Source of the DNA: an uncultured Rickettsiales bacterium
GTDB taxonomy: Bacteria; Pseudomonadota; Alphaproteobacteria; Rickettsiales; RI-342
Direction of reading: 5' to 3'
Length of the DNA: 64,000 nucleotides
Assembly (NCBI GenBank): GCA_964435165.1
Contig: CAYSXY010000001.1
Span: 43,847-107,846, forward strand
In this document: piece after piece, positions 1-64,000 of the stretch
Layout: every line of letters starts with the position of its first letter
How positions within the stretch are numbered: the first letter of the stretch is position 1
Translations under genes and position numbers: made by a program
Notes under the pieces: model-generated
Told to the model about the DNA's origin: nothing
Seen by the model: only the letters and a program-made list of their open reading frames with translations
Databases searched by the model: none

Positions 1-462
1 GATGAAGCGGTGGAATTCTTCACCGCCATGCCGCTTATTCGAGAGAAATTGCTTGCATTGCAAGAAGTAGGGCTGGGCTATATCGGTATTGGTCAGTCCG
101 CCACGACCCTCTCAGGTGGGGAAGCGCAACGCATTAAACTTGCCAAGGAACTCTCGAAACGCGCAACTGGGCGCACGCTTTATATTCTGGATGAGCCGAC
201 CACCGGGCTGCATGCCGAGGATATTAATCGGCTTCTCAACGTCTTACACCGGCTGGTAGATAGTGGAAATACGATGGTGATTATTGAGCATAATCTGGAT
301 GTGATCAAAACGTCCGACTGGATTATCGATATCGGCCCGGGGGGAGGCTCCAAAGGCGGGCGGATTGTCGGCATCGGCACGCCGGAAGATATTGCCGAGA
401 TGAAAGACAGTATTACCGGGCATTATCTCAAACCCATGCTTGAGCGCAAAAAAGCAGCCTGA
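1..462 (+). CDS. uvrA: Excinuclease ABC subunit A, C-terminal fragment (gene continues upstream of the window)
   Basis: Frame open from nt 1. ABC signature [15 protein letters not shown], Walker [22 protein letters not shown], typical UvrA C-terminus. Confidence 0.92.
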
Positions 463-670
463 GCCTGAAGAATCGCCTTGGTGCGATGTTATGCTGTCGG
501 TTTTTGTGGGTTTATAGCCGTTTGCGATAATTTTGATACATGCTGCAAATGCCAGATTTTGCTGTGCTGCTCAATTCTCGTACGTTTGAGTACGATCATT
601 CCGCTGCTCGCAAAACTAACATTTTCGCTCATGTCTGAAAAATATTGCAATCGGCTATAGTGGAAGCGAG

Positions 671-1018
671 TTACACCGATTCGTCCATCATCGCTTCATG
701 ACGTGCCAAACGGCTAATTTCCAAGCGGGCATCATCCAGAATCGTATCCAGCATGGTGCGCACATATCGTTGAGGCACTCCGCGTGATGTAAGAGCCGGG
801 GTCATTTTGTCGACAAAACGATGAAATTCCTTCCCCTCCAACGCATCAAAATCGCCGCCATGCTGTTTCGCAAAGGCAAAAAAGTCCATGATGATTTCCC
901 GCACCAGCGCGGCATCAATCGATTGCCATTTCTCAGACAGCCGGTTCACAGATTGCAGGGAAAAGACAGTCGCACAAAATTCTTCGGGCGTTACTGCGCT
1001 CAGGGTATGCTGGTTCAT
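671..1018 (-). CDS. Hypothetical protein (start ambiguous, Met at 1018 or 1054)
   Basis: Only sizeable ORF here that does not depend on an implausible extension. No family recognised. Confidence 0.4.
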   Translation of the reverse strand: MNQHTLSAVTPEEFCATVFSLQSVNRLSEKWQSIDAALVREIIMDFFAFAKQHGGDFDALEGKEFHRFVDKMTPALTSRGVPQRYVRTMLDTILDDARLEISRLARHEAMMDESV

Positions 1019-1178
1019 CAAAGCCTCCGGGTTGTTTTTTGCCGTACAGCCCATTGTGAACGAAATGCGCTGCCTGTTTTTACCTTTCCGTCGCGCTCAT
1101 AACGGCGCTTTACATTATCATTACTACAATTTTCATATTTTGGAAGCATATTATCCATTCTGCCATGTTGATGGCGCA

Positions 1179-1688
1179 ATGCTGAAATTGATTATGCCTG
1201 CCAGTAACAACCCAATGAACAACGCTCCCACAAAGAGAGTCACCTGGCTTGGATGGGTGTCACGCCTGGCCCAGGCGACCATCATCATGGTTGGTGGTAT
1301 CATGGCAGTCGATTATCTGTTTCCCACTCTTCAGCCAGCGCCACTTGCGGGAGAAGTGCATCTGTTCCATAGCGATTTTTGCTCACTATGTACGCAGCAA
1401 AAAGTTTTTTTGGAGGATATAGCGCCTGACTATCCACATCATCGCTTTATCACTCATGATGTCATGACCCCGGCAGGTTATGAACAACGCAGCTTATTTG
1501 CACAGTTGCACGCAATTCCTGCACAACAGATCGGGGTGCCATTACTCATTACCAAGGACGGGTATGTCAGCGGTTATCGCAGCCCTGAGGAGACAGGCAG
1601 GTCCATCATGCGGTTATTGGATATTTATCAACCAGAGCAGCCTGCGCCACCCTCAGCGCAAGAACCCGCCGCTAATGCAACGCCGTAA
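1179..1688 (+). CDS. Membrane-anchored thioredoxin/glutaredoxin-fold protein
   Basis: ATG at 1179 inside the 888..1688 ORF. TM helix WLGWVSRLAQATIIMVGGIMAV, CxxC motif FCSLCTQQK, GVPLLI cis-Pro-like motif. Confidence 0.55.
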   Translation: MLKLIMPASNNPMNNAPTKRVTWLGWVSRLAQATIIMVGGIMAVDYLFPTLQPAPLAGEVHLFHSDFCSLCTQQKVFLEDIAPDYPHHRFITHDVMTPAGYEQRSLFAQLHAIPAQQIGVPLLITKDGYVSGYRSPEETGRSIMRLLDIYQPEQPAPPSAQEPAANATP

Positions 1689-1723
1689 TTCGTCTGGCCT
1701 TAGATAGTCTCGACACGAGATGT

Positions 1724-2011
1724 TTAATGTTCCTGGCCTTTGCTCGATTGCTTATGGGCCGCATCTGCTTCCTGACGTGAGGAATTCAGCAGGGCTTTGG
1801 CCCCCTGCAACAGTTTGTTCAACACCCTGCGCGCTGTTTTGATCAGGTTGGTGTCCGCCATTCTTGCATCTTTAAGCACAATATGCGCCTGACGTTTATC
1901 CGAAAAAACGGTTTCATCATCATCGGACTCTTCTTCTGATGCCTTCGCAGGCGGTGTGTGTTGCGTCTCTTGCACCATGAGTGTTCTATACCCTGTAGAA
2001 TATATCATCAC
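1724..2011 (-). CDS. Small hypothetical protein with an acidic stretch (EEESDDDE)
   Basis: ORF only, no recognisable family. Confidence 0.3.
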   Translation of the reverse strand: MMIYSTGYRTLMVQETQHTPPAKASEEESDDDETVFSDKRQAHIVLKDARMADTNLIKTARRVLNKLLQGAKALLNSSRQEADAAHKQSSKGQEH

Positions 2012-2204
2012 TTAAATTTAGTATGCCCCGCTCATTTTGGCCAGCAGCTTTTTTGCATACATCCTGCTAGTATTCAGAAAACCATATTAAGACGTGATAG
2101 AAAACTGGCGCCGGGCAAAAAAGCTGTTAATCTCACCTCATGCATTGTTCTGATGCATTATCTACCTGCCTGATTTTTTTTTGTTCTAACCTCTCATTTT
2201 TTAC

Positions 2205-2810
2205 ATGATAGATAGAGACATGCCGTTCATTCGCTTTTTCTCCCCATTAGGTCGGCCAGCAGGTGTGGCCATGATGATGACTATGTTGATTTTCGCAACG
2301 AATGCAGATGCGCGTGAGCCGTTTTTTGCCGAAGAAGAGCGCGTAAACCTGCAGATGATATCTTCACTGGAAGGGAAGACCCCACCTGCGGCCAAGCAGT
2401 CACAGCATGACACCATTGAGCAAGCACAGCCCGATACGGCATGGTGGCACCCTCGCCGTTTGTGGAACCAGGTGCCGGAATGGCACGAGATTGTAGCGAG
2501 CAACAAGACCGATGCGTCTCGGCCCACTGGCGATGCTCAAATGGAAAAAAAGAATGGCTGGTTCTCGCAAATGAGTGATTATGTCGACGGCTTAGCTGAT
2601 TTGCCGGAACCACCCACAGAAACCCCGCTTATTGCGCGCCCGGAGACGGTCAAAACCGACTTTAATGAAGAGCAACGCATCCGGCGTTTTGGCTACCAAC
2701 ATGCACCAACTCGTCTGCAATTTAATGCACCGGCTGGAAATGACGATCAGCTTGGTTTAGTCGTGAATGAATCCGGTGAGTTGACGATTATTAAGCCTGC
2801 CGCCCAATAA
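2205..2810 (+). CDS. Secreted hypothetical protein
   Basis: Signal-peptide-like N-terminus (AGVAMMMTMLIFATNADA). No family recognised. Confidence 0.5.
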   Translation: MIDRDMPFIRFFSPLGRPAGVAMMMTMLIFATNADAREPFFAEEERVNLQMISSLEGKTPPAAKQSQHDTIEQAQPDTAWWHPRRLWNQVPEWHEIVASNKTDASRPTGDAQMEKKNGWFSQMSDYVDGLADLPEPPTETPLIARPETVKTDFNEEQRIRRFGYQHAPTRLQFNAPAGNDDQLGLVVNESGELTIIKPAAQ

Positions 2811-2824
2811 ACAAGCGGCAGGCT
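2794..2824. terminator. 10-bp-stem hairpin between convergent genes (agcctgccgc / gcggcaggct)
   Basis: Perfect 10-bp inverted repeat spanning the stop of the 2205..2810 ORF, 24 nt from the trxA stop. No clear U-tract. Confidence 0.35.
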
Positions 2825-2847
2825 GTAAATCATATAAGAATGTTTGT

Positions 2848-3174
2848 TTAAACCGCTGCGCTTTCTTCAACCCATTCGACCAATTTAGATTTGGGCAGTG
2901 CGCCTACTTTCGTCGATGAAGGCTTGCCTCCCTTGAACATGATGAGCGTCGGTATGCCGCGCACCCCGTATTTGGTCGGGGTTTCCGGATTTTCATCAAT
3001 ATTGACCTTCACCACTTTCACTTTACCTTCCATCTCACCAGCTAATTCTTCAACGATTGGGCCGATCTGACGGCATGGGCCACACCATTCCGCCCAAAAG
3101 TCAACCAGCACCGGCTGGTCGGAATCACTGATGGTTTGTTCAAAATCCGCATCGGATGCATTGATCACTGACAT
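2848..3174 (-). CDS. trxA: Thioredoxin
   Basis: 108-aa product from [13 protein letters not shown] active site, [11 protein letters not shown]. Alternative Met at 3183. Confidence 0.93.
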
Positions 3175-3224
3175 AATCGTCATTCCTTTATCGACAATGG
3201 AGTTATACCTAAGGATGTAGGTAG

Positions 3225-6200
3225 CTATGCGGCCCGCGTCAAGCCTGCATGGTGTGTTAGCAGTCGTACCGGAATCTCCATCAGGCTGGCAGTAGCCGTC
3301 CACAGCAGATAGGACGTCAGTTGAGTGTCCGGGTAAATCTGCTCAACCAGCATGGCATAATCAGCCAGCTGCGACAGATAGGCCTGTGGTACCTCTTCGA
3401 GTTTTTTCGGCGGATTGGCATTGGTTTTGTAGTCGATCACAGCCACCTCTCCCTGCCCAACATAGAGCCGATCAATACGGCCATGGATCATCCTGCCCCT
3501 CACGACTCCGCTCACGGGCACTTCAGCGGCGCTGCCCTCCCCAAAAAAGCGATGCGATCTGTCATCATGAAGCACGGCACGCAATTGGGCGAGTATCGGT
3601 TCAGCCGTGGTTTCATCCAGCCCCTGTTGTGTTAAATAGCGCATGGCGACAGCATCGCGTTCGTTTTCCTCCAAGGTCGGTATATATTGCAACAAGCGGT
3701 GCATCCATATTCCCCGCTGGCGGGCATCCTCTGCTTTGCCAGACTGTTCGGTATCGCTGGCAAATGCTGTCTGTGCTTCTCCGGCAGAAGGCTGACTGGG
3801 CTCATCCTCTGTCGCATCTCGCTCGATTGATATCGGCATCACCGCCCAGCGTGGCAGCAGTTGCTGCGTGGTTATTTCTTCCTGTTCCGCTTTCGATACC
3901 GGCACTGCCTGTTCTTTATGCAGCACCCAGGCGGCAGGCGCCTCACCATTCTCTTGCACCATGAATGGGTGAGCATTGTCTAAGGGCTGACAGGCCCCCA
4001 ATGCGTGCATAGCATCGCTAATCTGATGGTACCAGCATTCACCCGGAACCTTTTTTGTGCTTAAACAGCCAGTGACGTAGAGTTCGTCCTCGGCACGTGT
4101 CAGTGCCACATAGAGTTTGCGCTGATATTCATGCATGTCATCGCTATGATTTGCCTCGCGCAACGCAGCGGTTGCATGACAATCCTTTGCTTTTGACGGC
4201 GCATGTAGCAGCAGAGGAAATACCCCTTCCACCGTCTGGCTAATGGCGGGAATAATGCTCGCCGTTTTCTGCTTTCCGCCGGGCATGGTGATAGTGTCCG
4301 GCAGAATCACCACCGGTGCCTCCAGCCCTTTCGCGCCATGCACTGTCATGATGCGCACCACACCCTGCATATCGGCCATATGGCGTTTTACCTCTCGTTC
4401 TTCCGAACGCATCCATGCCAGAAAATGTGGCAGAATGGGCGGATGTTCCTGCTCAAACTGTTGGCAGCGTTGGAGAAATTCATCCAACACATCCTGCACC
4501 TCTTCCCCCATACGCGTAGCAAAACGCTGTCTCGTCGCGCCATCGTCAATAATGTGCGTGAAGAGTGCCTCAATGCCGCCCTCCAGCGCCCATGTCTGCC
4601 ATTGCTCAAGCCGCCGGGTAAGTGTTTGCCAGCGCTCTTCTGCCATCCCCTGCAGGCGAGACCATAAAGACAACTCGCCACGGCCATAGGCTAGGGTGTA
4701 AAGCTCATCTTCCGACACCTCACACAGGGGAGATTTGAGAATACTCGCCAGTGTCAGGTCATCTTCCGGCAGCAATATCCAGTCTCCCAGCGCCAGCAAA
4801 TCCTCCACTGCTATGTGTTCATTCAGGCGGATGCGGTCACTCCCGCTGACCGGCACCCCTTCGCGCATGAGAGCGCGCACCAGAGCCGGTGTCATGGATG
4901 TACGTTTTTGCACGAGAATGAGTATATCGTCCGGACGAATCGCACGCCCGCGGGCCGGCAGCTCTCTGCCAGCCTCCAGCCATTGTCTGATGGCGCCGGC
5001 AATCCATTCGGCCAGGCTGTCAACGAGTTGTTGATGCTCTTCATAGTGATCGGGCAGTTGAAATTGTTTAGGCTGCATTGTTGGCGGCACCTGAAGCAGC
5101 GGCCAGCAGACAACCTTGCCCGCATCATCCTTCCGATGCACATGGTGCCGCACGGCACTGGCCTCACCCAGCGCGGCATAGTGTTCTTCTGCGGAAAACA
5201 GGTGGTCCACCAATGTTAAGACCGGCGCGGATGTGCGGAAAGATTGGGTGAGCGGAATATCCTGCCAGGGAATAGAGGCCATCTGGCTTTGCTCCGCATA
5301 GATGTGGCGCATCTGGCGATAAGCCTCCGGGTCTGCTCCCTGAAAGCGATAGATCGATTGTTTGATGTCACCCACGACAAACACGCTGCGCTCCTCACCC
5401 TGCCCGGCAAATAATTCCTCCAGCAATGCAGAGGCAATATCCCATTGTAGCGGGTTGGTATCCTGCGCTTCATCAATCAGCAGGTGGGTTATCTGATGAT
5501 CGAGTTTATATCGCACCCAGTCTTTTGATTCGCCCTCAAGCAGGGCTTTGGTTTTGTAGAGCACGTCGTCATAATCCAGCACATTGGTGCGACGCTTCAA
5601 CGACTCATATTGCTGAAGCAATGCGGTGGCACACACCATCAATGCATGGCTGTTACAGGCAATGACCCTCGCCTTCTCCTGCTCCAGCAATGATAATAAA
5701 TCATCCAACGCCTGGCGCATCAGCGCCGCTTCATGGGAATGATTGTCTTCATAGGATGGTGGATAAAGCCTGGCTTTCGGCTCTTGCTTTTGGGTAATAA
5801 ACAGCGATTGCATCAGAGGAATCAATGCCACTCTCTCGTCCGCTGAGGCGTCCAGCCATTGCTGCAATGTCGCTGCACTTTGCTTCCAGCCTTTGCTCTT
5901 CTCCTGCCGCCAGCAGGCAAGCAATTGGCGCCAGCCCTTATCCTGCCAGATTGCCGCCTTGCACCATTCTTCTCGCCAGTCTTTGTCTATGTCCTCTTCC
6001 GGCACCTGTAGTTGGTGAGCGACGGCTGCGCGCACCGAGTCAAGCGCTTCCGGGTGTGCGCGATAATATTCCACGATGCTGCGATGCTCCAGCGCTTCCC
6101 CCATCAGCGAATCAAAGGTCGTGTCATGCATTGCTGATGCTAAATGATGCATATGCTCTGCAAGTGGCTGGATATGGCTTTCCTCATCGGATGCTAATGT

Positions 6201-6701
6201 CAATTGCTGCCAAAGGTGATGCTGCGCCTGGCGAATTAACTCATTCTGCGCTTGCTCATCCATGAGGGTAAAGCCGGGCAGAATACCGGCCTCCAAGGGA
6301 AAACGCTGCAACAGCGACTGGCAGAAGCTGTGGATAGTGAGCATCTGCACGCCTTGGGCTTGATCAATAAGTGCTGCAAAAAGGCAGCGCGCACGGCGGC
6401 ACAAAGCATCATTCGGCTCCTGCCCGGTGATGACCTTCAGCATGGTGCGAAGATCCGCTTCACTGGCCGTCGCCCAGCTTTGCAATTTTTGCCTGACACG
6501 CTGAGCCATTTCCGCTGCCGCAGCGTTGGTGAAGGTGATGCACAGAATCTGCGATGGTTCGACACCCTTCAGAAGCAACCGGAGTACCCGCTCGGTCAAC
6601 ACACGGGTCTTGCCTGTTCCAGCCGCTGCAGACACCCAGACGGACGCTGACGGGTCAGCTGCCTTTGCCTGCTCTGGGGTTGGATAATGGATGGTTGCCA
6701 T
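3225..6701 (-). CDS. addA: Double-strand break repair helicase-nuclease AddA (UvrD-like helicase plus C-terminal PD-(D/E)xK nuclease)
   Basis: Walker [12 protein letters not shown], UvrD-type motifs ([53 protein letters not shown]), C-terminal GRIDRL...VIDYKT nuclease motif. Followed by trxA as in alphaproteobacteria. Confidence 0.9.
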
Positions 6702-6906
6702 AGGTTAGCAATAGCATCCGCCGACAATTTTGCCAGCGATAGTCTCATTCGTAGCGGTAATTTTCGTATGTCATAGCCGCCATCCTCTTGGCCATCACCG
6801 TCACTTCGTTCCTCAACAGCTCACGCGCGATATGATTTCGTTACATTAGGACTTTTTACACCTCTGTCGTTTTATATTGCAAATGAGTCTCACTATTGGT
6901 ATCATT

Positions 6907-6925
6907 GATAATGATTTGCATTATA
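6907..6925. promoter_or_regulatory. Fur-box-like operator upstream of bfd-bfr
   Basis: gataatgatttgcattata matches the 19-bp consensus GATAATGATAATCATTATC at about 15 of 19 positions. It lies 11 nt upstream of the bfd GTG. A weaker second match lies about 30 nt upstream. Confidence 0.55.
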
Positions 6926-6935
6926 GGGTGAAGCT

Positions 6936-7133
6936 GTGATTGTTTGTTTATGCAATGCATTAAGTGATAAGGATATCCGTCCACTGTGTTGTGAGAATAA
7001 TGGATCGATATCCGCCGTATTTAAAGGGCTGGGTTGTACCCCGCAATGTGGCAAATGCGTTGCCCATATTCGTAGTGAAATGTTTCCAGCAGATGCCGGA
7101 GGGGAGTTGACGACCGACATTACCCAATCCTGA
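6936..7133 (+). CDS. bfd: Bacterioferritin-associated ferredoxin (2Fe-2S)
   Basis: GTG start. IVCLCNALSDKDI ... CGKC cysteine pattern typical of Bfd. Directly upstream of bfr. Confidence 0.85.
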   Translation: MIVCLCNALSDKDIRPLCCENNGSISAVFKGLGCTPQCGKCVAHIRSEMFPADAGGELTTDITQS

Positions 7134-7245
7134 TTCTTGTATTACGGCCTTTATTAAGACATCAGCCGATTTTTTTTGCTGTTGATTGGTTGCTGTTGTC
7201 TGCACACGGCGCTATAATGCGCCCCTCACTTTGCTGGAGCAGGAT

Positions 7246-7704
7246 ATGGACCGTCAAATCATCACACATCTCAATACGATTCTGAAAAACGAGCTAACCG
7301 CAATCAACCAGTATTTCATGCATGCGAAGGTGATGCAGTATCGTGGGTACGATGTGTTAGCCGCAAAAACGCGTGAAGAATCCATCGATGAGATGAAACA
7401 TGCCGATACGATTTCCGACCGTATTCTGATCCTCGGCGGACTGCCTAATTTTCAGGATCTCGGCAAGCTCATGATTGGTGAGACAGTGCCGGAGATGCTG
7501 GAAAGCGATAAAAAGCTTGAAGATAAAGCTATTGCCGATCTGCAAGAGGCGATTGAATATATGGAAGAGAAACGTGATTTTGTCTCCGCCGATATGCTGC
7601 ATGAGATTCTGATTTCAGAAGAAGAGCATCGGGATTGGCTGCGTAAACAGCTTGATTTAATTGAGGCTATGGGCCTGCAAAATTATCTGCAAAAGAATGC
7701 GTAA
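7246..7704 (+). CDS. bfr: Bacterioferritin
   Basis: MDRQIITHLNTILKNELTAINQYFMHAKV..., ESIDEMKHAD, EEEHRDWL ferroxidase-centre motifs. 152 aa from the Met at 7246. Confidence 0.92.
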   Translation: MDRQIITHLNTILKNELTAINQYFMHAKVMQYRGYDVLAAKTREESIDEMKHADTISDRILILGGLPNFQDLGKLMIGETVPEMLESDKKLEDKAIADLQEAIEYMEEKRDFVSADMLHEILISEEEHRDWLRKQLDLIEAMGLQNYLQKNA

Positions 7705-7810
7705 TATTTTTTCGTAGCCGTTTTCGGTTGGATGTATCCTGATCACGACAGTGTGCTCTCTATAACGCATGACGAAACCACGTGATGGCTAAAGCGCTAC
7801 GCGCCTGTTT

Positions 7811-8497
7811 TTACTGGGGGTTATCGCGCTGCTGATCCCGTATATTCTGAAGTTGATGCGCCGTTGCCGCGTTGATCAGCGGCGTGATGGCAAATTGTGC
7901 CGCACCAAGTAAGAAGGATCGTGCGCCGGTTGCGCGGGCATTTTCACTGGATTGTACATCCTGTAGCATACTATCCGCCGCCCTGGCCTGCTCGCCGCCC
8001 ACCTTGGTTACAAATGCATCAACCTGATCCGGCGCCAGTTGATTCACTGCCTCGTTAACGCCATAGGCGCTCACCAGCCCTGCTGTCCAGCCTATGACAT
8101 CATCGGCAATGCGCGCACCAGGGTTATCAGACGCCCCTCCCAAGCGTTGACGGCGCAGACTCCATTTGGAAAAGACAAAATTCGGCAGACCGATCAGTAC
8201 CGGTAAAAAAAACCCATCGACAAAATTGCGTGCATGTTGCCGTATGCGCTTCTCGCGTCCGGCATCTGCGTGTTCACTCTGTTCATTTGCGTCAGGTGTC
8301 AAGCGATCATAGACACGCTCGGCCATGCGATGCATCGACGCCAGCACCCCGGGAAAAAAACGTGCCACCGCCCAGGTACCTGCCGATGTTGCCAGCCACG
8401 AAACCAATGCTGACGCATAGGTCTCCTGCGCGCGCTCACCAAAACTGGGGCGCTGCTTTGCAGGCTCGTCTTTTGGAACTTTTTGGGGTTGCGTCAT
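7811..8497 (-). CDS. Orphan membrane-associated hypothetical protein
   Basis: Hydrophobic helices each followed by a DRLT or RQRLG motif, related to the modules in the divergent 8657..10099 ORF. Confidence 0.5.
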   Translation of the reverse strand: MTQPQKVPKDEPAKQRPSFGERAQETYASALVSWLATSAGTWAVARFFPGVLASMHRMAERVYDRLTPDANEQSEHADAGREKRIRQHARNFVDGFFLPVLIGLPNFVFSKWSLRRQRLGGASDNPGARIADDVIGWTAGLVSAYGVNEAVNQLAPDQVDAFVTKVGGEQARAADSMLQDVQSSENARATGARSFLLGAAQFAITPLINAATAHQLQNIRDQQRDNPQ

Positions 8498-8656
8498 TTA
8501 TCATTCGCAGCGCACCTCGCCGCATCCATTCGCCATACCTGGGCAGATCATAATCGTTAATCCTCTGCTGTACATGAAGCTTTTATGACAAATAGTGAAA
8601 TATCGTGGCTTTTCTGTATATTGTAACGTGAATATAGAATTTAGCGTTGTTATGCG

Positions 8657-10099
8657 ATGGATGATGCATCCTCAGTCACTGTGATTGAGTCCAAAACAAC
8701 GGAGCCTGCACGCACCGATACCCGTACACAACCAACCCATGCTGCACCGCAAGACACTCTTTTTGCCCCATTATGGACGGCCATCAAGACCTTTGCCGCC
8801 GCCGTACCGGGATTGCTCTTTTATGCCGCTCAGCGCTCCTATTCGATGCAGAAATTTAATGAAGAAGCGGAGTATGTATCGGCAAAGAAGCGTATGGAGG
8901 ATGGCGAAGCGCCGGAGAGTTGGTTTAACGCCGAAAAAACAGACCGTACCTTAGGTGATGTTGCCCGTATTTATGAGAACAAATATGAACATGAGAAGGA
9001 AGGCAAAAGCTGGCCGGAGCGACTACGTAACACACTGCTGCACATTCCCTTTGTCGGCCCGGGAACGGCACGTGAGTATGGCGAATTCATTCCTGCATTC
9101 TGGGCATTTCCTGCCTCAGTAGCGATTGTCAAACCCTTGCTCGATCGATTATTTCCAACCGGCAAACAATCGCAGGCACTGGTTGAAACTCGCGCTACCG
9201 AAGCGGACACAACCCTTATTCGTGCAACTGGCCAGCAGCAGGAACAGATCACATCGCAGCAACCGGGATGGTTCACGCGACAGGCACGTCGCACCACTGA
9301 ATTTATTCTGAAATATCCTATCGGGGCTGCGTTTGCATTGCTGCCTTTTGCCGGTGTCGTCAATGCGCTGGATACACATGTTGGTGCGCCGAAAGATGCA
9401 GAGACCAGCACCGGCAAGCTGGCGAGGATGCAACTGCGCATTGGTCTTGGCTTCAGCACCTTCAATATTTTCTTCTCTAACGTATGGCATCCGATGGTCG
9501 ATGGCTGGATGGACCGTCTGTTCGGGCCCAAGGCAGGCTCTCCACCGCAGGAGGAGGAGCAAGAGAAAGGCTCATTGCTCAGTCGCACCGGACGGTGGGT
9601 GAAAAATGCGCTACTGGGCACCTTGACCCCTGTATTTATCGCGACGGCACCTCTGGTCGCTGCTGTGCATTATACTAATAGAGCGAATCAGGATGCACCT
9701 GCGGCTGAAGGGGAATCGCCCAGATTGGGGCAGCGCCTGCATCAGATTGGGTTCAAGCTGGGCGATGGTATTGATGCACTCTACAAACATGGGTTGGGCC
9801 GTGTGGTTAAACAGCCTGACCTGGCCGAGCGCGCCGATGAAACACTCAAACTCAGCGATGACAATCTGCAAAGCATGGCACGCATCACGACGATCTTCAC
9901 GCTGGGCTATGCCATGTATGCTGCGTTTCGCAGTGTTATCGATCCGCCGATAAAGCGCCTGTTCAATGTTGAGAATGATCGTGCTGTGCAGGCGAATGAT
10001 GTACCTCTTGCACCACAGCAAGCCGATGGTACACTGCCCGTAAGCGCCGGGCAATTGGCGCTGCAACCTCAACCAGACATGCATCGCGCCTACGCATGA
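8657..10099 (+). CDS. Orphan multi-helix membrane hypothetical protein with three internal helix-(D/K)RLF modules
   Basis: Three copies of an aromatic-rich hydrophobic segment followed by LLDRLFPTG, WMDRLFGPK and IKRLFNVEN. Confidence 0.6.
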   Translation: MDDASSVTVIESKTTEPARTDTRTQPTHAAPQDTLFAPLWTAIKTFAAAVPGLLFYAAQRSYSMQKFNEEAEYVSAKKRMEDGEAPESWFNAEKTDRTLGDVARIYENKYEHEKEGKSWPERLRNTLLHIPFVGPGTAREYGEFIPAFWAFPASVAIVKPLLDRLFPTGKQSQALVETRATEADTTLIRATGQQQEQITSQQPGWFTRQARRTTEFILKYPIGAAFALLPFAGVVNALDTHVGAPKDAETSTGKLARMQLRIGLGFSTFNIFFSNVWHPMVDGWMDRLFGPKAGSPPQEEEQEKGSLLSRTGRWVKNALLGTLTPVFIATAPLVAAVHYTNRANQDAPAAEGESPRLGQRLHQIGFKLGDGIDALYKHGLGRVVKQPDLAERADETLKLSDDNLQSMARITTIFTLGYAMYAAFRSVIDPPIKRLFNVENDRAVQANDVPLAPQQADGTLPVSAGQLALQPQPDMHRAYA

Positions 10100-10377
10100 G
10101 CGACGAAAACCCAGCCTCCCTGATTGTTGTATTGATACGTGGCGCCGATATGGATGACCAACCAATCTTTGCCTATGTCAGACTGACGGCAGACCGGCTT
10201 CCTGCGTTTTATGAAGCACAGCAGGCAGGCCATTTCGACCCGGAAGCATTCGGTACGATTATTGAAGCCGGGTATGGCGAGCCATCTAGAGAGCTTAAGA
10301 CGCGGATGGAAACAGAGTATGGCTTTGATCACGATGCACCACCGCTGCCCCTTGCATCACCTCCTGATACGGACTAA
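10096..10377 (+). CDS. Small hypothetical protein, translationally coupled to the upstream gene (ATGA overlap)
   Basis: Start overlaps the stop of 8657..10099. No family recognised. Confidence 0.5.
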
Positions 10378-10412
10378 ATCATATGCATGGTGATCAACTG
10401 GGATCAATGAAT

Positions 10413-10805
10413 ATGTATCGCAAAACAACCGATGATATTACCGTAGAAGTCATGCCGGTCTATCTGGAAGAACATTCCGACCCGGACGAGCCACGCTATA
10501 TGTGGGCCTACAAGGTGGTGATTGCCAATGGTAGCAAACGCACCATCCAACTACTCAATCGCTATTGGCGCATCACGGATGCACATGGCCGCATTCGGGA
10601 AATACGCGGTGCAGGTGTGGTTGGCGAGCAGCCGGTTTTATCTCCCGGCGAGGCCTTTGAGTATAGTAGTTGGACGCCTTTGGATACGCCAAGCGGGTTT
10701 ATGGTCGGCCAATATCAAATGCAGGCCGAGGACGGTGACCTGTTCGATTTGGATATTCCGGCATTTGCCCTTGATCTGCCGGATAATCTCAATACCCGGC
10801 ATTGA
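10413..10805 (+). CDS. apaG: ApaG (DUF525) protein
   Basis: [20 protein letters not shown]....Y.W.Y.V.I.N, RYW.ITDA.G....V.G.GVVGEQP.L.PGE.F.Y.S pattern typical of ApaG. Confidence 0.88.
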
Positions 10806-12346
10806 TGAACACGCCCCTGGAGCTTGATGGCGAGAGCCTGACAATTGAGACGCTGTGGCGCACTGCGTCGCTTGCCGCTGATACCGACTCTTCCTGGCGC
10901 ATTCAGCTTGGTGATCGTGCTATCGCGAACCTAAAGCGGGCATCGCATTATCGTGAGCAACTGGCTGAGAGTGGCAGCACGGTCTATGGCATCAATACCG
11001 GCTTTGGTTATTTTGCCAATACACGCATCTCCAGCGAAGACATCACGGCATTACAGCAAAACATCATTCTGTCGCATTGCAGCGGCGTCGGCGCGCCGTT
11101 GTCGCGCCCGCAAACGCTTGCAATGTGGTTGATTCTGCTCAATTCAGCCTGCCGGGGGCATCGCGGCCTGCATCCTGACCATGCCTCGCGCATTGTTGAT
11201 ATCCTGAATCGAGGCATACTGGCCATTGTGCCATCACGCGGCAGTGTTGGGGCATCCGGAGACCTGGCGCCAATGGCACATGCCGTCGCCGCGGTGATCG
11301 GCCATGGCGACGTGACAATGCCGGATAAGGGTAAGTTCGTTACTCTTGCTGCCGATGAGGCACTGCGGCGGATCAGTTGCGAGCCACTGACGCTCGGCCC
11401 GAAAGAAGGGTTGTGCCTGATCAATGGCACCCAATTAACGGCAGCCCTTGCAGCGCAAGCATGGATGGAGCTTAACACGTTGCTTCACAGTGCCAATCGT
11501 ATTGTCGCCATGACCATTGAGGCTATGCGTGCCAGCCATGCGATTGTGATGCCGCAACTCATCGCCGAGCAGCATCATGAAAGCACCCGGCAATGTGCGG
11601 AGGAAATTCGGCAAACCCTTCAGGGCCCGACGGAAATCTCCAAAAGCCACGCGGAATGCGAGCGGGTGCAAGACCCCTACTCCATTCGCTGCGCTCCCCA
11701 AGTACATGGTGCGGTGTTGGAAGAGTTATTACAAAGCAAGCCGGTACTGGAAGATGAACTCAACGCCACGACCGATAACCCGATCTTATTCCCGGATGAT
11801 GATTTGGTGATCCATGGCGGCAATTTCCATGCAATTTATCCTGCGCGCATCTGTGACCGGCTTGCCTCGGCGGCTGCAACGCTTGCCTGCATTTCTGAGC
11901 GGCGTATCCATATGATGATGAAAAACAATAAAAGTGGCCTGCCCGATTTTCTCATCAAAGACGGCGGGTTGAATTCTGGCTTGATGATGGCACAAACCGC
12001 CGCCGCAGCACTGGTGAGTGAGTGCAAATCCTTAAGTTTTCCTGCCAGTGTCGATTCTATTTCCACCAATAATGATCAGGAAGATCATGTCTCAATGGGG
12101 CCGATTGCCGGCCATAAGGCGCTGCAGGTGATGCAATTGCTGCAACAGGTGCTTGCAGTAGAATTGATGGCGGCCTGCCAGGGGCTTGATTTACTCGCGC
12201 CACTGACAAGCTCACAGCGCATTGAAACCATGAAGAAACGTCTGCGGCAGGAGGTCGATTTCCTGGAGCAGGATCGCATGCTGGCACCGGATATCGACGC
12301 GGCAGCGCGCCTGATTGGCCAGGGCGACATATTAACAATACAATAA
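10805..12346 (+). CDS. hutH: Histidine ammonia-lyase (MIO-dependent aromatic amino acid lyase family)
   Basis: MIO-forming GSVGASGDLAPMAH, YGINTGFG, LSHCSGVG (Ser-His as in HAL rather than PAL/TAL), NPILFP. The TGATG overlap with apaG places the ATG at 10805. No hutU/hutI nearby. Confidence 0.8.
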   Translation: MNTPLELDGESLTIETLWRTASLAADTDSSWRIQLGDRAIANLKRASHYREQLAESGSTVYGINTGFGYFANTRISSEDITALQQNIILSHCSGVGAPLSRPQTLAMWLILLNSACRGHRGLHPDHASRIVDILNRGILAIVPSRGSVGASGDLAPMAHAVAAVIGHGDVTMPDKGKFVTLAADEALRRISCEPLTLGPKEGLCLINGTQLTAALAAQAWMELNTLLHSANRIVAMTIEAMRASHAIVMPQLIAEQHHESTRQCAEEIRQTLQGPTEISKSHAECERVQDPYSIRCAPQVHGAVLEELLQSKPVLEDELNATTDNPILFPDDDLVIHGGNFHAIYPARICDRLASAAATLACISERRIHMMMKNNKSGLPDFLIKDGGLNSGLMMAQTAAAALVSECKSLSFPASVDSISTNNDQEDHVSMGPIAGHKALQVMQLLQQVLAVELMAACQGLDLLAPLTSSQRIETMKKRLRQEVDFLEQDRMLAPDIDAAARLIGQGDILTIQ

Positions 12347-12426
12347 TTTCCTGCCCTCCTACCGTAACTAAATATCAAGCAGATTCCTATATATCGTAAG
12401 GATATATTCATGACTCTTGATCTGAT

Positions 12427-14094
12427 ATGTTTGATTATAATGAAGAGGCGATTATCGACACTATCTCCAGAGAATTGGAGATTTTGTGGGCAGCCCACCA
12501 CGCGGTGGGACTTGACGGATATATGTGCCTCTACACGCTGGCCAAGCAGGATTTATGGCGTAGCAAAGAAAAAGGCGTCATGTTCTGGTTCGCCCCGCAG
12601 GATACCAGAAAGATCATTAAGCGTATTATACGACTGTATAATAAAGGCAAACTGCCAAACTCTCCTCTATTTCTTGGGCCTGTGGTGCATCAGGCCGACG
12701 AAGAAGGAAATTTGAAGCCACTGGGCTCTGGCTTTGCCTGGGCTTCCTCACTCTGTCTCGGCATTACCGACCTCGAGCCCGACAGCGAAGAGCGTGTCAA
12801 ACATCTCAACGCGCTCACCTCGCCGATGCATCGCGGGGAAGATGATTATAACGGCCTGAAAAGTATTGCCTTCAGCAATCGTGTGTTGAAACCGTCAAAA
12901 GACGGCGCCGTTGAGGGTTGCTATGAACTCTATAACGTCGCCAATGTTCCCAGTGAGCGCTATTACCCTTTTTACATGCTGTCCGGCATCGGCTATCTCG
13001 GCAAAAACGGGATGTTTGGTCAGCCGGATTTTAACCAAATCATTAATTCTGCCAGCACACCTCCCCCCAAAGATGCGTCACCGAAGGACATAGTCACCTC
13101 GCTGGCTATTGATCCGCAAATTCTCCTCGATGCATCCTATTGCTGGGATCAGTACGACCATCATCATTCTCTTTTCAAACGGTTCGGCGTTGATCGCGAG
13201 AATATTGACACGAACTTACGCTATTATCGCATGTGCGGGAATGATTTTGAGCTGCTGGATGCCACCGGCGCCAAGCATGTGGATGCCGATACGGAGGTAA
13301 GTTTTGACTTTCTGGTGGAAGGCTGGATTCCTAAAGGCGCTGTCATTGTCATCGGTGCAACCGGGGGAACGGGTAAAAGTAGTCTCGCCCATAATCTCGC
13401 CGTCAAATGCTCGATCGATTACAAGGAAGGAGAGCCGCCTCCCATGTGGCTCGGCTCAAAAATCAACCCCGATAAATGTGGCGGGATATGTGTCTATTTC
13501 TCCGGTGAAGATGGCCCTGCTATCGTTCATTCACGCGCAAAAATTTACGACCCGGAAGGCCGTGCCCAGCGCCTCATGTTCCAACGCACCAATTTTGGCG
13601 AAGGCGTCAATTTCGACATGTTCATGGAACGGCTGCACAAAATGCCGGATGTTCCGCTCGTGGTCATCGATCCGGCACGGAAATATCTCAAAGGTGACGA
13701 AGAAAATGCCGAAATAGTCAGTGATTTTTTCGAGGCCATTGAGGAATTTGCCATTGAAAAAAATGCCGCATGCGTGGTGGTGCATCACCTGATTAAAAAC
13801 GCCAAGCCAGAACGCATTGTCGATATTTATGACATGCTTCGCGGCTCACAAGTGTTTATCGATCGTCCCCGCGTCGTTATAGGCATGATGCGTGATGGCC
13901 CACGAGTGATCGCCGGGCTGGCAAAAAACAATATCCCCGCACAAATGGGAATGGTTCAGGGAGAGCGCGTCTATAACCGCAATGCCGATAAGCTGGAGTT
14001 GGAATGGATTCCAGGTATCGAAGGCGTACGCAGCGACTTGCTGACTGATGAAGAGCTTCACAAGATCATGCTCAAGCCAGACGATCAATCATGA
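12427..14094 (+). CDS. Orphan RepA/AAA_25-like P-loop (RecA-fold) protein with an uncharacterised roughly 300-aa N-terminal domain
   Basis: Walker A VIGATGGTGKSSLAHNL, Walker B-like LVVIDPARKYL, VVVHHLIKN sensor-like motif as in plasmid/phage RepA-type helicase loaders. N-terminal half unrecognised. Confidence 0.65.
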   Translation: MFDYNEEAIIDTISRELEILWAAHHAVGLDGYMCLYTLAKQDLWRSKEKGVMFWFAPQDTRKIIKRIIRLYNKGKLPNSPLFLGPVVHQADEEGNLKPLGSGFAWASSLCLGITDLEPDSEERVKHLNALTSPMHRGEDDYNGLKSIAFSNRVLKPSKDGAVEGCYELYNVANVPSERYYPFYMLSGIGYLGKNGMFGQPDFNQIINSASTPPPKDASPKDIVTSLAIDPQILLDASYCWDQYDHHHSLFKRFGVDRENIDTNLRYYRMCGNDFELLDATGAKHVDADTEVSFDFLVEGWIPKGAVIVIGATGGTGKSSLAHNLAVKCSIDYKEGEPPPMWLGSKINPDKCGGICVYFSGEDGPAIVHSRAKIYDPEGRAQRLMFQRTNFGEGVNFDMFMERLHKMPDVPLVVIDPARKYLKGDEENAEIVSDFFEAIEEFAIEKNAACVVVHHLIKNAKPERIVDIYDMLRGSQVFIDRPRVVIGMMRDGPRVIAGLAKNNIPAQMGMVQGERVYNRNADKLELEWIPGIEGVRSDLLTDEELHKIMLKPDDQS

Positions 14095-14096
14095 GG

Positions 14097-15221
14097 TTAA
14101 GCTGCTTTCGACTCTGAGCCGGTTGTTTGTTCGATATTCAACACCTCAGCCACATGCAGCGTTCGGGTTGGGAAGGCAATTTCAGCGCCATGCTCTCCGA
14201 TAATCTCGCTGATCTTCAGCAACACATCCTGCTTGATTTCATGAAAGCGCACCCATTGCGTGGTATGAGTGAAGGTATAGACAAAGAAATCCACCGAGGA
14301 AGCATTAAACGCATTAAAGTTCACAATCATGGTTTGTGATTCATCAATCTCTTCGTGCGCTTTGAGCATGGTTGTGACTGCTTCGGTAATCGCTTGCATT
14401 TTGTCAATATCGGCATAGCGAATGCCGATAGTCTCATAGATACGGCGATGTGTCATTCGTGACGGATTTTCCACCGCAATCTGGGTGAAGACGGAATTGG
14501 GCACATAGAGTGGTCGTTTATCGAAGGTGCGGATAATCGTCAGGCGCCAGCCGATATCTTCTACCGTGCCCTCAATTTGTTTATCCGGCGAGCGAATCCA
14601 GTCACCCACCTGAAAAGGCCGATCAAAATAGATCATCAAGGCCCCAAAGAAGTTAGCCAGCAGATCCTTGGCGGCGAAGCCGACGGCAATGCCACCGATA
14701 CCACCAAATGCCAGCACCCCTTCGATACTGAAACCGAGCGTTTGCAGCGAGACCAGAACCGCTGCGATGATGACGGTCGCACGAAGAATATTGGACACGG
14801 CATTAGCCGTTGTGACATCAAATTCTTTTCCCTGCTCTTCAACGCGGTGGCGAAAATTGCGTTCTCCGCTTTTAATAAAGCGCAGGAGAAACCAGGCCAT
14901 TGCAGCGATGACACCCACATCGCGAATAGGCCCGGCACCGGAGAAAATAGGCGCGCCGGTAGCGCGATAGATAATATCTGCCGCAAAACCGATACCCACA
15001 ATCCAGATCGTGGTGCGCACAGGCCGCCGCGCCGCATCGATGAGCGCGTCGTCCCAAAAGTTGGCTGTTTTCTCCAGTTTTGTATGTAATTTTTTGAGTA
15101 TACGGTTGGCAAAAAAGCTGGCCAGCTGGCTCAGAAAAATAACCACCGTAATCTGGATAATCCAATCACTGTGCTGGCCAAGATTCAGTGTTTCTCGCAG
15201 GTAAGTGACAAAGTCTTGCAT
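14097..15221 (-). CDS. Mechanosensitive ion channel, MscS family
   Basis: Several N-terminal TM helices, pore-lining GGIGGIAVGFAAKDLLANFFG, DRPFQVGDWI beta-domain motif. Confidence 0.88.
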   Translation of the reverse strand: MQDFVTYLRETLNLGQHSDWIIQITVVIFLSQLASFFANRILKKLHTKLEKTANFWDDALIDAARRPVRTTIWIVGIGFAADIIYRATGAPIFSGAGPIRDVGVIAAMAWFLLRFIKSGERNFRHRVEEQGKEFDVTTANAVSNILRATVIIAAVLVSLQTLGFSIEGVLAFGGIGGIAVGFAAKDLLANFFGALMIYFDRPFQVGDWIRSPDKQIEGTVEDIGWRLTIIRTFDKRPLYVPNSVFTQIAVENPSRMTHRRIYETIGIRYADIDKMQAITEAVTTMLKAHEEIDESQTMIVNFNAFNASSVDFFVYTFTHTTQWVRFHEIKQDVLLKISEIIGEHGAEIAFPTRTLHVAEVLNIEQTTGSESKAA

Positions 15222-15254
15222 CGTTCGCCTGTTATGATTCTATCGTTCTATCGT

Positions 15255-17459
15255 TCACGCTGGTTCGCTGGCGGTCTCATAGCGATTATGCGTCTCGCCC
15301 AGCAACTCCCAATCTTCACGACCGCGATGGTTATCAATGTAATTGACCAGCGCGGCGACCGGCGCGCGATTATACATCACGCCGATATCATCCATCATCA
15401 CACGCAGGGCTTCATCAATTGTCGCTCCGGGACGGTAGGCACGCTCGCTGACTAATGCCACGAAACTATTAGCCACAATCACCACTTGCGCTGGCGGCAG
15501 AATATCATCACCTTTGAGTCCAAGCGGTCCATTGCCATCTGCCCTCTCCTGACTTTGACGAAGAGTGTCAATCACAGGCCCATCAAATTCAATCGCTGAG
15601 AGCAAATCCGCCGTTGCCTGAATGGAATTGCGAATACGTGCCCGCCCTTCTTCATCCAGCACTTCTTTTTGCGTCAATAAGGATTCCGGTACCAGAATTT
15701 TTCCCAGATTCATCAAACGGCCTGCCGTTTCTGCCGTTTCAACCATCAGGGATACCAACCCCATTTCACGCGCCACATGGCCGGCAACAGCAGCCACTTT
15801 GCGCGAATGCGAGGCGGCATACGGATCGCGCTTATCAACAAGCGAGACCATACTTTCCACCAAATGGTGCAAAATGCGTTCGCGACGCTCTTTTTCATGC
15901 ACAAACCTGGTCTGGTCTTTTTCAATGATGAGGGTGCCGGGCGTACGCTGATTGGTTTGCGGAAGCGGGATATTCTCCAGTGGAATATGTGTGGATTCAA
16001 AAATATCCTCGCCTTCCCCAGCCCTTTCAGAAGGCACACGATGAGTGACCGTATGGGTGTTATTATCCGCCAATGCCGCCCGGCTGGCCTTCAGATAAGC
16101 GTCTGCCTTGCTGGCCCCCAGCACGGCGGTGATGGTTTTTCCGATCATGCGTCGCGGCTCCATCCGCGCACGCTCCGCTGCCACCCGGTTGGCATAGCGG
16201 TAGTAATGCTCGTTATCGATAATGAAAATAGCATTGGGTGTGGCGGAGGTAATCAATTCAAACAACTCATCCTGCTTTTCGATGCGGTTGGCCAATGCCC
16301 GATAATGGGCCGCGGCGTGTCGGGCTCGCACGGCCGTCGCGTGGCGCCACACGGCCAACATACTGACCGAGACGAGCAGCACAGCTAATAAATAGCTCCC
16401 TACCATCCATTTGCCACGCTGATCACTCTCTGCCAGCACTTCCGCGGCATCAATTTTCAGCATCATTGTCCAATTGCTATAGTTGACAGGACGGCTGGTC
16501 ATCAGCACCAGTTGATTGCGATAATCGGTGCGCAGGGCAAAAGGTGTATCCATCGTCAGCGCGTGACTGGCGGCGAGTTCAGGCGTTGATGCATCCATGC
16601 GTAGTTCAAACGCATTGTAACCACCAAGCAGCACGGGTGACATATATTCAATCTGGCTCTCAGCAACGCGACGTAGCAATAATGTTTCGACCGTCGCAAC
16701 ATCCAGCGGCTGCTCTGTCAGCATATCAAAAAAGGCGGCACTCAATGGCAACACCGCTAAAGCATAGCCTACTGGTTGACTCTCTCCGGCATCCTGCTGC
16801 ACGGCCGTCACCGGCTGCATCAGACCGATCATCCACCCATCCTCTTCATGCTTGAAAGGACCAAAGAGCAGTGACTCCGTCAATTCACGCGATTGCGCAA
16901 AGGTGCGCAGCACGGGCGGGAGTTGAAATCCTCTGGAGCTGGCTAAGATAGTGTGCGAGCGATTGATGAGCGCGATCCCACCTGCCGGTGGTCCCTCCAC
17001 CCCGGCCTTCATGGGCATCGCGGTGTTTGCGGCCGATTGATGCAGCGCTGTCGCTCTGAGCACCGTTGCATTAAGTAAGTTACGCATAAACCCGCTTTGC
17101 GCCATCATTGCCGGTGCTTCTGACGGTGCATTGGCGGTCGCTTGTTCGGTGATGAACAATTGCACGGACGGGTTGGTCGTAATGCCGTCCAGCATATCAA
17201 ACTGTTTATCCAGCCAGCGATTAATCTCTGCCACCTGATGATCCGCCATCAGGCCAAGGCGAATATGCCATTGGCGCATATCGCGCTCTTTTTCTTCATT
17301 AATATAGGAAAGCATCAGAATAAAGCCCAGCAATGCAAGCGCTGTCCAGCCTAGTGCCAGAATCAACCAGCCATAGCGCAGCCAGCGCCGGCGTGCTTGC
17401 TGCGAGGTGCGCGGCTGCATTCTGTTCTGTTCGCTCGAAACGGTGGTTGCGTCTCCCAT
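15255..17459 (-). CDS. Transmembrane sensor: large periplasmic domain, PAS, degenerate (predicted inactive) HD-GYP domain
   Basis: Two TM segments flank a roughly 300-aa periplasmic region. PAS-like IFIIDNEHYYRYAN. HD-GYP scaffold DKRDPYAASHSRKV retained, but HD is MN (15708-15713), HHE is SQE and GYP is GPL (15522-15554), and the D of the final motif is N. Confidence 0.8.
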   Translation of the reverse strand: MGDATTVSSEQNRMQPRTSQQARRRWLRYGWLILALGWTALALLGFILMLSYINEEKERDMRQWHIRLGLMADHQVAEINRWLDKQFDMLDGITTNPSVQLFITEQATANAPSEAPAMMAQSGFMRNLLNATVLRATALHQSAANTAMPMKAGVEGPPAGGIALINRSHTILASSRGFQLPPVLRTFAQSRELTESLLFGPFKHEEDGWMIGLMQPVTAVQQDAGESQPVGYALAVLPLSAAFFDMLTEQPLDVATVETLLLRRVAESQIEYMSPVLLGGYNAFELRMDASTPELAASHALTMDTPFALRTDYRNQLVLMTSRPVNYSNWTMMLKIDAAEVLAESDQRGKWMVGSYLLAVLLVSVSMLAVWRHATAVRARHAAAHYRALANRIEKQDELFELITSATPNAIFIIDNEHYYRYANRVAAERARMEPRRMIGKTITAVLGASKADAYLKASRAALADNNTHTVTHRVPSERAGEGEDIFESTHIPLENIPLPQTNQRTPGTLIIEKDQTRFVHEKERRERILHHLVESMVSLVDKRDPYAASHSRKVAAVAGHVAREMGLVSLMVETAETAGRLMNLGKILVPESLLTQKEVLDEEGRARIRNSIQATADLLSAIEFDGPVIDTLRQSQERADGNGPLGLKGDDILPPAQVVIVANSFVALVSERAYRPGATIDEALRVMMDDIGVMYNRAPVAALVNYIDNHRGREDWELLGETHNRYETASEPA

Positions 17460-17595
17460 AGTGGTGGATTATCGCGCTGTGGCCTGCCTTGTCCAGCGAA
17501 AAGCCGCACATGCTTATCGACGCAGGAAAGATTGTCAGCACTGCGGCGAATATGCTACGCATGAGCGTCTTTCATTCCATAGAGGCCGTGGCCTG

Positions 17596-18222
17596 GTGCG
17601 TACGTTACACTTCATCCTTGTGATCGCCATTCTTATCGTTAGTTCAGCGCCGGCAAGGGCGTTGTTTGATTACACGGAAACGCCATCGCATGACCTCAGT
17701 CTCTTTCCCAAATGGCTCGGCGTGTTGGAGCGCGATTCCAAACATCGTGGCCTGATGCGGCAGGAATGCCAGGAGACATCCCCCTACTGCCTTGACCAGC
17801 GCTGGCAGGATTTTCTGCTTTCATTACAAGGCCAATCGCTGGATGAGCAACTACGGCAGGTGAATCGCTATCACAACCAGGCTGATTATATTCTGGATAT
17901 GGTCAATTGGGGGGTGTTGGATTACTGGGCGACACCCTATGAATTTTTCAACCGTGACGGTGATTGCGAAGATTATGCCATTGCCAAATATATGAGCCTC
18001 AAGCAACTGGGCGTACCGCCTGAGCAGATGCGCGTGGTGGTACTGCAGGACACCAACCTGAACATTATCCATTCGGTTCTGGCTGTCTATGCGGAGGAGA
18101 CGGTGTATATTCTCGATAACCAGATTGAGCAGGTGATCACGGACCGCGACATTCGGCATTACCTGCCGATTTATTCCATCAATGAAGGCGGCTGGTGGCG
18201 GCATTTGCCGCGGAACGGATAG
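17596..18222 (+). CDS. Periplasmic transglutaminase-like cysteine protease (BTLCP, LapG-like)
   Basis: GTG at 17596 gives signal peptide VRTLHFILVIAILIVSSAPARA. Catalytic-triad context GDCEDYAIAKY (Cys codon 17965-17967), IIHSVLAVY, ILDNQ. Confidence 0.8.
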   Translation: MRTLHFILVIAILIVSSAPARALFDYTETPSHDLSLFPKWLGVLERDSKHRGLMRQECQETSPYCLDQRWQDFLLSLQGQSLDEQLRQVNRYHNQADYILDMVNWGVLDYWATPYEFFNRDGDCEDYAIAKYMSLKQLGVPPEQMRVVVLQDTNLNIIHSVLAVYAEETVYILDNQIEQVITDRDIRHYLPIYSINEGGWWRHLPRNG

Positions 18223-18408
18223 ACAGATTTGAACTGAAGGTTTTCTGCGCCCTCTCACCCTGCGGCCTTAGTCGCTGGCGCGAAGCAGCAGTTTTAAGAA
18301 TGAGGTGGCCCCGCGGCTTAGGCGGGGCCATGCTCATGACGACAGAGCATTCAGGTAGCTGCGCTATTCACATTTTCTGTGAATGGCGATGGCGGATCAC
18401 AACAGCAC

Positions 18409-20103
18409 TTACTGCTCGAGATCGCTCTCAGTATTACATTCCAGCCCATCTTCGCTCACCGCGAGTGGGTCCTGCAACACAGCCGTTCCGCAATTGACAT
18501 CGGCGCCTGTACCGGTGTCACCCGCGGCCGGGGCCAATGCACCAAGCTGATCAGCCGGGATATTGCCTAGATCCTGCGTTGCGCTGAGGTCGATATTGAC
18601 GTCAAACACGCCCACTTCATAGCTTTCAAAGCTGGTATCCTGCTCAATCGACTGCTCAGAGAAGGAGATGAGCGGACGGTTGAGATCGTTCGGGCCGAAT
18701 TCTACATCACTGGGGTCTACCGTGCCGGTTGGCGTTGGCGCGGGCGCCGGTGTGGGCGCAGGCGTCGGCTCCGGTGTTGGTTCACCTTCCGGTGGTAGTG
18801 ATACTGGCGGGTTAGGTTCCGGCGTTGGGAACTCAACCGGCGGCTGACTTACCGGCGGATTTGACGGTTCCGGCGTCGGCAATGGCGGCGCTGTCGAAAC
18901 CGGTGGGTTTGTCGGCTCCGGCGTGGTTGGTTCCGGTGTCGTTGGTTCCGGTGTGGTTGGCTCCAGCGTGGTCGGTTCCGGTGTGGTTGGCTCCGGTGTG
19001 GTTGGCTCCGGTGTGGTCGGCTCAATCACAATCTCACCACTTGGATCTTCCACCAAATATAATGCATTGATTTCACTTGTGATATTCGCCGGACGGCTAA
19101 TAGGTATATCGAAGGTGTTATCGACAGCATTAACGGCTAAGATAACTGTACCACCAGTTTTATGGTGTGTATTGGCATTAATCCGTCCATTAACCGTCAC
19201 ACCATGATCTGCAGAGGTGTGTGCATCCGATACTTTGTTGCCATCATTCAGGAATGCAAACGGCACACCATGTCCGGGTGCCGGATCATCATACGCACCT
19301 TGAAATGAGCGGGGTCTTTTACCAGCATCAACCGCGATTATGTTATCACCATCCAGGCCAATAGCAAAGGTACGCCCAGACGCCAAAATGACATTACCGA
19401 AATCTTTCTGGTTTGCGTTTAATTGACCGCCTGATTGCAACTCCACCTCTGGAGCTACAAGGGCAATCACTGCATTATCCACAATATTGGTATTAACTTG
19501 ACCGGAAACGCTGATTTTTCCGCCGGAAGCGGGAATATCAAAGTAAAAGAGGTTGTCTGTAGCCGCTACAAACTCGTCAACATCAATATCAGCAGCTGTA
19601 GCCAAAAATCCTGCACTGTAAATGGAGCCGCCAACATGCAAGCCTTTGGGACTAACAATAATAACACGCCCGTCAGCCCGTAGCGTACCATTAATTTGCG
19701 GTACTGTAGCGCTGTTAATTACACGATTCAAAACGATTGATGACGGTGCAGGTTGATTAAATTCCACTTCTCTGCCTGCATTAATATCAAAGCTGTCCCA
19801 ATCTATCGCAGCACGATCTGATAAGTCATAAACATGCTTGGTGGATGAACTCTGACCAGGAGCTGTATTTAGCACTGCAGAGCCTGCTCGCACCGCATTC
19901 ATAACTGGTAAATCCGCTGCACTGGCAAAGCGGGCGGCTTCAAATGTCACCATACCGGCAATCGCCACAGCGGAGAGGCAGCGCTGCACCGGGCTGTGAC
20001 GGCGGCTGAGCGCAGTGGAGCTGGCATAGCCATGCATGATGGCGTTGTTATGGTTGTTTTTTGCTGTGGTGCGCATGGTTATACTCCTCTGACGATCACC
20101 CAA
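18409..20103 (-). CDS. Short two-partner-secretion exoprotein (TpsA) with a Pro/Thr linker and an acidic C-terminus carrying PAAG plus two Cys
   Basis: TPS domain IDWDSFDINAGREVEFNQPAPSSIVLNRV...INGTLRADGRVIIVSPKGLHVG, then a beta-helix-like region, (PEPTT)n, and PAAG at 18520-18531. Cys codons at 18490-18492 and 18436-18438. Confidence 0.85.
   Translation of the reverse strand: MGDRQRSITMRTTAKNNHNNAIMHGYASSTALSRRHSPVQRCLSAVAIAGMVTFEAARFASAADLPVMNAVRAGSAVLNTAPGQSSSTKHVYDLSDRAAIDWDSFDINAGREVEFNQPAPSSIVLNRVINSATVPQINGTLRADGRVIIVSPKGLHVGGSIYSAGFLATAADIDVDEFVAATDNLFYFDIPASGGKISVSGQVNTNIVDNAVIALVAPEVELQSGGQLNANQKDFGNVILASGRTFAIGLDGDNIIAVDAGKRPRSFQGAYDDPAPGHGVPFAFLNDGNKVSDAHTSADHGVTVNGRINANTHHKTGGTVILAVNAVDNTFDIPISRPANITSEINALYLVEDPSGEIVIEPTTPEPTTPEPTTPEPTTLEPTTPEPTTPEPTTPEPTNPPVSTAPPLPTPEPSNPPVSQPPVEFPTPEPNPPVSLPPEGEPTPEPTPAPTPAPAPTPTGTVDPSDVEFGPNDLNRPLISFSEQSIEQDTSFESYEVGVFDVNIDLSATQDLGNIPADQLGALAPAAGDTGTGADVNCGTAVLQDPLAVSEDGLECNTESDLEQ
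18905..19025 (-). repeat. In-frame 15-bp tandem repeat encoding (T)PEPT units, about 8 copies
   Basis: ggttggctccggtgt-type units repeated head to tail. Protein reads EPTTPEPTTPEPTTPEPTTLEPTTPEPTTPEPTTPEPT. Confidence 0.9.
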
Positions 20104-20250
20104 ATAGTAGTCACACGATCTGTTGTTATTCTGGTTGAATACGGGATACCGCTGCCACCCAAAATATTTAACAAATTGTTAAAATCAAGCGCTAATTCAC
20201 CCTACTGTTTAAATTAATGCCCCCAAGCCATTGCTGTTTAACAATTATAT

Positions 20251-21933
20251 CTAGAAGCGACGGACCAGGCCAACAAACAGCCGTGGCTGATCGCCGTCAT
20301 TGCGTTCGGCGCTGACATTACGCGTCAGTGGCACGGCCAGTTCAACAAAGCCGGTGGTTTGGCTGTTGACATTGAAGCGCACGCCCGGACCGAACGAGGC
20401 AAGCGTATCGCGCCCACTCACACCTGGCAGGCCGTCTTCTTCCCATACCGCTCCAAAATCATAATAGAGATAAGCCTGGTAAGAACTGAGATATTCATAA
20501 TCGGTTGCACGACCATAGCGTAGCTCACCGCGGAAGGCGACACCATGATCGCCGGTGATTTCCGAAGGATCATAAGCCGAGCCGAACAGCGAGCCCCCTA
20601 CCCCGAACTCCTCTGACGAGAGTAACGGATCGAACGCATACTGCCCGGTGACACTCGTGAAGAGTGAGAAGTCACGCGGCAGATCCTGCAGGCGGGTGAT
20701 GGTCGCGTTAATGCTGGTAAAGTCGGCTTCGCCATCAGGCCGCGAGCGGTTGAGGCCGTCATCGCTGGCGCCAAACGCATCAATCCCCTGGCGTAACTGC
20801 ATATCCAGCAGGTTGATGCCGCGCCAATCATCGGCAACATCGAGATTGAAGCCGGCAAAGAGCGTACGCACACTGTCATCATAGAGTTCGATGCCGGAGA
20901 TATCGGTTTCCGTATCGACCATCTCAAACCCGACACGGGCAAACACATTATACGTACGAGAGCGCACAAACGGATGCTCGACAGCCACTTCAAAACGGGT
21001 GCTTTCCCCTTCGATATTCAATGGCTCAAGGAACGAGCCTGGCTCGGTCATGCTGTAGGCGCCACGCAGTTCTATCCGCGTGCCTTCATTGCCAATCTGC
21101 TGCTCATGTGCCACATCAATAAAGCGCAGTTCATCCACTTCTGAGGTGAGGATGCCACGCACTGTTGTGCGCTCATACATGCCGAGAATCGAGTTGGCAG
21201 CGGCGATGCCCGTCAACTGGTAAGGCCCAAGCAGACGGCTGCCGCGATTATCGGCCTGAATCGCCCCTTCATAAGTATCATGCCCGACGAGCAACACGAG
21301 GCTGGATGCACCAGCTTCAATCTGCGAGGGCTGGAGAATGCCGCGTGCGGTCACGCCCGGCAGATCATCGGCCAACAGCAAGTAACGCTCCAGTGTTTTG
21401 ACATTGAGCGGCTTGCTTTCCTGAATTTTCGCGGCATAGGCGCGCAGTAATTCTTCACTGCCCTTGATCTCGCCCTGAATATTCACATCGCTGATGTGAC
21501 CTTCGGCAATTTGCAATGTAACGACACCATCTTTAATGCGCTGCGGGCCGATAAAGGCACGCGAGAGGATATATCCATCACGGCGATATTTTGCCGTAAT
21601 GTTGCGTGCCAACTGATTAATCTCACGCATGGTCACACGCTTGCCGAGATAATCACTCACTTCCATTTTCAATATGTCATCGTCATAGACACTGTTGCCC
21701 TCAAACATCATATCATTGAGGACAAAGCTGACTTCCTGAATGGCGGCGTCACCAGCAGTGGTTGCGCCTTCCTGTTCAATCACTGCATCCTGCCTCGGCG
21801 TTGGAAGACTGCGCGGCAAGATGTCGCGTTGCACCCGTTCCGGCGCGGCGGTGGGGGGCACGATTTGCGCCCAGCTGGCAGAAGAAGTAGTGATGAGTAA
21901 AGCGGAAGCAAGGGCAAAAGAAAGCGAGCGCAT
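20251..21933 (-). CDS. TpsB outer-membrane transporter (ShlB/FhaC/HecB family)
   Basis: Signal peptide, POTRA-like N-terminal region (FEGNSVYDDD...LARNITAKYRRDGYILSRAFI), C-terminal beta-barrel ending in an aromatic residue (LVRRF). Immediately upstream of the TpsA gene. Confidence 0.9.
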   Translation of the reverse strand: MRSLSFALASALLITTSSASWAQIVPPTAAPERVQRDILPRSLPTPRQDAVIEQEGATTAGDAAIQEVSFVLNDMMFEGNSVYDDDILKMEVSDYLGKRVTMREINQLARNITAKYRRDGYILSRAFIGPQRIKDGVVTLQIAEGHISDVNIQGEIKGSEELLRAYAAKIQESKPLNVKTLERYLLLADDLPGVTARGILQPSQIEAGASSLVLLVGHDTYEGAIQADNRGSRLLGPYQLTGIAAANSILGMYERTTVRGILTSEVDELRFIDVAHEQQIGNEGTRIELRGAYSMTEPGSFLEPLNIEGESTRFEVAVEHPFVRSRTYNVFARVGFEMVDTETDISGIELYDDSVRTLFAGFNLDVADDWRGINLLDMQLRQGIDAFGASDDGLNRSRPDGEADFTSINATITRLQDLPRDFSLFTSVTGQYAFDPLLSSEEFGVGGSLFGSAYDPSEITGDHGVAFRGELRYGRATDYEYLSSYQAYLYYDFGAVWEEDGLPGVSGRDTLASFGPGVRFNVNSQTTGFVELAVPLTRNVSAERNDGDQPRLFVGLVRRF

Positions 21934-22288
21934 GGTTCTTTTCCATTGTTATGATGTTTATTGTAATGCATCGCACGGGCGTGCAATGGAGATGCTGATG
22001 CAAAAGCAAGTTTTTAGTCCTTTTTTTCTCACCTGTAAAGGCGCTGCTTCATAGGCCACTGATTTGCCATTATAAGTTTAACAATCGTTATGGATTCTAA
22101 AGCCACGCAGCATCAGCATTTCGTCGCAGTCAGCGCATAATGGTAAAAAAATAAAGAATTGACAGAAGCCGCGTCATTTGCTCTTAAGCGATTATTCTTT
22201 GTTTTCGTGCACGCAGCATGAACATGGCCTTGCGCCATTACATAACACACTGATAGAACATAACCGTACTTCCTAGCAGGACAGTCCC

Positions 22289-23572
22289 ATGCGCTTTGCC
22301 CACTCTCTCACCTTTGCCTGCCTCGCCAGCACCGCTTTTGTAGCTGTGGCCATAATGCCCACTCATTCGCTGGCAGCCGATAATAAGGAATCGATTGCCG
22401 ATTTGCGCAAAGAGTTGCAGGTGCAACGTGGTCGGATTGAAGTGCAGCAGCGCGCCCTGGAGACACAACTTCGGGCACTGGAGAAAAGCCAGCAACGCCT
22501 TAATAAGCAGATTAGGGATATTGATAAGTTAGAGAAACGTCTCAGCAAAGCGCTTGAAACCGCTCTGCCGGAAGAGATGGAAGCCATTGAACAAGCGGAT
22601 AGCGCTGTACCTGATCAAGTGGGAACGGAGCGTCGCACAGAAGAGATGGAAAAACCACAGGCGGTAGAGGTTGCGACTCTGGCAGATGAAGGGGGCGTCT
22701 TGCTCTCTAAAGGACAGCTTATTATTGACCCGTCGCTCGAATATTCCCGCGCTTCCACCTTGCGAGTCGCGGTGGAGGGCTTCACCATTGTACCGGCATT
22801 GAATATTGGCTCGTTTGATATTTCGCAGATCGACCGTGACACGTACAGCGCATCGCTTGGCTTGCGCTATGGCCTGACCAACCGCCTGGAGATCAGCACC
22901 CGAGTGCCGTATGTGTATCGTAATGACAGCACGCTCAGTCGGCCAATTGGCGAAGGCGTTGGCGTTGAGCGCCTGACAGATGTAAGTGGTGATGGTATTG
23001 GCGATTTGGAGTTCGGCGCTAACTATCAGTTAACCAATGGCGAAGGCGGCTGGCCCTTCCTGGTCGCAAATTTCCGCGTGAAATCGAACACGGGCACCAA
23101 TCCGTTTGAAGTGAATATTGACCCCGATACCGGGCTGCAGACAGAATTGCCGACCGGTTCCGGCTTCTGGGCTCTCTCGCCAAGCATCACCGCCATCTTC
23201 CCCTCCGACCCAGTCGTGTTTTTCGGTAATCTTGGGTACTTATATAATATGCCCAATGACTTTGGTGGCAATACGGGTGAGATTGATCCGGGCGACAGTA
23301 TCAGCTTCAGCTTTGGTATGGGCCTGGGTATTAATGATCGCACGTCATTCAATGTGGGCTATGGTCACAGCGTGGTGTTTGAAACCACACAGAATGGTAA
23401 TACATTACCCACCTCCGATGTGCTGCAGGTTGGTTCTCTCGACCTTGGTTTTTCTTATCAGGTCAATGACTCGCAGAATCTCAACTTTACCGTCAGCGCT
23501 GGCCTGACGGATGATGCACCTGATGTGCGCCTGGTGTTCCGCGCACCTTTCAGCCTCAACCTGCATGAATAG
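22289..23572 (+). CDS. Outer-membrane beta-barrel protein with N-terminal coiled coil (FapF-like architecture)
   Basis: Signal peptide ending in SLA, about 55 aa of heptad-like sequence (IADLRKELQVQRGRIEVQQRALETQLRALEKSQQRLNKQIRDIDKLEKRL), an acidic linker, then alternating-hydrophobic beta-strand region with GIGDLEFGANYQL. The CDS is secure; the functional call is architectural only. Confidence 0.55.
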   Translation: MRFAHSLTFACLASTAFVAVAIMPTHSLAADNKESIADLRKELQVQRGRIEVQQRALETQLRALEKSQQRLNKQIRDIDKLEKRLSKALETALPEEMEAIEQADSAVPDQVGTERRTEEMEKPQAVEVATLADEGGVLLSKGQLIIDPSLEYSRASTLRVAVEGFTIVPALNIGSFDISQIDRDTYSASLGLRYGLTNRLEISTRVPYVYRNDSTLSRPIGEGVGVERLTDVSGDGIGDLEFGANYQLTNGEGGWPFLVANFRVKSNTGTNPFEVNIDPDTGLQTELPTGSGFWALSPSITAIFPSDPVVFFGNLGYLYNMPNDFGGNTGEIDPGDSISFSFGMGLGINDRTSFNVGYGHSVVFETTQNGNTLPTSDVLQVGSLDLGFSYQVNDSQNLNFTVSAGLTDDAPDVRLVFRAPFSLNLHE

Positions 23573-23745
23573 CTGCCATTCTTAAACTGCATAGCTGTTA
23601 TTTTTACTTCTCGTTCATGATTATTGATTCGCAATATCTTTCATAAGTCGCTCTTATGCTTGGATTGATGCGCTTTTGAATACAGACTGTTCACCAAATT
23701 TACTTATTAACAACAAACATTAACGGGCGTTTATTTTTACTTGCA

Positions 23746-23774
23746 TGTTTGAAAAAGGCTATTATGCATAGTGC
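23746..23774 (+). promoter_or_regulatory. Candidate sigma-70-type promoter for the repeat-protein gene
   Basis: TTACTT-17 nt-TATTAT about 90 nt upstream of the ATG at 23866, in an AT-rich 290-bp spacer. Sequence pattern only. Confidence 0.25.
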
Positions 23775-23865
23775 GCAGGTAAAGGCGTTTTTGAATATTG
23801 ACTATTCGTTCATTTTTAAATTCGTCGCAAATAAATCTCATAAATATCCGTTCTGGAGGATTACA

Positions 23866-25986
23866 ATGAATTTTAAAACTCTTCTTGGCACAACGTCTGC
23901 CGTTGCTCTGTTGGCTTCCGTAGCCAGCACCCCGGCTTACGCTGTGGACGATGCCATTGATGGCAACAAGAACGACAACAACACCGTTGACCAGTCGCAA
24001 GACACCAACGATGCGTCGTTTAATGATAACAGCGAACTGACCGATAACTCGGACAACTCGATTGATACCGATAATTCAATCGATACCGATAACTCGGACA
24101 ATTCGGATAACTCGATCGATACCGCTGATTCGTACAATGCTGACAACACGAACAATTCGGACAACTCCGTAGACACCGATGTTGACAACAGCAACAACGC
24201 TGATAACTCGGATAATTCGGATAATTCGATCGACACCGCTGATTCGTACAACGATCAGTCCGATAACTCGGTTGATAATGACTACGATTTCGACAATGAT
24301 GTTGATACTGATGTTGACAACAGCAACAACTCCGACAACTCGGACAACAGCTCTGTTGACACCGACAATTCCGACAATTCGGATAACTCGATCGATACCG
24401 CTGATTCGTACAACACGGATAACACGAACAATGCCGATAACTCGGACAATTCGGACAATTCCGTAGATACCGATACCGACAATTCCGACAACTCGGACAA
24501 CTCGGACAATTCGGATAACTCGATCGATACCGCTGATTCGTACAACGATCAGTCCGATAACACCGATAACTCGGATAACTCGATCGATACCGATACCGAC
24601 AATTCGAACAACTCCGATAACTCGGACAATTCGGATAACTCGATCGATACCGCTGATTCGTACAACGATCAGTCCGACAATTCGAACAACTCGGACAATT
24701 CGGACAACAGCTCCATTGATACCGACAATTCGAACAACTCCGATAATTCGGACAATTCGGACAACTCCATCGATACCGCTGATTCGTACAACGACAGCTC
24801 CGATAACTCGATTGATACCGATACGGACAACTCGATCGACAACGACTATTCGTATGACAATGATACGGATACCGATGTGGATAACTCCGACAATTCGGAC
24901 AATTCGGTTTACACCGAAACCAACACGGACAACTCGGACAACAGCCTGGTGACCACAACCACCACGCAAACCGATTCGTTCAACACCGATACGGATACCG
25001 ATGTTGATAATTCCGATAACTCGGATAACTCGATCGATACCGCTGATTCCTACAACACGGATAACAGCAATAACTCGGACAATTCGAACAATTCCGACAA
25101 CTCCAACAACTCGGATAACTCGAACAACTCCGACAACTCGATCGATACCGATACGGACAATTCGGACAATTCGACCACGGATATCGCTGATTCCTACAAT
25201 ACGGATAACAGCGACAACTCCGATAACTCGGTGAATGATTCGTACAATACCGACAACACGAACAACTCGGATAACTCCGACAATTCGGACAACTCGGTAT
25301 ACACCGAAACCAACACCGACAATTCCGATAACTCGGACAACTCGGACAACTCGACCACCGATATTGCTGATTCCTACAACACGGACAACAGCAACAACTC
25401 GGACAACTCGAACAACTCCGATAACTCCGATAATTCCGACAACTCGGTGAACGATTCCTACAACACCGCTGATTCGAACAACACTGACAACTCCGATAAC
25501 TCGGACAACTCAGTGAATGATTCGAACAATACTGAAGGTTCGTACAACACCACTGATAACTCCGATAACTCGGACAACAGTGACAGCTCGGTGAATGATT
25601 CCAATAACACCGACGATTCGTACAACGTTTCGGATTCGGATAACGACAACAACTCGTACAACACGACTGATTCGAACAACGATAACAGCGATAACAGCAT
25701 GAATGATAATCGCACCATCGTTGACAACAGCGTGAACGTGACGAGCGGTGATGTTCTGTTCCAGGGTAACAGCCAAGTTACCGCTTCGGTTCTGAACTCG
25801 ACCGTTGCTAACTCGACCGTGAACTGGGATCTGCAAGATGTGACCATTCAAGGTAACCGTCTGCAAGGTGAAGCCTTCAAAGGTTCCAGCGGTATCAACG
25901 CAGCGAACATGAACACCGGCGTGAACTCCAATGTTCAACAGTCGATTTCGGTTCGTGCGACCATCAACAATGGCGTAACCCCGTAA
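23866..25986 (+). CDS. Secreted 706-aa D/N/S/T-rich repeat protein with a C-terminal Q/N/G-rich module (candidate major fibre subunit, FapC-like)
   Basis: GGAGGA RBS 6 nt upstream of the ATG at 23866. Signal peptide MNFKTLLGTTSAVALLASVASTPAYA. About 563 aa of DNS-type repeats. C-terminus GNRLQGEAFKGSSGINAANMNTGVNSNVQQSISV is shared with the two downstream small proteins. Confidence 0.85.
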   Translation: MNFKTLLGTTSAVALLASVASTPAYAVDDAIDGNKNDNNTVDQSQDTNDASFNDNSELTDNSDNSIDTDNSIDTDNSDNSDNSIDTADSYNADNTNNSDNSVDTDVDNSNNADNSDNSDNSIDTADSYNDQSDNSVDNDYDFDNDVDTDVDNSNNSDNSDNSSVDTDNSDNSDNSIDTADSYNTDNTNNADNSDNSDNSVDTDTDNSDNSDNSDNSDNSIDTADSYNDQSDNTDNSDNSIDTDTDNSNNSDNSDNSDNSIDTADSYNDQSDNSNNSDNSDNSSIDTDNSNNSDNSDNSDNSIDTADSYNDSSDNSIDTDTDNSIDNDYSYDNDTDTDVDNSDNSDNSVYTETNTDNSDNSLVTTTTTQTDSFNTDTDTDVDNSDNSDNSIDTADSYNTDNSNNSDNSNNSDNSNNSDNSNNSDNSIDTDTDNSDNSTTDIADSYNTDNSDNSDNSVNDSYNTDNTNNSDNSDNSDNSVYTETNTDNSDNSDNSDNSTTDIADSYNTDNSNNSDNSNNSDNSDNSDNSVNDSYNTADSNNTDNSDNSDNSVNDSNNTEGSYNTTDNSDNSDNSDSSVNDSNNTDDSYNVSDSDNDNNSYNTTDSNNDNSDNSMNDNRTIVDNSVNVTSGDVLFQGNSQVTASVLNSTVANSTVNWDLQDVTIQGNRLQGEAFKGSSGINAANMNTGVNSNVQQSISVRATINNGVTP
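24022..25710 (+). repeat. Coding low-complexity array with 9-nt (Asp/Asn-Asn-Ser) periodicity and higher-order ADSYN punctuation
   Basis: gataactcg, gacaattcg and gacaactcc units repeated. Nine ADSYN-containing motifs by my count (IDTADSYN x7, TDIADSYN x2). Synonymous codon alternation breaks up perfect DNA identity. Confidence 0.92.
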
Positions 25987-26029
25987 TATACGGAGTGTAA
26001 CCAACGTTGTTACGATTTGCGGGAAGTGC

Positions 26030-26055
26030 CGAATTCGGCACTTCCCCTTCGTAAC
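26030..26055 (+). terminator. Strong stem-loop after the repeat-protein gene (possible attenuating terminator)
   Basis: gggaagtgccg aatt cggcacttccc, an 11-bp perfect stem 44 nt after the stop. No strong U-tract. Confidence 0.4.
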
Positions 26056-26136
26056 ATCAACCACAATATGTTATATCAAACCAGCAGGATCCTTCCTTTT
26101 GCTTTGATGTAACAACCTAATATCAGGATAACGATA

Positions 26137-26700
26137 ATGCGCTTACGCAAGTCGACCATTGCTATGACCTTTGTCGCGGTTGCCGCACTTGTAGGCTTCC
26201 GCCCAGCGGTTGCCGACCAGCCTGTGTTCAATTACAGCCCAATGTATGGTCCGGCTCATCAGGTATCCAACCTGTTTTTCCCTGGAGAACTTAGCCCGTG
26301 GCGTGACCTTTCTCTTCCGTGGAACGCCAGCACTGATGCAACCTGGCTGCGTTATGCCGAGAATTATGGCCCGGCACTGCCTCTGCCATCAATTCTGGAA
26401 GGCTCACCTTCTTCTGTGAGTATGACATTGGCTACCAATATGGAATTCTTCAATGCTCAAACGCTGCAGGATGACAATCTGAATGAGATGCGGGGTGCAT
26501 TCGCCGCTGAAACGTTGGGTGTGTCGATTCTGGAAGCGGCGGCTGTGCAAAACACCATCAATGGTGATTCCATTACCGGCTATAACCGCCTGCAGAATGA
26601 AGCCTTTCAAAATTCAAGCGGTGTGATCAGCGTGATTCAGAATACCGGTAATAATGTCATTATTCAGAACTCGACCATCGTCAACCTGCATATGGAATAA
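26137..26700 (+). CDS. Small secreted protein carrying the shared C-terminal Q/N/G module (FapB-like candidate)
   Basis: Signal peptide ...FRPAVA. LNEMRGAF motif. C-terminal YNRLQNEAFQNSSGVISVIQNTGNNVIIQNSTIVNL is about half identical to the C-terminus of the repeat protein. Confidence 0.7.
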   Translation: MRLRKSTIAMTFVAVAALVGFRPAVADQPVFNYSPMYGPAHQVSNLFFPGELSPWRDLSLPWNASTDATWLRYAENYGPALPLPSILEGSPSSVSMTLATNMEFFNAQTLQDDNLNEMRGAFAAETLGVSILEAAAVQNTINGDSITGYNRLQNEAFQNSSGVISVIQNTGNNVIIQNSTIVNLHME

Positions 26701-26772
26701 TTTACGCTGCATCCGGTCGCCAGGCGTGATAAGGACGGTGCTCGTACACGAAACAAAGACGAAAACAGGGAT

Positions 26773-27465
26773 ATGCGGCACATACTGACATTACTTGTAA
26801 CGATGATGGCCCTACAAGGGGCGCCCGCCCATGCGCAATTGGCATTATGGGATACGGTCGGCGGCAATTTTTCAGTTCCGGTGCAAACCATCTCCGAAAG
26901 GCGCTTTAGTGGTGTCATCCCTCAACAAAAAGATTTCAGCTGCGGTTCGGCTGCACTTGCGACACTCCTGACCTATCACTATGAGCGACCTATTACGGAG
27001 GAAGAAGCGCTGGAAGCCATGTATGCAGTCGGCGAACAGGAAAAAATCGAGCGTGAAGGCTTCTCCCTTCTGGATATGAAAAATTATCTGGCCACTCTGG
27101 GGCTGCGCGCCGATGGCTATCGTCAATCGCTTGATCAACTGAGTTCAGTAGGCATCCCAGCTATCGTCCTCATTAACTATAATGGCTATTTGCACTTTGT
27201 TGTTATCAAAGGCGTTACCGACGATGATGTATTGGTGGGCGACCCAGCGCTAGGCCTGCGCAGCATGGGGCGTGAGAAGTTTGAATCGATGTGGAACGGT
27301 ATTCTCTTTGTCATTCGTGACGATATTGATATCGCCAAAAGCAATTTCAACCAAATAACGGAATGGGCCATGATTGGTCAGGCTCCGATTACTGCACAGG
27401 CAACCTCTTTGCAGGATTTATCGAGCTTCTATCTCAATCTGCGCACCGCACCGAACTATTATTAA
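26773..27465 (+). CDS. Periplasmic C39-family cysteine peptidase (FapD-like, stand-alone, no ABC transporter)
   Basis: Signal peptide ...LQGAPAHA. QQKDFSCGSAALATLL (Cys codon 26941-26943), YLHFVVIKG (His), VLVGDPALG (Asp). Confidence 0.85.
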   Translation: MRHILTLLVTMMALQGAPAHAQLALWDTVGGNFSVPVQTISERRFSGVIPQQKDFSCGSAALATLLTYHYERPITEEEALEAMYAVGEQEKIEREGFSLLDMKNYLATLGLRADGYRQSLDQLSSVGIPAIVLINYNGYLHFVVIKGVTDDDVLVGDPALGLRSMGREKFESMWNGILFVIRDDIDIAKSNFNQITEWAMIGQAPITAQATSLQDLSSFYLNLRTAPNYY

Positions 27466-27467
27466 GG

Positions 27468-28013
27468 ATGATGACGTTCATGACCGTTGGATTTAGTGCA
27501 TCTCTTTCTCGCCTGACACAGAGTGCTGCCACTGTGGCATTGCTGCTCTCACTGGCGATGCCGGCCCACGCTTTTATTGATGATGTGCCCGATAGTGGCG
27601 CCGACGCAGAGGCATTTTTTGGGGCTGAAAACAAGGTAAGTGACGAGGAACTTTCCGGGATGCGTGGAGCGTATATCGACGCAAATGGCTTGGAAGTGAA
27701 TTTCACCCTGACGACACAAACTATTATCGATGGCCGTGTGGTCCATGAAGTGCGACTGACACCTCAAGTGACACCGACTTTCAACGTCAATGACCTATCC
27801 AAGCTGGTTCGTGTTGGTGAAGGCAATATTGCCTACCCGCAAGAGCTGCTGAATGACGCGAACCGTATCATGACTGTGATTCAGAACACAAATGATAACA
27901 CGGTGATTCAAAATCTGAACCTGCTCGATCTTGAAGTTGATAATGTGCAGGATTTCTACAATCAGCAAATGACTGGCATGGTCAATTTCTCTGCCGTTCG
28001 CGCTTTACGATAA
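27468..28013 (+). CDS. Small secreted paralogue of the 26137..26700 product
   Basis: Met cluster at 27468, 27471 and 27480 just after the C39 stop. Signal peptide ...LSLAMPAHA. LSGMRGAY motif and RIMTVIQNTNDNTVIQNLNLL module. Confidence 0.65.
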   Translation: MMTFMTVGFSASLSRLTQSAATVALLLSLAMPAHAFIDDVPDSGADAEAFFGAENKVSDEELSGMRGAYIDANGLEVNFTLTTQTIIDGRVVHEVRLTPQVTPTFNVNDLSKLVRVGEGNIAYPQELLNDANRIMTVIQNTNDNTVIQNLNLLDLEVDNVQDFYNQQMTGMVNFSAVRALR

Positions 28014-28068
28014 GCAGGCAAGCGCCGCTGATCCAGCCGTTATGTAATAACCGCCGCCTCAGCGTGCA

Positions 28069-29298
28069 CTAAATCACGCCGAGTGATTTCCCGACACGCT
28101 CGAAGGTGTCCAGTGCAAAACTGACTTGATCGTCGGTAAGCGCAGCATTCATTTGAATACGAAGCCGTGCTGCTCCTTCCGGCACAACGGGATAGCCAAA
28201 TCCTGTAATGAAGATGCCTTCTTCCAATAGCGCCTGACTCATCTTAATCGCAAATGAGGTTTCTCCCACAATAATTGGGATAATGGCAGATGGGCCATCC
28301 AGTGGCGTGAATCCTTTTTCTTTCAATCCATTGTGCATCATGGCGACGAGTTCATGCAGCCTGGCCAGGCGCTCCGCTTCACGTTCCATCACCCGGATCG
28401 CTTCCAGCGCGCTGGCTGCTACGGTAGCCGGCAATGCGTTGGAGAAGAGTTGCGGCCGTGAGACCTGATAGAGATATTCAATGACCGGCGCCGGAGCCGC
28501 CACATAGCCACCGGCCGCGCCCCCCAATGCTTTGCCCAGGGTTCCGGTGATAATATCAACCTCACCTTCCACCCCAAAATACTCCGCTGTGCCGCGGCCA
28601 TGCGCCCCCATCACCCCCACGCCATGACAGTCATCCACCATCAATAACGCGTCATATTCCTTACACAGCGCAATGATGTCAGGCAGTGGGGCAATATCAC
28701 CCTCCATGCTGAACACGCCATCCGTAATGACCAAACGTCGCCGTGCTTCGCCTGTTTCTTTCAGTTGAGCTTCCAGATCATCCATATCAGCATGTTGGTA
28801 GATCATGCGTTTTGCCTTTGACATGCGGCAGCCATCAATGAGCGATGCATGGTTCAGCGCATCGCTGATGATCACATCCTCCGGCCCGGCCAGCGCTGGA
28901 ATCACGCCGGTATTTGCCTGCCAGCAAGAAGGATAGGTCAAGGCAGCGTCGCATTGGTGTAATTGCGCCAGCGCCGATTCAATCTCCTTATGGATAGTAA
29001 AACTACCGCAGATAAAGCGAACGGATGCCGTGCCGGCACCATACTGATCCAGTGCCGCCTTACCGGCTGCGACAACCTGTGGATGATTGGCCAGCCCCAA
29101 ATAGTTATTGGCGGATAACACCAGCACATGCCCGGCATCGTCCATGTCCACTTCCGTATCCATCGGGCTTTCAATGGCATGGTGCGCTTTGTAGGTGCCT
29201 TTATCGCGCATATGCAGAAGATTAGCTTCTATCTGATGAACAAAATCCGAACGCGCGGCAGATCCCTGATGAATAGGCTGGTTTAGTGCATGCGACAT
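28069..29298 (-). CDS. kbl: Glycine C-acetyltransferase (2-amino-3-ketobutyrate CoA ligase)
   Basis: Collinear with remembered E. coli Kbl: NNYLGLANHP, ASVRFICG, ISDALNHASIIDG, DGVFSMEGD, DDCHGVG, ITGTLGKALGGAAGGY (PLP Lys), ending GKSLGVI. Confidence 0.88.
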   Translation of the reverse strand: MSHALNQPIHQGSAARSDFVHQIEANLLHMRDKGTYKAHHAIESPMDTEVDMDDAGHVLVLSANNYLGLANHPQVVAAGKAALDQYGAGTASVRFICGSFTIHKEIESALAQLHQCDAALTYPSCWQANTGVIPALAGPEDVIISDALNHASLIDGCRMSKAKRMIYQHADMDDLEAQLKETGEARRRLVITDGVFSMEGDIAPLPDIIALCKEYDALLMVDDCHGVGVMGAHGRGTAEYFGVEGEVDIITGTLGKALGGAAGGYVAAPAPVIEYLYQVSRPQLFSNALPATVAASALEAIRVMEREAERLARLHELVAMMHNGLKEKGFTPLDGPSAIIPIIVGETSFAIKMSQALLEEGIFITGFGYPVVPEGAARLRIQMNAALTDDQVSFALDTFERVGKSLGVI

Positions 29299-29327
29299 AA
29301 ATTCTCCCCTTTAAGTCTTATAGCTTT

Positions 29328-29358
29328 TCCCACCAATTTCTGTACAGAAATTAGTGGG
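29328..29358. promoter_or_regulatory. Palindrome upstream of kbl (candidate operator or 5'-UTR hairpin)
   Basis: cccaccAATTTCTGTACAGAAATTagtggg. The 18-bp core is a perfect palindrome, with its proximal edge about 30 nt (centre about 45 nt) upstream of the kbl ATG. Confidence 0.35.
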
Positions 29359-29721
29359 TCGTTCAGACGCCACTAAGGCTTACGCGCCAACTATGGCGCG
29401 GGCAGCAGTCGCGGCCTCATAGCCATTCAGATTGTATGAAAATTAATGTGAATGGCTATAGAGAGTGTCATCACATTCTCTATCTTGTGACGACACTCTC
29501 TATGTCATTTTATATAATAATGCGATCAGCGATGGAATCATGATGTATGCCATATGAATGCTTGCAGCGCATAGCCGTCATGTGCAAATGCTGTGATTTC
29601 AAGCGGCTATGACGCAAAACTTTCACCATTCTGTCATTCGATTGTCTTCATTGCAGGATACTCTTAATTTATCCAAACAGATGATGTTTTTGCACACAGA
29701 TTCAGTTTCAGCGTATAGGAG

Positions 29722-29757
29722 GCGGGGCCGGTAGCAAAGCGGCCCCGCAATTTTTTT
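29722..29757 (+). terminator. Rho-independent terminator oriented for the + strand, with no annotated + strand gene upstream
   Basis: gcggggccg-gtagcaaag-cggccccgc followed by aattttttt. 9-bp GC stem plus a 7-T run. Confidence 0.55.
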
Positions 29758-29792
29758 GTCTTCCCGACTCTTTGATTCTATTGATTGGTTTC

Positions 29793-30242
29793 TCAATCAA
29801 TCTGCCGGATGGTATCCAGATGGCGAATAACATTAACTGTCATATCGCCAGAACCAATCGCTTCCTTTTCATAACAGAAGGCATAGTGATTTCCTTCAGA
29901 GAGAGAGATAGGAAGCGGTGCCAGCACCAGCTCTTGTTCGGGAGCGGAAGCATCTTTCCATATCCATGGAATACGTACTTCAACAGTTCCAAGTGTCTCT
30001 GACTGAAACATTGCGGCGTAGAATAACGGTTTGTCGCGATGTCTCGGTATGTAGTCCGGCGGCGAGACTTCGTTGAAGCGTATCAGTTTGCCTTGGCCAA
30101 AACTATATGGTTTTTGCTCTTTTTCTGAAAGTTCTGAGCAGAGCTTAGCATAGTCAGGTTGCAAGAGACGCCCGGTCGTTGCCCATAATAATACGCTCAG
30201 CACCAGTAAAGCGATGATTGAGACAACGACTTTTCTACTCAT
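29793..30242 (-). CDS. Membrane-anchored hypothetical protein
   Basis: N-terminal anchor MSRKVVVSIIALLVLSVLLWA. No family recognised. Confidence 0.55.
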   Translation of the reverse strand: MSRKVVVSIIALLVLSVLLWATTGRLLQPDYAKLCSELSEKEQKPYSFGQGKLIRFNEVSPPDYIPRHRDKPLFYAAMFQSETLGTVEVRIPWIWKDASAPEQELVLAPLPISLSEGNHYAFCYEKEAIGSGDMTVNVIRHLDTIRQID

Positions 30243-30261
30243 GATCAGTCACCTTGCGCTT

Positions 30262-32235
30262 TTACACTTTTGCTAATTTGACTTTTGCCAGACCAGGCTT
30301 GGGCGTGAGAGAAGCGGCATGATGCAAACGGCGCAGACAATCGGCGATGGATACCGCATCCAATTGTGCTTCCTCAATCATCTGCTGCGGCGATGCCTGC
30401 TGCTGAAAACGATCCGGCAATGTCAATGTGCGCAATTGCAGGCCTGTATCCAGTGCACCGGTTTCTGCCAGATAATGCATCACCTGAGCACCAAAGCCAC
30501 CACGCGCTCCTTCTTCAAGTGTGACGAATGTATGGTGATGTCGCACCAACTGATTAATCAGTGCGGTATCCAACGGCTTGGCAAAGCGGGCATCGGCCAG
30601 CGTAATCGGCAATCCCTCTGCCTCCAGCCAGTTTGCCGCCTGCTCTGCATCGGCCAGACGCGAGCCGAACGACAATAATGCTATCCCCGCTCCCTCGCGC
30701 AGGATGCGTCCTTTTCCTATCTCCAAAGGCGCAGGATGACTAGGAATGGTCGCGCCGACTCCCTCGCCTCGAGGGTAACGCACAGCGCTGGGTGCATCGT
30801 CAATCACCGCTGCTGTCGCCACCATGCGGCTCAGTTCCGCCTCATCGGCAGCGCCCATGACGACCATGTGAGGGAGCATGGAGAGATAGCCGATATCAAA
30901 GCTGCCGGCATGGGTGGGGCCATCGGCTCCGACCAGCCCGGCGCGGTCTATGGCAAAACGCACCGGCAGCTGTTGAATCGCGACATCATGCACCACCTGG
31001 TCATAGGCACGCTGAAGAAAGGTGGAATAAATAGCAGCAAACGGCTTATACCCTTCCGCAGCCAACCCGGCGGCAAATGTCACCGCATGTTGTTCGGCAA
31101 TGCCGACATCAAAACAACGCTCAGGAAAGGCCTTGGCAAATTTGTCCAGCCCCGTGCCACTCGGCATCGCCGCGGTGATCGCTACGATTCGGTCATCACG
31201 CTCTGCCTCGGCAATCAGGCTATTGGCAAAGACGCTGGTATAGCTCGGCGCTTTTGGCGCTGACTTGACCTGCGCGCCGGTGCGTATATCAAACTTTGCT
31301 ACACCGTGATATTTATCGGCGGAGGATTCCGCCGGTTCATAACCATAGCCTTTTTTAGTGACGACGTGGACCAGCACGGGGCCAGAATCGCGCTGATCAC
31401 GAACATTTTTGAGTACAGGCAACAGATGGTCGAGGTTATGGCCATCAATCGGGCCGACATAGTAAAACCCCATTTCTTCAAACAAGGTCGCTCCGGCAGA
31501 TGCGCCGCCGGTTGCCAATGTACGAGCATAATGTTCAGCAGTTCGCGCCACCTGCGCCAGCGGACGCGGAAAACGCCGCAAAATACTTTTACCTAAATCG
31601 CGTAAGTGGTGATAGCCACGCGAGGAGGCAAGGCGAGCAAGATAGGTGCTCATCGCTCCGGTTGGCGGCGCAATGGACATATCGTTGTCATTTAAAATCA
31701 CAATCAAGCGTGTACCCAATGCCCCGGCATTATTCATCGCCTCATATGCCATGCCAGCGCTCATGGCCCCGTCACCGATAACGGCGATCACTTCATGATC
31801 TTCTCCTCGAAGATCCCGCGCCACGGCCATGCCCAACCCCGCCGAAATAGAGGTGGAGCTATGCCCGGCGCCAAAACTGTCATGTTCACTTTCACCGCGT
31901 TTGGTAAAGCCGGACAATCCATCTTTCTGGCGAATCGTGCGAATGCGGTCCCGCCTGCCGGTGAGAATTTTGTGGGGATAGGCCTGATGCCCCACATCCC
32001 AAATCAGCTTATCTTTGGGCGTATCAAACAGATAATGCAATGCTGTGGTCAACTCGACAACACCAAGGCCAGCCCCCAGATGACCACCCGTGGAAGCCAC
32101 TGCGTTGATGGTTTCGCGCCTGAGTTCATCTGCTAACTGTGGCAGATCAGATTCGTTTAACTGGCGTAGTGCCTGAGGCGTGTCCACCTGATCCAACAGC
32201 GGGGTTACATGTTTTAACGTCTGCATGTCGGACAT
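30262..32235 (-). CDS. dxs: 1-deoxy-D-xylulose-5-phosphate synthase
   Basis: [47 protein letters not shown] motif. Met at 32235 ([15 protein letters not shown]) preferred over 32271. Confidence 0.93.
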
Positions 32236-32460
32236 GCACCATTCCTTTTCACCGGTTGTAGGTATGTTCACTCTTCTTCATAGCATGGTTCGGCCTAAAC
32301 GCCAATAAATGCTCATTCGCGCCAATAATATCCGGTCGGCTTTCCTTGCGTGTTCGTTTTTTCTGTGCATACTCGCGCCATGCTGCCAGGGCATGATCAT
32401 ACTTAATGTTGCCCGATGTCAGATCGACCGTAAGTTCCATCATCGTGAGTCATCGCATCC

Positions 32461-32958
32461 ATGGTGCTTTTTCGCAGTTTTCTACTGTTCGTATTTTTGT
32501 GCATTAGCTGGTATATCATGTCCGGCTTTGACAAGCCATTTTTCCTGATTTCCGGCGTTATCTGCAGCTTTTTATGTGTCGTCATAGTTCACCGTATGGA
32601 TGTGATCGACGATGAAGGCCAGCCACTCCATTTGAGCCTTGGCGCCCCACTTTACTGGTTATGGCTGTTTAAAGAAATGTTTCTCTCCAGTGCGCGTGTG
32701 GCGCACGTTACGCTGGCAGAAAATTTGCGCATTGACCCTGATTTTGAGACGATTGTGAGTAATCAACATGATCCTGGCAGCCATGCTGCCTACGCCAACT
32801 CCATTACCCTGACACCGGGCACCGTATCGGTCAATATTGAGCAGGAAGATGATGAAACCGCGCATATTTATGTCCATGCGCTGGAGAAAAGCAGCCTAAA
32901 AGACCTGAAAGACGGGCGTATGCAGCAATGGGTCAAACGACTGACGGGGATGTCGTAA
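32461..32958 (+). CDS. mrpE: Mrp/Mnh antiporter subunit E
   Basis: MnhE-like size and N-terminal TM pair. First gene of an overlapping Mrp-type operon. Confidence 0.75.
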   Translation: MVLFRSFLLFVFLCISWYIMSGFDKPFFLISGVICSFLCVVIVHRMDVIDDEGQPLHLSLGAPLYWLWLFKEMFLSSARVAHVTLAENLRIDPDFETIVSNQHDPGSHAAYANSITLTPGTVSVNIEQEDDETAHIYVHALEKSSLKDLKDGRMQQWVKRLTGMS

Positions 32959-33272
32959 TGCAGGTGATTGATATTGCACTGATAGCGATTCTGGTCAGTA
33001 TGGCGCTGGTGATTATCCGCGGCATTCTGGGCCCATCAATTCAGGATCGTCTGCTTGCTGTGAACGCATTTGGTAGCAACACGGTCATTGCCATCGCCTT
33101 GCTCGCTTTCATGGTCGATAATATGATGTTTATCGATATCGCGCTGGTCTACGCACTGATTAACTTCACCAGCACCATTGCTATGCTGAAATTCTTTCGT
33201 TATGGCAGCTTTGATCACCAGGTCGTTGAATCCAGTGATGATCATATTTTGCATGGGCAGGAGAAGCCATGA
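32958..33272 (+). CDS. mrpF: Mrp/Mnh antiporter subunit F
   Basis: TAATG overlap with mrpE. ILGPSIQDRLLAVNAFGS motif typical of MnhF. Confidence 0.8.
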   Translation: MQVIDIALIAILVSMALVIIRGILGPSIQDRLLAVNAFGSNTVIAIALLAFMVDNMMFIDIALVYALINFTSTIAMLKFFRYGSFDHQVVESSDDHILHGQEKP

Positions 33273-33622
33273 TGATCATTGACTGGTTTAGTTATGGCCT
33301 GATTATTTTAGGAGCGTTTTTTACGCTGACTGGAGCAGTCGGCATTGTACGCATGCCGGATTTCTTTAATCGCCTGCACCCGGCAGGGCTCAAAGATTCG
33401 ATGGGCATTCCGCTGGTCACCTTTGGGTTGATGTTACAGGCCGATAGCGCGCTAATTGCCATTAAGCTACTGTTTCTAATGCTTTTTCTTCTTTTCACCA
33501 ATCCGACATCGTCGCACGCACTTGCAAAAAGCGCCGTATTGAACGTCACGGATGAGAAAAAAGGCAACGGCCATCGTCAATCGGCCGTCGCCGCATCTAC
33601 GTCAAAGAGGCGTAAGTCATGA
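33269..33622 (+). CDS. mrpG: Mrp/Mnh antiporter subunit G
   Basis: GAVGIVRMPDFFNRLHPAGLKDSMG motif typical of MnhG. Confidence 0.85.
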   Translation: MMIIDWFSYGLIILGAFFTLTGAVGIVRMPDFFNRLHPAGLKDSMGIPLVTFGLMLQADSALIAIKLLFLMLFLLFTNPTSSHALAKSAVLNVTDEKKGNGHRQSAVAASTSKRRKS

Positions 33623-34203
33623 CAGAAATGGTGTTTGGCATATCAACGCACACGGTGCTTAACCTGGTTGTTCTAACCTTTCTCGTCGTTGTGGCAGGCG
33701 CGATCATCAAAATGAGCGACATGCTGGCAGCCGCTATGTTGTCTGGGATTTTCAGCCTGTTGATGGCATTGATGTATCTCATTTTAGAAGCGCCGGATGT
33801 GGCCATTACCGAAGCTGCCGTTGGGGCAGGCATTAGCACCATTATGCTATTGGCGACACTCGTCTTTACCGGGCGTGAAGAGGCGTGCGTTAATAAGCAC
33901 GCTTTGCCCGGTCTGATAGTTGTCACGGTGGTAGGAGCTTCGCTGATATACGCCACCTCCGATATGCCGCATTTTGGCGATGATGCCGCGCCGGCTAATC
34001 GACATGTGGCCCCCTATTACATTCAGCAAATGAAGCCGGAAATCGGCATCCCCAACATTGTGACCGGTGTATTGGCCAGCTATCGTGCCTGGGATACATT
34101 TGGCGAAGTCATCGTGGTGTTTACGGCCCTGACTGCCGTCTTGCTATTGCTCTCGCCACGCCGGGGCGGGCAATCCAGGCGGAAGGAGAAGCCGGATGCG
34201 TGA
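33619..34203 (+). CDS. DUF4040 / MrpA-C-terminal-like subunit fused to an MnhB-type N-terminal segment
   Basis: LEAPDVAITEAAVGAGIST (DUF4040-like) and NIVTGVLASYRAWDTFGEVIVVF (MnhB-like). Confidence 0.7.
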   Translation: MTEMVFGISTHTVLNLVVLTFLVVVAGAIIKMSDMLAAAMLSGIFSLLMALMYLILEAPDVAITEAAVGAGISTIMLLATLVFTGREEACVNKHALPGLIVVTVVGASLIYATSDMPHFGDDAAPANRHVAPYYIQQMKPEIGIPNIVTGVLASYRAWDTFGEVIVVFTALTAVLLLLSPRRGGQSRRKEKPDA

Positions 34204-34651
34204 TCAACTCGTTCTGCGTATTGTCTGCAAAATTCTGCTGCCTTTTATCTTCCTTTTTGGGCTGTATGTGCTGATGCATGGAAAATATAGTCCAGGTGGA
34301 GGGTTTCAGGCCGGGGCCATCCTGGCAGCAGGATTCATTATCTATGCGCTGATTTTTGGTGTGCACCATCTGCAGCGTGTCGTATCGCTTCACCTGTTAA
34401 AATGGTTAAGTGCTGTTGGCGTGTTCATGTATGTTGGCGTGGCTATCGGTAGCCTGTTTCTTGGCGGCAACCTGCTTAATTACAATGTCTATTTTGAAAA
34501 CCCGCTGGTCGGTCAATTCTGGATGATCATGATCGTCGAGTTAGCGATTGGCCTGAGCGTCACCTGCGTGCTGACCAGTATTTTCATTGCTTTTGCCACC
34601 CATTCACCCGACGCAGTGGAAGAGGCAATGGAGGAGATCGCTGATGTATAG
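34196..34651 (+). CDS. mrpB: Mrp/Mnh antiporter subunit B
   Basis: HGKYSPGGGFQAGAILAAG motif. Confidence 0.8.
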   Translation: MRDQLVLRIVCKILLPFIFLFGLYVLMHGKYSPGGGFQAGAILAAGFIIYALIFGVHHLQRVVSLHLLKWLSAVGVFMYVGVAIGSLFLGGNLLNYNVYFENPLVGQFWMIMIVELAIGLSVTCVLTSIFIAFATHSPDAVEEAMEEIADV

Positions 34652-35072
34652 TGGCATAGATCTGATCGGCCATTACAATTACTGGGTCACCATTGTTTTG
34701 ATGATGATGGGCCTCTATATCGTGATTGTCAGCAACAATCTGGTCAAGCAATTGATCGGACTTGGTGTTTTTCAAACATCCGTCCTGCTTTTCTATATTT
34801 CGGTTGCCTGGGTTGAAGGTTCTGTTGCGCCTATTCTTGTGGAAGGGCAGTATTCATACAGCAACCCCCTGCCCCATGTATTGATGCTCACCGCTATTGT
34901 GGTTGGTGTCGCTACCATTTCTGTCGGACTGGCCATTGCCGTGCGTATCAAACAGGCCTATGGCACTATTGATGAGTCTGAGATTATTGCAGAAGATAAT
35001 GCGGAACTGGCCGGTAAAACGCGGCCTAAAAAACGAGAATCATCGGCTTCATCACGGAGGTCTGGCTCCTGA
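34644..35072 (+). CDS. mrpC: Mrp/Mnh antiporter subunit C (NuoK-like)
   Basis: ATG at 34644 overlaps the mrpB stop. Three TM helices, NLVKQLIGLGVFQTSV. Confidence 0.8.
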   Translation: MYSGIDLIGHYNYWVTIVLMMMGLYIVIVSNNLVKQLIGLGVFQTSVLLFYISVAWVEGSVAPILVEGQYSYSNPLPHVLMLTAIVVGVATISVGLAIAVRIKQAYGTIDESEIIAEDNAELAGKTRPKKRESSASSRRSGS

Positions 35073-36613
35073 TGCTTCCTCACCTGCCGATCTTACAGGT
35101 TATCATTCCCATGATTGCCGCCGCACTATGCGTCATCATGCCGCGCGGTGGCATGGCCTGGGTGGTTGCGGTGATCGGCAACTGGTTGACCTTCGGCGTG
35201 GCCATGGCATTGTTTCTGCAGACCAGTCATCACCATGTGATTTACTATGAATTGGGTGACTGGGTAGCGCCTTACGGTATTCAGTACCGCGTTGATCGGC
35301 TGGCCGTCTTCATGTTCATGATCGTCAGCTTTGTTGGGGCAATTGCCATTTTATTTGCCCGTGACAGCGTTGAACAGGACGTTCCGAAAGCAAAGCAGCC
35401 ATTATTTTACACGCTCTACTTGTTATGCATGGCCGGGCTGCTGGGGATTGTCGGCACAAATGACGCCTTTAATCTCTATGTGTTCTTAGAAATTTCATCT
35501 CTGGCAACGTATGCCTTGATTGCCATGGGACGTGATCGCCGGGCCCTGTCTTCGTCTTTTCAATATTTGATCATCGGCACAATCGGGGCGACATTTTTCC
35601 TGATCGGCGTCGGCCTGCTCTACATGATGACCGGCACGCTCAATATCAGCGATTTAGCGCAGCGTTTGCCTGACATTAGCGACACAAAACCGGTGCTGGC
35701 GGCCTTTGCCTTTATCGTGGTGGGGCTGAGCATGAAAATTGCCCTCTTCCCGCTGCATATGTGGTTGCCGAATGCCTATAGCTTTGCGCCGCATTTTGTC
35801 TCGGTGTTTATTGCCGCCACGGCCACCAAGGTCGGTGTCTATGCGTTGATTCGCATGTTGCTCAGCCTGTTCGGTTATGAATTCACCTATGAGACTATGC
35901 CATTAGGTGAAATTCTGCTGCTGCTGTCAGTACCTGCCATTCTTGTTGGCTCATTCGTTGCTATTTATCAGTTAAATATCAAACGAATGCTTGCCTATTC
36001 CAGTGTCGCTCAAATTGGTTACATCGTGATGGGGCTGGGTCTTGGCACGTTTGATGGCCTGCGTGCCAGCATTGTTCATCTGGCCAATCATGGGATCACC
36101 AAGGCCGCTTTATTTATGGTGGTAGGGTGTGTGGCGTATTCATTTAGCCGGGTGGGCATTACCAAGCTGAAGATCACCAGTTTTTACGGCATTGCCCGCC
36201 ATATGCCATTCACTTCCATGGCGTTTGTATTTGCCGGGCTGGCGTTGATCGGTGTTCCTCTCAGCGGTGGTTTTATCAGTAAATGGTATTTGCTCAATGC
36301 CGCTGTGGATGATGGCTGGTGGATTATGGCACTGGTCGTCGTGGCGGGTTCGCTGCTTGCGCTGATCTATATCTGGCGCGTGGTGGATGCGATGTATTTT
36401 GCCCAGCCGGGCCCGCGCAGTGCTGCGCTTAAAGAAGCACCCCCTGGTATGTTGATTCCTACCTGGATGATGGTTCTGGCCAGTTGGTATGTAGGCATCG
36501 ACACACAATTTACGGCGGCTGTTGCAACGGAAGCGGCGCAGATTCTGTTGGCTGACTCCATGCCTGTCTCACCCGGGACGATGTCGATTGTGTCCGGCGA
36601 GGTACAGCCATGA
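35072..36613 (+). CDS. mrpD: Mrp subunit D-like proton-conducting antiporter subunit (NuoN/M-like), copy 1
   Basis: Proton_antipo_M-type polytopic protein. LFPLHMWLPNAY, KRMLAYSSVAQIGY. Confidence 0.85.
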   Translation: MLPHLPILQVIIPMIAAALCVIMPRGGMAWVVAVIGNWLTFGVAMALFLQTSHHHVIYYELGDWVAPYGIQYRVDRLAVFMFMIVSFVGAIAILFARDSVEQDVPKAKQPLFYTLYLLCMAGLLGIVGTNDAFNLYVFLEISSLATYALIAMGRDRRALSSSFQYLIIGTIGATFFLIGVGLLYMMTGTLNISDLAQRLPDISDTKPVLAAFAFIVVGLSMKIALFPLHMWLPNAYSFAPHFVSVFIAATATKVGVYALIRMLLSLFGYEFTYETMPLGEILLLLSVPAILVGSFVAIYQLNIKRMLAYSSVAQIGYIVMGLGLGTFDGLRASIVHLANHGITKAALFMVVGCVAYSFSRVGITKLKITSFYGIARHMPFTSMAFVFAGLALIGVPLSGGFISKWYLLNAAVDDGWWIMALVVVAGSLLALIYIWRVVDAMYFAQPGPRSAALKEAPPGMLIPTWMMVLASWYVGIDTQFTAAVATEAAQILLADSMPVSPGTMSIVSGEVQP

Positions 36614-38109
36614 ACTGGATGTCGGACTCTCCCTCCACCCTGCTGTGGATGACGCTGGCCCTGCCCCTGGCGGTTGCTGTTCTTCTGCCGCTGTTTCATC
36701 GCAAACCGGATGTGCGAGAGGCGGTCTCGTTATTGGGCGGCATGCTGTTGGCGGCAACCAATCTTAGTCTGCTCGACCATTTTCATGCCGGTGCCAGGCC
36801 GCAGGTAACGCTTGTGCAGTTACTGCCAGAGCTAAGCCTATCACTCAAACTGGAGCCGCTCGGCATGCTGTTTGGGTTGATTGCCTCGCTGCTGTGGGTG
36901 GTGACGACGATTTATGCCATTGGCTATATGCGTGGGAATAAAGAACAACACCAGACACGCTTTTTTATGTGCTTTGCCGTGGCCATCACCTGCGCCATGG
37001 GCATTGCCTATGCCGAAGATCTTTTTACCACTTTTGTCTTCTATGAAGGTATGACCCTGGGCACCGTTGCTCTGGTGACGCATGCCGGTACACAGAACGC
37101 ACGCATGGCGGGCCGCACCTATCTCGGCGTTTTGATGGGCACCTCGCTTGGGCTGTTATTACCTGCCATTATCTGGGTCTGGTATCATGCAGGCACACTG
37201 GATTACCAATATGGCGGTATTATCCGCAATATCTGTGGCTGGCCGCTTGGTCTGATGCTGCTGCTTTTCGCCTATGGCACGGCCAAAGCCGCCCTGATGC
37301 CAGTGCATCGCTGGCTGCCTGCCGCTATGGTCGCCCCTACCCCTGTCAGTGCCTTACTCCATGCCGTGGCTGTGGTGAAAGCCGGGGTGTTTATTATTGT
37401 CAAAGTGCTGGTCTATATCTTCGGCGTTGATTACATGGCGATGATTACAGAGAGTCATTGGATCGCCGGAAGCTGGCTCGCCTGGCTTGCCGGATTGACC
37501 ATTCTGATCTCATCTCTCATTGCCTTGCAGCAGGATAATCTAAAGAAGCGGTTGGCTTATTCCACTATTTCGCAACTCTCCTATGTTGTGATGGCCGCTG
37601 CCATTTTCACCGATTATGCACTCGTCGGGGCCATTACCCACATTGCGGCCCATGCATTGGGTAAAATCACCCTGTTCTTTGGTGCAGGCGCGATATACAC
37701 CGCGTCCGGCAAGAAAAATGTCAGTGAATTGGATGGCATTGGCAAGATGATGCCGGTCACCATGATCGCCTTTAGTATCGGTATATTGGTGATGATTGGC
37801 CTTCCGCCCACCGTTGGTTTTTTAAGTAAGTGGTATATGCTCAAAGGGGCATTTCTCGCCGAGCATTATGTCGCATTTGGTGTGTTTATCGCCTCTACTT
37901 TGCTGAACGGGGCTTACTTCCTGCCCATTATTTATCAGGCCTTTTTCCTTGATCCACCTGCACGCAAGAAACGTCATGGGGAGGCCCCGCGCAGCATCCT
38001 CATTGCCATTTCTATCACGGCCACCGCCTGTATCGGCTTTTTCCTGTTCCCGGAAAGCATTGAAGACATTATCTTTACGCTGATTCCTAAAGATCTGCTG
38101 CATTACTGA
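36610..38109 (+). CDS. mrpD: Mrp subunit D-like antiporter subunit, copy 2
   Basis: MPVHRWLPAAMVAPTPVSALLHA, KKRLAYSTISQLSY. Confidence 0.85.
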   Translation: MNWMSDSPSTLLWMTLALPLAVAVLLPLFHRKPDVREAVSLLGGMLLAATNLSLLDHFHAGARPQVTLVQLLPELSLSLKLEPLGMLFGLIASLLWVVTTIYAIGYMRGNKEQHQTRFFMCFAVAITCAMGIAYAEDLFTTFVFYEGMTLGTVALVTHAGTQNARMAGRTYLGVLMGTSLGLLLPAIIWVWYHAGTLDYQYGGIIRNICGWPLGLMLLLFAYGTAKAALMPVHRWLPAAMVAPTPVSALLHAVAVVKAGVFIIVKVLVYIFGVDYMAMITESHWIAGSWLAWLAGLTILISSLIALQQDNLKKRLAYSTISQLSYVVMAAAIFTDYALVGAITHIAAHALGKITLFFGAGAIYTASGKKNVSELDGIGKMMPVTMIAFSIGILVMIGLPPTVGFLSKWYMLKGAFLAEHYVAFGVFIASTLLNGAYFLPIIYQAFFLDPPARKKRHGEAPRSILIAISITATACIGFFLFPESIEDIIFTLIPKDLLHY

Positions 38110-38120
38110 GGCTATTTTCC

Positions 38121-38390
38121 ATGTCGACGCAACCGCCACGCTATTCCGATTTTAGTCCAACGCTGCTCAAACGCCTGTGGACATGGTTTGCCATTATCCT
38201 GTTGGCGACGCTGATTGCCAATGCCTTCGTTCCGCTGCACGGACATTTTGGGCTGGATGCCACACCGTTCTTTTTTGCCTGGTATGGATTTGCCAGCTGT
38301 GCGGCAATTGTTATTTTTTCTAAATGTCTGGGATTACTGCTCAAACGCCCGCAGGATTATTACGTTCAACAGTCCAGGGAGACACGTTGA
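38121..38390 (+). CDS. Small two-helix membrane protein inside the Mrp operon
   Basis: Two predicted TM helices. Stop overlaps the next start (TGATG). Confidence 0.5.
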   Translation: MSTQPPRYSDFSPTLLKRLWTWFAIILLATLIANAFVPLHGHFGLDATPFFFAWYGFASCAAIVIFSKCLGLLLKRPQDYYVQQSRETR

Positions 38391-40201
38391 TGGCGGTTGA
38401 TCCGGTCACCACAATCAACACCATTAGCTATTTCGGCTCTCCCGGCCTGTTATTGATGGCAGGCGGATTGTTGATGCTGGCGCTGCCGGTGAAGCTGCGC
38501 GACCATGTGAGCCTGCTGCTTCCCTGCCTGGTACTGCTCGATATCTGGCAACTTTCACCCGGCGACCGGCTAGACTTTGTCGCTCTCGGTCACAGCTTTC
38601 ACCTGATGCATGTCCATGCATACAGCACTATTTTCGCCACCGCTTTCGCCCTGGCGGCATTGGGAGGGGCGATGTTCGCTTTTGGCAAAGGCCGACATAT
38701 CGAGCTGCCTGCGGCTTTTGTCTATGCTGGCAGCGCCTTATGTGTTGTCTATGCCGGAGACATGCTGACCTTCCTGATTTTCTGGGAATTGATGGCGATG
38801 GGGTCGCTTCTGGTGGTATGGGCTGGCGGCACGCCTATGGCGCGCCGTGCCGGGATGCGCTATGCGGCCATGCACTTTCTCGGCGGCGTCCTGCTGATGG
38901 AAGGCATCACCACCTATATCGGCCTGGTCGGGCATGATGAAATCACCGCCTTCGCCATTCACCTGCCCTCGCTTTTTGCCTGGCCTGTGGCCGCAGACCC
39001 TGCTCTGGCGACACTCAGCGCACAGCAGCAAACATTGATGCAAATTGCCATCTGGCTGATATTTATCGGCATCCTGATCAATCTCGCCGCGCCTCCTTTT
39101 TCTCCCTGGCTCGCTGACAGCTATCCCGAAGCCTCTCCGAGCGGCACGGTGTTTCTTTCGGCCTTTACCACCAAAACCTCTGTTTTTGCTCTCCTCATGC
39201 TGTTTCCGGGCACGGAGTTGTTGATTTATCTCGGGCTGTTCATGGTATTTTACGGCATTGTCTATGCCATGCTGGAGAATGACATACGCCGCATCCTGTC
39301 TTACAGCATCGTCAATCAGGTCGGGTTTATGACGGTTGCGATCGGCATCGGCACCCCGCTGGCGTTGCTTGGAGCCGCCGCGCACGCATTTTGCCATATT
39401 ATCTATAAAGGCCTGTTGATGATGTCTGCCGGGGCGGTGATTGAGCAAACCGGCAAACGCTTATGTACTGAGCTTGGCGGGCTGTATCATTCGATGAAAC
39501 TGACCACTATCTGCGGCATTATCGGGGCGCTGGCCATCTCGTCCTTTCCACTAACCTCCGGTTTTATCAGTAAGTCTCTCATCAGCTCTGCCGCCGCCGA
39601 TGAGCATTTAACCACCATCTGGTTCCTGCTGATGGCAGCCAGTGCCGGCGTGTTTCTCCATGCCGGCATTAAATATCCCTGGTTTGTCTTTTTCCAGCGC
39701 GATAGCGGCCTGCGCCCCAAAGACCCGGGCGGGACGATGAATGCTGCCATGATTGGCTTTAGCCTCCTGTGTCTGATTCCGGGCCTGTGGCCGGAGATGG
39801 TCTATCACCTACTGCCCGTGATGCCGGATTATGAGCCTAATACTGTCAGCCATTGGGTGGCACAATTGCAGCTTCTGCTCTTCTCCGGCCTTGCCTTTTT
39901 TATCATGCTTCCCTGGCTGCAGCGATCGTTGACGATCAGTCTCGATATTGACTGGGTATGGCGCGTACCAGCCTATCGCTTTCTACGCTGGAGCCTGTGG
40001 GTTCTCACCTGCGGCGTTGAGGGCATTAAGGAACTTGGGCTGCTGCTCTATCGCCTTGGCGCGCGCATTATTTCCACCTATCATTGCCCGGAAGGTATTT
40101 TCGCTCGCAATGCCGTGGCGGGAGCCTCAGTGATGTGGGTCAGCATTATGCTTGGTATCTACCTGCTGATCTATTTTTGGGGCTCCGGGCTACAATTTTG
40201 A
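38390..40201 (+). CDS. Third large NuoL/MrpA/MrpD-like antiporter subunit
   Basis: ATG at 38390 (MAVDPVTT). PFSPWLADSYPEASPSGTVFLSAF, RRILSYSIVNQVGF. Confidence 0.8.
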   Translation: MAVDPVTTINTISYFGSPGLLLMAGGLLMLALPVKLRDHVSLLLPCLVLLDIWQLSPGDRLDFVALGHSFHLMHVHAYSTIFATAFALAALGGAMFAFGKGRHIELPAAFVYAGSALCVVYAGDMLTFLIFWELMAMGSLLVVWAGGTPMARRAGMRYAAMHFLGGVLLMEGITTYIGLVGHDEITAFAIHLPSLFAWPVAADPALATLSAQQQTLMQIAIWLIFIGILINLAAPPFSPWLADSYPEASPSGTVFLSAFTTKTSVFALLMLFPGTELLIYLGLFMVFYGIVYAMLENDIRRILSYSIVNQVGFMTVAIGIGTPLALLGAAAHAFCHIIYKGLLMMSAGAVIEQTGKRLCTELGGLYHSMKLTTICGIIGALAISSFPLTSGFISKSLISSAAADEHLTTIWFLLMAASAGVFLHAGIKYPWFVFFQRDSGLRPKDPGGTMNAAMIGFSLLCLIPGLWPEMVYHLLPVMPDYEPNTVSHWVAQLQLLLFSGLAFFIMLPWLQRSLTISLDIDWVWRVPAYRFLRWSLWVLTCGVEGIKELGLLLYRLGARIISTYHCPEGIFARNAVAGASVMWVSIMLGIYLLIYFWGSGLQF

Positions 40202-40324
40202 ATCTATACGTTCCATAGGACAGAGCACCACGCCTTCAGGCGTGAGTGAATGAGTATCCGGACTGTACAAGCAGGATGGTGAACGCATTGCGTTCGTATC
40301 CCCGCAGGGAAAACGACCCCGGGT

Positions 40325-40816
40325 TTACCCGGGGGTATGGATTACCCATGCCGGGCCGGAGACGCGATCACCTGTATTGATCCCTAATGTTTGGGTGACG
40401 CCGCCGAACAATTCCAGCACCGCGATCACCGGGGCGGGTGACGAAATACGCTCGGTAGAGTGCGGCGTTGCATTGCGGTGGATATGAATGATTGTTCCAT
40501 CGTTGCGAATGAATAACATATCAAGCGGCAGGAATGTATTTTTCATCCACATGGTCGCCTGCTGTTCCTGGTCAAAAATAAACAGCATGCCAGTGTTTTT
40601 CGGCATGTCCTGGCGATACATCATGCCAATGGATCTAGTCGTGGGTGTATTGGCTATTTCAACCTCAAAGCGGTGTGATGTTCCGTTTTTCGAGTTGATC
40701 GTAAGCGCGTGTTTTTCCTGTGGTGGCAATGGTTCCCCGGCGGGTTTATCGCCCATTGCCCATGCCTCAAGCGAGGCACAGAACATCAATATCACGCTAT
40801 ATAATATAATTTTCAT
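40325..40816 (-). CDS. DUF192 family periplasmic protein
   Basis: Signal peptide MKIILYSVILMFCASLEAWA from the Met at 40816. GMLFIFD....TMWMKNTFLPLDMLFI motif. Confidence 0.75.
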   Translation of the reverse strand: MKIILYSVILMFCASLEAWAMGDKPAGEPLPPQEKHALTINSKNGTSHRFEVEIANTPTTRSIGMMYRQDMPKNTGMLFIFDQEQQATMWMKNTFLPLDMLFIRNDGTIIHIHRNATPHSTERISSPAPVIAVLELFGGVTQTLGINTGDRVSGPAWVIHTPG

Positions 40817-40901
40817 ATTAACCTCGTATAATATGCCTATAGACTGGAGTTGTAATGCGTTCCGACACACCATCGTCATAACATAGAGTGGAGTTGAAAA
40901 A

Positions 40902-41402
40902 ATGGTGAATATCCCAGGAGGTGGCAACCGGAAAAGTGCGGCGAGTGAAGCAATCAAAGAAGCACTGGTGAAATCAGGCGGCAAAATGTCGATGAAAGAA
41001 GCCATTCAGGAAGCGCGGGAGAGTAGTGGCGGTAATGAGAGTTACGAAGACCGAACCAAAAAGCGCATGGAAGAAATTAAGAAAAAAATGCTGGACGAGG
41101 CCGGTAGTCGCGGTGGGGTGGCATTGCCCGGTACCGATGCCAGCAGTAACACCGGCTTGTCAGACAAGGCAAAAGAAGCGCTGGAAGAAATGGCGCGTAT
41201 GAAAGCGGAGAAAGAAGAGAAGCGGGAACGCCGTCGGCAAAAACTGACAGGAGAAGATGGCGCAAAAAAGAAAAAGAAACGCGGCTTCTTTGCCTCGGGG
41301 GATAATAAGCAGGAAACCGATACCTGGGGCGGCGCCGTTGAAAAAGATGCCTGGGGCCGACCGGTTCAGCGCGATGCCTGGGGCAGCATCATCGAGGATT
41401 AA
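40902..41402 (+). CDS. Lys/Glu-rich hypothetical protein with C-terminal D(A/T)WG repeats
   Basis: Charged low-complexity ORF. DTWGGAVEKDAWGRPVQRDAWGSII. Confidence 0.45.
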   Translation: MVNIPGGGNRKSAASEAIKEALVKSGGKMSMKEAIQEARESSGGNESYEDRTKKRMEEIKKKMLDEAGSRGGVALPGTDASSNTGLSDKAKEALEEMARMKAEKEEKRERRRQKLTGEDGAKKKKKRGFFASGDNKQETDTWGGAVEKDAWGRPVQRDAWGSIIED

Positions 41403-42778
41403 TGGCCTCGCGCCGCGCGTAATTCCTCCGCAATCAGAAACGCCATTTCCAGACTTTGGGAATGATTGAGGCGTGGGTCACAATGTGTATGATAGCGTTC
41501 GCGCAAGTCCACTTCCGAGATTGCCTGCGCTCCTCCGAGGCATTCCGTTACATCCTGCCCTGTCATCTCAAAATGCACGCCACCGGCAACGGTTCCTTCT
41601 GCCTGGTGAATCGCAAAAAACTGCTTTAATTCAGTCAGAATATCATTAAAGCGACGGGTTTTGATGCCATTGGGTGATTTGATGGTATTGCCATGCATCG
41701 GATCAGACGACCAGATCACCTGGCGGCCTTCAGCTTTTACTTTTCGTAATAATGGCGGCAATAACTCGCCGATCTTCTCTGCTCCCATGCGGGTAATCAG
41801 CACGAGCCGCCCGGCCTCATTCTGAGGGTTGAGGGCATCAATAACCTCAATCAGTTCATCGGGCTGCATGGATGGGCCGACCTTCACCCCAACCGGGTTG
41901 CCAATACCGCGCATGAACTCGATATGCGCATCACCGAGCTTACGAGTTCGGTCTCCAATCCACAGCATATGGGCCGAAAGGTCATAAATCAGGCCTGTTG
42001 CATCTTCAATGCGGGTCAATGCCTCTTCGTAGTTGAGCAACAGCGCTTCATGCGAACTGTAGAAATTGACTTCCTTCAACTGTTGAATCTGGTCAATCGG
42101 CAAGCCGCACGCCTGAATAAAATCCAGACATTCATTGATCTGGCGAATCAGATCGGTAAAGCGGCTACGCTGAGGCGTGCGCTCCAGAAACTCGCTATTC
42201 CATTCACTGATGCTGGGAAGCGCCGCGTGTCCTTTTGCCAATGCACGCAGAAAGTTCAATGTGGCGGCAGATTGCTGATAGGCCTCGACCATCCGCTGCG
42301 GGTCCGGCTTGCGCAGCTCACTGTCGGCAGCCATGGCATTGACCATATCACCACGATAACTGGGATATTCGACTCCCTCAATCATCTCTGTCGGGGCGGA
42401 ACGTGGTTTGGCAAACTGCCCGGCGATTCGTCCCACCTTAATCACCGGTACGCCGCCGCCATACATTAATGCCACCGCCATTTGCAGCAGTGTTTGAAAA
42501 TAGTGTTTGAGGTTGTAATAGTTGAACTCTTCAAAGCTTTCGGCACAATCTCCTCCTTGCAGGAGAAACGCTTCACCGCGACTCACTTTCGCCAAATCCT
42601 GTTTAAGCGAACGTATTTCATTGGCCGCGACTAGCGGAGGCATTTTGCGTAATGTCTGCTCCACCGCTTTCAGCGCTGCCGGGTCATCATAATCCGGCTG
42701 CTGCTTAATCGGGAATTCGCGCCAGCTATCGATGGTCCAATCCGTATTATGGGTTGCTTTTTGCGCTGTCTTTGCCAT
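41399..42778 (-). CDS. 3-deoxy-7-phosphoheptulonate (DAHP) synthase, class II
   Basis: About 459 aa. WREFPIKQQPDY, GDCAESF, RIAGQFAKPRS, and the GNT and HCDPRLN regions typical of plant-type/class II enzymes. Confidence 0.9.
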   Translation of the reverse strand: MAKTAQKATHNTDWTIDSWREFPIKQQPDYDDPAALKAVEQTLRKMPPLVAANEIRSLKQDLAKVSRGEAFLLQGGDCAESFEEFNYYNLKHYFQTLLQMAVALMYGGGVPVIKVGRIAGQFAKPRSAPTEMIEGVEYPSYRGDMVNAMAADSELRKPDPQRMVEAYQQSAATLNFLRALAKGHAALPSISEWNSEFLERTPQRSRFTDLIRQINECLDFIQACGLPIDQIQQLKEVNFYSSHEALLLNYEEALTRIEDATGLIYDLSAHMLWIGDRTRKLGDAHIEFMRGIGNPVGVKVGPSMQPDELIEVIDALNPQNEAGRLVLITRMGAEKIGELLPPLLRKVKAEGRQVIWSSDPMHGNTIKSPNGIKTRRFNDILTELKQFFAIHQAEGTVAGGVHFEMTGQDVTECLGGAQAISEVDLRERYHTHCDPRLNHSQSLEMAFLIAEELRAARGH

Positions 42779-42859
42779 ATGCCTGCATCACTACTTTCAC
42801 ATTATTCCAAACCAAAGCCACATAGCCTAGCATAAGGCGCAGGTCAAAGAGAAGGTTTA

Positions 42860-43729
42860 TTGCAGTTTATGGCCCCCACCCCTACTCACAAACAATTTGT
42901 CGCGTTTCAGGGTATCCATGGTGCCCACTCGGATATGGCCTGCCACCACGCACACCCTTATTATGACACCCTGCCCTGCGCCAGTTTTGACGATGTGTTC
43001 GATGCCGTTGCCTCGGGCAAGGCAGAGCTTGGCATGGTGCCCATCGAAAACTCTCAGGCCGGGCGTGTGGCGGAAATGCACCTGCTGCTCCCGCAGTCCG
43101 ATTTGCATTTTGTCGGAGAATATTTTCATCGGGTCGAACATCACTTGCTCGCACCTAAAGATGCCTCACCTGAGACCATTTCCACGGTCTATTCTCACCC
43201 ACAAGCCTTGATGCAATGTCGGGAATCCTTGCAAAAGCTCGGCATCAAAGAACATCGCGCCCATTCAGACACGGCAGCCTCGGCCCGCGATGTCGCCAAA
43301 TGGAATGACCCGACCATCGCCGCTATCGGCTCACGACTCGCCGCCGAATTATACGGCCTACAGATCATCGCAGAGAATATTGAAGATTCGCACGACAATG
43401 TGACGCATTTCATCACGTTGTCACGCGAGCCGCTGGAACCTGACCCTGCCAAACAGCAAGTATTGACAAGCCTGCTGTTCACTGTGCGGAACATCCCTTC
43501 TGCCTTGTTCAAGGCACTGGGGGGCTTTGCTACCAATAATGTCAACCTGGTCAAACTGGAGAGTTACATTGTGATGCCGGCGCGGGGTAAGGCACAGTTT
43601 TTCATCACCTTTGAAGGCCACCCGCAGGATCGGAATGTCCAGCTGGCGCTGGAAGAACTTGGCTTTTTCTGTACGCAGATCAATGTGCTGGGTGTGTATT
43701 ACGCCGACCCGTTTCGCTATAGCGACTGA
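42860..43729 (+). CDS. pheA: Prephenate dehydratase
   Basis: VAFQGIHGAHSDMAC, VPIENSQAGRV, ACT-domain region TSLLFTVRNIPSALFKALGGFA...NLVKLESY. Confidence 0.88.
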   Translation: MQFMAPTPTHKQFVAFQGIHGAHSDMACHHAHPYYDTLPCASFDDVFDAVASGKAELGMVPIENSQAGRVAEMHLLLPQSDLHFVGEYFHRVEHHLLAPKDASPETISTVYSHPQALMQCRESLQKLGIKEHRAHSDTAASARDVAKWNDPTIAAIGSRLAAELYGLQIIAENIEDSHDNVTHFITLSREPLEPDPAKQQVLTSLLFTVRNIPSALFKALGGFATNNVNLVKLESYIVMPARGKAQFFITFEGHPQDRNVQLALEELGFFCTQINVLGVYYADPFRYSD

Positions 43730-43772
43730 TGTAGGCCCTTGTTGAGGAATCCTTTAAGGATTTCAACAGAGC

Positions 43773-44354
43773 CTAAGTCCCCAGCCCGTCGATGGTCTCC
43801 AGCGGGTCTTCTCGTGGGCGGAACAAAAAGCGTTTATAGAGCACGCCTGGGCTGATCACATCCGGAAAAATGAGGAAGTCGTAATTGTAATACATCTCAG
43901 CGATGATGACATTTTCTCCCAATTCCAACTCAAATGCACCCGGCATGTTGGCAATCGCCCCTTCTGCCCCTATTTTACTTGCAATTTCCAGGCCGCCATC
44001 AAAGCGCTGCCAGCTTACGCGCGTTTCGTCATTATCCGGCCCGTAGCAACAGGTGACTGAGGAGATAAAGATACGGGCGTTGGAACCATCCATATTAAAC
44101 GGGTCCATCAGCAAATCGGCTGAATCCATAAATTGGGTAATCACCTCTTCATTCACCGCCGCTAGCTGCGCCACCACGTTCGACATCGTCGCCGCCGTCT
44201 TATCCATTTTCTGGTGTAACAGGATATAGCGGGTTGTCTCAACCGAGCCCAAAATGAGCAGCACCAACATGGGCAGCACCAGTGCAAACTCAATCACTGC
44301 CACGCCGCGTTGATTATGCCAATATTGCGTCAGTAAGTGGCGAAGAGAGTTCAT
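43773..44354 (-). CDS. TadE/TadG-like pseudopilin-type protein
   Basis: N-terminal QRGVAVIEFALVLPMLVLLILGSVETTRY. Confidence 0.7.
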   Translation of the reverse strand: MNSLRHLLTQYWHNQRGVAVIEFALVLPMLVLLILGSVETTRYILLHQKMDKTAATMSNVVAQLAAVNEEVITQFMDSADLLMDPFNMDGSNARIFISSVTCCYGPDNDETRVSWQRFDGGLEIASKIGAEGAIANMPGAFELELGENVIIAEMYYNYDFLIFPDVISPGVLYKRFLFRPREDPLETIDGLGT

Positions 44355-44842
44355 TAGAATGGCTCATTTTTGACAATAGCATTCGATTGGAGATTCAAGG
44401 TTTCACCGCCAAATGACGAGAATATGGGCGTTAAGAAACTCCAATTATAACGGGCCTGGATCAATACCAGTTGCCCGGCTCCGCCGGGATTGATCGGCAC
44501 ACCCGGCAACACCAGCGGATTACCGGCATTTAACTGTTCAAAATCGACATACACATCGGCTGTGATAAGTAATTTTTCCGGCTTGAGAAGACCGACAGAA
44601 TCTTCATTTACAATACGTTGCAATAGCTCAGCGCGCGTTTCTTCCGCGCCGGAGACGCCTGTGATGTTTACGCGTGCAGCATTACCCACGGCGCCCTCCA
44701 GGATTACCGCCGTCAGCATCACAATGCCCAACTCGATGATGCCAAGAATAGTGAAAAGATAAATCGGGGCAATCAGCGCAAACTCTAGCATGGTTGCACC
44801 GCGGTGTTCTTTTCTAAATTGCTGTAATTTTTTGAGAATCAT
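44354..44842 (-). CDS. TadE-like protein
   Basis: N-terminal HRGATMLEFALIAPIYLFTILGIIELG. Confidence 0.7.
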   Translation of the reverse strand: MILKKLQQFRKEHRGATMLEFALIAPIYLFTILGIIELGIVMLTAVILEGAVGNAARVNITGVSGAEETRAELLQRIVNEDSVGLLKPEKLLITADVYVDFEQLNAGNPLVLPGVPINPGGAGQLVLIQARYNWSFLTPIFSSFGGETLNLQSNAIVKNEPF

Positions 44843-45089
44843 CTCATTTCATTCCAAGGACATACTTAGTGTTTAATGTACTTTATAAGCATTAATAAAA
44901 TATGTATTAAATACCCTAATCACACATATAATTTATTATTATCAACTGTTTATGTTGGAAGTGCCGGGCTGAATGATCTGCCAATCTCCGCCGTTTATTG
45001 CGAAGAGATACTCAAAGACTCGCCGGTTGATCGGGGCCTCAAATAGCGCTACATACTGCATTTGCTCAGAAAAACTGCGGAATACGCCT

Positions 45090-47822
45090 ATGAAAGCCTT
45101 GCCCAAAAAATACAACAACAAGGAACAGGAAGCCCATTGGCAACAGTTCTGGGAAGAGAACAAGGTCTATCGCTGGGAACAGGATTTGCCGCGCGAGCAG
45201 ACTTTCGTGATTGATACCCCTCCCCCCACCGTATCTGGCACATTGCATATGGGGCATATTTTCAGCTATTCACAGGCGGATTTCATCGCGCGTTATCAAC
45301 GTATGGCGGGTAAGACGGTGTTTAATCCGGTGGGGTTTGATGATAATGGTCTGCCAACCGAACGGCTGGTAGAAAAGAAAAAGAAAATCCGCGCCGTTGA
45401 TATGAGCCGCGAAGAGTTTATCGCCCTGTGCGAGCAGGTCTCGGCTGAATCGCGGGCTGAGTTTCGTGCCCTGTTTCAATCCATGGGCTTCAGTTATGAT
45501 TGGGAGCAGGAGTACCACACTATCAGCGAACATGCGCGGCGCATCTCGCAGCTTTCATTCCTTGATCTGTTTCATAAAGACCTCGCCTACCGCAAGCTGC
45601 AACCCATGCTGTGGGACCCGGTGGACCAAACCGCCATCGCCCAGGCGGAGGTGGACGATAAGGAGATGGAGTCCAAAGCGAATACTATTCAATTTGGCTT
45701 GATAGAAAAAACGAAATGGGAAGCTGGAGAGCGCCCAAAATGGGAATCGCTCAAGAAAGTAGAGATTATGACCACTCGGCCAGAACTACTGGCTGCATGC
45801 GTCTCGCTGATGTGCCATCCTGATGATAAGAAAAAACTGGAGCAATATTACGCTGTCACCCCTCTTTTCAATGTAATTGTGCCTATTAACGCTGACCCTA
45901 AAGTAGATAAGGAAAAGGGTACTGGATTAGTCATGTGCTGTACTTTTGGCGATGAAACGGACATTCAGTGGTGGCGAGAACATCATTTGCCCATGCGGGT
46001 GATTTTGAATAAGTATGGTAAACTTGATTTTCCAATCGATTACGCTGAGGGCGGGCTACCTGCATCAATTAATTTTGCAGGAGAACTACTGAACACACAT
46101 ATGAGAGAAGCTCTTAGTTCTGCTGCTCAAATACCTACATTTAACGTAACTTCCATTACCTCCCAAAGCTGTTTAAATATAGATTCTGCGATTGAGTTCG
46201 CGGAATCACTTAACGGCTTAAAAGTCACCGCCGCCCGCGCTAAAATCCTCGAACTGCTTGAAGCATCCGGCGATCTGGTGGAAAGCAAACCTATCGTCCA
46301 TGCCGTGAAGTGTGCTGAGCGCTCAGGTGCACCGCTGGAGATTCTCCCCACACCGCAATGGTTTGTCCGGGTATTGGAGCAAAAAGATGCGCTGAAAGAA
46401 AAAGCGGATGAATGCACCTGGTATCCGCCGCATATGAAAGTACGGATGGATCAGTGGATCGATGGGCTGAACTGGGATTGGTGTATCTCGCGCCAGCGTT
46501 ATTTTGGCGTGCCCTTCCCGGCCTGGTATTCCAAACGGGCGGGTGAAGAAGGCAAAATTATCATTGCCGAACCGGACCAACTGCCGGTTAATCCACTGGT
46601 GGAGAAGCCCAAAGGCTATGAAGAAGGCGAATATGAAGCGGACCCGGACGTGATGGACACCTGGGCGACCAGCTCGACCTCGCCACAAATCAGTTCTCAT
46701 GCCATTACAAATGATTACGCTCTTGATTTAGAGCGCCATAGCAAGCTATTTCCCGCTGATTTGCGACCGCAGGCGCATGAGATTATCCGCACCTGGGCAT
46801 TTTACACACTCGTCAAAGCCCACCACCATGAAAATCGTATTCCCTGGAAGAATCTGATGATCTCCGGCTGGTGCCTGGCGGAAGACAAAACCAAAATGTC
46901 AAAATCCAAGGGCAATATTGTCGACCCGGTGCGGCTGATTGAGCAGCATGGGGCCGATGCGGTGCGCTATTGGGCCTCGACCTCCAAGCTTGGCACGGAC
47001 ACCGCATATTCCGAAGAGACGATCAAGGTGGGACGCAAACTGCTCACCAAATTGTGGAATGCCACCAAATTTGCCGCCACGCATCTGGATAAATTGCCGG
47101 AAGCATTTTGGGAGCAACCCATCCCCGCAGCAACGCTGACAGAAGATGGCTATATTCATAATATAACCGATCGGTGGATTCTTTCGCGCCTACACCAATG
47201 CATCAACAAAGCGACAGAACAATTTGAATGTTATGAATATGCGATGGCGCGCGTCGCGATTGAAGATTTCTTCTGGAATGATTTTTGCGATAATTATCTT
47301 GAACTGTGTAAAACGCGCGTTTATGGCGAGTCCGGTGATGATCCTAAAGGTCAATTGAGCGCTGTCTACACGCTCTATCATTGCCTGAATACCATTCTAC
47401 GCCTGTTTGCCCCGTTTGTGCCGCATCTGTGTGAAACACTGTTCAGCCATATTTTTGCCGAGGAGCATCAGCGCATCGGCAGCCTCAATGCACGTGGAAG
47501 CTGGCCAGATGCGAGCCTGTTCCCCTATGACGATAAAGCCGAAGGTGCAGGCATTGCCGCTGTGCAGATTCTCGGTGCGATTCGCAAACTCAAGGCTGAG
47601 CATGCCGTGTCCATCAAATATCCGCTGGAAATCGCTCATGTGCAAGCGACCGCCAATCACAGCCTACCCGCAGGGTTAGAGTCTACCTTCTCGGACATTA
47701 AAGCCGCCGGTAATGCCAATCAGTTGGTGATTTCCGACGAAGTGCTGGATGAGCAGGTGGACAGCGAAGATGGCCATTACCGTCTTCAAGCCCGCTTTGC
47801 AGCGCAGGCGGAAGTGGCCTGA
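45090..47822 (+). CDS. valS: Valyl-tRNA synthetase (archaeal-genre sequence type)
   Basis: Met at 45090 (MKALPKKYNNKEQE). PPPTVSGTLHMGHIFSY, GFDDNGLPTE, CTFGDETDIQWW, KMSKSKGN. Confidence 0.9.
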   Translation: MKALPKKYNNKEQEAHWQQFWEENKVYRWEQDLPREQTFVIDTPPPTVSGTLHMGHIFSYSQADFIARYQRMAGKTVFNPVGFDDNGLPTERLVEKKKKIRAVDMSREEFIALCEQVSAESRAEFRALFQSMGFSYDWEQEYHTISEHARRISQLSFLDLFHKDLAYRKLQPMLWDPVDQTAIAQAEVDDKEMESKANTIQFGLIEKTKWEAGERPKWESLKKVEIMTTRPELLAACVSLMCHPDDKKKLEQYYAVTPLFNVIVPINADPKVDKEKGTGLVMCCTFGDETDIQWWREHHLPMRVILNKYGKLDFPIDYAEGGLPASINFAGELLNTHMREALSSAAQIPTFNVTSITSQSCLNIDSAIEFAESLNGLKVTAARAKILELLEASGDLVESKPIVHAVKCAERSGAPLEILPTPQWFVRVLEQKDALKEKADECTWYPPHMKVRMDQWIDGLNWDWCISRQRYFGVPFPAWYSKRAGEEGKIIIAEPDQLPVNPLVEKPKGYEEGEYEADPDVMDTWATSSTSPQISSHAITNDYALDLERHSKLFPADLRPQAHEIIRTWAFYTLVKAHHHENRIPWKNLMISGWCLAEDKTKMSKSKGNIVDPVRLIEQHGADAVRYWASTSKLGTDTAYSEETIKVGRKLLTKLWNATKFAATHLDKLPEAFWEQPIPAATLTEDGYIHNITDRWILSRLHQCINKATEQFECYEYAMARVAIEDFFWNDFCDNYLELCKTRVYGESGDDPKGQLSAVYTLYHCLNTILRLFAPFVPHLCETLFSHIFAEEHQRIGSLNARGSWPDASLFPYDDKAEGAGIAAVQILGAIRKLKAEHAVSIKYPLEIAHVQATANHSLPAGLESTFSDIKAAGNANQLVISDEVLDEQVDSEDGHYRLQARFAAQAEVA

Positions 47823-47848
47823 CAACGCGCGATTAAGGCAACCGCCCT

Positions 47849-48682
47849 CTATGCGGCTTTGACAACCGTATCAATTTCTTTCAGCGATTCGAGCAGCCCT
47901 TCCAAATCATCGGTTGGTACCATGCAAGGGCCATCGCTGGGGGCGTTATCGGGGTCCTGATGCGTTTCCATAAACAAGGCGGCGACCCCCACCGCCACGG
48001 CTGCGCGTGCTAAGGTGGGCACAAACTGGCGCTGGCCACCGCTGGCCCCGCCCAAGCCACCCGGTTGCTGCACGGAGTGAGTTGCATCCATCACCACCGG
48101 ATAGCCGCTCTCGGCCATGATGGGAAAAGAACGAAAATCCGTCACCAGAGTGTTGTAGCCAAATGATGTCCCGCGATCGGTCAGCAAAATGCGCTCATTA
48201 CCGGTGGAAGCCACTTTTTTGGCTACATTCGCCATATCCCATGGCGCGAGGAACTGGCCTTTTTTAATATTGACCACGCGGCCTGTCTGCCCGGCGGCCA
48301 GCAACAAATCTGTCTGGCGGCAGAGAAAAGCCGGAATTTGCAATACATCCACTACACTACCGGCGATGCTGGCCTGCTCTTCCGTATGGACATCGGTGAG
48401 AACTGGCACCTCGAACTGCTCACGTATTTCTTCAAACACCGCTAATGCCTTGGTCAGGCCTAATCCGCGCGGCGCATCGACACTGGTTCGGTTGGCTTTG
48501 TCGTAGGAGGTTTTGTAGATAAAGCCGATATCCAACCGCTCAGTAATGCGTTTGAGGCGCTCGACCATCATAAAGGCATGGTCACGGCTTTCCATCTGGC
48601 ATGGGCCGGATATCAAGGTAAAGGGTCGATCATTTGCAATGGTCAGGTCGCCCAGGGCAACGGGTTTAGCAGTCATATACAT
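47849..48682 (-). CDS. kdsA: 3-deoxy-8-phosphooctulonate synthase
   Basis: GPCQMES, KTSYDKANR, LQIPAFLCRQTDL, NIKKGQF, DATHSVQ. Confidence 0.92.
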   Translation of the reverse strand: MYMTAKPVALGDLTIANDRPFTLISGPCQMESRDHAFMMVERLKRITERLDIGFIYKTSYDKANRTSVDAPRGLGLTKALAVFEEIREQFEVPVLTDVHTEEQASIAGSVVDVLQIPAFLCRQTDLLLAAGQTGRVVNIKKGQFLAPWDMANVAKKVASTGNERILLTDRGTSFGYNTLVTDFRSFPIMAESGYPVVMDATHSVQQPGGLGGASGGQRQFVPTLARAAVAVGVAALFMETHQDPDNAPSDGPCMVPTDDLEGLLESLKEIDTVVKAA

Positions 48683-48719
48683 ACTCTATCTTTTGTCACT
48701 TTGTTGTGAGCAGTTTGTC

Positions 48720-50117
48720 TCACAGATCATCCAGTGCTTTGACGATCTCTTCCGTCATCTTCTTGGCATCGGCAAACAGCATCATCGTGTTGTCTTTGTA
48801 GAACAGGCTGTTTTCAATACCCGCATATCCGGCAGACAGGCTGCGCTTGATGAAGAGTACCGTCTGTGCTTTTTGCACTTCCAGCACCGGCATACCATAA
48901 ATCGGGCTGGAAGGATCATCCTTGGCCGCCGGATTGGTGATGTCATTAGCGCCAATCACATAGACGACATCGGTGCTGCCAAAATCGCGGTTGATTTCTT
49001 CCAACTCAAACACCTGATCATAAGGAATATTCGCCTCGGCCAGCAACACATTCATATGGCCTGGCATCCGGCCAGCCACCGGGTGAATGGCAAAGCGCAC
49101 TTCGACCCCTTCTTTTTCCAGAGTCTCGGTGAGTTCTTTTACCGCATGTTGCGCCTGTGCCACCGCCATGCCATAGCCCGGCACGATAATGACGGATTGC
49201 GCGTTTTTCATCAGGTACGCTGCGTCCTCAGCGCTACCGGGACGCACCGTCTTGTCGCCCGTATCGGCGGCAGCCGCTTCATCTCCACTGGCACCAAAGC
49301 CGCCAAGAATCACGCTGATGAAGGAGCGATTCATCGCCCTGCACATAATGTAACTCAGGATAGCGCCACTGGCTCCGACCAATGCACCGGTAATGATCAA
49401 CAGGTGGTTATTCAATGTAAAGCCAATGCCCGCCGCTGCCCAGCCCGAATAGGAATTGAGCATGGAGACGACCACCGGCATATCTGCCCCGCCGATCGGA
49501 ATGATAATCAGAATACCGACCACCAGCGCAATGGCTGTCATGATCCAGAATAATTGCGGTGATTGGCTGGTGCATACCATCAGGAGCAGTACGAGTATCG
49601 CAATGCCGAGCAAGGCATTGAGCTTATGCTGGCCGGAAAAGCGCACCGGAGCGCCACTGACAAGCCCTTGCAATTTGGCAAAGGCGACAATCGAGCCGGT
49701 GAAGGTAATCGCCCCAATGACAGAACCCAGTGCCATTTCGATGATGCTGCCGATTGGCACCTGGCCGACCGTCCCGATGCCATAGGATTCAGGCGAGAGG
49801 AATGCTGCGCCGGCGATGAACACAGCGGCCAGCCCTACCAGCGAGTGAAAAGCCGCCACCAGTTGCGGCATCGCGGTCATGGCGATTTGTCTGGCAATCA
49901 TGGCACCGATAGTACCACCAATGACCACGCCGAAGAGAATCATCGGCAGCCCTTCGACCGTCGGCAGTAAGAGTGTTGTCACCATAGCAATGGCCATGCC
50001 AGCCATGCCATAGAGATTTCCCCGGCGCGCAGAGACCGGCGAGGACAGGCCTTTCAGGGCTAAAATAAAGCAGATGGACGCAATTAAATACGCAAGTGCT
50101 GTCAGGTTTGCGCTCAT
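48720..50117 (-). CDS. pntB: NAD(P) transhydrogenase subunit beta
   Basis: Polytopic N-terminus plus C-terminal dIII domain ([23 protein letters not shown]). Confidence 0.93.
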
Positions 50118-50527
50118 GCCTTGCCTCCTTCATCCGCGGCCTTCTTCACCGGTGAGTCTTTTTTCTTGAACATCTCCAGCATGCGCCGAGTGACGATAAA
50201 GCCACCGAAAATATTGACAGACGCCAGGACAACGGCAAAGAAACCGAGTGTGTTGGAAAGTCCTGTGCCCTGCGCACCGAGGGCGATAATCGCCCCGACA
50301 ATGACAATGCCGGAAATGGCATTGGTAACCGCCATCAGCGGCGTGTGAAGCGCCGGCGTGACCTTCCACACTACATAATAGCCGACAAAGCAGGCGAGAA
50401 CGAACACAGTCAGGCTAATGAAAAATGCATCCGGGCCTGCGCTCATCTGCTGCTGGATTTGCAGCGCTTCTGCCTGCTCTGCCAGTTTCGTCGCGTTTTC
50501 TTTAATTTGCTGGAGTCCTTCATTCAT
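50114..50527 (-). CDS. pntAB: NAD(P) transhydrogenase subunit alpha, part 2 (membrane)
   Basis: Small 4-TM protein between pntAA and pntB with overlapping stops and starts. Split-alpha arrangement. Confidence 0.88.
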
Positions 50528-51675
50528 GCCGCTTGCTCCTTCTGCTTCGCATTCCTGGCAAATGCCGGATGAATCACCACGCCGTCTTTTGTGATTAATG
50601 CCCCGGCCACGATGTCATCCTCAACATCCAATATGCATCGTTTGGTTTCTTCGTCATAGAGCAGCTGCATCAGGCTCAGCAGGTTACGCGCATAGAGCCG
50701 ACTGGCATCCGCAGCGACACGACTGACAATGTCTGTATAGCCCAGAACGGTGACCTCATGTTTGGTGGTTGCTTTGCCGGGTTTTGTCACGGCACAATTG
50801 CCCCCGGCCGGTGCGGCGAGATCAACAATCACCGCGCCTGCTTTCATGCTCTTAACCATGGCTTCACTGATCAATTCCGGCGCGGGTTTGCCCTGAATCA
50901 GGGCTGTGGTGATGACCAGATCCTGCTTGGCTATTTCCTCCTCCAGCTTGGCCTGCTGGCGTTTTTTGTAGTCATCGCTCATCTCTTTTGCGTAGCCACC
51001 TTCGGTTTCGGCATCTTCATCGGCCTCCACCTCGATAAAGGTTCCCCCAAGGCTTTCCACCTGCTCTTTGACTGCCGGGCGTACATCAAAGGCTGAGACC
51101 ACGGCACCCAGGCGTTTTGCAGTGGCAATGGCCTGCAATCCCGCCACCCCGGCTCCAATAATCAGCACTTTGGCCGGCGGCACCGTGCCGGCTGCCGTCA
51201 TCATCAGCGGAAACAGCTTGCCCATCGCGCTAGCGCCTTCAATCACAGCGCGATAGCCCGCCAGGTTGCTTTGTGAACTCAACGCATCCATCGATTGTGC
51301 CCGGGAAATACGCGGGATCAATTCCATCGCTAATGCGTCGATCTTCCGTTTGCCACATTGGTTGATGAGATCTGTACTTTGGTGAGGATTCAGCAAGCCA
51401 ACAAGCAGACTGCCGGATGGCAACTGCGTCCGCTGTTCTTCCTCCGGCGCATTCACGCAGAGGATAGTCGTTGCATCTTTAAGTGTGGTCTCTAACGTAC
51501 TGCCAATTGTGGCACCCGCATCCCGAAAATCGCTGTCGGCAATGCCTGATGCTGTACCCGCTCCCTTTTCGACCGACACGGTAATGCCCATCGCCACATA
51601 TTTTTTAATGGTATCCGGCGTCGCCGCCACACGTTTTTCATCTTTTTGGCGCTCTTTGAGCACGGCAAGTTTCAT
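50524..51675 (-). CDS. pntAA: NAD(P) transhydrogenase subunit alpha, part 1 (dI)
   Basis: Alanine-dehydrogenase-like fold, [22 protein letters not shown] Rossmann motif. Confidence 0.93.
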
Positions 51676-51759
51676 CGCATCCCCCCTGTCCTATTCGCTC
51701 AACGGATGTAGCGGATGATTGCGATTAGTGCAATGAAAGAGCGCGGTTATGCGCTCGCC

Positions 51760-52164
51760 TTACTTGGCTGAGACTGCCGCTTGCTGCGCTTTGATGAAAC
51801 GTCGATATTGAAACGCCGCATGCATGCCGCGTGAGGATAACGTAAACAGGACAATGGCCACGGCGACATAATGCAGGGTTGGTAATTCCCCTGCTACCTG
51901 GTCGGTGAAGGTGATGCCAAGCATATAGAGCCCTAACACGGTCAGAACAACGATCGCCGACATGCTTTTCATGAAGTAAAAAACAAGCGCAAACGCGGCG
52001 ATGACAAACGCATCGAACAATAATACCGGGTAAAAAAGCTTGCCGACAACGGCCAGAAGAATCGCAAAGATGAGGATCAATTTACCGGTCAGGTTGATGA
52101 CCTGCAGGGCCTCGACCTGATCGCTGAGTTCGGTTTTGCCTAACAGGCTGAAATGACGAAACAT
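51760..52164 (-). CDS. Hypothetical 4-TM membrane protein
   Basis: Hydrophobic ORF. Met at 52164 preferred. GC hairpin (51739-51756) just downstream. Confidence 0.5.
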   Translation of the reverse strand: MFRHFSLLGKTELSDQVEALQVINLTGKLILIFAILLAVVGKLFYPVLLFDAFVIAAFALVFYFMKSMSAIVVLTVLGLYMLGITFTDQVAGELPTLHYVAVAIVLFTLSSRGMHAAFQYRRFIKAQQAAVSAK

Positions 52165-52375
52165 GATCCACCTCTTGCGTTTCTTAAGTGAAACGCTCCA
52201 TGCGCTCATGTGCTGCTGAGGCTGCGCACCCCCCTGGCCGCCAGTCCCCGCTGCACTCGCATAGTATGCGATGAGCTTATAACTCCATATTGATGGCTTT
52301 TATTTAAAATTTTATGAAACGGCGATGATGGTTATGTGACGTTTATCAATCAGTTATTTATTGTATATTCAGCCA

Positions 52376-53416
52376 TTACGGGCAGGGGTTGTGATGTTCG
52401 CTGTGTATTGTCTCAATACCTTCCAGCACATCATCGCTGAGCGTCAGGTCAATACTGGCGACATTATCCCGCAATTGTTGCATGGTCGTTGCCCCGATGA
52501 TGTTGCTGGTGACAAATGGCCGCGTGTTGACATAGGCTAAAGCCATTTGTGCCGGATCAAGCCCATGCTGTCGGGCCAAGGTCACATATTTATCGGTCTG
52601 CTGGTTGGCCAGAGATGATGTGTAACGCTGAAACCGCTCGAACAGCGTCAAACGCGCCCCTTCCGGTTTCTTGCCGTCGGCATATTTACCAGAGAGCACA
52701 CCGAATGCTAAGGGCGAATAGGCAAGCAGCCCGCATTGCTCGCGGATCGAGACTTCAGCCAGGCCCACCTCGTAAGTGCGATTCAACAGGTTATAGGGGT
52801 TTTGCACCGACATCACACGCGGCAGGCCTTTGGCTTGTGCCAGATGCAGGCAATGCATCACTCCCCATGGCGTCTCGTTGGACAGGCCGATATATCGCAC
52901 CTTGCCGCTTTCCACACATTCCTGCAGGGCTGTCAGGGATTCTTCCAGCGGAATACTGTCATCCGGCTCCTGATGTTTATACCCAAGCTGGCCGAAAAAA
53001 TTGGTACTCCGGTCAGGCCAATGTAATTGCAGCAGGTCAATGTAATCCGTTTGCAAGCGCTCAAGACTGCCTTCGACGGCTGCGAGAATATGCTCGCGGC
53101 TTAACCGGGTTTCCCCACGGCCAAGATAGGTAAACCCGTCAGAACGGCCTGTCACTTTTGTCGCCAGAATGACCTTGTCACGATTGCCGCGCGCGCTCAG
53201 CCAACTACCGATATAGCGTTCCGTTTTTCCTTGTGTTTCGGCTTTTGGTGGCACCGGATACATCTCAGCCGTATCAATGAAGTTGATGCCATGCGCTAAG
53301 GCATAATCAAGCTGTTCATGTGCTTCGTCTTCGCTGTTCTGCTCGCCCCATGTCATGGTGCCGAGACAGATCACACTCACATCAATCCCTGTGGTGCCAA
53401 GCGTGCGGTATTCCAT
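52376..53416 (-). CDS. NADP(H)-dependent aldo-keto reductase (Tas/YdjG-like)
   Basis: MEYRTLGTTGIDVSVICLGTMTWG, GINFIDTAEMY, LQLHWPD, GLSNETPWG. Confidence 0.88.
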   Translation of the reverse strand: MEYRTLGTTGIDVSVICLGTMTWGEQNSEDEAHEQLDYALAHGINFIDTAEMYPVPPKAETQGKTERYIGSWLSARGNRDKVILATKVTGRSDGFTYLGRGETRLSREHILAAVEGSLERLQTDYIDLLQLHWPDRSTNFFGQLGYKHQEPDDSIPLEESLTALQECVESGKVRYIGLSNETPWGVMHCLHLAQAKGLPRVMSVQNPYNLLNRTYEVGLAEVSIREQCGLLAYSPLAFGVLSGKYADGKKPEGARLTLFERFQRYTSSLANQQTDKYVTLARQHGLDPAQMALAYVNTRPFVTSNIIGATTMQQLRDNVASIDLTLSDDVLEGIETIHSEHHNPCP

Positions 53417-53493
53417 ATGCGTATCCCCCTCATGTTGGGGAATGATCTATCATAAGCCCGGGATGATGAGCAAGCCTCTGTGCCAGACGGCGG

Positions 53494-53631
53494 CTATTCT
53501 TCATCCATATGTGATTCGAATAAATAGCCCAGATCTTTAAACATTTGCCACAACACAATCGGCAAAATAAACAGTGGTATCAACAGGGCCACTAATGGCC
53601 ATGATTGTAGCGCCGTCCAAAGTTCCACCAT
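53494..53631 (-). CDS. Candidate 45-aa hydrophobic small protein
   Basis: Hand-translated, below the ORF-track cutoff: MVELWTALQSWPLVALLIPLFILPIVLWQMFKDLGYLFESHMDEE. Preceded by GGAGGGAGAG about 5-8 nt upstream of the ATG. Confidence 0.3.
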   Translation of the reverse strand: MVELWTALQSWPLVALLIPLFILPIVLWQMFKDLGYLFESHMDEE

Positions 53632-53834
53632 ACCGCTCTCCCTCCTTTTTCCTTCATTCTATATTCGCTCTCCCAATTACTGTCATATCACATTATTTAA
53701 AACTTTCAAGCCTTTGTTTTATATCAATAAAACCGGCAAACATACATGCAGGTTGTTTGTGGGAAAATAGCGGTTCTATTTTTCCGTAATTATAGTAGCT
53801 TGCGGGTCATACTCCTTTTGCGTGAAGATAACGC

Positions 53835-54758
53835 ATGGCCCATACTCATCCATTACCCGATCTCAATCACGATAATCAGCGGTTGATCGCCATCGCGTTC
53901 TGGCTCAATACCGTCTTCGTGGTGGTGGAAGTTGTCGGGGGCATCTGGGTGGATAGTATCGCCATCATCGCTGATGCCCTGCATGACTTTATGGATAGTT
54001 TAGGCCTCGGCCTGGCATGGTTTTTGACACGCATTGCCTCCAAACGGCCGGATGCCACATATACTTATGGCTATCAGCGCTTCACCCTTGTTTCTGCACT
54101 GCTCACCGGCTGCCTGATTATGGTCGGCCAGCTACTGGTGATATTGGAAGCCGTGCCCCGTCTCTGGCAGCCGGGTGAGCCGTTTGGACCCGGTATGATG
54201 ATACTTGCCCTGCTGGGAATGGCAGTGAATGGCATCGGCGCCTATGTCCTTTCCAAAGGGTCCGGCGTGCAGTCACGCCTGTTGACCTGGCACTTACTGG
54301 AAGATGTGCTGGGGTGGGCGGCCGTGTTGCTGGCGGCGTTACTGATCATCTGGCAGGGCTGGCATTGGGCGGACCCTGTGCTGGCTGTTGGAATTGCCGT
54401 TTATGTCTCGTTCAGTGCGTTCCGGCATTTGAAAAAAGCACTGTTTATTTTACTGCAATCCGTACCGGAAGGCTTTGATCAGCAGGCATTTGTCGCGGAT
54501 TTACACCAGCTGGATGGGGTGCAGGACAGCCATGATCTGCATATCTGGAGTCTGGATGGAGATCATCATATTCTGTCTGTTCATTTAGTGCTGCAAGAAG
54601 CAGTCCATGCCGAGCAGCGGCAACAGATACGACAAGCTGTGGAGACGCTGGCGAATCGCTATGGCAGCCCGGTTCATACGACCGTTGAGATGGAAGATGC
54701 AACCTTTCCCTGCCCGCATGCAGATGATCAACTCTATATGCAAAGAGCGGATGATTGA
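53835..54758 (+). CDS. Cation diffusion facilitator family divalent-metal efflux transporter
   Basis: Six TM helices, IIADALHDFMD and HLLEDVLGW metal-site motifs, C-terminal cytoplasmic domain. Confidence 0.88.
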   Translation: MAHTHPLPDLNHDNQRLIAIAFWLNTVFVVVEVVGGIWVDSIAIIADALHDFMDSLGLGLAWFLTRIASKRPDATYTYGYQRFTLVSALLTGCLIMVGQLLVILEAVPRLWQPGEPFGPGMMILALLGMAVNGIGAYVLSKGSGVQSRLLTWHLLEDVLGWAAVLLAALLIIWQGWHWADPVLAVGIAVYVSFSAFRHLKKALFILLQSVPEGFDQQAFVADLHQLDGVQDSHDLHIWSLDGDHHILSVHLVLQEAVHAEQRQQIRQAVETLANRYGSPVHTTVEMEDATFPCPHADDQLYMQRADD

Positions 54759-54817
54759 TTCCTGGTGCGGCTTGGGCTAATCCTTATTTAGAATTATTCT
54801 AACCACAGGCATCACCT

Positions 54818-56278
54818 ATGGCGCGCACGGCTCTTTTATGGTTCCGGCAGGATTTACGACTCAGCGACAATCCTGCCCTTCAACATCTGTTGAATGAAGA
54901 TTATGTCATCATCCCGCTTTACATCTGGGATGATGCACTGGACGCACCCTATGCCAGCGCAGGTGGTGCGGCACAGTGGTGGCTGCATCATAGCCTGGCG
55001 ATGTTGCGTGATTCCCTCGAATCATATGGCAGTCGGCTTATTCTGCGAAAGGGAGAGCCGTCCGATATATTGACGGAAATAGCAGACGCTACCCAGGCTA
55101 GTGCCATTAGCTGGAATCGCTGTTACGAGCCTGCGGTCATTGCGCGAGATAAAGCCATCAAACAATCGCTGAAGGATGCTGGATTGGAGGTCAGCAGCCA
55201 TGCTGCCAGCCTGCTTTTTGAGCCATGGACGATTCAGAATAAGAGCGGTGAGGCTTTTAAGGTCTACTCCCCCTTCTGGCGGCATTGCCTCAAAGAATCC
55301 GAACCACGCAGCCCCTATGACAAGCCAGAGGATATTCCATCGCCCGGGCAGTGGCCACCCTCCGACAGGCTAGATGATTGGCAATGGCTGCCAAGCGCGC
55401 CGGATTGGGCCGGAGGATTACGCGATGCCTGGAAGCCGGGAGAGACGGCGGCGCATCGGCGATTGCAGGCATTTCTTGACGAGCAGGTGGTTGATTATAA
55501 AGAGCAGCGTGACAGACCGGATTGCGACTCCACCTCACGCCTGTCCCCCTACCTCCATCATGGGGAAATCAGCCCGCATCAGATATGGCATAGCGCCCGG
55601 CAGGCCTATGGGCAAGCGGATGATAAAGCCACGCGAAAGGCGATTGATAAATTCCTCAGCGAAGTTGGGTGGCGTGAATTCTCATACCATTTGCTCTATC
55701 ACTTTCCGACCTTACCAGAAGAGAATTTTCGTCCTGAATTTGATGATTTCCCGTGGAAGGAAGATGATGAAGCCTTAACGCGTTGGCAGCGAGGACAAAC
55801 CGGCTATCCCATCATCGATGCCGGCATGCGTGAATTGTGGCACACAGGCTGGATGCATAACCGGGTGAGGATGATTGTCGCCAGCTTTCTCATCAAGGAC
55901 CTGCTGCTGCATTGGCGTCATGGCGAGGATTGGTTCTGGGATACGCTGGTGGATGCCGACCTTGCAAACAATGCCGCCAGTTGGCAGTGGGTTGCAGGCA
56001 GCGGGGCAGATGCTGCGCCTTATTTTCGTGTGTTTAACCCGATACTTCAGGGTAAAAAATTCGACCCTGACGGCGTGTATGTGAAGCGCTGGGTGCCGGA
56101 ACTGGATAAGCTGCCTGCAGAGCATCTTCATGCGCCGTGGGAAGCGCCCGAGGAAGTGCTGAACAAGGTCGGCATCACGTTGGGCGATATCTATCCCATG
56201 CCCATCGTTGATCATGCGGCGGCACGCGACCGGGCACTCACGGCATTTGAGCAGATTAAAAAGAAGAAAGCGGCGTGA
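54818..56278 (+). CDS. phrB: Deoxyribodipyrimidine photolyase (class I CPD type)
   Basis: LLWFRQDLRLSDNPAL, TGYPIIDAGMRELWHTGWMHNRVRMIVASFL, NNAASWQWVAGSGADAAPYFRVFNP. Confidence 0.9.
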   Translation: MARTALLWFRQDLRLSDNPALQHLLNEDYVIIPLYIWDDALDAPYASAGGAAQWWLHHSLAMLRDSLESYGSRLILRKGEPSDILTEIADATQASAISWNRCYEPAVIARDKAIKQSLKDAGLEVSSHAASLLFEPWTIQNKSGEAFKVYSPFWRHCLKESEPRSPYDKPEDIPSPGQWPPSDRLDDWQWLPSAPDWAGGLRDAWKPGETAAHRRLQAFLDEQVVDYKEQRDRPDCDSTSRLSPYLHHGEISPHQIWHSARQAYGQADDKATRKAIDKFLSEVGWREFSYHLLYHFPTLPEENFRPEFDDFPWKEDDEALTRWQRGQTGYPIIDAGMRELWHTGWMHNRVRMIVASFLIKDLLLHWRHGEDWFWDTLVDADLANNAASWQWVAGSGADAAPYFRVFNPILQGKKFDPDGVYVKRWVPELDKLPAEHLHAPWEAPEEVLNKVGITLGDIYPMPIVDHAAARDRALTAFEQIKKKKAA

Positions 56279-57327
56279 ACATCCTGCTGGTTGCCAGCCC
56301 TGTTGATCTGATGCAAAGCGGTCATGTGGGCGGCGTCACAAGGGTCATTGAGACGCATGCACGCATCCTCTCTCAACATGCGAATGTCAGCATCCTCGCA
56401 CCGGAAGGGTCTCACTGCCCGCCACATCATGTGATTGGCATCAAGGGTGCCTTGCAACCATCCTTACCACGATTGACAGCTCATGCACCTTATCCAATAC
56501 CACCCAACGGTGTATTAGCCGCCGGTTGGTCGTATATCCATGCGCATCAGCACAACTATGACATGGTGATTAATTATGCACAGGACTGGCTGCCTTTTTA
56601 TCTGAGCGGCAAATTGGCTTGTACAGTTTTTCATTATCTTAACCTGCCCTCTATCCACCCGACCGTGGACCAAATGATTCAACAATTCGCTTCAACACAT
56701 GCCTCACATATCGCCGTGATGAGTAAAGCACAACGGCACTCTCTTAAACTGCCGAGTACATGCCGACTGATTCCTTTCGCGTTGGCTGAACAGGATTATC
56801 CCTTTTATTCCGAGCCAGAGAGTTATCTGTGCTATGCGGGCCGCATCGCCCCGGAAAAAGGAGTAAAAGACGCGTTGCAAGCCGCCGCCTCGTGCCGTCG
56901 AAAGCTCGTCGTAGCGGGTATTGTCGATGATGCCGATTATTTCGACACACTCTCACAACGTTACGAGAAAACTCTCGATTATCGCGGTCATCTGGAGAAA
57001 AACGCTCTGCTGAATGTCATCAAAAAAGCACGCGCGATGCTTGTTCCGTCGCACTGGCTGGAAGTCTTCGGGGTTGTCGTGCTGGAGTCTTTGCTTTGTG
57101 GCACGCCGGTCATTGCATATCGATGCGGTGGGCCAGAAGAGATTGTGCTACACGATCAAACAGGATTTCTGGTCGCGCAGGGTGACCAGGATGCGCTAAG
57201 CGCGGCGTGCCAGAAGGTGGACCGCATTGATCGTCATCAGTGCCGGGTATTGACGGCTGAGCGTTTTAACCTGTCAGGTATGGAGCAACAATTGATGCAT
57301 TGGTTGCATGCAGAAAAGACACATTAA
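56275..57327 (+). CDS. Glycosyltransferase, GT4-like (GT-B fold)
   Basis: GTG overlaps the phrB stop. C-terminal E..G.V.LE....G.PVIA....G..EIV motif. Confidence 0.7.
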   Translation: MNILLVASPVDLMQSGHVGGVTRVIETHARILSQHANVSILAPEGSHCPPHHVIGIKGALQPSLPRLTAHAPYPIPPNGVLAAGWSYIHAHQHNYDMVINYAQDWLPFYLSGKLACTVFHYLNLPSIHPTVDQMIQQFASTHASHIAVMSKAQRHSLKLPSTCRLIPFALAEQDYPFYSEPESYLCYAGRIAPEKGVKDALQAAASCRRKLVVAGIVDDADYFDTLSQRYEKTLDYRGHLEKNALLNVIKKARAMLVPSHWLEVFGVVVLESLLCGTPVIAYRCGGPEEIVLHDQTGFLVAQGDQDALSAACQKVDRIDRHQCRVLTAERFNLSGMEQQLMHWLHAEKTH

Positions 57328-57674
57328 CGATATCGACGCCGATCACTCACGATAACCGTCTCTGCCTGGCGCACGGCGCCGGGTTTGGATACGGCTATCT
57401 CCGCCGTGATAACCTTATCGTGCTGGCCTATTGCGTCGAGCATCTCATGAATCATCGCTTCGATTAACTGCCACGGCTTGTGTTGCGCCCGTTCAATCAT
57501 CAACTCTGCAAGCGCGGCATAATCGAGTGTGTCCGCCAGATCATCACTTAAGCCTGCTGCGGCATTATCAACCTCCAACAGGATATCCATCGTCACAGGC
57601 CGCGCCTGTTGTTGTTCCCATTCATAGACGCCAAGCATCACCTGTGCCTTGAGTGCCTTGATTTCGATGTTCAT
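57324..57674 (-). CDS. folB: Dihydroneopterin aldolase
   Basis: Met at 57674. GVYEWEQQQARPVTMDILLEV, DTLDYAAL, LIEAM pattern. Confidence 0.8.
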   Translation of the reverse strand: MNIEIKALKAQVMLGVYEWEQQQARPVTMDILLEVDNAAAGLSDDLADTLDYAALAELMIERAQHKPWQLIEAMIHEMLDAIGQHDKVITAEIAVSKPGAVRQAETVIVSDRRRYR

Positions 57675-58396
57675 ACCAGTTGTTCCCCGCCATCGGCATA
57701 AAGGCATTGCCCGGTCAGCGATTCCTGCTCCAGCAGAAATGCAGTGAGTTCCGCCACCTGTTCGGGTGTTGCCAGTGCCTTCATTGGTAGATGATCAGCA
57801 TGTTGTTGCATATAGGATTCATCATAATCAGGTGATGGCAATACCAACCCGGGACAGACGGCATTGACACGAATTTTCGGCGCCAGTTCATAGGCTGTCA
57901 TTTTCGTTGCCTCCAACAATGCTTTTTTGGAGATCAAATAAGGGAAAAAAGGCGAGTGATTGCGGGTGATGTGGGTGTCGATGAGGTTAACGATGGCACC
58001 CTGTTTCACCTCATGGGCAAAGGCCTGCATCAGCATCACCGGTGCTTTCAGATTAATATTCATATGGCGGTCATAATCCTGCTCGGTCATTTGCCGAAAT
58101 GGGGTGCGCTCAAAAATCGAGGCGCTGTTGACGAGTGCCTGCAAGTGCGGCATGGCGCCGCATATGGTCTGCATCATCGCATGCCAGCAACCCGGCTCAG
58201 CGACATCCTGCTGATGCAACAGCACATGGCGATTCAGTCGACGAATCTCATCGGCAGTTTTAGCCGCCTCTTTATGTGAGCCGTTATAGTGAATGGCAAC
58301 ATCCCAGCCTTTCGCTGCAAGATGCAGGGCAACGGCACGCCCTACCCGTTTGGCTCCTCCAGTCACCAGCACTGCTTTACTTTCAGCCAGACTCAT
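57671..58396 (-). CDS. SDR-family oxidoreductase (pteridine/dihydromonapterin reductase-like by context)
   Basis: TGGAKRVG cofactor motif, YLISKKAL (YxxxK). Overlaps folB and udg in one operon. Confidence 0.75.
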   Translation of the reverse strand: MSLAESKAVLVTGGAKRVGRAVALHLAAKGWDVAIHYNGSHKEAAKTADEIRRLNRHVLLHQQDVAEPGCWHAMMQTICGAMPHLQALVNSASIFERTPFRQMTEQDYDRHMNINLKAPVMLMQAFAHEVKQGAIVNLIDTHITRNHSPFFPYLISKKALLEATKMTAYELAPKIRVNAVCPGLVLPSPDYDESYMQQHADHLPMKALATPEQVAELTAFLLEQESLTGQCLYADGGEQLV

Positions 58397-59085
58397 GACG
58401 TGACAGCCTCATGCGTCAGCAACGCAGCTCTTGCCATCACCGCATCAAACATGGATTCGTTCAAACGCCCGGTATTCACATTATAACGCGAACAATGATA
58501 GCTGTTGATCAATGTGACGGAGCGACCACCAAGCTGAAGCTTATGCTCCGCCCCATGGGCGAAGGCAAAGGCTGATTGCCGGAGACCGCAGGCCTTTAAT
58601 ACCGATTGATGGGCAATTCGCCCCAGCGCCAGCATGACCTTCAGCTGTGGCATGGCCTGTAGCTCAGAGGTTAAGTAAGGCAGGCATTGTGTCATCTCCT
58701 GCGTGGTCGGTTTGTTTTGTGGCGGAACGCAGCGCACCGCGTTGGTGATGCGAGCATTGACCAATGCCAGCCCATCATTAGCGGACTCACCAAAGGTTCC
58801 GTTGGCAAATCCATGGCGAATGAGCGCCGGGTACAACAGCAAACCGGCATAATCACCGGTGAATGGCCGCCCGGTACGGTTGGCCCCTTTCAGACCCGGC
58901 GCCAGCCCCACTACCAGCAATGCGGCATCCAGACTGCCGAATGCTGGCACGGCACCGTTGAAAAACTCCGGATATTCAACTTGATTATCATGACGAAAGG
59001 CCACTAGACGGTCACAGTGGCCACAATTTGGCTCAGGTTCAATGCCTTGTGCAGATTCAGCCTTGCGTAACGCGGCGCTTTTCAC
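58393..59085 (-). CDS. Uracil-DNA glycosylase superfamily protein (family 4/5-like)
   Basis: VVGLAPGLKGANRTGRPFTGDYAG motif, HCSRYN near the C-terminus. Confidence 0.8.
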   Translation of the reverse strand: MKSAALRKAESAQGIEPEPNCGHCDRLVAFRHDNQVEYPEFFNGAVPAFGSLDAALLVVGLAPGLKGANRTGRPFTGDYAGLLLYPALIRHGFANGTFGESANDGLALVNARITNAVRCVPPQNKPTTQEMTQCLPYLTSELQAMPQLKVMLALGRIAHQSVLKACGLRQSAFAFAHGAEHKLQLGGRSVTLINSYHCSRYNVNTGRLNESMFDAVMARAALLTHEAVTS

Positions 59086-59145
59086 TATATGTCAATGCCC
59101 TATTACAAAGTGGTTCATTCATTGAGCGAAGGAATAGCATAGCCC

Positions 59146-59547
59146 ATGGCCCGCGTCACCGTTGAAGATTGTATCGAAAAAATACCAAACCGTTATGAGC
59201 TGGTTGCGATGGCAGCCCGCCGTGCCAAGAATATTTCGGCCGGTGCCGCCCTTACTTTGCCACGTGATAATGACAAGGATGCGGTGATTGCGCTGCGTGA
59301 AATTGCCGAGGGGACGATTGATCTCGACCAGTTGCAGGACGAAGTTGTTCAAGGGTTCCAGCGTAAGCAGTTGATTGAATCACTAGCCAAGACAGGCGGC
59401 GAAGTGATGGCGGAAGGCGATGCTCACAAGCAGGAAATTGACGCCGTCTTCGCGGAAGAGCAAGGCACAACAGCCCAGCCGGATAATAAATCACTCGACG
59501 ATGCCGGCATGTCATTTGCCGGTGAAGATGTTGACGCCGAAGACTAA
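59146..59547 (+). CDS. rpoZ: DNA-directed RNA polymerase subunit omega
   Basis: [30 protein letters not shown]. Confidence 0.93.
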
Positions 59548-59597
59548 GCCTGAGTTCCAGCGCTACATCATTTCATTTCTTATTTTGGCCACATTTA

Positions 59598-61781
59598 TCA
59601 GGCCGGTAGAACCATCACTGCGCGCGCGCCACCCGTGCGGCTATTTTCCAACACCAGTCGACCACCATGATCTTCCATGATTTTGCGGACGATCGCTAAC
59701 CCCAGGCCGGTTCCCCGGCTGCGCGTGGTCACATAAGGCTCCGTCAGTTGCGCCATTAATTCCTGGGGAAAGCCTGGGCCGTTATCCTCGACCGTGATAT
59801 GACACTCCCCTCCATGTTCGCGCAGGCTGACAGTAATGCTCGGCTCGGCAGTTCCTTGCTCATGCAGCACTTCTGCCGCATTTTTCAGCAAATTCCCCAA
59901 TGCCCGGCCTATCTGCCCGGCGTCGCAGCGGCGAGTGATTTTATTTTCCGGCACTTGTTTGGTGAAGCGAATATCCCCGGCACGCCCCTGCTCGGAGAAG
60001 GTGGCTTGTGACACCACATCGCGCAGATTGGTTTCATGCATATCGGGGGCAGGCATGCGGGCAAACGTGACGAATTCTTCGACCATCGCACGGATATCAC
60101 CCACATGGCGGACGATCGTTCCGACATATTTATCGAACAACTCGCTTTCTTTTGGCTCTTCAAGCTTGTTGCCATATTTGCGCTTGAGCCGCTCGGCGGA
60201 AAGCTGAATTGGCGTCAGCGGGTTTTTGATTTCATGGGCAACACGGCGGGCAACATCCGCCCAGGCGGCGTGGCGCTGCGCCTGCACCAGCCTGGTAATA
60301 TCGTCAAAGGTCACAATGTAGCCTTCCAGCATGACATCCTGCATGTCAGCCGCGACTCTAACATGAAGCGTCAGGGGTGTTTCTCCCTCACGTTCCAATG
60401 TGACATCGCCCTGCACGGTTTCCGACGGCTCGGCCTGCACCTGTTCCAATAATGCCGCCATTTCCGGAAGTAGTGTTGCCAGTTTGGTGCCGCCTACCTG
60501 CTTTTCGCCGATCTGCAACAGCTTTTCTGCCGGGCGATTCATCAGCATAATGCATTGGGCTTTGTCCAGAGCAATCACCCCTGCAGATACGCCGGCCAGT
60601 ACATTTTCAATAAAACGGCGGCGATCATCCAACTGGCGATTCACTTCGACCAGGGCCTTGCGTTGATGCCCCAGTTCGGTTGTCATACTGTTGAAAGCGT
60701 CCGCGAGCTCCCCCAGCTCATCGTCGCTGCGACCACCGTGAACGCGTGCCGAAAAATCCCCTGAACGGATGCGCTCCGCTGCCGATGCCAATTGGCCAAT
60801 CGGCCCCAGCAGTCGCCCGGCCAGATGCAACCCAACCCACAGTGCTGCCAGAAGCAGTAATAAGGTGACCAGTACAAAAATACCGAAAAACTGCCAGCGT
60901 AATTTGGTAATATGCTGCTGCAGTTCCTGATACTGCGCCATGCCGCCGCGCGAACGATCCAAATGGCTCAGCACTTTGGGATCAATAAAGCGTCCGACCA
61001 GTAAAAACCCATTCACGACACTATCCAACCCTACCAATGCCCGCACCCGGTCTTCCGTCTCGCTGGAGAGAATGACCACATCACCATTTGCGGCTTGCTG
61101 CATGGCCTCTATGGGCAGTTTTTCAAAGGTAAACGCAAAGCTTAAGGAAGAGCGTGCGATCATTTTATCCGGTTGAAAGACGATCAATTCCGTTACGCCG
61201 CGCAGGTTAGATTGCCCTGTGAGAAAGCGATTAAATAATTGTGTGTTTGCCCGCAATATCTGGGCCTGGCGATCAATATCGCCAGCAATCGCTAATGCAT
61301 CGGCACGGATGGTATTGCGATGCTCTTCAACATAGGCCTCAGCGACTGCGACAGATTCTTCCAGTGCCATACGCACCTTGGTATCAAACCAAATCTGAAT
61401 GCCGCCATAGAACAAATAACCGGCCAGAACCGAGACGACGACCCCCGGCCCAATGGCGAGGAACGAAAATGCCATCACCAACCGGCGCAATAAGCGTGTA
61501 CGTCGTGCATCGTGCAAGGTGCGCCAGATTGTGACCACCTGTTTGCCAACCACCACGGCGAGTGCCAGCAGCAAGAGCACGTTGACGGTAATCAGAATCC
61601 CGACTTGCTGGGGAGTAGCATTAAGCGGTGATTCAACGGATGAGAGTAAGATATAGGTCGAGACGGCTGAGAGAAAGGCCATGACCGCCAGGCTGATCGC
61701 GATATAACGCGATAAGGATTTTGGCCAGCCCAGTGCGCTGAGTGAGAGAGGAAAGCGGGAATCAGGTGTCGTTAACTGCAT
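59598..61781 (-). CDS. ntrY: NtrY-like PAS/HAMP sensor histidine kinase
   Basis: N-terminal TM cluster, HAMP, PAS, H-box VAHEIKNPLTPIQLSAERLKRKY, N/G boxes. Met at 61781 avoids overlap with dusB. Confidence 0.85.
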   Translation of the reverse strand: MQLTTPDSRFPLSLSALGWPKSLSRYIAISLAVMAFLSAVSTYILLSSVESPLNATPQQVGILITVNVLLLLALAVVVGKQVVTIWRTLHDARRTRLLRRLVMAFSFLAIGPGVVVSVLAGYLFYGGIQIWFDTKVRMALEESVAVAEAYVEEHRNTIRADALAIAGDIDRQAQILRANTQLFNRFLTGQSNLRGVTELIVFQPDKMIARSSLSFAFTFEKLPIEAMQQAANGDVVILSSETEDRVRALVGLDSVVNGFLLVGRFIDPKVLSHLDRSRGGMAQYQELQQHITKLRWQFFGIFVLVTLLLLLAALWVGLHLAGRLLGPIGQLASAAERIRSGDFSARVHGGRSDDELGELADAFNSMTTELGHQRKALVEVNRQLDDRRRFIENVLAGVSAGVIALDKAQCIMLMNRPAEKLLQIGEKQVGGTKLATLLPEMAALLEQVQAEPSETVQGDVTLEREGETPLTLHVRVAADMQDVMLEGYIVTFDDITRLVQAQRHAAWADVARRVAHEIKNPLTPIQLSAERLKRKYGNKLEEPKESELFDKYVGTIVRHVGDIRAMVEEFVTFARMPAPDMHETNLRDVVSQATFSEQGRAGDIRFTKQVPENKITRRCDAGQIGRALGNLLKNAAEVLHEQGTAEPSITVSLREHGGECHITVEDNGPGFPQELMAQLTEPYVTTRSRGTGLGLAIVRKIMEDHGGRLVLENSRTGGARAVMVLPA

Positions 61782-61795
61782 GCGCTGCCAAATGG

Positions 61796-62863
61796 TCAGT
61801 GCATCGCACGGTGATGACCGCACTCTATCAATGGTTCATAAAAACCGCGAATCGTGTCGATCACACGCTGTGGGTCCGTCAGCTTGTTGGCCTGATGGCG
61901 AAACTCAGCCGATCCGTGCAGACCCGAGCTATACCAGCCAACATGCTTGCGGGCAATGCGCACACCGTTTTCAGCGCCGTAAAAATCGATCATTTCCTGA
62001 TAATGATTCAGTATAAGCTCTAGTTGCTCGCTTAAGACCGGGTCGTCCGGCACCTCACCTGTCTCCAGATAATGTGCCATTTGTCCCGGAAACCAGGGAC
62101 GGCCATAGGCACCACGGCCAATCATCACGCCATCCGCACCGGACTGCGCCAACGCATCATCTACATCTTCACGCGTGGTAATATCGCCATTGACAATCAC
62201 CGGCAGGTTTACTGCCTCTTTCACGTCACGCACGAAGGCCCAGTCGGCATGCCCTTTATACATCTGACAGCGTGTGCGGCCATGGATGGTAATCATTTTG
62301 ATGCCAACATCTTCAGCAATGCGGGCCAGTGTCGGGGCGTTGCGGCAATCATGATCCCAACCAGTACGCATTTTCAAGGTGACGGGAATGGAGACTGCTT
62401 TTGCGGTTGCCTCCAATATTCTGCCGGCCAGTGCCTCGTCTTTCATCAATGCCGACCCGGCATAGCCGTTGACTACCTTTTTCACCGGACAGCCAAAATT
62501 AAGGTCAATCAGTGTTGCACCACGATCTTCATTGAGTTTGGCGGCTTCCGCCATCACCTGCGGATCGCACCCGGCCAGTTGCACAGCAAATGGATATTCC
62601 ATGGCATCAAAGGTCGCTTTTTGCATCGAGTTACGCGTCTCCAGAATCATTGCCCGGCTGGCAATCATCTCCGAGACAACCATGCCCACGCCGTAGCGCT
62701 TGGCAATGCGGCGGAATGGCAGATCGCTCACACCGGTCATCGGCGCCAGCAGCACATTATTCGGCAATTCAATATCGTCGATGCGTATCTTAGGGCGAAT
62801 CGCCGCACCGTTGATTGAGCCTGCGGCTTGTATGTTATGATGTTCGTGCGGTTGCGTTTGCAT
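61796..62863 (-). CDS. dusB: tRNA-dihydrouridine synthase B (NifR3 family)
   Basis: [32 protein letters not shown]. Confidence 0.9.
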
Positions 62864-63007
62864 TGCGTCTTTGTCCGGCTTGATTCACTCTATTCGTTCA
62901 TATTTACGTGTCTGTTGGGCGATACTCTCTTGTGCTATACGCGTATTTGCATCATAGCAATGGTGATGCAACAGCGCTTATAACCTGAAAACGCCTAGAT
63001 TTCCAGC

Positions 63008-64000
63008 ATGTCAGCACATCTGCCACGCATTGCCGCTATTATTGTCGCTGCCGGGTCCGGCACAAGGGCGGGAGGTGATGTTCCCAAACAGTATCAACCC
63101 ATCGCAGGGCAGCCCGTTTTACGTCATACCATCTGGCATTTTGTTGCGCACCCCGCCATTAGCAGCGTGCGGGTAGTGATTCATCCGGATAATGAGGCTC
63201 TGTATCTACAAGCGACAGAAGGACTCGCCCTTGCCGACCCCGTGCATGGTGGGTCAACGCGTCAGGATTCTGTCCGGCTGGGGCTGGAAGCGCTGCGCGG
63301 CGCAGACCAGCCCGATTATGTGCTGGTTCATGATGCTGCCCGGCCATTCGTAACTGAGACTATCATCAGCGCCGTGATTAACGCCATGCAGGAACATGAT
63401 GTTGCTATCGCCGCCTGCCCGGTGACAGACACGATTAAGCAGGTGGATGCACTTCACATCACCGATACGCTGGATCGCTCCCGCCTATGGGCCGCACAAA
63501 CACCGCAGGGCTTTGTGTTTCAAACATTGTATGATTTGCATCAACGCTTGGATGGTAGCGAATTTGGCGACGACGCGGCATTGGCGGAAAGCATGGGGCT
63601 TACAGTGGCCATCGTGCCATCCTCGCCTTACAATACCAAACTCACCACGGCAGAGGATATGACAATGGCATCACTGAGGCTAAGTGGCAGCATGGCGCCA
63701 CGTACCGGCATGGGGTTTGATGTGCATCGGCTGATTAAAGATGAAGCACGGCCCTTGATGCTGTGCGGTGTGGAAGTGCCATCCATGCTGGCGCTGGAAG
63801 GTCATTCCGATGCGGATGTTGGGTTACATGCACTGACAGATGCCGTGCTCGGCTGCATTGCTGATGGAGATATCGGCATGCATTTTTCACCCAAAGATGA
63901 GCGATGGAAAGATTGTGACTCCAGCCATTTTTTGCAGGAAGCCTGCCGCATGGCGAGTGAGAAAGGTGGACAGATACAGCATGTGGATGTCACATTGATT
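63008..64000 (+). CDS. ispDF: Bifunctional IspD/IspF (MEP cytidylyltransferase / MEcPP synthase), 3'-truncated by the window end
   Basis: Hand-translated open frame from the ATG at 63008: MSAHLPRIAAIIVAAGSGTRAGGDVPKQY (IspD), continuing without stops into GMGFDVHRL...GHSDADVGLHALTDA (IspF). Confidence 0.88.
   Translation, partial: MSAHLPRIAAIIVAAGSGTRAGGDVPKQYQPIAGQPVLRHTIWHFVAHPAISSVRVVIHPDNEALYLQATEGLALADPVHGGSTRQDSVRLGLEALRGADQPDYVLVHDAARPFVTETIISAVINAMQEHDVAIAACPVTDTIKQVDALHITDTLDRSRLWAAQTPQGFVFQTLYDLHQRLDGSEFGDDAALAESMGLTVAIVPSSPYNTKLTTAEDMTMASLRLSGSMAPRTGMGFDVHRLIKDEARPLMLCGVEVPSMLALEGHSDADVGLHALTDAVLGCIADGDIGMHFSPKDERWKDCDSSHFLQEACRMASEKGGQIQHVDVTLI

Follow-up and report, generated by a model that had tools for sequence, protein, structure and literature searches.

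A probable DvhD/DvhG-type switch for surface-protein release beside two-partner secretion genes in an uncultured alphaproteobacterium

Background

A 64,000-nucleotide stretch of DNA from an uncultured Rickettsiales bacterium (the window, whose positions are used throughout) carries a divergent gene pair that is probably a DvhD/DvhG-type inside-out switch releasing a putative adhesin, the most likely substrate being a two-partner secretion (TPS) exoprotein, TpsA, encoded next to the pair. One gene encodes a membrane receptor with a periplasmic dCache domain, a cytoplasmic PAS domain and an HD-GYP domain that has lost nearly all of its metal ligands, and the other encodes a cysteine protease of the BTLCP type. 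Both proteins are homologous to DvhD and DvhG, the pairing of the two genes is conserved among relatives, and so is a tail motif in the TpsA proteins encoded beside such pairs (Table 1). Protein comparison places the host among the alphaproteobacteria, with 72% as the highest DXS identity.

The receptor/BTLCP arrangement is already characterised as DvhD/DvhG (DVU1020/DVU1019, also BfsD/BfsG) in Desulfovibrio (Nitratidesulfovibrio) vulgaris Hildenborough, in papers of 2024 and 2026. The PAS/HD-GYP protein DvhD is predicted to lack activity; it controls the BTLCP DvhG and binds c-di-GMP with a Kd of 322 nM (Karbelkar et al., PNAS 2024, PMC10990149). [quoted passage not shown] An earlier note on this DNA had interpreted the locus as LapD/LapG-like logic built on a different fold, in an arrangement not described before. 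The first part stands by homology and has been shown experimentally for DvhD/DvhG; the claim of novelty was wrong, since DvhD/DvhG, including alphaproteobacterial homologues, is published (PMC10990149, PMC13090378). What looks undescribed is the link to a two-partner-secreted putative adhesin whose tail carries a matching cleavage site: we found no report in the literature that joins DvhDG to type Vb secretion, and no TPS-type annotation occurs in the neighbourhood tables given by Font et al. (PMC13090378).

Table 1. Features of the locus, in window positions
Feature	Positions	Strand	Basis and remarks
DvhD-like receptor gene, 734 aa	15255..17459	-	TM1, periplasmic dCache, TM2, PAS, degenerate HD-GYP; ORF and Pfam
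Receptor degenerate HD-GYP, residues 537-691	15387..15851	-	Pfam HD_5, E 2e-25; alignments to 9rbz, 5z7c, 4mcw, 4r8z
Receptor cytoplasmic PAS, residues 406-496	15972..16244	-	Pfam PAS_4, E 3e-9; aligned with the DvhD PAS in 9rc0
Receptor TM2, residues ~352-372	16344..16406	-	hydrophobic stretch
Receptor periplasmic dCache, residues 55-350	16410..17297	-	AF2 model and Foldseek
Receptor TM1, residues ~27-53	17301..17381	-	hydrophobic stretch
Divergent intergenic region, 136 bp	17460..17595	.	presumed site of both promoters
DvhG/LapG-type BTLCP cysteine protease, 208 aa	17596..18222	+	Pfam Peptidase_C93, E 8e-19
GC-rich hairpin, possible terminator	18306..18330	-	between convergent tpsA and BTLCP gene; 9-bp stem, 8 GC pairs; weak, terminator scan overall not above chance
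Short TpsA-type exoprotein, 555-564 aa	18409..20103	-	TPS domain, Pro-rich TPEPT stalk, C-terminal tail; Pfam TPS, E 4e-15; TIGR01901
TpsA C-terminal tail LAPAAGDTGTGADVNCGTAVLQDPLAVSEDGLECNTESDLEQ	18412..18537	-	candidate protease site PAAG at 18520..18531, then Cys538 and Cys556
TpsB outer-membrane transporter	20251..21933	-	Pfam POTRA_2, E 2e-19, and ShlB, E 1e-19 (ShlB/FhaC barrel)

Results and discussion

Receptor architecture

The two transmembrane segments, the periplasmic domain of about 300 residues, the PAS domain and the C-terminal HD-GYP domain that the earlier note had described were all recovered, as hydrophobic segments and as Pfam matches to PAS_4 and HD_5. For all three domains of the receptor the best PDB match is DvhD (9rc2, 9rc0 and 9rbz). 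The AF2 model of the dCache domain (pLDDT 77, pTM 0.74) has as its top PDB match in Foldseek 9rc2, 'DvhD, periplasmic domain' (E 9e-10, TM 0.75), with other dCache domains at E >= 1.5e-6 and the remaining matches being sensor domains of chemoreceptors or kinases. By sequence, residues 393-713 match 9rc0, the DvhD PAS/HD-GYP structure, at E 6.8e-35, and the HD-GYP domain matches 9rbz at E 8e-30 to 2.5e-29. Full-length DvhD is colinear with the receptor (24% identity over 627 aa, E 1e-41, and 35% in the HD-GYP domain), and an HMM built for the clade of the window receptor gives it 353 bits (E 1e-109). In the dCache model the long N-terminal helix shows a break (H2-40, H43-54), a feature also described for DvhD. 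The locus shares its logic with LapD/LapG/LapA of Pseudomonas fluorescens, where a degenerate c-di-GMP-metabolising domain acts as sensor, the signal passes inside-out to a periplasmic domain, and a BTLCP under its control cuts an adhesin at the di-alanine of [T/A/P]AAG, but the receptor proteins themselves are unrelated, and the window receptor has no Pfam match to HAMP, GGDEF, EAL or LapD_MoxY_N.

A degenerate HD-GYP domain with a partly conserved pocket

Alignment of the receptor to the active enzyme PmGH (4mcw) and to V-cGAP3 (5z7c) and PA4781 (4r8z) agrees with the earlier note, which had most ligands replaced (HD to MN, HHE to SQE, GYP to GPL and the last D to N). Seven of the eight metal ligands of PmGH are lost (E185 is replaced by Y547, H221/D222 by M583/N584, H250 by N611 or S612, H276/H277 by S636/Q637 and D305 by N664), only H189 being kept, as H551, and the GYP motif reads G-PL with its tyrosine deleted. 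Across 154 family representatives, at most 50% identical to each other, N stands in place of the D of HD in 147 and in place of the last metal-ligand D in 147, while the GYP tyrosine is deleted in 128, as in the window receptor, and a few relatives lack the entire GYP loop. DvhD has likewise lost the HD, the HH and the last D, with other substituting residues (SQ/MN, against MN/SQ in the window receptor) and with a GYP tyrosine, Y621, where the window receptor has a deletion. From this loss of ligands we predict that the HD-GYP domain is a pseudoenzyme.

It is scarcely credible that the domain is an active c-di-GMP phosphodiesterase, belonging to an ordinary signalling enzyme that happens to lie beside an unrelated protease. 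The Pfam matches to HD_5 and HD, a partial NCBIfam match to a c-di-GMP phosphodiesterase family and the retention of the first histidine, H551, and of the glutamate E638 would be in keeping with such an enzyme, but the residues replacing seven of the eight ligands could not coordinate metal as the originals do, the substitutions are conserved across the family, and DvhD, the closest characterised homologue, with substitutions of the same class, showed no hydrolysis of c-di-GMP with any of the metals tried (PMC13090378). Another HD-GYP-fold protein in which the GYP motif is altered is Bd1817 (3tm8), a weak match to the receptor (E 5e-4); it is soluble, retains its metal site and has no link to a BTLCP.

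The pocket that holds the nucleotide in DvhD is preserved in part. The DvhD mutants R650A, P567T and Y652A/R653A are impaired in their c-di-GMP response (PMC13090378), and the corresponding residues R673, P591 and Y675/R676 of the receptor are conserved in 153 (R673), 141 (P591), 152 (Y675, counted as aromatic or His) and 153 (R676) of the 154 representatives; in the window receptor the equivalent of L577 is kept as well. The DvhD contacts that are kept or conservatively replaced in the receptor comprise Y547, L601, L669, R673, Y675, R676, P591 and R544, together with D691, where the alignment is ambiguous. Those that are not kept are R569 (S593), K582 (R606) and Y621, the deleted GYP tyrosine, which in DvhD hydrogen-bonds the phosphodiester of c-di-GMP (PMC13090378). 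The position of K582 is variable across the family, and the ligand affinity or specificity of the receptor may therefore differ from that of DvhD. Judged by its homologues, the HD-GYP domain would nevertheless be expected to bind c-di-GMP, and the family pattern would then amount to a natural mutagenesis table for a c-di-GMP-sensing HD-GYP pseudoenzyme, in which the arginines and the proline persist, whereas every metal ligand and, in most members, the GYP tyrosine have gone.

Since dCache domains are usually ligand sensors, the receptor could instead be pictured as working from the outside in, with the dCache domain binding a small molecule in the periplasm and the dead HD-GYP domain, blind to nucleotides, passing the signal by protein interaction to a partner in the cytoplasm; alternatively, it might sense 3'3'-cGAMP or pGpG. 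We consider either version quite improbable. The chemoreceptor and kinase sensor domains among the other Foldseek matches, the absence of the tyrosine that contacts c-di-GMP in DvhD, and a PAS domain that could bring further input are all compatible with it, as is the binding of 3'3'-cGAMP by DvhD itself (Kd about 0.5 uM; PMC13090378). Against it, the family is near-invariant at the mutation-tested positions, a pocket conserved in a pseudoenzyme points to a bound ligand, the close association with a protease of the periplasm is in keeping with inside-out control, and the structure of the DvhD dCache domain showed no ligand (PMC13090378).

The protease and the divergent intergenic region

The open reading frame of the protease was listed from 17407, but its only sensible in-frame start is the GTG at 17596, because of which the gap between the two genes is exactly 136 bp. 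This start yields MRTLHFILVIAILIVSSAPARA followed by LFDY, read by eye as a cleavable signal peptide of residues 1-22 with an AxA site, and the protease is predicted to be exported to the periplasm; the secreted, divergently transcribed BTLCP with triad motifs 136 bp from the receptor, as given in the earlier note, thus holds up. The motifs read GDCEDYA, IIHSVLAVY and YILDNQ, the triad C124/H159/D174 is intact and aligns with that of DvhG, and C124 is flanked by the calcium-site residues D123 and E125, the counterparts of D316 and E318. DvhG requires both the C-H-D triad and the D-C-E calcium motif for activity (PMC13090378), and by its sequence the window protease looks active. It is closer to the BTLCP domain of DvhG (43% identity over 190 aa, E 3e-48) than to LapG of P. 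fluorescens (35% over 133 aa), and its score of 103 bits fails the NCBIfam cut-off for the LapG equivalog, 320. Whereas DvhG is held by a transmembrane anchor and a 180-aa linker, most DvhG orthologues carry signal peptides (PMC13090378), as the window protease does. In the intergenic region there is one sigma-70-like match (17495..17468, minus strand), from a scan that overall was not above chance.

Extent of the family and pairing of the genes

A word-indexed protein search returned four full-length relatives of the receptor, each (4/4) with an adjoining Peptidase_C93 gene, and tblastn of the single receptor protein against GTDB representatives found no relative. The tiny family that the word-indexed search suggested is an artefact of sensitivity, as an exhaustive profile search showed: at least 150 clusters at 50% identity match over the full length. 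The family is mostly alphaproteobacterial, according to the record titles of the 119 scan-matched GTDB loci, and the D. vulgaris DvhD is a distant outlier of it. Receptor and protease genes are also paired in 5/5 BTLCP relatives examined, which with the four above makes 9/9 metagenomic contexts. A survey of the co-occurrence of BTLCP and degenerate HD-GYP genes had been proposed in the earlier note; among GTDB loci collected with two degenerate DNA patterns, a BTLCP gene lies beside the receptor gene in 57 of the 67 with enough flank, in 50 of them divergently as in the window. With this proportion, and with all four relatives from the protein search paired, the association is not due to chance, and the LapD/LapG switch in its HD-GYP version extends beyond the sulfate reducers.

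TpsA as candidate substrate

Beside the pair lie two-partner secretion genes, a likely source of the substrate, which the earlier note missed. The tpsB gene is upstream of tpsA and co-directional with it, the two spanning 18409..21933; the gene caller sets the tpsA start nine codons downstream, which gives 555 aa, and the numbering used here is that of the 564-residue form. A protein search with TpsA, swamped by its Pro-rich repeats, returned one weak match. DvhG cleaves at [T/A/P]AAG (PMC13090378), and its natural sites in DvhA and DVU1545 read LLPAAGPG. TpsA has a single site of this kind, within LAPAAG, the PAAG being residues 525-528 and lying 37 residues from the end, and after it come C538 and C556, the only cysteines of the protein outside the leader. 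TPS genes also adjoin the pair in L001 (TpsB only), L085, L088 and L248, and the tail in the form (Q)L(G)xLAPAAG(G/D) followed by two cysteines is found in 4/4 complete TpsAs beside such pairs, those of L085, L088 and L248 included. In GTDB, among the matches listed, the tail module recurs in seven TpsA-like ORFs, and every in-frame QLGxLAPAAGG with plausible coding sequence around it belongs to such an ORF, 28-60 aa before its end.

A comparable release has been described for CdrA/CdrB of P. aeruginosa, likewise a TpsA cargo and a TpsB pore with a C-terminal protease site followed by cysteines, CdrA being compared here by its description. LapG cuts this TPS adhesin close to the C-terminal end, ahead of cysteines proposed to form a 'cysteine hook' that anchors the cargo in the pore (PMC11898600; PMC4694147), the cleavage residues being given as Ala2105/Ala2106 (PMC4694147). 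CdrA differs in being under a canonical LapD/LapG and not a DvhD-type receptor, and in having 220 kDa and 81-aa repeats, against about 60 kDa and a Pro-rich stalk in the window TpsA. By analogy, TpsA is the likely substrate of the neighbouring BTLCP, and C538 and C556 may form a disulfide.

In P. aeruginosa the substrate genes cdrAB are unlinked to lapDG, and the true substrate of the window protease might similarly be encoded elsewhere, as a LapA/DvhA-like type 1 adhesin or a capsule-related target of the kind known for Caulobacter HvyA, with TpsA/TpsB as a bystander. We regard this as unlikely, even though TpsB or TpsA occurs in only 3 of the 26 GTDB family loci in which 2.5 kb or more can be seen past the protease, leaving 23 without TPS genes beside the pair, type 1 secretion (T1SS) genes dominate the neighbourhoods of the 78 DvhD homologues (PMC13090378), and HvyA, an alphaproteobacterial BTLCP, acts on capsulation and not on an adhesin (PMC4241560). 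The window itself holds no T1SS genes and no RTX-type giant ORF among the ORFs examined, and the single cleavage motif near the end of TpsA, the two cysteines after it, the same tail in every complete TpsA beside such pairs and the position of the GTDB motif matches all speak for TpsA. A secreted D/N/S-repeat protein encoded at 23749..25986 was considered as a second substrate and rejected, because no [T/A/P]AAG site was seen in its translation.

On the preferred reading, a DvhD/DvhG-type switch acting on TpsA, the receptor would be an inner-membrane dimer whose HD-GYP domain, devoid of catalysis, senses c-di-GMP. At high cytoplasmic c-di-GMP, binding of the nucleotide would alter the dimer of HD-GYP and stalk, the change would be relayed through the PAS domain and the transmembrane helices to the periplasmic dCache domain, and the latter would restrain the secreted protease; both this direction of regulation and the contact between receptor and protease are taken over from the homologues. 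TpsA would be exported through TpsB and probably stay anchored at the surface, its C-terminal tail remaining in the periplasm and closed into a Cys loop by a disulfide. A drop in c-di-GMP would free the protease, which by cutting LAPAAG between its two alanines would take out the plug and release TpsA, as LapG does for CdrA.

We lean somewhat towards a more general proposal, that a DvhD/DvhG-type module controls a type Vb surface protein, and not a type 1-secreted RTX adhesin, through a conserved C-terminal anchor-and-release tail, QLGxLAPAAGG...C-x(n)-C. The neighbouring secretion system is of type Vb in this alphaproteobacterium, as opposed to the T1SS with an N-terminal retention module that accompanies Dvh in D. 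vulgaris; the substrate motif xPAAG is the same. If true, the DvhD receptor and a CdrA-like C-terminal release, so far described in separate bacteria, would be joined, and the tail motif would be a means of finding protease-released TPS cargo. Should the TpsA tail be the substrate, one protease logic would operate on two unrelated secretion routes and under two receptor families, and the LAPAAG/Cys loop would be a simple marker of regulated surface proteins in uncultured alphaproteobacteria. TpsAs with the LAPAAG/Cys tail also occur without an adjacent receptor/BTLCP pair, in L234 and L241, and alphaproteobacterial TpsA tails sometimes carry two or three candidate cleavage sites in tandem.

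A receptor and protease pair of the DvhD/DvhG type

The receptor gene and the divergent protease gene encode, judging from their sequences, homologues of DvhD and DvhG (DVU1020 and DVU1019) of Desulfovibrio vulgaris, and the pair belongs to a recently characterised type. The hydrophobic segments and Pfam matches of the receptor agree with the earlier note's description of two transmembrane segments, a periplasmic domain of ~300 residues, a PAS domain and a C-terminal HD-GYP scaffold. In the PDB its sequence matches DvhD best, with entry 9rc0 at E 6.8e-35 (residues 393-713) and entry 9rbz at E 8e-30, and active HD-GYP structures rank well behind. BLASTP against full-length DvhD, read from the published supplement after two OCR errors had been put right with the help of the PDB alignment, gives 24% identity, colinear over 627 residues (E 1e-41). 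The ~300 residues between the hydrophobic segments have no Pfam match; the top Foldseek match of their AF2 model (pLDDT 77, pTM 0.74) is the periplasmic domain of DvhD (9rc2, E 9e-10, TM 0.75), about three orders of magnitude better in E-value than the next dCache domains.

The protease (Pfam Peptidase_C93, E 8e-19) has only one plausible in-frame start, a GTG, which gives a 208-aa protein with the N-terminus MRTLHFILVIAILIVSSAPARA and a predicted cut before LFDY, and leaves 136 bp between the start codons of the divergent genes. C124, H159 and D174 come from the motifs GDCEDYA, IIHSVLAVY and YILDNQ, and the cysteine lies between D123 and E125, so that at the level of motifs the active site is intact; the secreted BTLCP with this triad context, lying some 136 bp from the receptor gene, had been read correctly. 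[quoted passage not shown]

DvhD sits in the inner membrane; besides its periplasmic and PAS domains it has an HD-GYP domain for which inactivity is predicted, and it binds c-di-GMP with a Kd of 322 nM (Karbelkar et al., PNAS 2024, PMC10990149). It hydrolyses no c-di-GMP with any metal tested, and two c-di-GMP sites, one canonical and one bridging, have been mapped in it (Font et al., Nat Commun 2026, PMC13090378). The earlier note's proposal of a LapD/LapG-like logic built on a different c-di-GMP fold therefore survives as the published DvhD/DvhG model transferred by homology, and its belief that the arrangement was undescribed is contradicted by these two papers. The text of Font et al. centres on Desulfovibrionales; their list of 78 DvhD homologues shares Sneathiella litorea and S. 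chungangensis with our GTDB scan and also holds Kiloniella, Pelagibius and Fodinicurvata (PMC13090378), so the alphaproteobacterial branch was already present in the published supplement.

Features of the window and of related loci (L-numbers) in other genomes or metagenomes
Locus	Feature	Position	Strand	Remarks
Window	Histidine ammonia-lyase-like gene	10802..12346		
Window	AAA_25 gene	12427..14094	+	555 aa, RecA/RepA-like ATPase
Window	MscS channel gene	14097..15221		
Window	DvhD-like receptor gene	15255..17459	-	734 aa
Window	Receptor hydrophobic segments	residues 27-53 and 352-372		
Window	Receptor cytoplasmic PAS	residues 406-496		Pfam PAS_4, E 3e-9
Window	Receptor cytoplasmic HD-GYP	residues 537-691		Pfam HD_5, E 2e-25
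Window	BTLCP protease gene	ORF from 17407; start GTG 17596	+	
Window	TpsA-type gene	18409..20103		Pfam TPS, E 4e-15; TIGR01901
Window	TpsB transporter gene	20251..21933		POTRA_2 and ShlB, each ~E 1e-19
Window	Outer-membrane barrel gene	22289..23572	+	Phenol_MetA_deg family
Window	Asp/Asn/Ser/Thr repeat gene	23749..25986	+	~700 aa
Window	Antiporter subunit genes	33619..40201	+	Proton_antipo_M
L085	TpsA gene	160..3744	-	1194 aa; then TpsB, BTLCP, receptor
L088	TpsA gene	9574..12903	+	1109 aa; preceded by receptor, BTLCP, TpsB
L088	Receptor gene	4827..6926	-	GYP loop gone
L088	SapC, FtsW/RodA, PBP2 region	12903..14636		
L248	TpsA gene	7433..11122	+	1229 aa; order as L088
L248	SapC, FtsW/RodA, PBP2 region	11233..14910		
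L001	Receptor gene (protein P0002)	1310..3391		GYP loop gone
L001	TpsB N-terminus	contig end		
L003	TPR_Slam-like gene	1..1134	-	
L249	PAS-GGDEF gene	18198..20627		4 kb from pair

Loss of the metal site and retention of residues of the nucleotide site

The HD-GYP domain of the receptor was compared by HMMER with the solved HD-GYP structures V-cGAP3 (5z7c), PmGH (4mcw) and PA4781 (4r8z). H189 is the only PmGH metal ligand kept, which, with the altered GYP motif, confirms in full the earlier observation that almost all ligands have been replaced. With a single histidine left of the metal site, an active phosphodiesterase is extremely improbable.

Metal-site and nucleotide-site residues, with counts in an alignment of 154 family members
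Position	Reference residue	Window	Family
Metal ligand	PmGH E185	Y547	
First His	PmGH H189	H551 (kept)	His in 135
HD	PmGH H221/D222	M583/N584	D position: Asn in 147, Asp in 1
Metal ligand	PmGH H250	N611 or S612 (alignments differ by one residue)	
Metal ligands	PmGH H276/H277	S636/Q637	
Last D	PmGH D305	N664	Asn in 147
GYP tyrosine	DvhD Y621	deleted (G-PL)	G[YFW]P kept in 26
Nucleotide site	DvhD R650	R673	Arg in 153
Nucleotide site	DvhD Y652	Y675	aromatic or His in 152
Nucleotide site	DvhD R653	R676	Arg in 153
Nucleotide site	DvhD P567	P591	Pro in 141
	DvhD L577	L601	Leu in 144
	DvhD M646	L669	
	DvhD K582	R606	varies among relatives
		K587	Lys in 145

The mutations R650A, P567T and Y652A/R653A weakened the stabilisation of DvhD by c-di-GMP, and its GYP tyrosine Y621 hydrogen-bonds a phosphodiester (PMC13090378). 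Because the residues defined by these mutations are retained, the window receptor likely binds c-di-GMP; with the Y621 equivalent deleted and K582 changed, its affinity and specificity may differ from those of DvhD. DvhD additionally binds 3'3'-cGAMP (PMC13090378); that the window receptor senses a different nucleotide, or signals outside-in, is quite improbable beside the retained residues. In some receptors of the family (P0002, P0131 and that of L088) the whole GYP loop is gone (RQS--LTKNP), and with it a segment that in DvhD touches c-di-GMP. Sensing may do without the loop, or these receptors may sense differently.

Distribution of the family and conservation of the pairing

A word-indexed search found four full-length relatives (29-37% identity), each adjoined by a Peptidase_C93 gene. 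A family of four is an artefact of that search method, since at least 150 full-length proteins of ~700 aa come up when a profile is run against 1.84 billion cluster representatives, those listed all at E <= 1e-155. On the HMM of the window's clade DvhD scores 353 bits and the clade members listed score above 535, which makes the D. vulgaris protein an outlying member of a far larger family.

When GTDB species representatives were scanned with a degenerate DNA pattern for AGxLMN[LI]GKxx[VI]P, at least 119 loci matched, and the matches listed are nearly all from Alphaproteobacteria (Rhodospirillales, Sneathiella, Kiloniellales, Emcibacter, Hwanghaeella, Marivibrio and 'Rickettsiales' MAGs). Home-made HMMs run on six-frame ORFs found family-like receptors in 101 of the 119 loci listed; at least 900 nt is visible 5' of the receptor in 67 of these, and among them a BTLCP gene lies there in 57 (85%), divergent in 50 and on the same strand in 7. 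Each of five protease relatives (48-59% identity) likewise has a PAS_4/HD_5 protein, 684-722 aa long, as its partner, and the gene pairing is thus conserved across genomes. The other ten loci (L103, L111, L114, L138, L141, L152, L156, L170, L184 and L197) have no BTLCP gene within the 1-5.5 kb of visible 5' flank; the protease may lie elsewhere, or the receptor may have another output. The size of the family, its alphaproteobacterial centre of gravity and the almost universal loss of the GYP tyrosine extend what has been published. The organism itself is an alphaproteobacterium without a close relative among GTDB representatives, as its DXS reaches no more than 72% identity with theirs; AddA-type and NtrY genes also lie in the window.

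A candidate substrate and the proposed mechanism

Directly beyond the protease gene, and convergent with it, are genes for a two-partner (type Vb) exoprotein, TpsA, and its transporter, TpsB, which the earlier note passed over. In the TpsA, a TPS domain is joined by a Pro-rich TPEPT stalk and the C-terminal tail LGALAPAAGDTGTGADVNCGTAVLQDPLAVSEDGLECNTESDLEQ; its single [T/A/P]AAG is the tail site, and outside the leader it has just two cysteines, C538 and C556. In DvhA and DVU1545 the natural sites of DvhG have the sequence ELLPAAGPG. For CdrA, a two-partner-secreted adhesin of P. aeruginosa, the literature describes a LapG cut near the C-terminus that releases the protein, a proposed site at Ala2105/Ala2106 (PMC4694147) and, downstream of it, cysteines proposed as a hook anchoring CdrA in CdrB (PMC11898600).

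The full set of TpsA, TpsB, BTLCP and receptor genes is found again in L085, L088 and L248, and in L001 the N-terminus of a TpsB is visible. All four complete TpsAs (window, L085, L088, L248) end in (Q)L(G)xLAPAAG(G/D), frequently in duplicate, with a C-x(n)-C loop after it. Of 39 matches to QLGxLAPAAGG from an independent scan of GTDB, seven have a plausible reading frame; these seven come from alphaproteobacterial or Rickettsiales-labelled MAGs and carry the motif in the last 28-60 residues, with a cysteine pair in five of six complete tails and a TPS domain or adjacent TpsB in three, the other four being too truncated to tell. The remaining in-frame ORFs were rejected as Arg/Gly-rich, non-coding-looking and non-alphaproteobacterial (mostly GC-rich Actinomycetota and Myxococcota), and in the other matches the motif lies in no ORF of at least 60 aa. 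A candidate cleavage and anchor module is, at the sequence level, conserved in the adjacent TpsA. Relatives' tails often carry two or three tandem candidate sites (LAPAAGG, LEPSAGG, LAPSAGG) before the Cys loop, as in the TpsAs of L085, L088 and L248 and the TpsA-like ORF ends of L218, L229, L233 and L234, and a loop pattern CGNNFL(D/G)xGF...C recurs.

The best-supported model is the published DvhD/DvhG mechanism, carried over by homology. The dead HD-GYP dimer would take up c-di-GMP, the stalk helices would splay, and the change would be relayed via the PAS domain and transmembrane helices to the dCache domain, which would hold back the periplasmic protease; at low c-di-GMP the protease would cut a surface protein at its periplasmic anchor and so release it. 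Here that protein would be the TpsA, its anchor presumably closed by a C538-C556 disulfide. Among the GTDB matches listed, 26 loci show 2.5 kb or more on the far side of the protease, and TPS genes occur in 3 of these; some TpsA genes with the LAPAAG tail have no adjacent receptor/protease pair (e.g. L234, L241), so the linkage is typical of the window's sub-lineage and not of the whole family. Given the conserved tail, it is nonetheless unlikely that the protease acts on the product of some other locus, with the TPS genes as mere bystanders.

T1SS genes dominate the neighbourhood tables of Font et al., where filamentous, hemagglutinin, hemolysin, activation, ShlB, POTRA and autotransporter do not occur as words (PMC13090378); the DvhDG-TPS combination therefore apparently went unreported there, and the literature searched held no other report of it. 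The apparent coupling between a DvhDG-type module and an exoprotein of type Vb, by way of a conserved LAPAAG/Cys-loop tail, goes beyond the literature; it and the family findings are recombinations of known parts.

Other observations

In locus L003 a TPR_Slam-like gene, not a TpsB, adjoins the pair; its product has N-terminal TPR followed by what by eye resembles a beta-barrel, a hint that a DvhDG-type switch may also be tied to a third export route for surface proteins. In 'Rickettsiales'-labelled MAGs (L088, L248) a conserved neighbourhood of SapC, FtsW/RodA and PBP2 genes comes after the module, and L249 has a PAS-GGDEF gene near the pair. In the window, the AAA_25 gene, flanked by the histidine ammonia-lyase-like and MscS genes, may be a mobile-element remnant. 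The outer-membrane barrel gene lies upstream of one for a secreted protein (signal peptide MNFKTLLGTTSAVALLASVASTPAYA) made almost wholly of 'DNSDNS(I/V)DT' repeats, which give a strong local composition skew; this protein has no Pfam match, and no [T/A/P]AAG site was seen in its translation. Along the run of Mrp/Nuo-type antiporter subunit genes the AT skew stays at about -0.2 to -0.25.

What the first reader, a model, noticed from the sequence alone, without database searches (positions are those of the whole stretch)
18409..21933. Miniature CdrA-like TPS adhesin with a C-terminal PAAG protease site followed by a Cys-Cys hook
TpsB (20251-21933) is followed by a 564-aa TpsA. The TpsA has a clear TPS domain, a short beta-helix-like region and a Pro/Thr linker. 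Its acidic C-terminus reads ...LGALAPAAGDTGTGADVNCGTAVLQDPLAVSEDGLECNTESDLEQ. PAAG (18520-18531) fits the (T/A/P)AAG di-alanine motif cleaved by LapG-type proteases. The only two Cys of the C-terminal region lie just downstream of it. As I recall the published model for P. aeruginosa CdrA, a TpsA is retained in its TpsB pore by a C-terminal cysteine hook and released when LapG cuts at TAAG. The candidate protease gene is immediately adjacent (17596-18222). The adhesin is about a quarter the size of CdrA.
Basis: partly seen in the sequence, partly recalled or inferred. Interest (0 to 1): 0.8.

Follow-up and report, generated by a model that had tools for sequence, protein, structure and literature searches.

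The report
Protease-releasable cysteine hook on mini-adhesin
A small secreted surface protein ends in a conserved tail, a PAAG cut site followed by two cysteines, that probably holds it in its outer-membrane pore until a neighbouring, c-di-GMP-controlled protease cuts it loose; the same tail defines a previously undescribed family of such proteins.

Summary
TpsB (20251-21933, -) and a 555/564-aa TpsA (18409-20103, -) are present. PAAG lies at 18520-18531. The only two cysteines of the mature protein lie 9 and 27 residues after it. A signal-peptide BTLCP with an intact Cys-His-Asp triad lies 186 bp away.

New evidence supports the interpretation. The last ~110 residues form a module absent from Pfam. 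It recurs in 46 proteins, where full-length mostly TpsAs of 385 to more than 3400 aa. PAAG is present in 45 of 46, and two cysteines follow the last motif in 46 of 46. In four deeply diverged loci a module-bearing TpsA lies next to the same protease. Two of these are co-linear tpsA-tpsB-BTLCP-receptor clusters.

The receptor is not LapD. It is a DvhD-like protein (15255-17459) with a TM-periplasmic-TM-PAS-degenerate HD-GYP architecture, as in Desulfovibrio.

The best reading is a CdrA-style retain-and-release adhesin driven by a DvhD/DvhG-type c-di-GMP switch, probably in an alphaproteobacterium.

The main caveat is a Fap-like amyloid cluster with a periplasmic C39 peptidase. It also flanks these TPS genes, here and in four other loci, and that peptidase is a rival protease. 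No cleavage, disulfide bond or c-di-GMP binding has been shown.

The parts
15255..17459 (-). DvhD-like inner-membrane receptor, 734 aa. Architecture: TM (~29-54), periplasmic domain of ~300 aa, TM (~350-377), PAS_4, then a degenerate HD-GYP. It is the presumed c-di-GMP sensor that controls the BTLCP.
   Evidence: Pfam gives PAS_4 and HD_5. The best PDB match is the DvhD PAS/HD-GYP fragment 9rc0/9rbz, E 7e-35. HD is replaced by MN, HHE by SQE, and GYP by G-PL. MN is invariant in 6 of 6 orthologues. The periplasmic domain gives only a weak dCache_1 hint, E 0.0026.
17596..18222 (+). Periplasmic BTLCP (LapG/DvhG-family, Peptidase_C93) cysteine protease, 208 aa with a signal peptide. It is divergent from the receptor gene across a 136-bp spacer.
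   Evidence: PF06035 E 8e-19. NCBIfam LapG E 5e-30, below the equivalog cut-off. PDB LapG entries 4u65 and 4fgo match at E 1e-21. GDCEDYAIAK, His159 and Asp174 are invariant in 6 orthologues.
18306..18330 (-). GC-rich hairpin followed by a T-rich tail, lying between the convergent tpsA and BTLCP genes. It is a possible terminator.
   Evidence: Consensus scan only. The number of sites in the region is not above the shuffled expectation.
18409..20076 (-). TpsA, 555 aa from the ATG (564 aa from the TTG at 20103). It consists of a signal peptide, a TPS domain, a poorly predicted ~100-aa region, a Pro/Thr linker and the C-terminal module.
19348..19815 (-). TPS secretion domain (residues 97-252 in 564-aa numbering).
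   Evidence: PF05860 E 3.6e-15. TIGR01901 E 8.5e-13. AF2 pLDDT is 84-95. Foldseek matches EtpA, HMW1 and HxuA with probability 1.0.
18739..19050 (-). Pro/Thr/Glu-rich extended linker of ~104 aa. It is presumed to thread through the TpsB barrel and the periplasm.
   Evidence: Composition is. AF2 predicts the region as disordered. Pro-rich linkers precede the module in relatives.
18412..18738 (-). Conserved C-terminal module of 109 aa: DLNRPLIS ... VNIDLS ... QLGALAPAAG ... C-x17-C ... tail. It is not in Pfam.
   Evidence: A profile search found 29 relatives, and a further search brought the total to 46. Pfam gives no hit even at E 10.
18520..18531 (-). PAAG, the candidate BTLCP site. The predicted cut is between Ala526 and Ala527 (564-aa numbering) and would release a 38-aa hook peptide.
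   Evidence: It fits [T/A/P]AA[G/V]. It is conserved in 45 of 46 relatives.
18436..18492 (-). Cys538 ... Cys556 pair, 17 residues apart. It is the presumed disulfide hook.
   Evidence: Two Cys after the last motif occur in 46 of 46 relatives, spaced mostly 17 or 9 residues.
20251..21933 (-). TpsB outer-membrane transporter, 560 aa.
   Evidence: POTRA_2 and ShlB. Orthologues at 38-44% identity lie next to module-bearing proteins in 10 loci (L001, L008, L010, L011, L012, L014, L015, L016, L017, L019; also L026).
22289..28013 (+). Neighbouring Fap-like cluster, divergent from tpsB. It holds a FapF homologue (22289-23572), a D/N/S-repeat protein (23866-25986), a 187-aa secreted protein (26137-26700), a FapD-like periplasmic C39 peptidase (26773-27465) and a ~181-aa secreted protein (27468-28013). 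It is possibly functionally linked.
   Evidence: FapF matches PDB 5O65 at E 7e-30 and NCBIfam FapF at 3e-51. FapD matches NCBIfam at 1e-48. The same cluster lies directly upstream of tpsB-tpsA in L001 and L010-L012.

Best explanation
This is a two-partner-secretion surface protein with a C-terminal retain-and-release module.

1. After Sec export, the TPS domain engages TpsB and the protein threads N-terminus first through the TpsB barrel.
2. The ~100-residue Pro/Thr linker stays in the pore and periplasm.
3. The acidic C-terminal module stays in the periplasm. There Cys538-Cys556 form a disulfide loop too bulky to pass, so the protein is held on the cell.
4. The adjacent periplasmic BTLCP (LapG/DvhG family) cuts between the two alanines of PAAG, 10 residues before the first Cys. 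This removes a 38-residue hook and releases the protein.
5. Protease access is gated by the divergently encoded DvhD-like receptor. Its catalytically dead HD-GYP domain binds c-di-GMP in the cytoplasm and signals inside-out to its periplasmic domain. High c-di-GMP would keep the protein attached and low c-di-GMP would release it.

Shown here: gene content, motifs, conservation, homology and gene linkage. Inferred: topology, disulfide formation, the cut site, c-di-GMP binding and the direction of regulation.
For: 1. TPS pair: the TPS domain and TpsB are confirmed.

2. Module conservation: the C-terminal module recurs in 46 proteins. PAAG is present in 45 and two Cys follow the last motif in all 46. 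Cys spacing is fixed at about 17 or 9 residues, and a Pro-rich linker usually precedes the module.

3. Gene linkage: the BTLCP/DvhD-like pair lies 186 bp from tpsA here and 5.3 kb away in L008. In L015 and L017 it forms co-linear tpsA-tpsB-BTLCP-dvhD-like clusters. These loci share only 43-61% BTLCP identity and 28-41% TpsA identity, and the linkage occurs in three different arrangements. The chance of finding a single-copy gene within 10 kb is below 1% per locus.

4. No competing T1SS partner: no T1SS or RTX adhesin lies beside any BTLCP locus of this subfamily.

5. Active protease: the BTLCP triad and the D-C-E calcium site are invariant.

6. Receptor: it matches the DvhD PAS/HD-GYP fragment at E 7e-35 and shows the same kind of metal-ligand loss. 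DvhD is a published c-di-GMP receptor that controls a BTLCP.

7. Site validity: PAAG is a validated LapG site. The CdrA precedent is TAAG followed by a disulfide hook at the C-terminus of a TpsA.

8. Upstream helix: AF2 places a short helix (QLGA) directly before PAAG, as in LapG substrates, but at low confidence.
Against: - There is no experimental evidence of any kind.
- In about 10 of 14 informative loci the module-bearing gene has no BTLCP within the flank available.
- The closest BTLCP/DvhD-like pairs (L003-L007) have no TPS genes within 10 kb.
- One family member has only PSAGG and no Ala-Ala.
- The second Gly (P[AS]AGG, 43 of 46) is nearly as conserved as Ala-Ala. This would also suit a Gly-Gly-specific C39 peptidase, and one is encoded next door.
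- The spacing of upstream Leu and Pro relative to the site differs by one residue from the LapA 'DPxxxLxxTAAG' pattern.
- The module is predicted with low confidence.
- Homology of this tail to the CdrA tail could not be tested.
Confidence: 0.55

Rival explanations
1. The tail is processed by the FapD-like periplasmic C39 peptidase (26773-27465), not by the BTLCP. It would cut after the Gly-Gly of P[AS]AGG. The TPS protein would then be an accessory of the Fap-like amyloid system, for example a fibre anchor or nucleator, and the BTLCP adjacency would be incidental or serve another substrate.
For: The Fap-like cluster (FapF, repeat protein, small proteins, C39) lies directly upstream of tpsB-tpsA on the same strand in L001, L010, L011 and L012. 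It flanks tpsB here too.

GG follows the motif in 43 of 46 members, and PSAGG copies lack Ala-Ala. PSAGG copies occur in 3 of the 4 other Fap-linked loci and in none of the 4 BTLCP-linked loci.

C39 peptidases cut after GG or GA, and the FapD substrate is unknown. The motif shows Leu at -7 and often Asp/Glu at -8, as in double-glycine leaders.
Against: The window protein has PAAGD with no GG, and P0157 has PAAGP twice.

Position -4 is Ala or Ser rather than the large hydrophobic residue of double-glycine sites.

The C39 already has better candidate substrates. The two small secreted proteins beside it in every cluster carry a canonical (D/E)-E-L-x-x-(M/Y/F)-R-G-(G/A/S/T) site.

Eight or more module loci have no C39 nearby, including the two operonic BTLCP loci.
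Confidence: 0.15
2. The module is a periplasmic anchor or TpsB-docking element that is not subject to regulated proteolysis. P[AS]AGG repeats would be structural, for example flexible turns. The Cys loop would tether the protein permanently, as in HMW1, or release would rely on general periplasmic proteases. The BTLCP/DvhD-like pair would act on an unlinked substrate.
For: Most module loci lack an adjacent BTLCP, and the closest BTLCP pairs lack adjacent TPS genes.

The motif is often repeated two to five times, which is unusual for a single cleavage site.

Small signal-peptide proteins that carry only the module exist in L014.

From my own knowledge, not checked here: HMW1 is held by a C-terminal disulfide loop without a dedicated release protease.
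Against: A near-invariant four-residue motif that matches a known protease specificity sits just before the Cys loop. On top of that, the same protease family is repeatedly and tightly linked to these genes in three gene arrangements. A structural motif does not easily explain this combination.
Confidence: 0.2
3. Coincidence: PAAG and the two cysteines are chance features of a low-complexity acidic tail.
For: [TAP]AAG is a short motif. It is expected in about 1% of such tails by composition alone.
Against: Both features are conserved across 46 relatives at 25-60% identity, with fixed spacing. None of 20000 shuffles gave both features.
Confidence: 0.02

Closest known systems
CdrA/CdrB with LapG/LapD of Pseudomonas aeruginosa (a type Vb substrate of LapG)
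   Same: Both have a TpsA with a C-terminal [T/A/P]AAG site followed by a two-cysteine hook that is retained in the cognate TpsB. Both have a periplasmic BTLCP as the releasing protease and c-di-GMP as the presumed input. Some relatives of the window protein also carry MBG_2 stalk repeats, as CdrA does.
   Different: The window protein is 555 aa against 2154 aa for CdrA. It has no MBG_2 repeats and has a Pro/Thr linker instead of a stalk. Its receptor is PAS plus degenerate HD-GYP, not LapD with HAMP-GGDEF-EAL. The protease and receptor are encoded next to the TPS genes. The lineage is probably alphaproteobacterial. Sequence homology of the two tails was not tested.
DvhA/DvhG/DvhD of Desulfovibrio (Nitratidesulfovibrio) vulgaris Hildenborough
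   Same: Both have a receptor with the architecture TM-periplasmic domain-TM-PAS-catalytically dead HD-GYP, encoded beside a BTLCP. The cytoplasmic module is homologous (E 7e-35), and the HD and HHE metal ligands are lost in both.
   Different: The Desulfovibrio substrates are giant T1SS RTX adhesins cut near the N-terminus. Here there is no T1SS, and the candidate substrate is a small T5b protein cut near the C-terminus. The BTLCP here matches LapG structures (E 1e-21), and no other BTLCP chain in the PDB reached E 0.001. It has a signal peptide rather than a TM anchor. A dCache fold for the periplasmic domain is unconfirmed.
LapA/LapG/LapD of Pseudomonas fluorescens and relatives (FrhA/CraA, BrtA, RtxA)
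   Same: Both share the protease family, the di-alanine specificity (PAAG in FrhA), a helix and turn preceding the site, and the logic of a periplasmic retention element removed at low c-di-GMP.
   Different: The Lap system uses T1SS rather than T5bSS. Its retention module is N-terminal and folded, not a C-terminal Cys loop. It uses a LapD receptor.
HMW1/HMW1B of Haemophilus influenzae (from my own knowledge; the paper was not read here)
   Same: Both are TpsA adhesins tethered to the cell because a short C-terminal disulfide-bonded loop stays on the periplasmic side of the TpsB pore. The TPS domain folds are similar. HMW1 is mentioned as an entrapped TPS substrate.
   Different: HMW1 has no BTLCP site, no dedicated release protease and no c-di-GMP control.
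Fap functional amyloid system (fapABCDEF) of Pseudomonas
   Same: The neighbouring cluster encodes FapF and FapD homologues together with Asn/Gln/Ser-rich secreted proteins.
   Different: Canonical fap operons contain no TPS pair. The scores fall below the NCBIfam equivalog cut-offs, and the FilB/FilC models also match. The subunit proteins match no library family.

Membership tests
CdrAB-type LapG-regulated TPS adhesin | TpsA with an N-terminal TPS domain and an adjacent cognate TpsB | tested here: met
   PF05860 E 3.6e-15 for TpsA, and POTRA_2 plus ShlB for TpsB. The fold matches the EtpA, HMW1 and HxuA TPS domains.
CdrAB-type LapG-regulated TPS adhesin | [T/A/P]AAG di-alanine site close to the C-terminus | tested here: met
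   PAAG lies at residues 525-528 of 564. It is conserved in 45 of 46 relatives.
CdrAB-type LapG-regulated TPS adhesin | Two cysteines downstream of the site that form a disulfide hook | tested here: inconclusive
   Cys538 and Cys556 are the only Cys of the mature protein, and a pair is present in 46 of 46 relatives. Disulfide formation and pore blocking cannot be tested computationally here.
CdrAB-type LapG-regulated TPS adhesin | A LapG-family BTLCP with an intact triad and calcium site, exported to the periplasm | tested here: met
   The signal peptide is visible.
CdrAB-type LapG-regulated TPS adhesin | Cleavage of the tail by the BTLCP and release from the cell | not testable with these tools
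   This needs biochemistry. Complex modelling was not available.
CdrAB-type LapG-regulated TPS adhesin | A LapD receptor (LapD_MoxY_N, HAMP, degenerate GGDEF-EAL) | tested here: not met
   The adjacent receptor has PAS_4 plus HD_5 only and matches DvhD, not LapD.
CdrAB-type LapG-regulated TPS adhesin | A long MBG_2-repeat stalk and a large (~220 kDa) fibrillar adhesin | tested here: not met
   The window protein has no MBG_2 hit and is 555 aa. MBG_2 is present in relative P0152.
CdrAB-type LapG-regulated TPS adhesin | Sequence homology of the C-terminal tail to the CdrA tail | not tested
   The CdrA sequence could not be obtained: Cooley 2016 is not held and no Pseudomonas collection is available. 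No protein of CdrA's length (2154 aa) appeared among the 30 profile hits.
DvhD/DvhG-type c-di-GMP switch | Architecture TM-periplasmic domain-TM-PAS-HD-GYP, encoded beside a BTLCP | tested here: met
   The pairing is conserved in L003-L008, L015 and L017.
DvhD/DvhG-type c-di-GMP switch | Homology to the DvhD cytoplasmic module, with loss of the HD and HHE metal ligands | tested here: met
   9rc0 matches at E 6.8e-35 over PAS plus HD-GYP. HD is replaced by MN (SQ in DvhD) and HHE by SQE (MNE in DvhD). MN is invariant in 6 of 6 orthologues.
DvhD/DvhG-type c-di-GMP switch | Periplasmic dCache fold | tested here: inconclusive
   dCache_1 scores E 0.0026, below the cut-off. The single-sequence AF2 model is unusable at pLDDT 36.7.
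DvhD/DvhG-type c-di-GMP switch | High-affinity c-di-GMP binding and control of the protease | not testable with these tools
   This needs ITC or DSF and genetics.
DvhD/DvhG-type c-di-GMP switch | A T1SS RTX adhesin substrate and T1SS genes in the locus | tested here: not met
   No T1SS or RTX protein is present in the 64-kb window or beside any related BTLCP locus.
Fap functional amyloid system (neighbouring cluster) | FapF trimeric barrel with an N-terminal coiled coil, plus a periplasmic FapD C39 peptidase | tested here: met
   PDB FapF 5O65 matches at E 7e-30. NCBIfam FapF scores 3.4e-51 and FapD 1e-48, both below the equivalog cut-offs.
Fap functional amyloid system (neighbouring cluster) | FapB/FapC/FapE amyloid subunits | tested here: inconclusive
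   The three secreted proteins match no Pfam or NCBIfam family. They do share an N/Q/S-rich C-terminal motif with proteins of L001 and L010-L012.

The most novel reading that the evidence does not exclude
The PAAG(G)-Cys-loop module would mark a previously undescribed, widespread family of TPS exoproteins in Alphaproteobacteria. These proteins would act as releasable cell-surface anchors. In genomes like this one the TPS protein would tether Fap-like amyloid fibres to the cell. The DvhD-type c-di-GMP switch, acting through the BTLCP, would then decide whether the fibre-bearing anchor stays on or is shed. Two periplasmic cysteine proteases (BTLCP and FapD-like C39) would act on one envelope machine, linking second-messenger signalling directly to amyloid attachment.
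Probability: 0.15. Interest if true: 0.8.

Novelty: new variant of a known kind. Interest (0 to 1): 0.62.

Why it matters
CdrA is so far the only type Vb substrate of a LapG-type protease. The DvhD-type (HD-GYP) receptor has been described only in a sulfate reducer, where it controls T1SS adhesins.

This locus and its relatives combine the two. They suggest that 'hook plus di-alanine site' is a general, portable C-terminal module for regulated release of TPS proteins, from ~400 aa to more than 3400 aa, in a different bacterial class.

The window protein is small: one TPS domain, a linker and a 109-aa tail. That makes it a tractable minimal model for studying how a TpsA is held in, and released from, its TpsB pore.

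The recurrent link to a Fap-like cluster also gives a concrete lead on the unresolved question of what FapD-type peptidases cut.

Tried and rejected
- The full-length TpsA word-index search gave only 4 relatives, and only P0005 shared the tail. The family emerged only from the exhaustive profile search.
- The first metagenome scan, with pattern G[SAE]LAPAAGG, returned 600 chance matches and no relative. The second gave 7 loci, none with a BTLCP in its flanks.
Without an alignment it failed, at pLDDT 36.7. The dCache question therefore stays open.
- The AF2 model of TpsA is confident only for the TPS domain. The tail has pLDDT 36-50, so no structural claim is made about the hook.
- Cooley 2016 and Boyd 2014, the primary papers on CdrA and LapA cleavage, are not held. 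No CdrA tail sequence could be found in the papers that are held.
- Rfam gave no hit in the window, so there is no c-di-GMP riboswitch.
- Promoter and terminator scans were not above shuffled expectation.
- Sortase-like or CTERM sorting signals were considered and rejected. The tail is acidic, has no hydrophobic segment and matches no Pfam or NCBIfam model.
- Short 'module-only' database proteins were considered as possible standalone genes. Most start at contig ends or after unresolved repeats, as in L012 and L020-L023, so they are treated as fragments. L014 is a possible exception.

Full report
**1. Observation**

- TpsB is 20251-21933 (-), 560 aa, with POTRA_2 and ShlB domains.
- It is followed, after 174 bp, by a TpsA ORF at 18409-20103 (-).
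- The TTG ORF is 564 aa. The ATG at 20076 follows GAGGAG and gives the 555-aa product that public gene calls use.
- The TPS domain is significant (PF05860 E 3.6e-15; TIGR01901).
- An AF2 model is confident only for residues ~62-245, with pLDDT 84-95. That part matches the secretion domains of the adhesin-type TpsAs EtpA, HMW1 and HxuA.
- A poorly predicted ~100-residue stretch follows.
- Next comes a 104-residue linker with 40 Pro, 21 Thr and 16 Glu. It includes 7.3 copies of a 15-bp repeat at 18914-19023.
- The last part is a 109-residue acidic tail with 22 Asp/Glu, 1 Arg and 0 Lys.
- PAAG is residues 525-528 (18520-18531). Cys538 and Cys556 are the only cysteines of the mature protein.
- In 20000 shuffles of the mature sequence, [TAP]AAG fell in the last 60 residues 1.3% of the time, and never with both Cys downstream.

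**2. The protease and its partner**

The gene at 17596-18222 (+) encodes a 208-aa BTLCP with a signal peptide.
- It matches PF06035 at E 8e-19.
- It matches NCBIfam LapG at E 5e-30, below the equivalog cut-off.
- It matches the LapG structures 4u65 and 4fgo at E 1e-21.
- Across six orthologues the GDCEDYAIAK block, His159 and Asp174 are invariant. This block holds the catalytic Cys flanked by the Asp/Glu calcium ligands, so the enzyme should be active.

- It encodes a 734-aa protein with two TM helices around a ~300-residue periplasmic domain, then PAS_4 and an HD-GYP-type domain.
- Its best match among solved structures is the PAS/HD-GYP fragment of Desulfovibrio DvhD (9rc0/9rbz, E 7e-35).
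- DvhD is a published c-di-GMP receptor. Its HD-GYP domain has lost the metal ligands (HD to SQ, HH to MN). It binds c-di-GMP without hydrolysing it and controls the BTLCP DvhG.
- The window protein has MN in place of HD, SQE in place of HHE, and G-PL in place of GYP. MN is invariant in all six orthologues aligned.
- The regulatory pair is therefore of the DvhD/DvhG type, not LapD/LapG.
- The periplasmic domain gives only a weak dCache_1 hint (E 0.0026). I could not obtain a usable model.

**3. The tail is a conserved module**

A word-index search with the whole TpsA found four relatives. Only one of them, P0005 (25% identical overall), shared the tail. It has PAAGG twice, the same 17-residue Cys-Cys spacing and a similar short acidic end.

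A profile of the two tails was searched exhaustively against 1.84 billion representatives. It found 30 proteins at E <= 1e-3, of which 29 are real. A second search with a 24-sequence profile added more.

In the 46 members:
- PAAG is present in 45.
- P[AS]AGG is present in 43.
- Two Cys follow the last motif in all 46.
- The Cys spacing clusters at 17 or at 9 residues.
- A tail of only 1-12 residues follows in all but two members.

Upstream there are further conserved blocks: DPL(D/G)RP(L/I)(L/I)S, NLSLLG and (S/T)PxQLGxL.

Most full-length members are TpsAs with a TPS domain, from about 550 aa to more than 3400 aa; the shortest (385-469 aa) show no clear TPS domain. Most have a Pro-rich linker just before the module.

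The module matches nothing in Pfam. The window protein is one of the smallest and most divergent members, with a single motif copy that reads PAAGD rather than PAAGG.

**4. Genomic linkage**

I collected the surroundings of module-bearing genes. The BTLCP/DvhD-like pair is linked to them in four loci:
- In the window it lies 186 bp away, convergent with tpsA.
- In L008 it lies 5.3 kb away, in the same relative order and orientation as in the window, with sapC-mrdAB-mreCD inserted between.
- In L015 and L017 the four genes are co-linear as tpsA-tpsB-BTLCP-dvhD-like, with 31-37 bp between tpsB and the BTLCP.

These four loci are deeply diverged: BTLCP identity is 43-61%, receptor identity 33-48% and TpsA identity 28-41%. 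The linkage appears in three arrangements, which argues for selection rather than inherited synteny. For a single-copy gene, the chance of lying within 10 kb is below 1% per locus.

None of the BTLCP loci of this subfamily has T1SS or RTX genes nearby. The 64-kb window also holds none, and no other exported protein in it has a hydrophobic-x-[TAP]AAG site.

Against the link:
- The closest BTLCP pairs (L003-L007) have no TPS genes within 10 kb.
- About ten module loci show no BTLCP in the flanks available.

**5. The second neighbour: a Fap-like cluster**

A Fap-like cluster lies divergent from tpsB.
- 22289-23572 is a FapF homologue (PDB 5O65 E 7e-30; NCBIfam FapF 3e-51).
- 23866-25986 is a 706-aa D/N/S-repeat protein.
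- 26137-26700 is a 187-aa secreted protein.
- 26773-27465 is a periplasmic FapD-like C39 peptidase (NCBIfam 1e-48).
- 27468-28013 is a ~181-aa secreted protein.

In L001, L010, L011 and L012 the same set lies directly upstream of tpsB-tpsA on one strand. L010-L012 are alphaproteobacterial or 'Rickettsiales' MAGs; L001 is an unclassified metagenome contig.

C39 peptidases cut after Gly-Gly, and the substrate of FapD is unknown. The C39 is therefore a genuine rival for the P[AS]AGG motif. Three points count against it:
- The window protein has no GG, and P0157 also lacks it.
- Position -4 is Ala or Ser rather than a large hydrophobic residue.
- In every cluster, the two small secreted proteins beside the C39 carry a canonical double-glycine-type site, (D/E)-E-L-x-x-(M/Y/F)-R-G-(G/A/S/T). 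Examples are AELAEMRGG in L010 and EELSGMRGA and DNLNEMRGA in the window. The C39 thus already has better candidate substrates.

One small-number observation: PSAGG copies occur only in Fap-linked loci, and the BTLCP-linked proteins carry only PAAG.

**6. Mechanism proposed**

Confidence is 0.55 for the whole chain.
1. Sec export, then TPS-domain recognition by the TpsB POTRA domains, then N-to-C threading through TpsB.
2. The Pro/Thr linker occupies the pore and periplasm, and the acidic module remains periplasmic.
3. Cys538-Cys556 are oxidised to a 19-residue loop that cannot pass the pore, so the protein is held on the surface.
4. The BTLCP cuts Ala526/Ala527 and removes a 38-residue hook (AGDTG...DLEQ).
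5. The DvhD-like receptor, when loaded with c-di-GMP, keeps the BTLCP away from the tail.

This is the published CdrA logic combined with the published DvhD logic. PAAG is a validated LapG site in FrhA. LapG substrates have a helix and a turn before the site. AF2 puts a short helix on QLGA just before PAAG, at low confidence. Everything beyond sequence, conservation, homology and linkage is inferred.

**7. Comparison and novelty**

It works like CdrAB/LapDG, but it fails two membership features of that system. It has no LapD and no MBG_2 stalk, although some relatives such as P0152 do have MBG_2 repeats and a short Cys loop.

It is a member of the DvhD/DvhG kind for its regulatory pair, but it lacks that system's T1SS substrate. 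I found no paper describing BTLCP- or DvhD-linked TPS systems outside P. aeruginosa, nor this C-terminal module.

I rate it a new variant of a known kind. I could not test whether the module is homologous to the CdrA tail.

**8. Verdict**

It needs two corrections: the receptor is DvhD-like, and there is an unexcluded rival protease, the FapD-like C39. Interest is 0.62.

Noticed in passing
window 22289-28013 (+); also L001 1-2344, L010 1630-6156, L011 1264-6010, L012 1128-5820: A Fap-like (functional amyloid) cluster lies next to tpsB here. It holds a FapF homologue, a long D/N/S-repeat protein, two small secreted proteins and a periplasmic FapD-like C39 peptidase. The same cluster lies directly upstream of tpsB-tpsA in four other loci. 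Canonical fap operons have no TPS pair.
   Followed up: partly
window 26137-26700 and 27468-28013; L001 487-1092 and 1829-2344; L010 4509-4949 and 5704-6156; L011 4373-4804 and 5561-6010; L012 4165-4617 and ~5400-5820: The small secreted proteins flanking the FapD-like C39 all carry an internal (D/E)-E-L-x-x-(M/Y/F)-R-G-(G/A/S/T) motif. Examples are AELAEMRGG, EELSGMRGA and AELDTYRGT. It matches the double-glycine leader consensus cut by C39 peptidases. The substrate of FapD is an open question in the literature, so these are concrete candidates.
   Followed up: partly
window 23866-25986 (+): This is a 706-aa secreted protein made almost entirely of Asp/Asn/Ser/Thr repeats, with nested tandem repeats of 9 to 120 bp across 24049-25578. 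Its C-terminal motif (...NMNTGVNSNVQQSISVRATIN) is shared with the small Fap-like proteins. It matches no Pfam or NCBIfam family. The local GC skew and AT skew are extreme.
   Followed up: partly
L014 6654-10192: A TpsB gene is followed by three small genes of 129, 145 and 188 aa. Each product has a signal peptide and a P[AS]AG-Cys-loop tail but no TPS domain. These are module-only proteins of unclear secretion route and role.
   Followed up: no
L008 13987-14763; L028 7387-8178; L030 10296-11072: A SapC-family gene (PF07277 in L008, with similar sequences in L028 and L030) sits immediately downstream of the module-bearing TpsA in three loci.
   Followed up: no
proteins P0144, P0146, P0149, P0152, P0153, P0159-P0161, P0169, P0170; L019 6207-9299: A sub-family of the module has a short C-x9-C loop (CAN.FLDN.PC). 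P0152 carries MBG_2 repeats, the stalk repeats of CdrA, and several others show similar repeat sequence by eye. This sub-family may be the closest to the CdrA tail.
   Followed up: no
L003-L008, L015, L017 and window 15255-18222: The BTLCP plus DvhD-like (PAS, degenerate HD-GYP) gene pair is conserved across alphaproteobacterial metagenome contigs. It is usually divergent and often lies near mreCD-mrdAB or yebC-ruvCAB. The published DvhD system is from Desulfovibrio, so this receptor type is much more widespread.
   Followed up: partly
window 20244-20273 (-): A near-consensus sigma-70-like site (TTGGCC, 18-nt spacer, TATAAT) lies at the 3' end of tpsB, upstream of tpsA. It may be an internal promoter for tpsA. 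It rests on a consensus match only.
   Followed up: no

What the first reader, a model, noticed from the sequence alone, without database searches (positions are those of the whole stretch)
22289..28013. Fap-like functional-amyloid secretion cluster with altered gene order and a highly expanded major subunit
Five co-oriented genes all encode Sec-signal-bearing products. (1) An outer-membrane beta-barrel is preceded by a roughly 55-aa coiled coil and a linker, which is the hallmark architecture of FapF. (2) A 706-aa repeat protein comes next. (3) A 187-aa protein follows it. (4) A stand-alone periplasmic C39 peptidase has an intact Q/C/H/D set, the role of FapD. (5) A roughly 180-aa paralogue of (3) closes the cluster. 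Proteins 2, 3 and 5 share a C-terminal Q/N/G/S-rich module (EAF-x-x-SSG-x5-(Q/M)NTG-x-N-x3-Q). To my recollection this resembles the NAF-x-GASG...N..AG..NQQ repeats of Pseudomonas FapB and FapC. As I recall, Fap operons (fapABCDEF) have been reported from Beta-, Gamma- and Deltaproteobacteria. Here the flanking genes look alphaproteobacterial, the order is F-C-B-D-E-like, no FapA-like gene is evident, and each subunit carries one module rather than three. This is my best candidate for the undescribed system in the window.
Basis: partly seen in the sequence, partly recalled or inferred. Interest (0 to 1): 0.85.

Follow-up and report, generated by a model that had tools for sequence, protein, structure and literature searches.

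The report
Fap-related C39/barrel surface-fibre secretion cluster
This alphaproteobacterial five-gene cluster is a diverged, widespread relative of the Pseudomonas Fap amyloid-export system, and two of its small proteins carry textbook cleavage sites for the cluster's protease, which makes the unknown target of that protease directly testable.

Summary
In detail: five co-oriented genes (22289-28013) all encode products with Sec-type signals.

- **Transporter and protease.** The barrel is a true FapF homologue (PDB 5O65 E=7e-30; the top 18 fold matches to the AF2 model are all FapF). It has a 59-residue N-terminal helix and a disordered linker. The stand-alone C39 peptidase is FapD-like (E=1e-48) with Q51/C57/H141/D157 intact.
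- **Not a canonical Fap operon.** Both proteins score far below NCBIfam's Fap cut-offs. No product matches the FapB, FapC or FapE models, and there is no three-repeat subunit.
- **The 187-aa and 181-aa proteins.** They are paralogues (hhalign 98.7%) and look FapE-like rather than FapB-like. Behind the Sec signal each carries a canonical double-glycine leader (hydrophobic P12, E P8, L P7, M/L P4, R-G-G/A).
- **The 706-aa protein.** It has no such site. It is about 590 residues of Asp/Asn/Ser low complexity (net charge about -161) ending in one Fap-repeat-like module (hhalign 92%, P=6e-7).
- **Distribution.** The unit [cargo]-p3-C39-p5 next to the barrel recurs in 65 of 80 fetched loci across several classes. 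The p3 family has 1,573 clusters and no Pfam or NCBIfam model.

Such loci were noted in 2018 only as "FapD/FapF-only". Verdict: a new variant of a known kind. Amyloid formation is untested.

The parts
22289..23572 (+). p1: FapF-type outer-membrane transporter (427 aa). Signal peptide about residues 1-29, long helix 33-91 (presumed trimerising coiled coil), disordered linker 93-132, beta-barrel 143-424 with a conserved LPTGSG motif.
   Evidence: NCBIfam FapF E=3.4e-51 over residues 16-421, matching 6-418 of the 420-position model; 174 bits against a cut-off of 700. PDB FapF 5O65 E=6.9e-30. AF2 pLDDT 79.4, above 90 in the barrel. The Foldseek top 18 hits are all FapF, TM 0.80-0.85, followed by COG4313 4RL8. 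P288/T289/G290 are invariant in A1.
23866..25986 (+). p2: 706-aa presumed cargo or fibre protein. Sec signal (residues 1-26), then about 590 aa of Asp/Asn/Ser/Thr low complexity (81 'DNS' triplets, 9 'ADSYN' units, net charge about -161), then a conserved C-terminal domain (residues about 638-706). It has no double-glycine site.
   Evidence: composition and repeats; ribosome-binding site at 23866; C-terminal domain conserved in 11 related loci; 29 cargo-type homologues lack the leader motif.
25855..25953 (+). Fap-repeat-like module of p2 (residues 664-696, NRLQGEAFKGSSGINAANMNTGVNSNVQQSISV).
   Evidence: hhalign of the module family against Aeromonas FapB/C repeats: probability 92.1%, P=6.3e-7, score 29.5. 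Column-shuffled controls gave 9.0 +/- 2.7, maximum 18.4, 0 of 60 reaching the real score. The p2 C-terminal HMM hits Aeromonas FapB at E=3.7e-5.
26137..26700 (+). p3: 187-aa pro-protein. Sec signal (1-26), a pro-region with a 65-aa insertion that typical 107-135-aa homologues lack, a double-glycine-type site at L115-N-E-M-R119-G120-A121|F122, and a mature 66-aa part ending in EAFQNSSGVISVIQNTGNNVIIQNSTIVNLHME.
   Evidence: Alignments A2 and A3. The family has 1,573 representatives at E<=1e-3. No Pfam or NCBIfam match. AF2 pLDDT 55.8, with a short helix at 112-118 over the leader.
26461..26499 (+). Predicted C39 (double-glycine-type) leader core of p3, P13-P1 (residues 109-121, TLQDDNLNEMRGA).
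   Evidence: Family logo: P12 V/L/I, P8 E, P7 L in 52 of 57, P3 R in 44 of 57, P2 G in 57 of 57.
26773..27465 (+). p4: stand-alone, Sec-exported C39 cysteine peptidase (FapD-like) with Q51, C57, H141 and D157.
   Evidence: Pfam Peptidase_C39 7.5e-25. NCBIfam FapD 1e-48, 166 bits against a cut-off of 330, and FilB 4.5e-40. PDB double-glycine protease domain 6MPZ 2.7e-10. Residue positions.
27468..28013 (+). p5: 181-aa FapE-like pro-protein, a paralogue of p3. Sec signal (about 1-35), double-glycine leader ...V57-S-D-E-E61-L62-S-G-M65-R66-G67-A68|Y69, and a mature part with NG..V.F and TVIQNTNDNTVIQN motifs.
   Evidence: hhalign p3 family against p5 family 98.7%. The p5-family HMM hits Aeromonas FapE at E=2.3e-5. 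hhalign against FapE gives 72.8%, P=3e-5. Six of 35 members of the p5 alignment match NCBIfam FapE; one of the six is the Aeromonas FapE itself. The Pfam Lactococcin leader region weakly matches the motif.
27636..27671 (+). Predicted C39 leader core of p5, P12-P1 (VSDEELSGMRGA).
   Evidence: Family logo, n=48: P12 V/A/L/I, P10 D, P8 E in 35, P7 L in 48 of 48, P4 M/L in 44, P3 R in 48 of 48, P2 G in 48 of 48, P1 G in 46 and A in 2, P1' F in 45.

Best explanation
The cluster encodes a FapD/FapE/FapF-type two-step ('hybrid') secretion and assembly system. It is a sister lineage to the Pseudomonas Fap amyloid machinery.

**Proposed steps**
1. All five products cross the inner membrane through Sec.
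2. In the periplasm the stand-alone C39 peptidase p4 cuts the two FapE-like pro-proteins p3 and p5 at their double-glycine-type sites, after G120-A121 and G67-A68. This removes the short pro-peptides.
3. The matured, unfolded Asn/Gln-rich p3 and p5 engage and open the trimeric coiled-coil/12-strand barrel p1 and pass through it.
4. The unprocessed, very acidic 706-aa p2 follows through the same pore.
5. On the surface, the shared C-terminal Fap-repeat-like modules of p2, p3 and p5 stack into a small cross-beta core. This core nucleates and anchors the structure, and the roughly 590-residue polyanionic Asp/Asn/Ser region projects outward as a hydrated, probably cation-binding matrix or adhesive fibre.

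**Shown**
- Homology of p1 to FapF and of p4 to FapD, with intact catalytic residues.
- Paralogy of p3 and p5.
- Conserved canonical leader motifs in p3 and p5, and their absence in the cargo.
- Similarity of the module to Fap repeats.
- Conserved synteny.

**Inferred**
- Cleavage by p4.
- Order of export.
- Surface assembly.
- Any amyloid character.
For: - **p1 is FapF-like.**: full-length match to the model, and the FapF crystal structures are the top 18 fold hits.
- **p4 is FapD-like.**; the Q/C/H/D set is intact; it has a Sec signal.
- **p3 and p5 carry a canonical double-glycine leader after a Sec signal.** In the p5 family P7 L, P3 R and P2 G are each 48 of 48 and P1 G is 46 of 48. In the p3 family P2 G is 57 of 57. 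The Pfam Lactococcin leader region and single hits to mediterrocin and GG_sam_targ models land on the same motif.
- **FapE link.** p5 sits between the C39 gene and the barrel in the 24 loci that have fap order. It is weakly but specifically similar to FapE. Aeromonas FapE has the aligned 'GELAHLRGRY'.
- **Published precedent.** In Pseudomonas UK4, FapE is the only Fap protein whose first ~70 residues are missing, and the first peptide seen starts at residue 72. FapD's catalytic Cys is required for secretion (PMC5557850; PMC6173800). The predicted p5 cut is after residue 68.
- **Cargo proteins lack the site.**. This parallels the unprocessed FapB and FapC.
- **The module resembles Fap repeats.** hhalign 92%, P=6e-7, with clean shuffle controls.
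- **The module is tandemly repeated in some relatives.** In the same cluster type it occurs 4 to 9 times (L044, L038, L049). The Thermithiobacillus versions hit NCBIfam FapB at E=1.7e-4.
- **Synteny.** The unit [2]-3-D-5 is conserved beside the barrel in 65 of 80 loci.
- **p3 is probably unfolded as a monomer.** The AF2 model has low confidence, as expected for a substrate exported unfolded.
Against: - No experiment bears on this family.
- p2, p3 and p5 do not match the NCBIfam FapB, FapC or FapE models. A p3 profile does not find FapC in the PDB chain library, though I did not confirm that FapC chains are in that copy.
- The link to FapE is weak: 17 bits, and hhalign 73% over a stretch that includes the signal peptide.
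- P1 of the p3 family is variable (G/R/T/A), and Aeromonas FapE has G-R, so the exact scissile bond is uncertain.
- A single module per subunit may be too little for a stable cross-beta fibre.
- The acidic low-complexity region argues against a classical compact amyloid.
- Signal peptides were judged by eye.
Confidence: 0.5

Rival explanations
1. The machinery is the same (Sec, periplasmic C39, FapF-like pore), but the shared C-terminal module is only an export or recognition signal for the pore. In this reading p2 is a soluble or loosely attached polyanionic surface protein, not a polymerising fibre, and p3 and p5 are pilot or plug-opening factors. The system would be a general outer-membrane secretion route for low-complexity proteins and would form no amyloid.
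For: - The module lies at or near the extreme C-terminus in every cargo and in p3.
- Cargo composition is very diverse: D/N/S/T-rich, G/A-rich, or multi-repeat.
- The window's p2 has one module and about 590 residues of highly charged sequence that should resist aggregation.
- The near-invariance of 'IQNSGNNVIIQ' across classes fits recognition by a conserved partner.
Against: - In several relatives the module is tandemly repeated 4 to 9 times along the protein. That is hard to explain for a pure C-terminal signal and is typical of cross-beta stacking units.
- The module is similar to the FapB/C repeats, which form the amyloid core in Pseudomonas (PMC5557850).
Confidence: 0.27
2. The cluster is a bona fide member of the Fap functional-amyloid family, with fapF moved to the front, fapA lost, p2 as FapC, p3 as FapB and p5 as FapE.
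For: - FapF and FapD are the best NCBIfam and PDB matches.
- Loss of fapA and separation of fapF are the commonest variants in accepted Fap systems. Accepted Vibrio and Acidithiobacillus systems have a FapB with one or two repeats and a FapC with 4 to 16 (PMC3792158).
- The module is similar to Fap repeats.
Against: - Scores are a quarter to a half of the equivalog cut-offs: 174 against 700 and 166 against 330. Even a divergent true Fap system (Aeromonas) scores 371 and 249.
- There is no hit to the FapB, FapC or FapE models.
- p3 is a paralogue of p5 and carries a cleavable leader, unlike FapB.
- Members of this family were scored as 'FapD and FapF only' by the Fap authors' own HMMs.
- Barrel identity is 37-41% within the family (to its plasmid- and chromid-borne members) but 25-29% to Aeromonas FapF.
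Confidence: 0.13
3. The cluster is a bacteriocin, microcin or autolysis-peptide export locus like the Neisseria nap island. In this reading mature p3, and perhaps p5, are bioactive GG-leader peptides released through the FapF-like pore.
For: - The machine is the same pair, a C39 peptidase plus a FapF homologue, and it exports GG-peptides in Neisseria (PMC11798529).
- p3 matures to a peptide of about 66 aa.
- The leader matches bacteriocin leaders.
Against: - The mature p3 sequence is almost invariant from Alpha- to Gammaproteobacteria and Bdellovibrionota, which is the opposite of fast-evolving toxins.
- It is neither cationic nor amphipathic.
- No immunity-like gene is present in the cluster.
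- The module is shared with a 706-aa structural-looking protein.
- The substrates have Sec signals.
Confidence: 0.06

Closest known systems
Pseudomonas Fap functional-amyloid system (fapABCDEF; FapF structure 5O65)
   Same: - Sec-exported components.
- A periplasmic stand-alone C39 peptidase (FapD).
- A trimeric-type transporter with an N-terminal coiled coil, a linker and a 12-strand barrel (FapF).
- A FapE-like protein encoded next to the peptidase.
- Asn/Gln/Gly-rich 'AF-x-G-x-x-G...N...G..N.Q' modules in the exported proteins, with the last module at the extreme C-terminus.
- Relatives with the order subunit-D-E-F.
   Different: - The barrel is about 23-29% identical to FapF (24% to 5O65 in the structural alignment, 28.9% to Aeromonas FapF).
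- All NCBIfam equivalog cut-offs are missed.
- There is no FapA and no three-repeat FapB or FapC.
- There are two FapE-like paralogues instead of one.
- The leader is a canonical double-glycine leader, whereas the Fap authors state that Fap proteins lack canonical C39 sequences.
- The cargo is a huge polyanionic low-complexity protein with a single module.
- The host is an alphaproteobacterium.
'FapD/FapF-only' loci noted by Rouse, Matthews and Dueholm 2018 (PMC6173800, Fig. S1 and Supplementary data 1)
   Same: This is the same family. The Nitrosomonas europaea locus in their table corresponds to loci L060 and L078 here, which have p3-C39-p5-barrel.
   Different: The 2018 survey detected only the D and F genes. 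The associated p3, p5 and cargo genes, their leaders and the shared module were not described there.
Neisseria nap island (NapP C39 peptidase and NapF FapF-like channel; PMC11798529)
   Same: A stand-alone C39 peptidase paired with a FapF homologue, proposed to process and export peptides that contain a GG motif.
   Different: Nap substrates are small cationic microcin-like peptides that promote autolysis. Here the substrates are conserved Asn/Gln-rich proteins plus a 706-aa acidic protein, and they carry a Sec signal ahead of the leader.
Acinetobacter baumannii filABCDEF 'putative pilus' operon (NCBIfam FilB and FilC)
   Same: FilB is a C39 peptidase homologue (E=4.5e-40 to p4) and FilC is a FapF-like barrel (E=2.9e-17 to p1). 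The genes are adjacent.
   Different: Identity is lower (barrel 25.6%). There are no counterparts of FilA, FilD (an additional 567-aa ORF), FilE or FilF in the window, and no p3, p5 or p2 homologues in the fil locus.
Double-glycine leader peptides with peptidase-containing ABC transporters (PCAT, ComA, LagD; class II bacteriocins and microcins)
   Same: The same peptidase family. The leader consensus is also the same: hydrophobic at P12, P7 and P4, Glu at P8, Gly-Gly or Gly-Ala at P2-P1.
   Different: In canonical systems the leader is the N-terminus of a cytoplasmic precursor and the C39 domain is fused to a cytoplasmic-face ABC exporter. Here the leader follows a Sec signal, the peptidase is free in the periplasm, and export is through an outer-membrane barrel.

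Membership tests
Fap functional-amyloid system (Dueholm 2010/2013; NCBIfam FapB-F equivalogs) | FapF transporter: N-terminal periplasmic coiled coil, linker, plugged 12-strand barrel. | tested here: met
   NCBIfam FapF E=3.4e-51 over the full length. 5O65 E=7e-30. AF2 helix 33-91, linker and barrel. FapF structures are the top 18 Foldseek hits. The equivalog cut-off is missed (174 against 700 bits). Trimerisation was not tested.
Fap functional-amyloid system | FapD: Sec-exported stand-alone C39 peptidase with a catalytic Cys. | tested here: met
   FapD model E=1e-48, 166 bits against a cut-off of 330. Q51/C57/H141/D157 are present. The signal peptide was read from the sequence.
Fap functional-amyloid system | FapB and FapC: subunits with three imperfect about-37-aa repeats separated by linkers (R1-L1-R2-L2-R3). 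| tested here: not met
   p2, p3 and p5 give no hit to NCBIfam FapB or FapC at E<=1, and each has a single module. At the level of the module the similarity to FapB/C repeats is significant (hhalign 92%, P=6e-7).
Fap functional-amyloid system | FapE: a secreted minor component encoded between fapD and fapF, N-terminally processed. | tested here: inconclusive
   p5 follows the C39 gene, and in the 24 relatives with fap order it lies between D and F. The p5 HMM hits Aeromonas FapE at E=2.3e-5. hhalign gives 72.8%. Six of 35 members of the p5 alignment match NCBIfam FapE, one of them the Aeromonas FapE itself, but the window's p5 does not.
Fap functional-amyloid system | Operon order fapABCDEF (fapA is often lost). 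| tested here: not met
   The window order is F-cargo-p3-D-p5 and there is no FapA. Only 12 of 65 related loci share this order; 24 have the fap-like order and 26 are convergent.
Fap functional-amyloid system | The product forms SDS-insoluble, formic-acid-soluble, ThT/Congo-red-positive fibrils. | not testable with these tools
   Needs expression and biochemistry. The AF2 model of p3 shows only low-confidence, largely unstructured sequence.
C39 double-glycine leader substrates | Leader consensus: hydrophobic P12, P7 and P4, Glu at P8, Gly at P2, Gly/Ala/Ser at P1. | tested here: met
   The p5 family (n=48) and p3 family (n=57) logos fit the consensus. Window p5 is VSDEELSGMRGA|Y and window p3 is LQDDNLNEMRGA|F. 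There are weak Pfam Lactococcin-leader matches.
C39 double-glycine leader substrates | The leader is the extreme N-terminus of a cytoplasmic precursor and is cut by a C39 domain fused to an ABC exporter. | tested here: not met
   The leader follows a Sec signal. The peptidase is a 230-aa stand-alone protein with its own signal, and the cluster has no ABC transporter.
Acinetobacter Fil system | filABCDEF gene set (FilA, FilD, FilE and FilF besides FilB and FilC). | tested here: not met
   Only FilB-like and FilC-like proteins are present. The fil locus L083 has no p3, p5 or p2C HMM hit.

The most novel reading that the evidence does not exclude
This family may show the general, possibly ancestral, logic of FapD/FapF 'hybrid' secretion. 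In that logic, pilot proteins carry a Sec signal followed by a double-glycine leader (the FapE class, here p3 and p5). A free periplasmic C39 peptidase cuts them, which licenses a coiled-coil-gated 12-strand barrel to export unprocessed cargo marked by a C-terminal Asn/Gln module. On this reading it is a distinct, widespread outer-membrane secretion pathway. It occurs in Alpha-, Beta- and Gammaproteobacteria, Bdellovibrionota and Desulfuromonadales, and possibly in Bacteroidota. It would serve very different low-complexity surface polymers, and the Pseudomonas Fap amyloid would be one specialised offshoot.
Probability: 0.35. Interest if true: 0.8.

Novelty: new variant of a known kind. Interest (0 to 1): 0.62.

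Why it matters
- **An open question becomes testable.** What the periplasmic peptidase FapD cuts, and why that cut is needed for secretion, has been open since the 2017 FapF structure paper. That paper noted that Fap proteins lack canonical C39 sites. In this sister family the candidate substrates carry near-perfect double-glycine leaders at a fixed position. The cleavage hypothesis can therefore be tested with one point mutant and one mass measurement, and the result should transfer to Pseudomonas FapE.
- **An unannotated family gets a name and a role.** The p3 family is a sizeable group of small proteins with no annotation: 1,573 clusters at 50% identity and no Pfam or NCBIfam model. The loci previously recorded as 'FapD/FapF only' gain their missing parts.
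- **The pathway may be broader than amyloid export.** The machinery appears in Alphaproteobacteria and other groups, and the cargo is very diverse. This suggests a broader secretion pathway for surface polymers than the amyloid-specific view implies.

Tried and rejected
- **Family libraries.** Pfam and NCBIfam scans of p2, p3 and p5, and of 39 p3-family and 35 p5-family members, found no informative family. The exceptions were weak FapE and Lactococcin-leader hits.
- **Solved structures.** A p3-family profile against PDB sequences gave only chance hits with E above 0.4.
- **Structure of p3.** The AF2 model is low confidence (pLDDT 55.8), so no fold search was attempted.
- **p5 homologues.** The word-indexed homologue search for p5 returned only one relative. 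The p5 family therefore had to be built from the fetched loci.
- **More canonical Fap operons.** I looked for them in the plasmid collection. Only one Aeromonas record (a chromosome filed as a plasmid) holds one, so comparisons with FapB, FapC and FapE rest on a single canonical system plus the NCBIfam models.
- **Regulatory elements.** Promoter and terminator scans were no better than shuffles. Rfam found nothing in the window, so no riboswitch or regulatory RNA is proposed.
- **Literature.** Searches found no paper describing the p3, p5 or cargo proteins.
- **Rejected: the barrel is an unrelated COG4313 or MetA-pathway uptake channel.** The Pfam Phenol_MetA_deg hit suggested this, but FapF outranks 4RL8 by eight orders of magnitude in E-value, and the coiled coil plus the C39 synteny are FapF-specific.
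- **Rejected: the long minus-strand ORFs inside p2 are genes.** ORFs 24020-24958 and 24076-24969 are by-products of the repeat composition.

Full report
**What is in the window.** Five co-oriented + strand genes occupy 22289-28013.
- p1: 22289-23572, 427 aa.
- p2: 706 aa from the ATG at 23866, which has a GGAGG Shine-Dalgarno 7 nt upstream. The mechanical ORF starts at a TTG at 23749.
- p3: 26137-26700, 187 aa.
- p4: 26773-27465, 230 aa.
- p5: most likely 27468-28013, 181 aa, starting 2 nt after the p4 stop.

Each product starts with a plausible Sec signal, judged by eye. The cluster lies between a divergent two-partner-secretion pair and a convergent aminotransferase gene. The nearby DXS protein is 69% identical to Azospirillum and 66% to Sinorhizobium. 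The closest barrel homologues come from Rickettsiales, Rhodospirillales and other alphaproteobacterial MAGs.

**The transporter and the peptidase are Fap-type.**
- p1 matches the NCBIfam FapF model over its whole length (E=3.4e-51, residues 16-421 on model positions 6-418 of 420). It matches the FapF crystal-structure sequence 5O65 at E=7e-30.
- An AF2 model (pLDDT 79.4, above 90 in the barrel) shows a 59-residue helix (33-91), a disordered linker (93-132) and a barrel (143-424). Its top 18 Foldseek matches in the PDB are all FapF chains (E down to 3.6e-21, TM 0.80-0.85), ahead of the COG4313 channel 4RL8.
- p4 is a 230-aa C39 peptidase (Pfam 7.5e-25; NCBIfam FapD 1e-48) with Q51, C57, H141 and D157 in place.
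- Both proteins fall well below NCBI's equivalog cut-offs: 174 against 700 bits and 166 against 330 bits. A divergent but genuine Fap operon from Aeromonas caviae (locus L081) scores 371 and 249 bits.
- Barrel identity is 37-41% to members of the window's family found on plasmids and chromids, and up to 57% to metagenomic relatives. It is only 25-29% between that family and Aeromonas FapF.

**The small proteins are FapE-like pro-proteins with a double-glycine leader.** p3 and p5 are paralogues: family-against-family hhalign gives 98.7% and E=4e-16. Alignments of relatives show a common plan:
1. a Sec signal;
2. a short pro-region;
3. a strongly conserved motif;
4. an Asn/Gln-rich mature part that ends in, or contains, '(V)IQN(S/T)GNNV(I)IQN'.

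The motif, counted back from the presumed cut, is as follows.
- **p5 family (n=48):** P12 V/A/L/I, P10 D, P8 E, P7 L (48 of 48), P4 M/L (44 of 48), P3 R (48 of 48), P2 G (48 of 48), P1 G (46) or A (2), P1' F.
- **p3 family (n=57):** P12 V, P8 E, P7 L (52 of 57), P3 R (44 of 57), P2 G (57 of 57), P1 G/R/T/A.

This is the classical double-glycine leader consensus recognised by C39 peptidases, except that it sits behind a Sec signal. In the window the sites are ...LQDDNLNEMRGA|FAAE in p3 and ...VSDEELSGMRGA|YIDANG in p5.

Three observations tie p5 to FapE.
- Pfam's Lactococcin model weakly aligns its leader region to exactly this stretch of p5.
- Aeromonas FapE carries the aligned 'GELAHLRGRY'.
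- The p5-family HMM finds Aeromonas FapE at E=2.3e-5 among a few hundred ORFs. hhalign gives 72.8%. FapE is the only NCBIfam family hit by more than one member of the p5 alignment: 6 of 35, one of which is the Aeromonas FapE itself.

The FapF structure paper reported three relevant points. FapD's catalytic Cys is needed for secretion. FapE alone lacks peptides from its first ~70 residues (the first peptide starts at residue 72). [quoted passage not shown] The predicted p5 cut after residue 68 fits that picture, and here the site is canonical.

**The large protein is unprocessed cargo with one Fap-like module.**
- Mature p2 is 680 aa: 24% Asn, 23% Asp, 20% Ser and 11% Thr. It has 166 acidic and 5 basic residues, 81 'DNS' triplets and nine 'ADSYN' units.
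- Its last ~70 residues are conserved in cargo proteins of related loci and include NRLQGEAFKGSSGINAANMNTGVNSNVQQSISV.
- None of 29 cargo-type homologues has the leader motif. This parallels the unprocessed FapB and FapC.
- A profile of 94 such modules aligns in register with the six FapB/FapC repeats of Aeromonas. hhalign gives probability 92.1%, P=6.3e-7 and score 29.5. Sixty column-shuffled controls gave 9.0 +/- 2.7, with a maximum of 18.4; a reversed control scored 7.9.
- In some relatives with the same gene cluster the cargo holds 4 tandem modules (Thermithiobacillus tepidarius, L044) or 8-9 (alphaproteobacterial MAGs L038 and L049). The Thermithiobacillus proteins hit NCBIfam FapB as their only match (E=1.7e-4 and 0.023).
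- Elsewhere the low-complexity part is Gly/Ala-rich rather than Asp/Asn/Ser-rich.
- The window's p2, p3 and p5 themselves match no Fap subunit model.

**Conservation and distribution.**
- A scan of one genome per species found at least 533 relatives of the barrel; 80 loci were fetched.
- Of the 80 loci, 65 contain the C39 gene, 62 a p3-type gene, 68 a p5-type gene and about 31 a recognisable cargo gene.
- The order p3-C39-p5 holds in 59 of 60 loci that have all three genes.
- The barrel is convergent in 26 loci, downstream on the same strand (fap order) in 24, upstream on the same strand (as in the window) in 12, and divergent in 3.
- Fourteen of the 15 loci without a C39 hit are cut by a contig end.
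- Hosts include Alphaproteobacteria (Rickettsiales and Rhodospirillales MAGs, Micavibrio, Kiloniellaceae, Virgifigura); Nitrosomonas, Sulfuricella, Variovorax and Massilia; Neptunomonas, Methylobacter and Thermithiobacillus; and Bdellovibrionota and Desulfuromonadales. Two Bacteroidota MAGs also appear, but these could be binning errors.
- A p3 profile finds 1,573 cluster representatives at E<=1e-3 among 1.84 billion proteins. Neither p3 nor p5 has a Pfam or NCBIfam family.

**Relation to the literature.**
- Fap systems were described only in Beta-, Gamma- and Deltaproteobacteria (PMC3792158).
- In 2018 the same group noted co-localised fapD and fapF homologues in five further phyla, and orders that 'encode only FapD and FapF' (PMC6173800). 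Their table lists Nitrosomonas europaea with just those two genes. That is this family: loci L060 and L078 here have p3-C39-p5-barrel. The D/F pairing was therefore known. The p3, p5 and cargo components, their leaders and the shared module do not appear in the literature I could search.
- Two other D/F-type systems exist: the Neisseria nap island, which exports GG-peptides (PMC11798529), and the Acinetobacter fil operon.

**Mechanism and verdict.** The most likely function is a FapD/E/F-type two-step secretion and assembly system.
1. All components are exported by Sec.
2. p4 cleaves p3 and p5 at their double-glycine sites.
3. The matured proteins and the unprocessed p2 pass through the p1 pore.
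4. The shared modules associate at the surface, and the polyanionic p2 region is exposed.

Cleavage, export order and any amyloid character are inferences. The main rival keeps the machine but treats the module as an export signal only. The tandemly repeated modules in relatives count against that reading.

The cluster fails several defining tests for membership of the Fap family proper but clearly works with the same machinery. I classify it as a new variant of a known kind. It is of moderate to good interest because it offers a clean handle on the unresolved FapD substrate question.

Noticed in passing
window 15258-21933 (both strands): Immediately upstream lies a set of adhesion- and biofilm-type genes. 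They are a PAS + HD_5 (HD-GYP-like) protein (15258-17459, -), a Peptidase_C93/BTLCP LapG-like cysteine proteinase (17407-18219, +), a 564-aa TPS-domain protein with 'TPEP' proline-rich repeats (18412-20103, -), and its ShlB/FhaC-type transporter (20254-21933, -). The last is divergent from p1 across a 355-bp intergenic region. Co-regulation with the Fap-like cluster is possible.
   Followed up: partly
window 24020-24969 (- strand) and composition bins 24001-26000: Long minus-strand ORFs (312 and 297 aa) lie inside p2. The region also shows a strong skew anomaly (GC skew -0.18, AT skew +0.24). Both are by-products of the GAY/AAY/TCG-rich repeat composition, not genes.
   Followed up: yes
window 22676-22700 (p1 residues ~130-138, 'LADEGGVLL'): An E-G-G-V motif just before the barrel is nearly invariant in the family (G136 in at least 90% of sequences, V137 invariant). 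It aligns with the plug region of FapF. Rouse et al. 2017 speculated that FapD might also cut FapF at GG/GA motifs at this junction.
   Followed up: no
L083 5734-6600 (A. baumannii FilA): After its signal peptide FilA has 'MDDAALSAATGQ|DGINIG'. It can be laid over the p5 leader (EELSGMRGA|Y), with L at P7 and G at P2. The Fil system's C39 peptidase may therefore also cut its first gene product. This comparison was by eye only.
   Followed up: no
L082 7920-12709 (Vibrio sp. SCSIO 43009 plasmid): This plasmid holds a copy of the same cluster in the window's gene order (barrel, DNS-rich cargo, p3, C39, p5). The cargo, p3 and C39 reading frames are split by frameshifts, and the barrel lacks the coiled-coil region. 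It is either decaying or mis-assembled.
   Followed up: partly
P0137 (p3 homologue from Vibrio spp.): A 109-aa member of the p3 family is named 'carbon storage regulator' in public records. This is almost certainly a mis-annotation.
   Followed up: no
window 26215-26460 (p3 residues 27-108): The window's p3 has a 65-residue, Pro/Trp/Leu-rich insertion in its pro-region that no other aligned family member has. Typical p3 proteins are 107-135 aa. AF2 places a helix at residues 66-76. Its role is unknown.
   Followed up: no
window 32001-40000: There is a strongly negative AT skew (-0.14 to -0.25) over a block of + strand genes. The block includes a Proton_antipo_M (Mrp/NADH-quinone oxidoreductase-type) membrane protein at 35072-36610. 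This is probably a codon and composition effect of hydrophobic membrane proteins.
   Followed up: no
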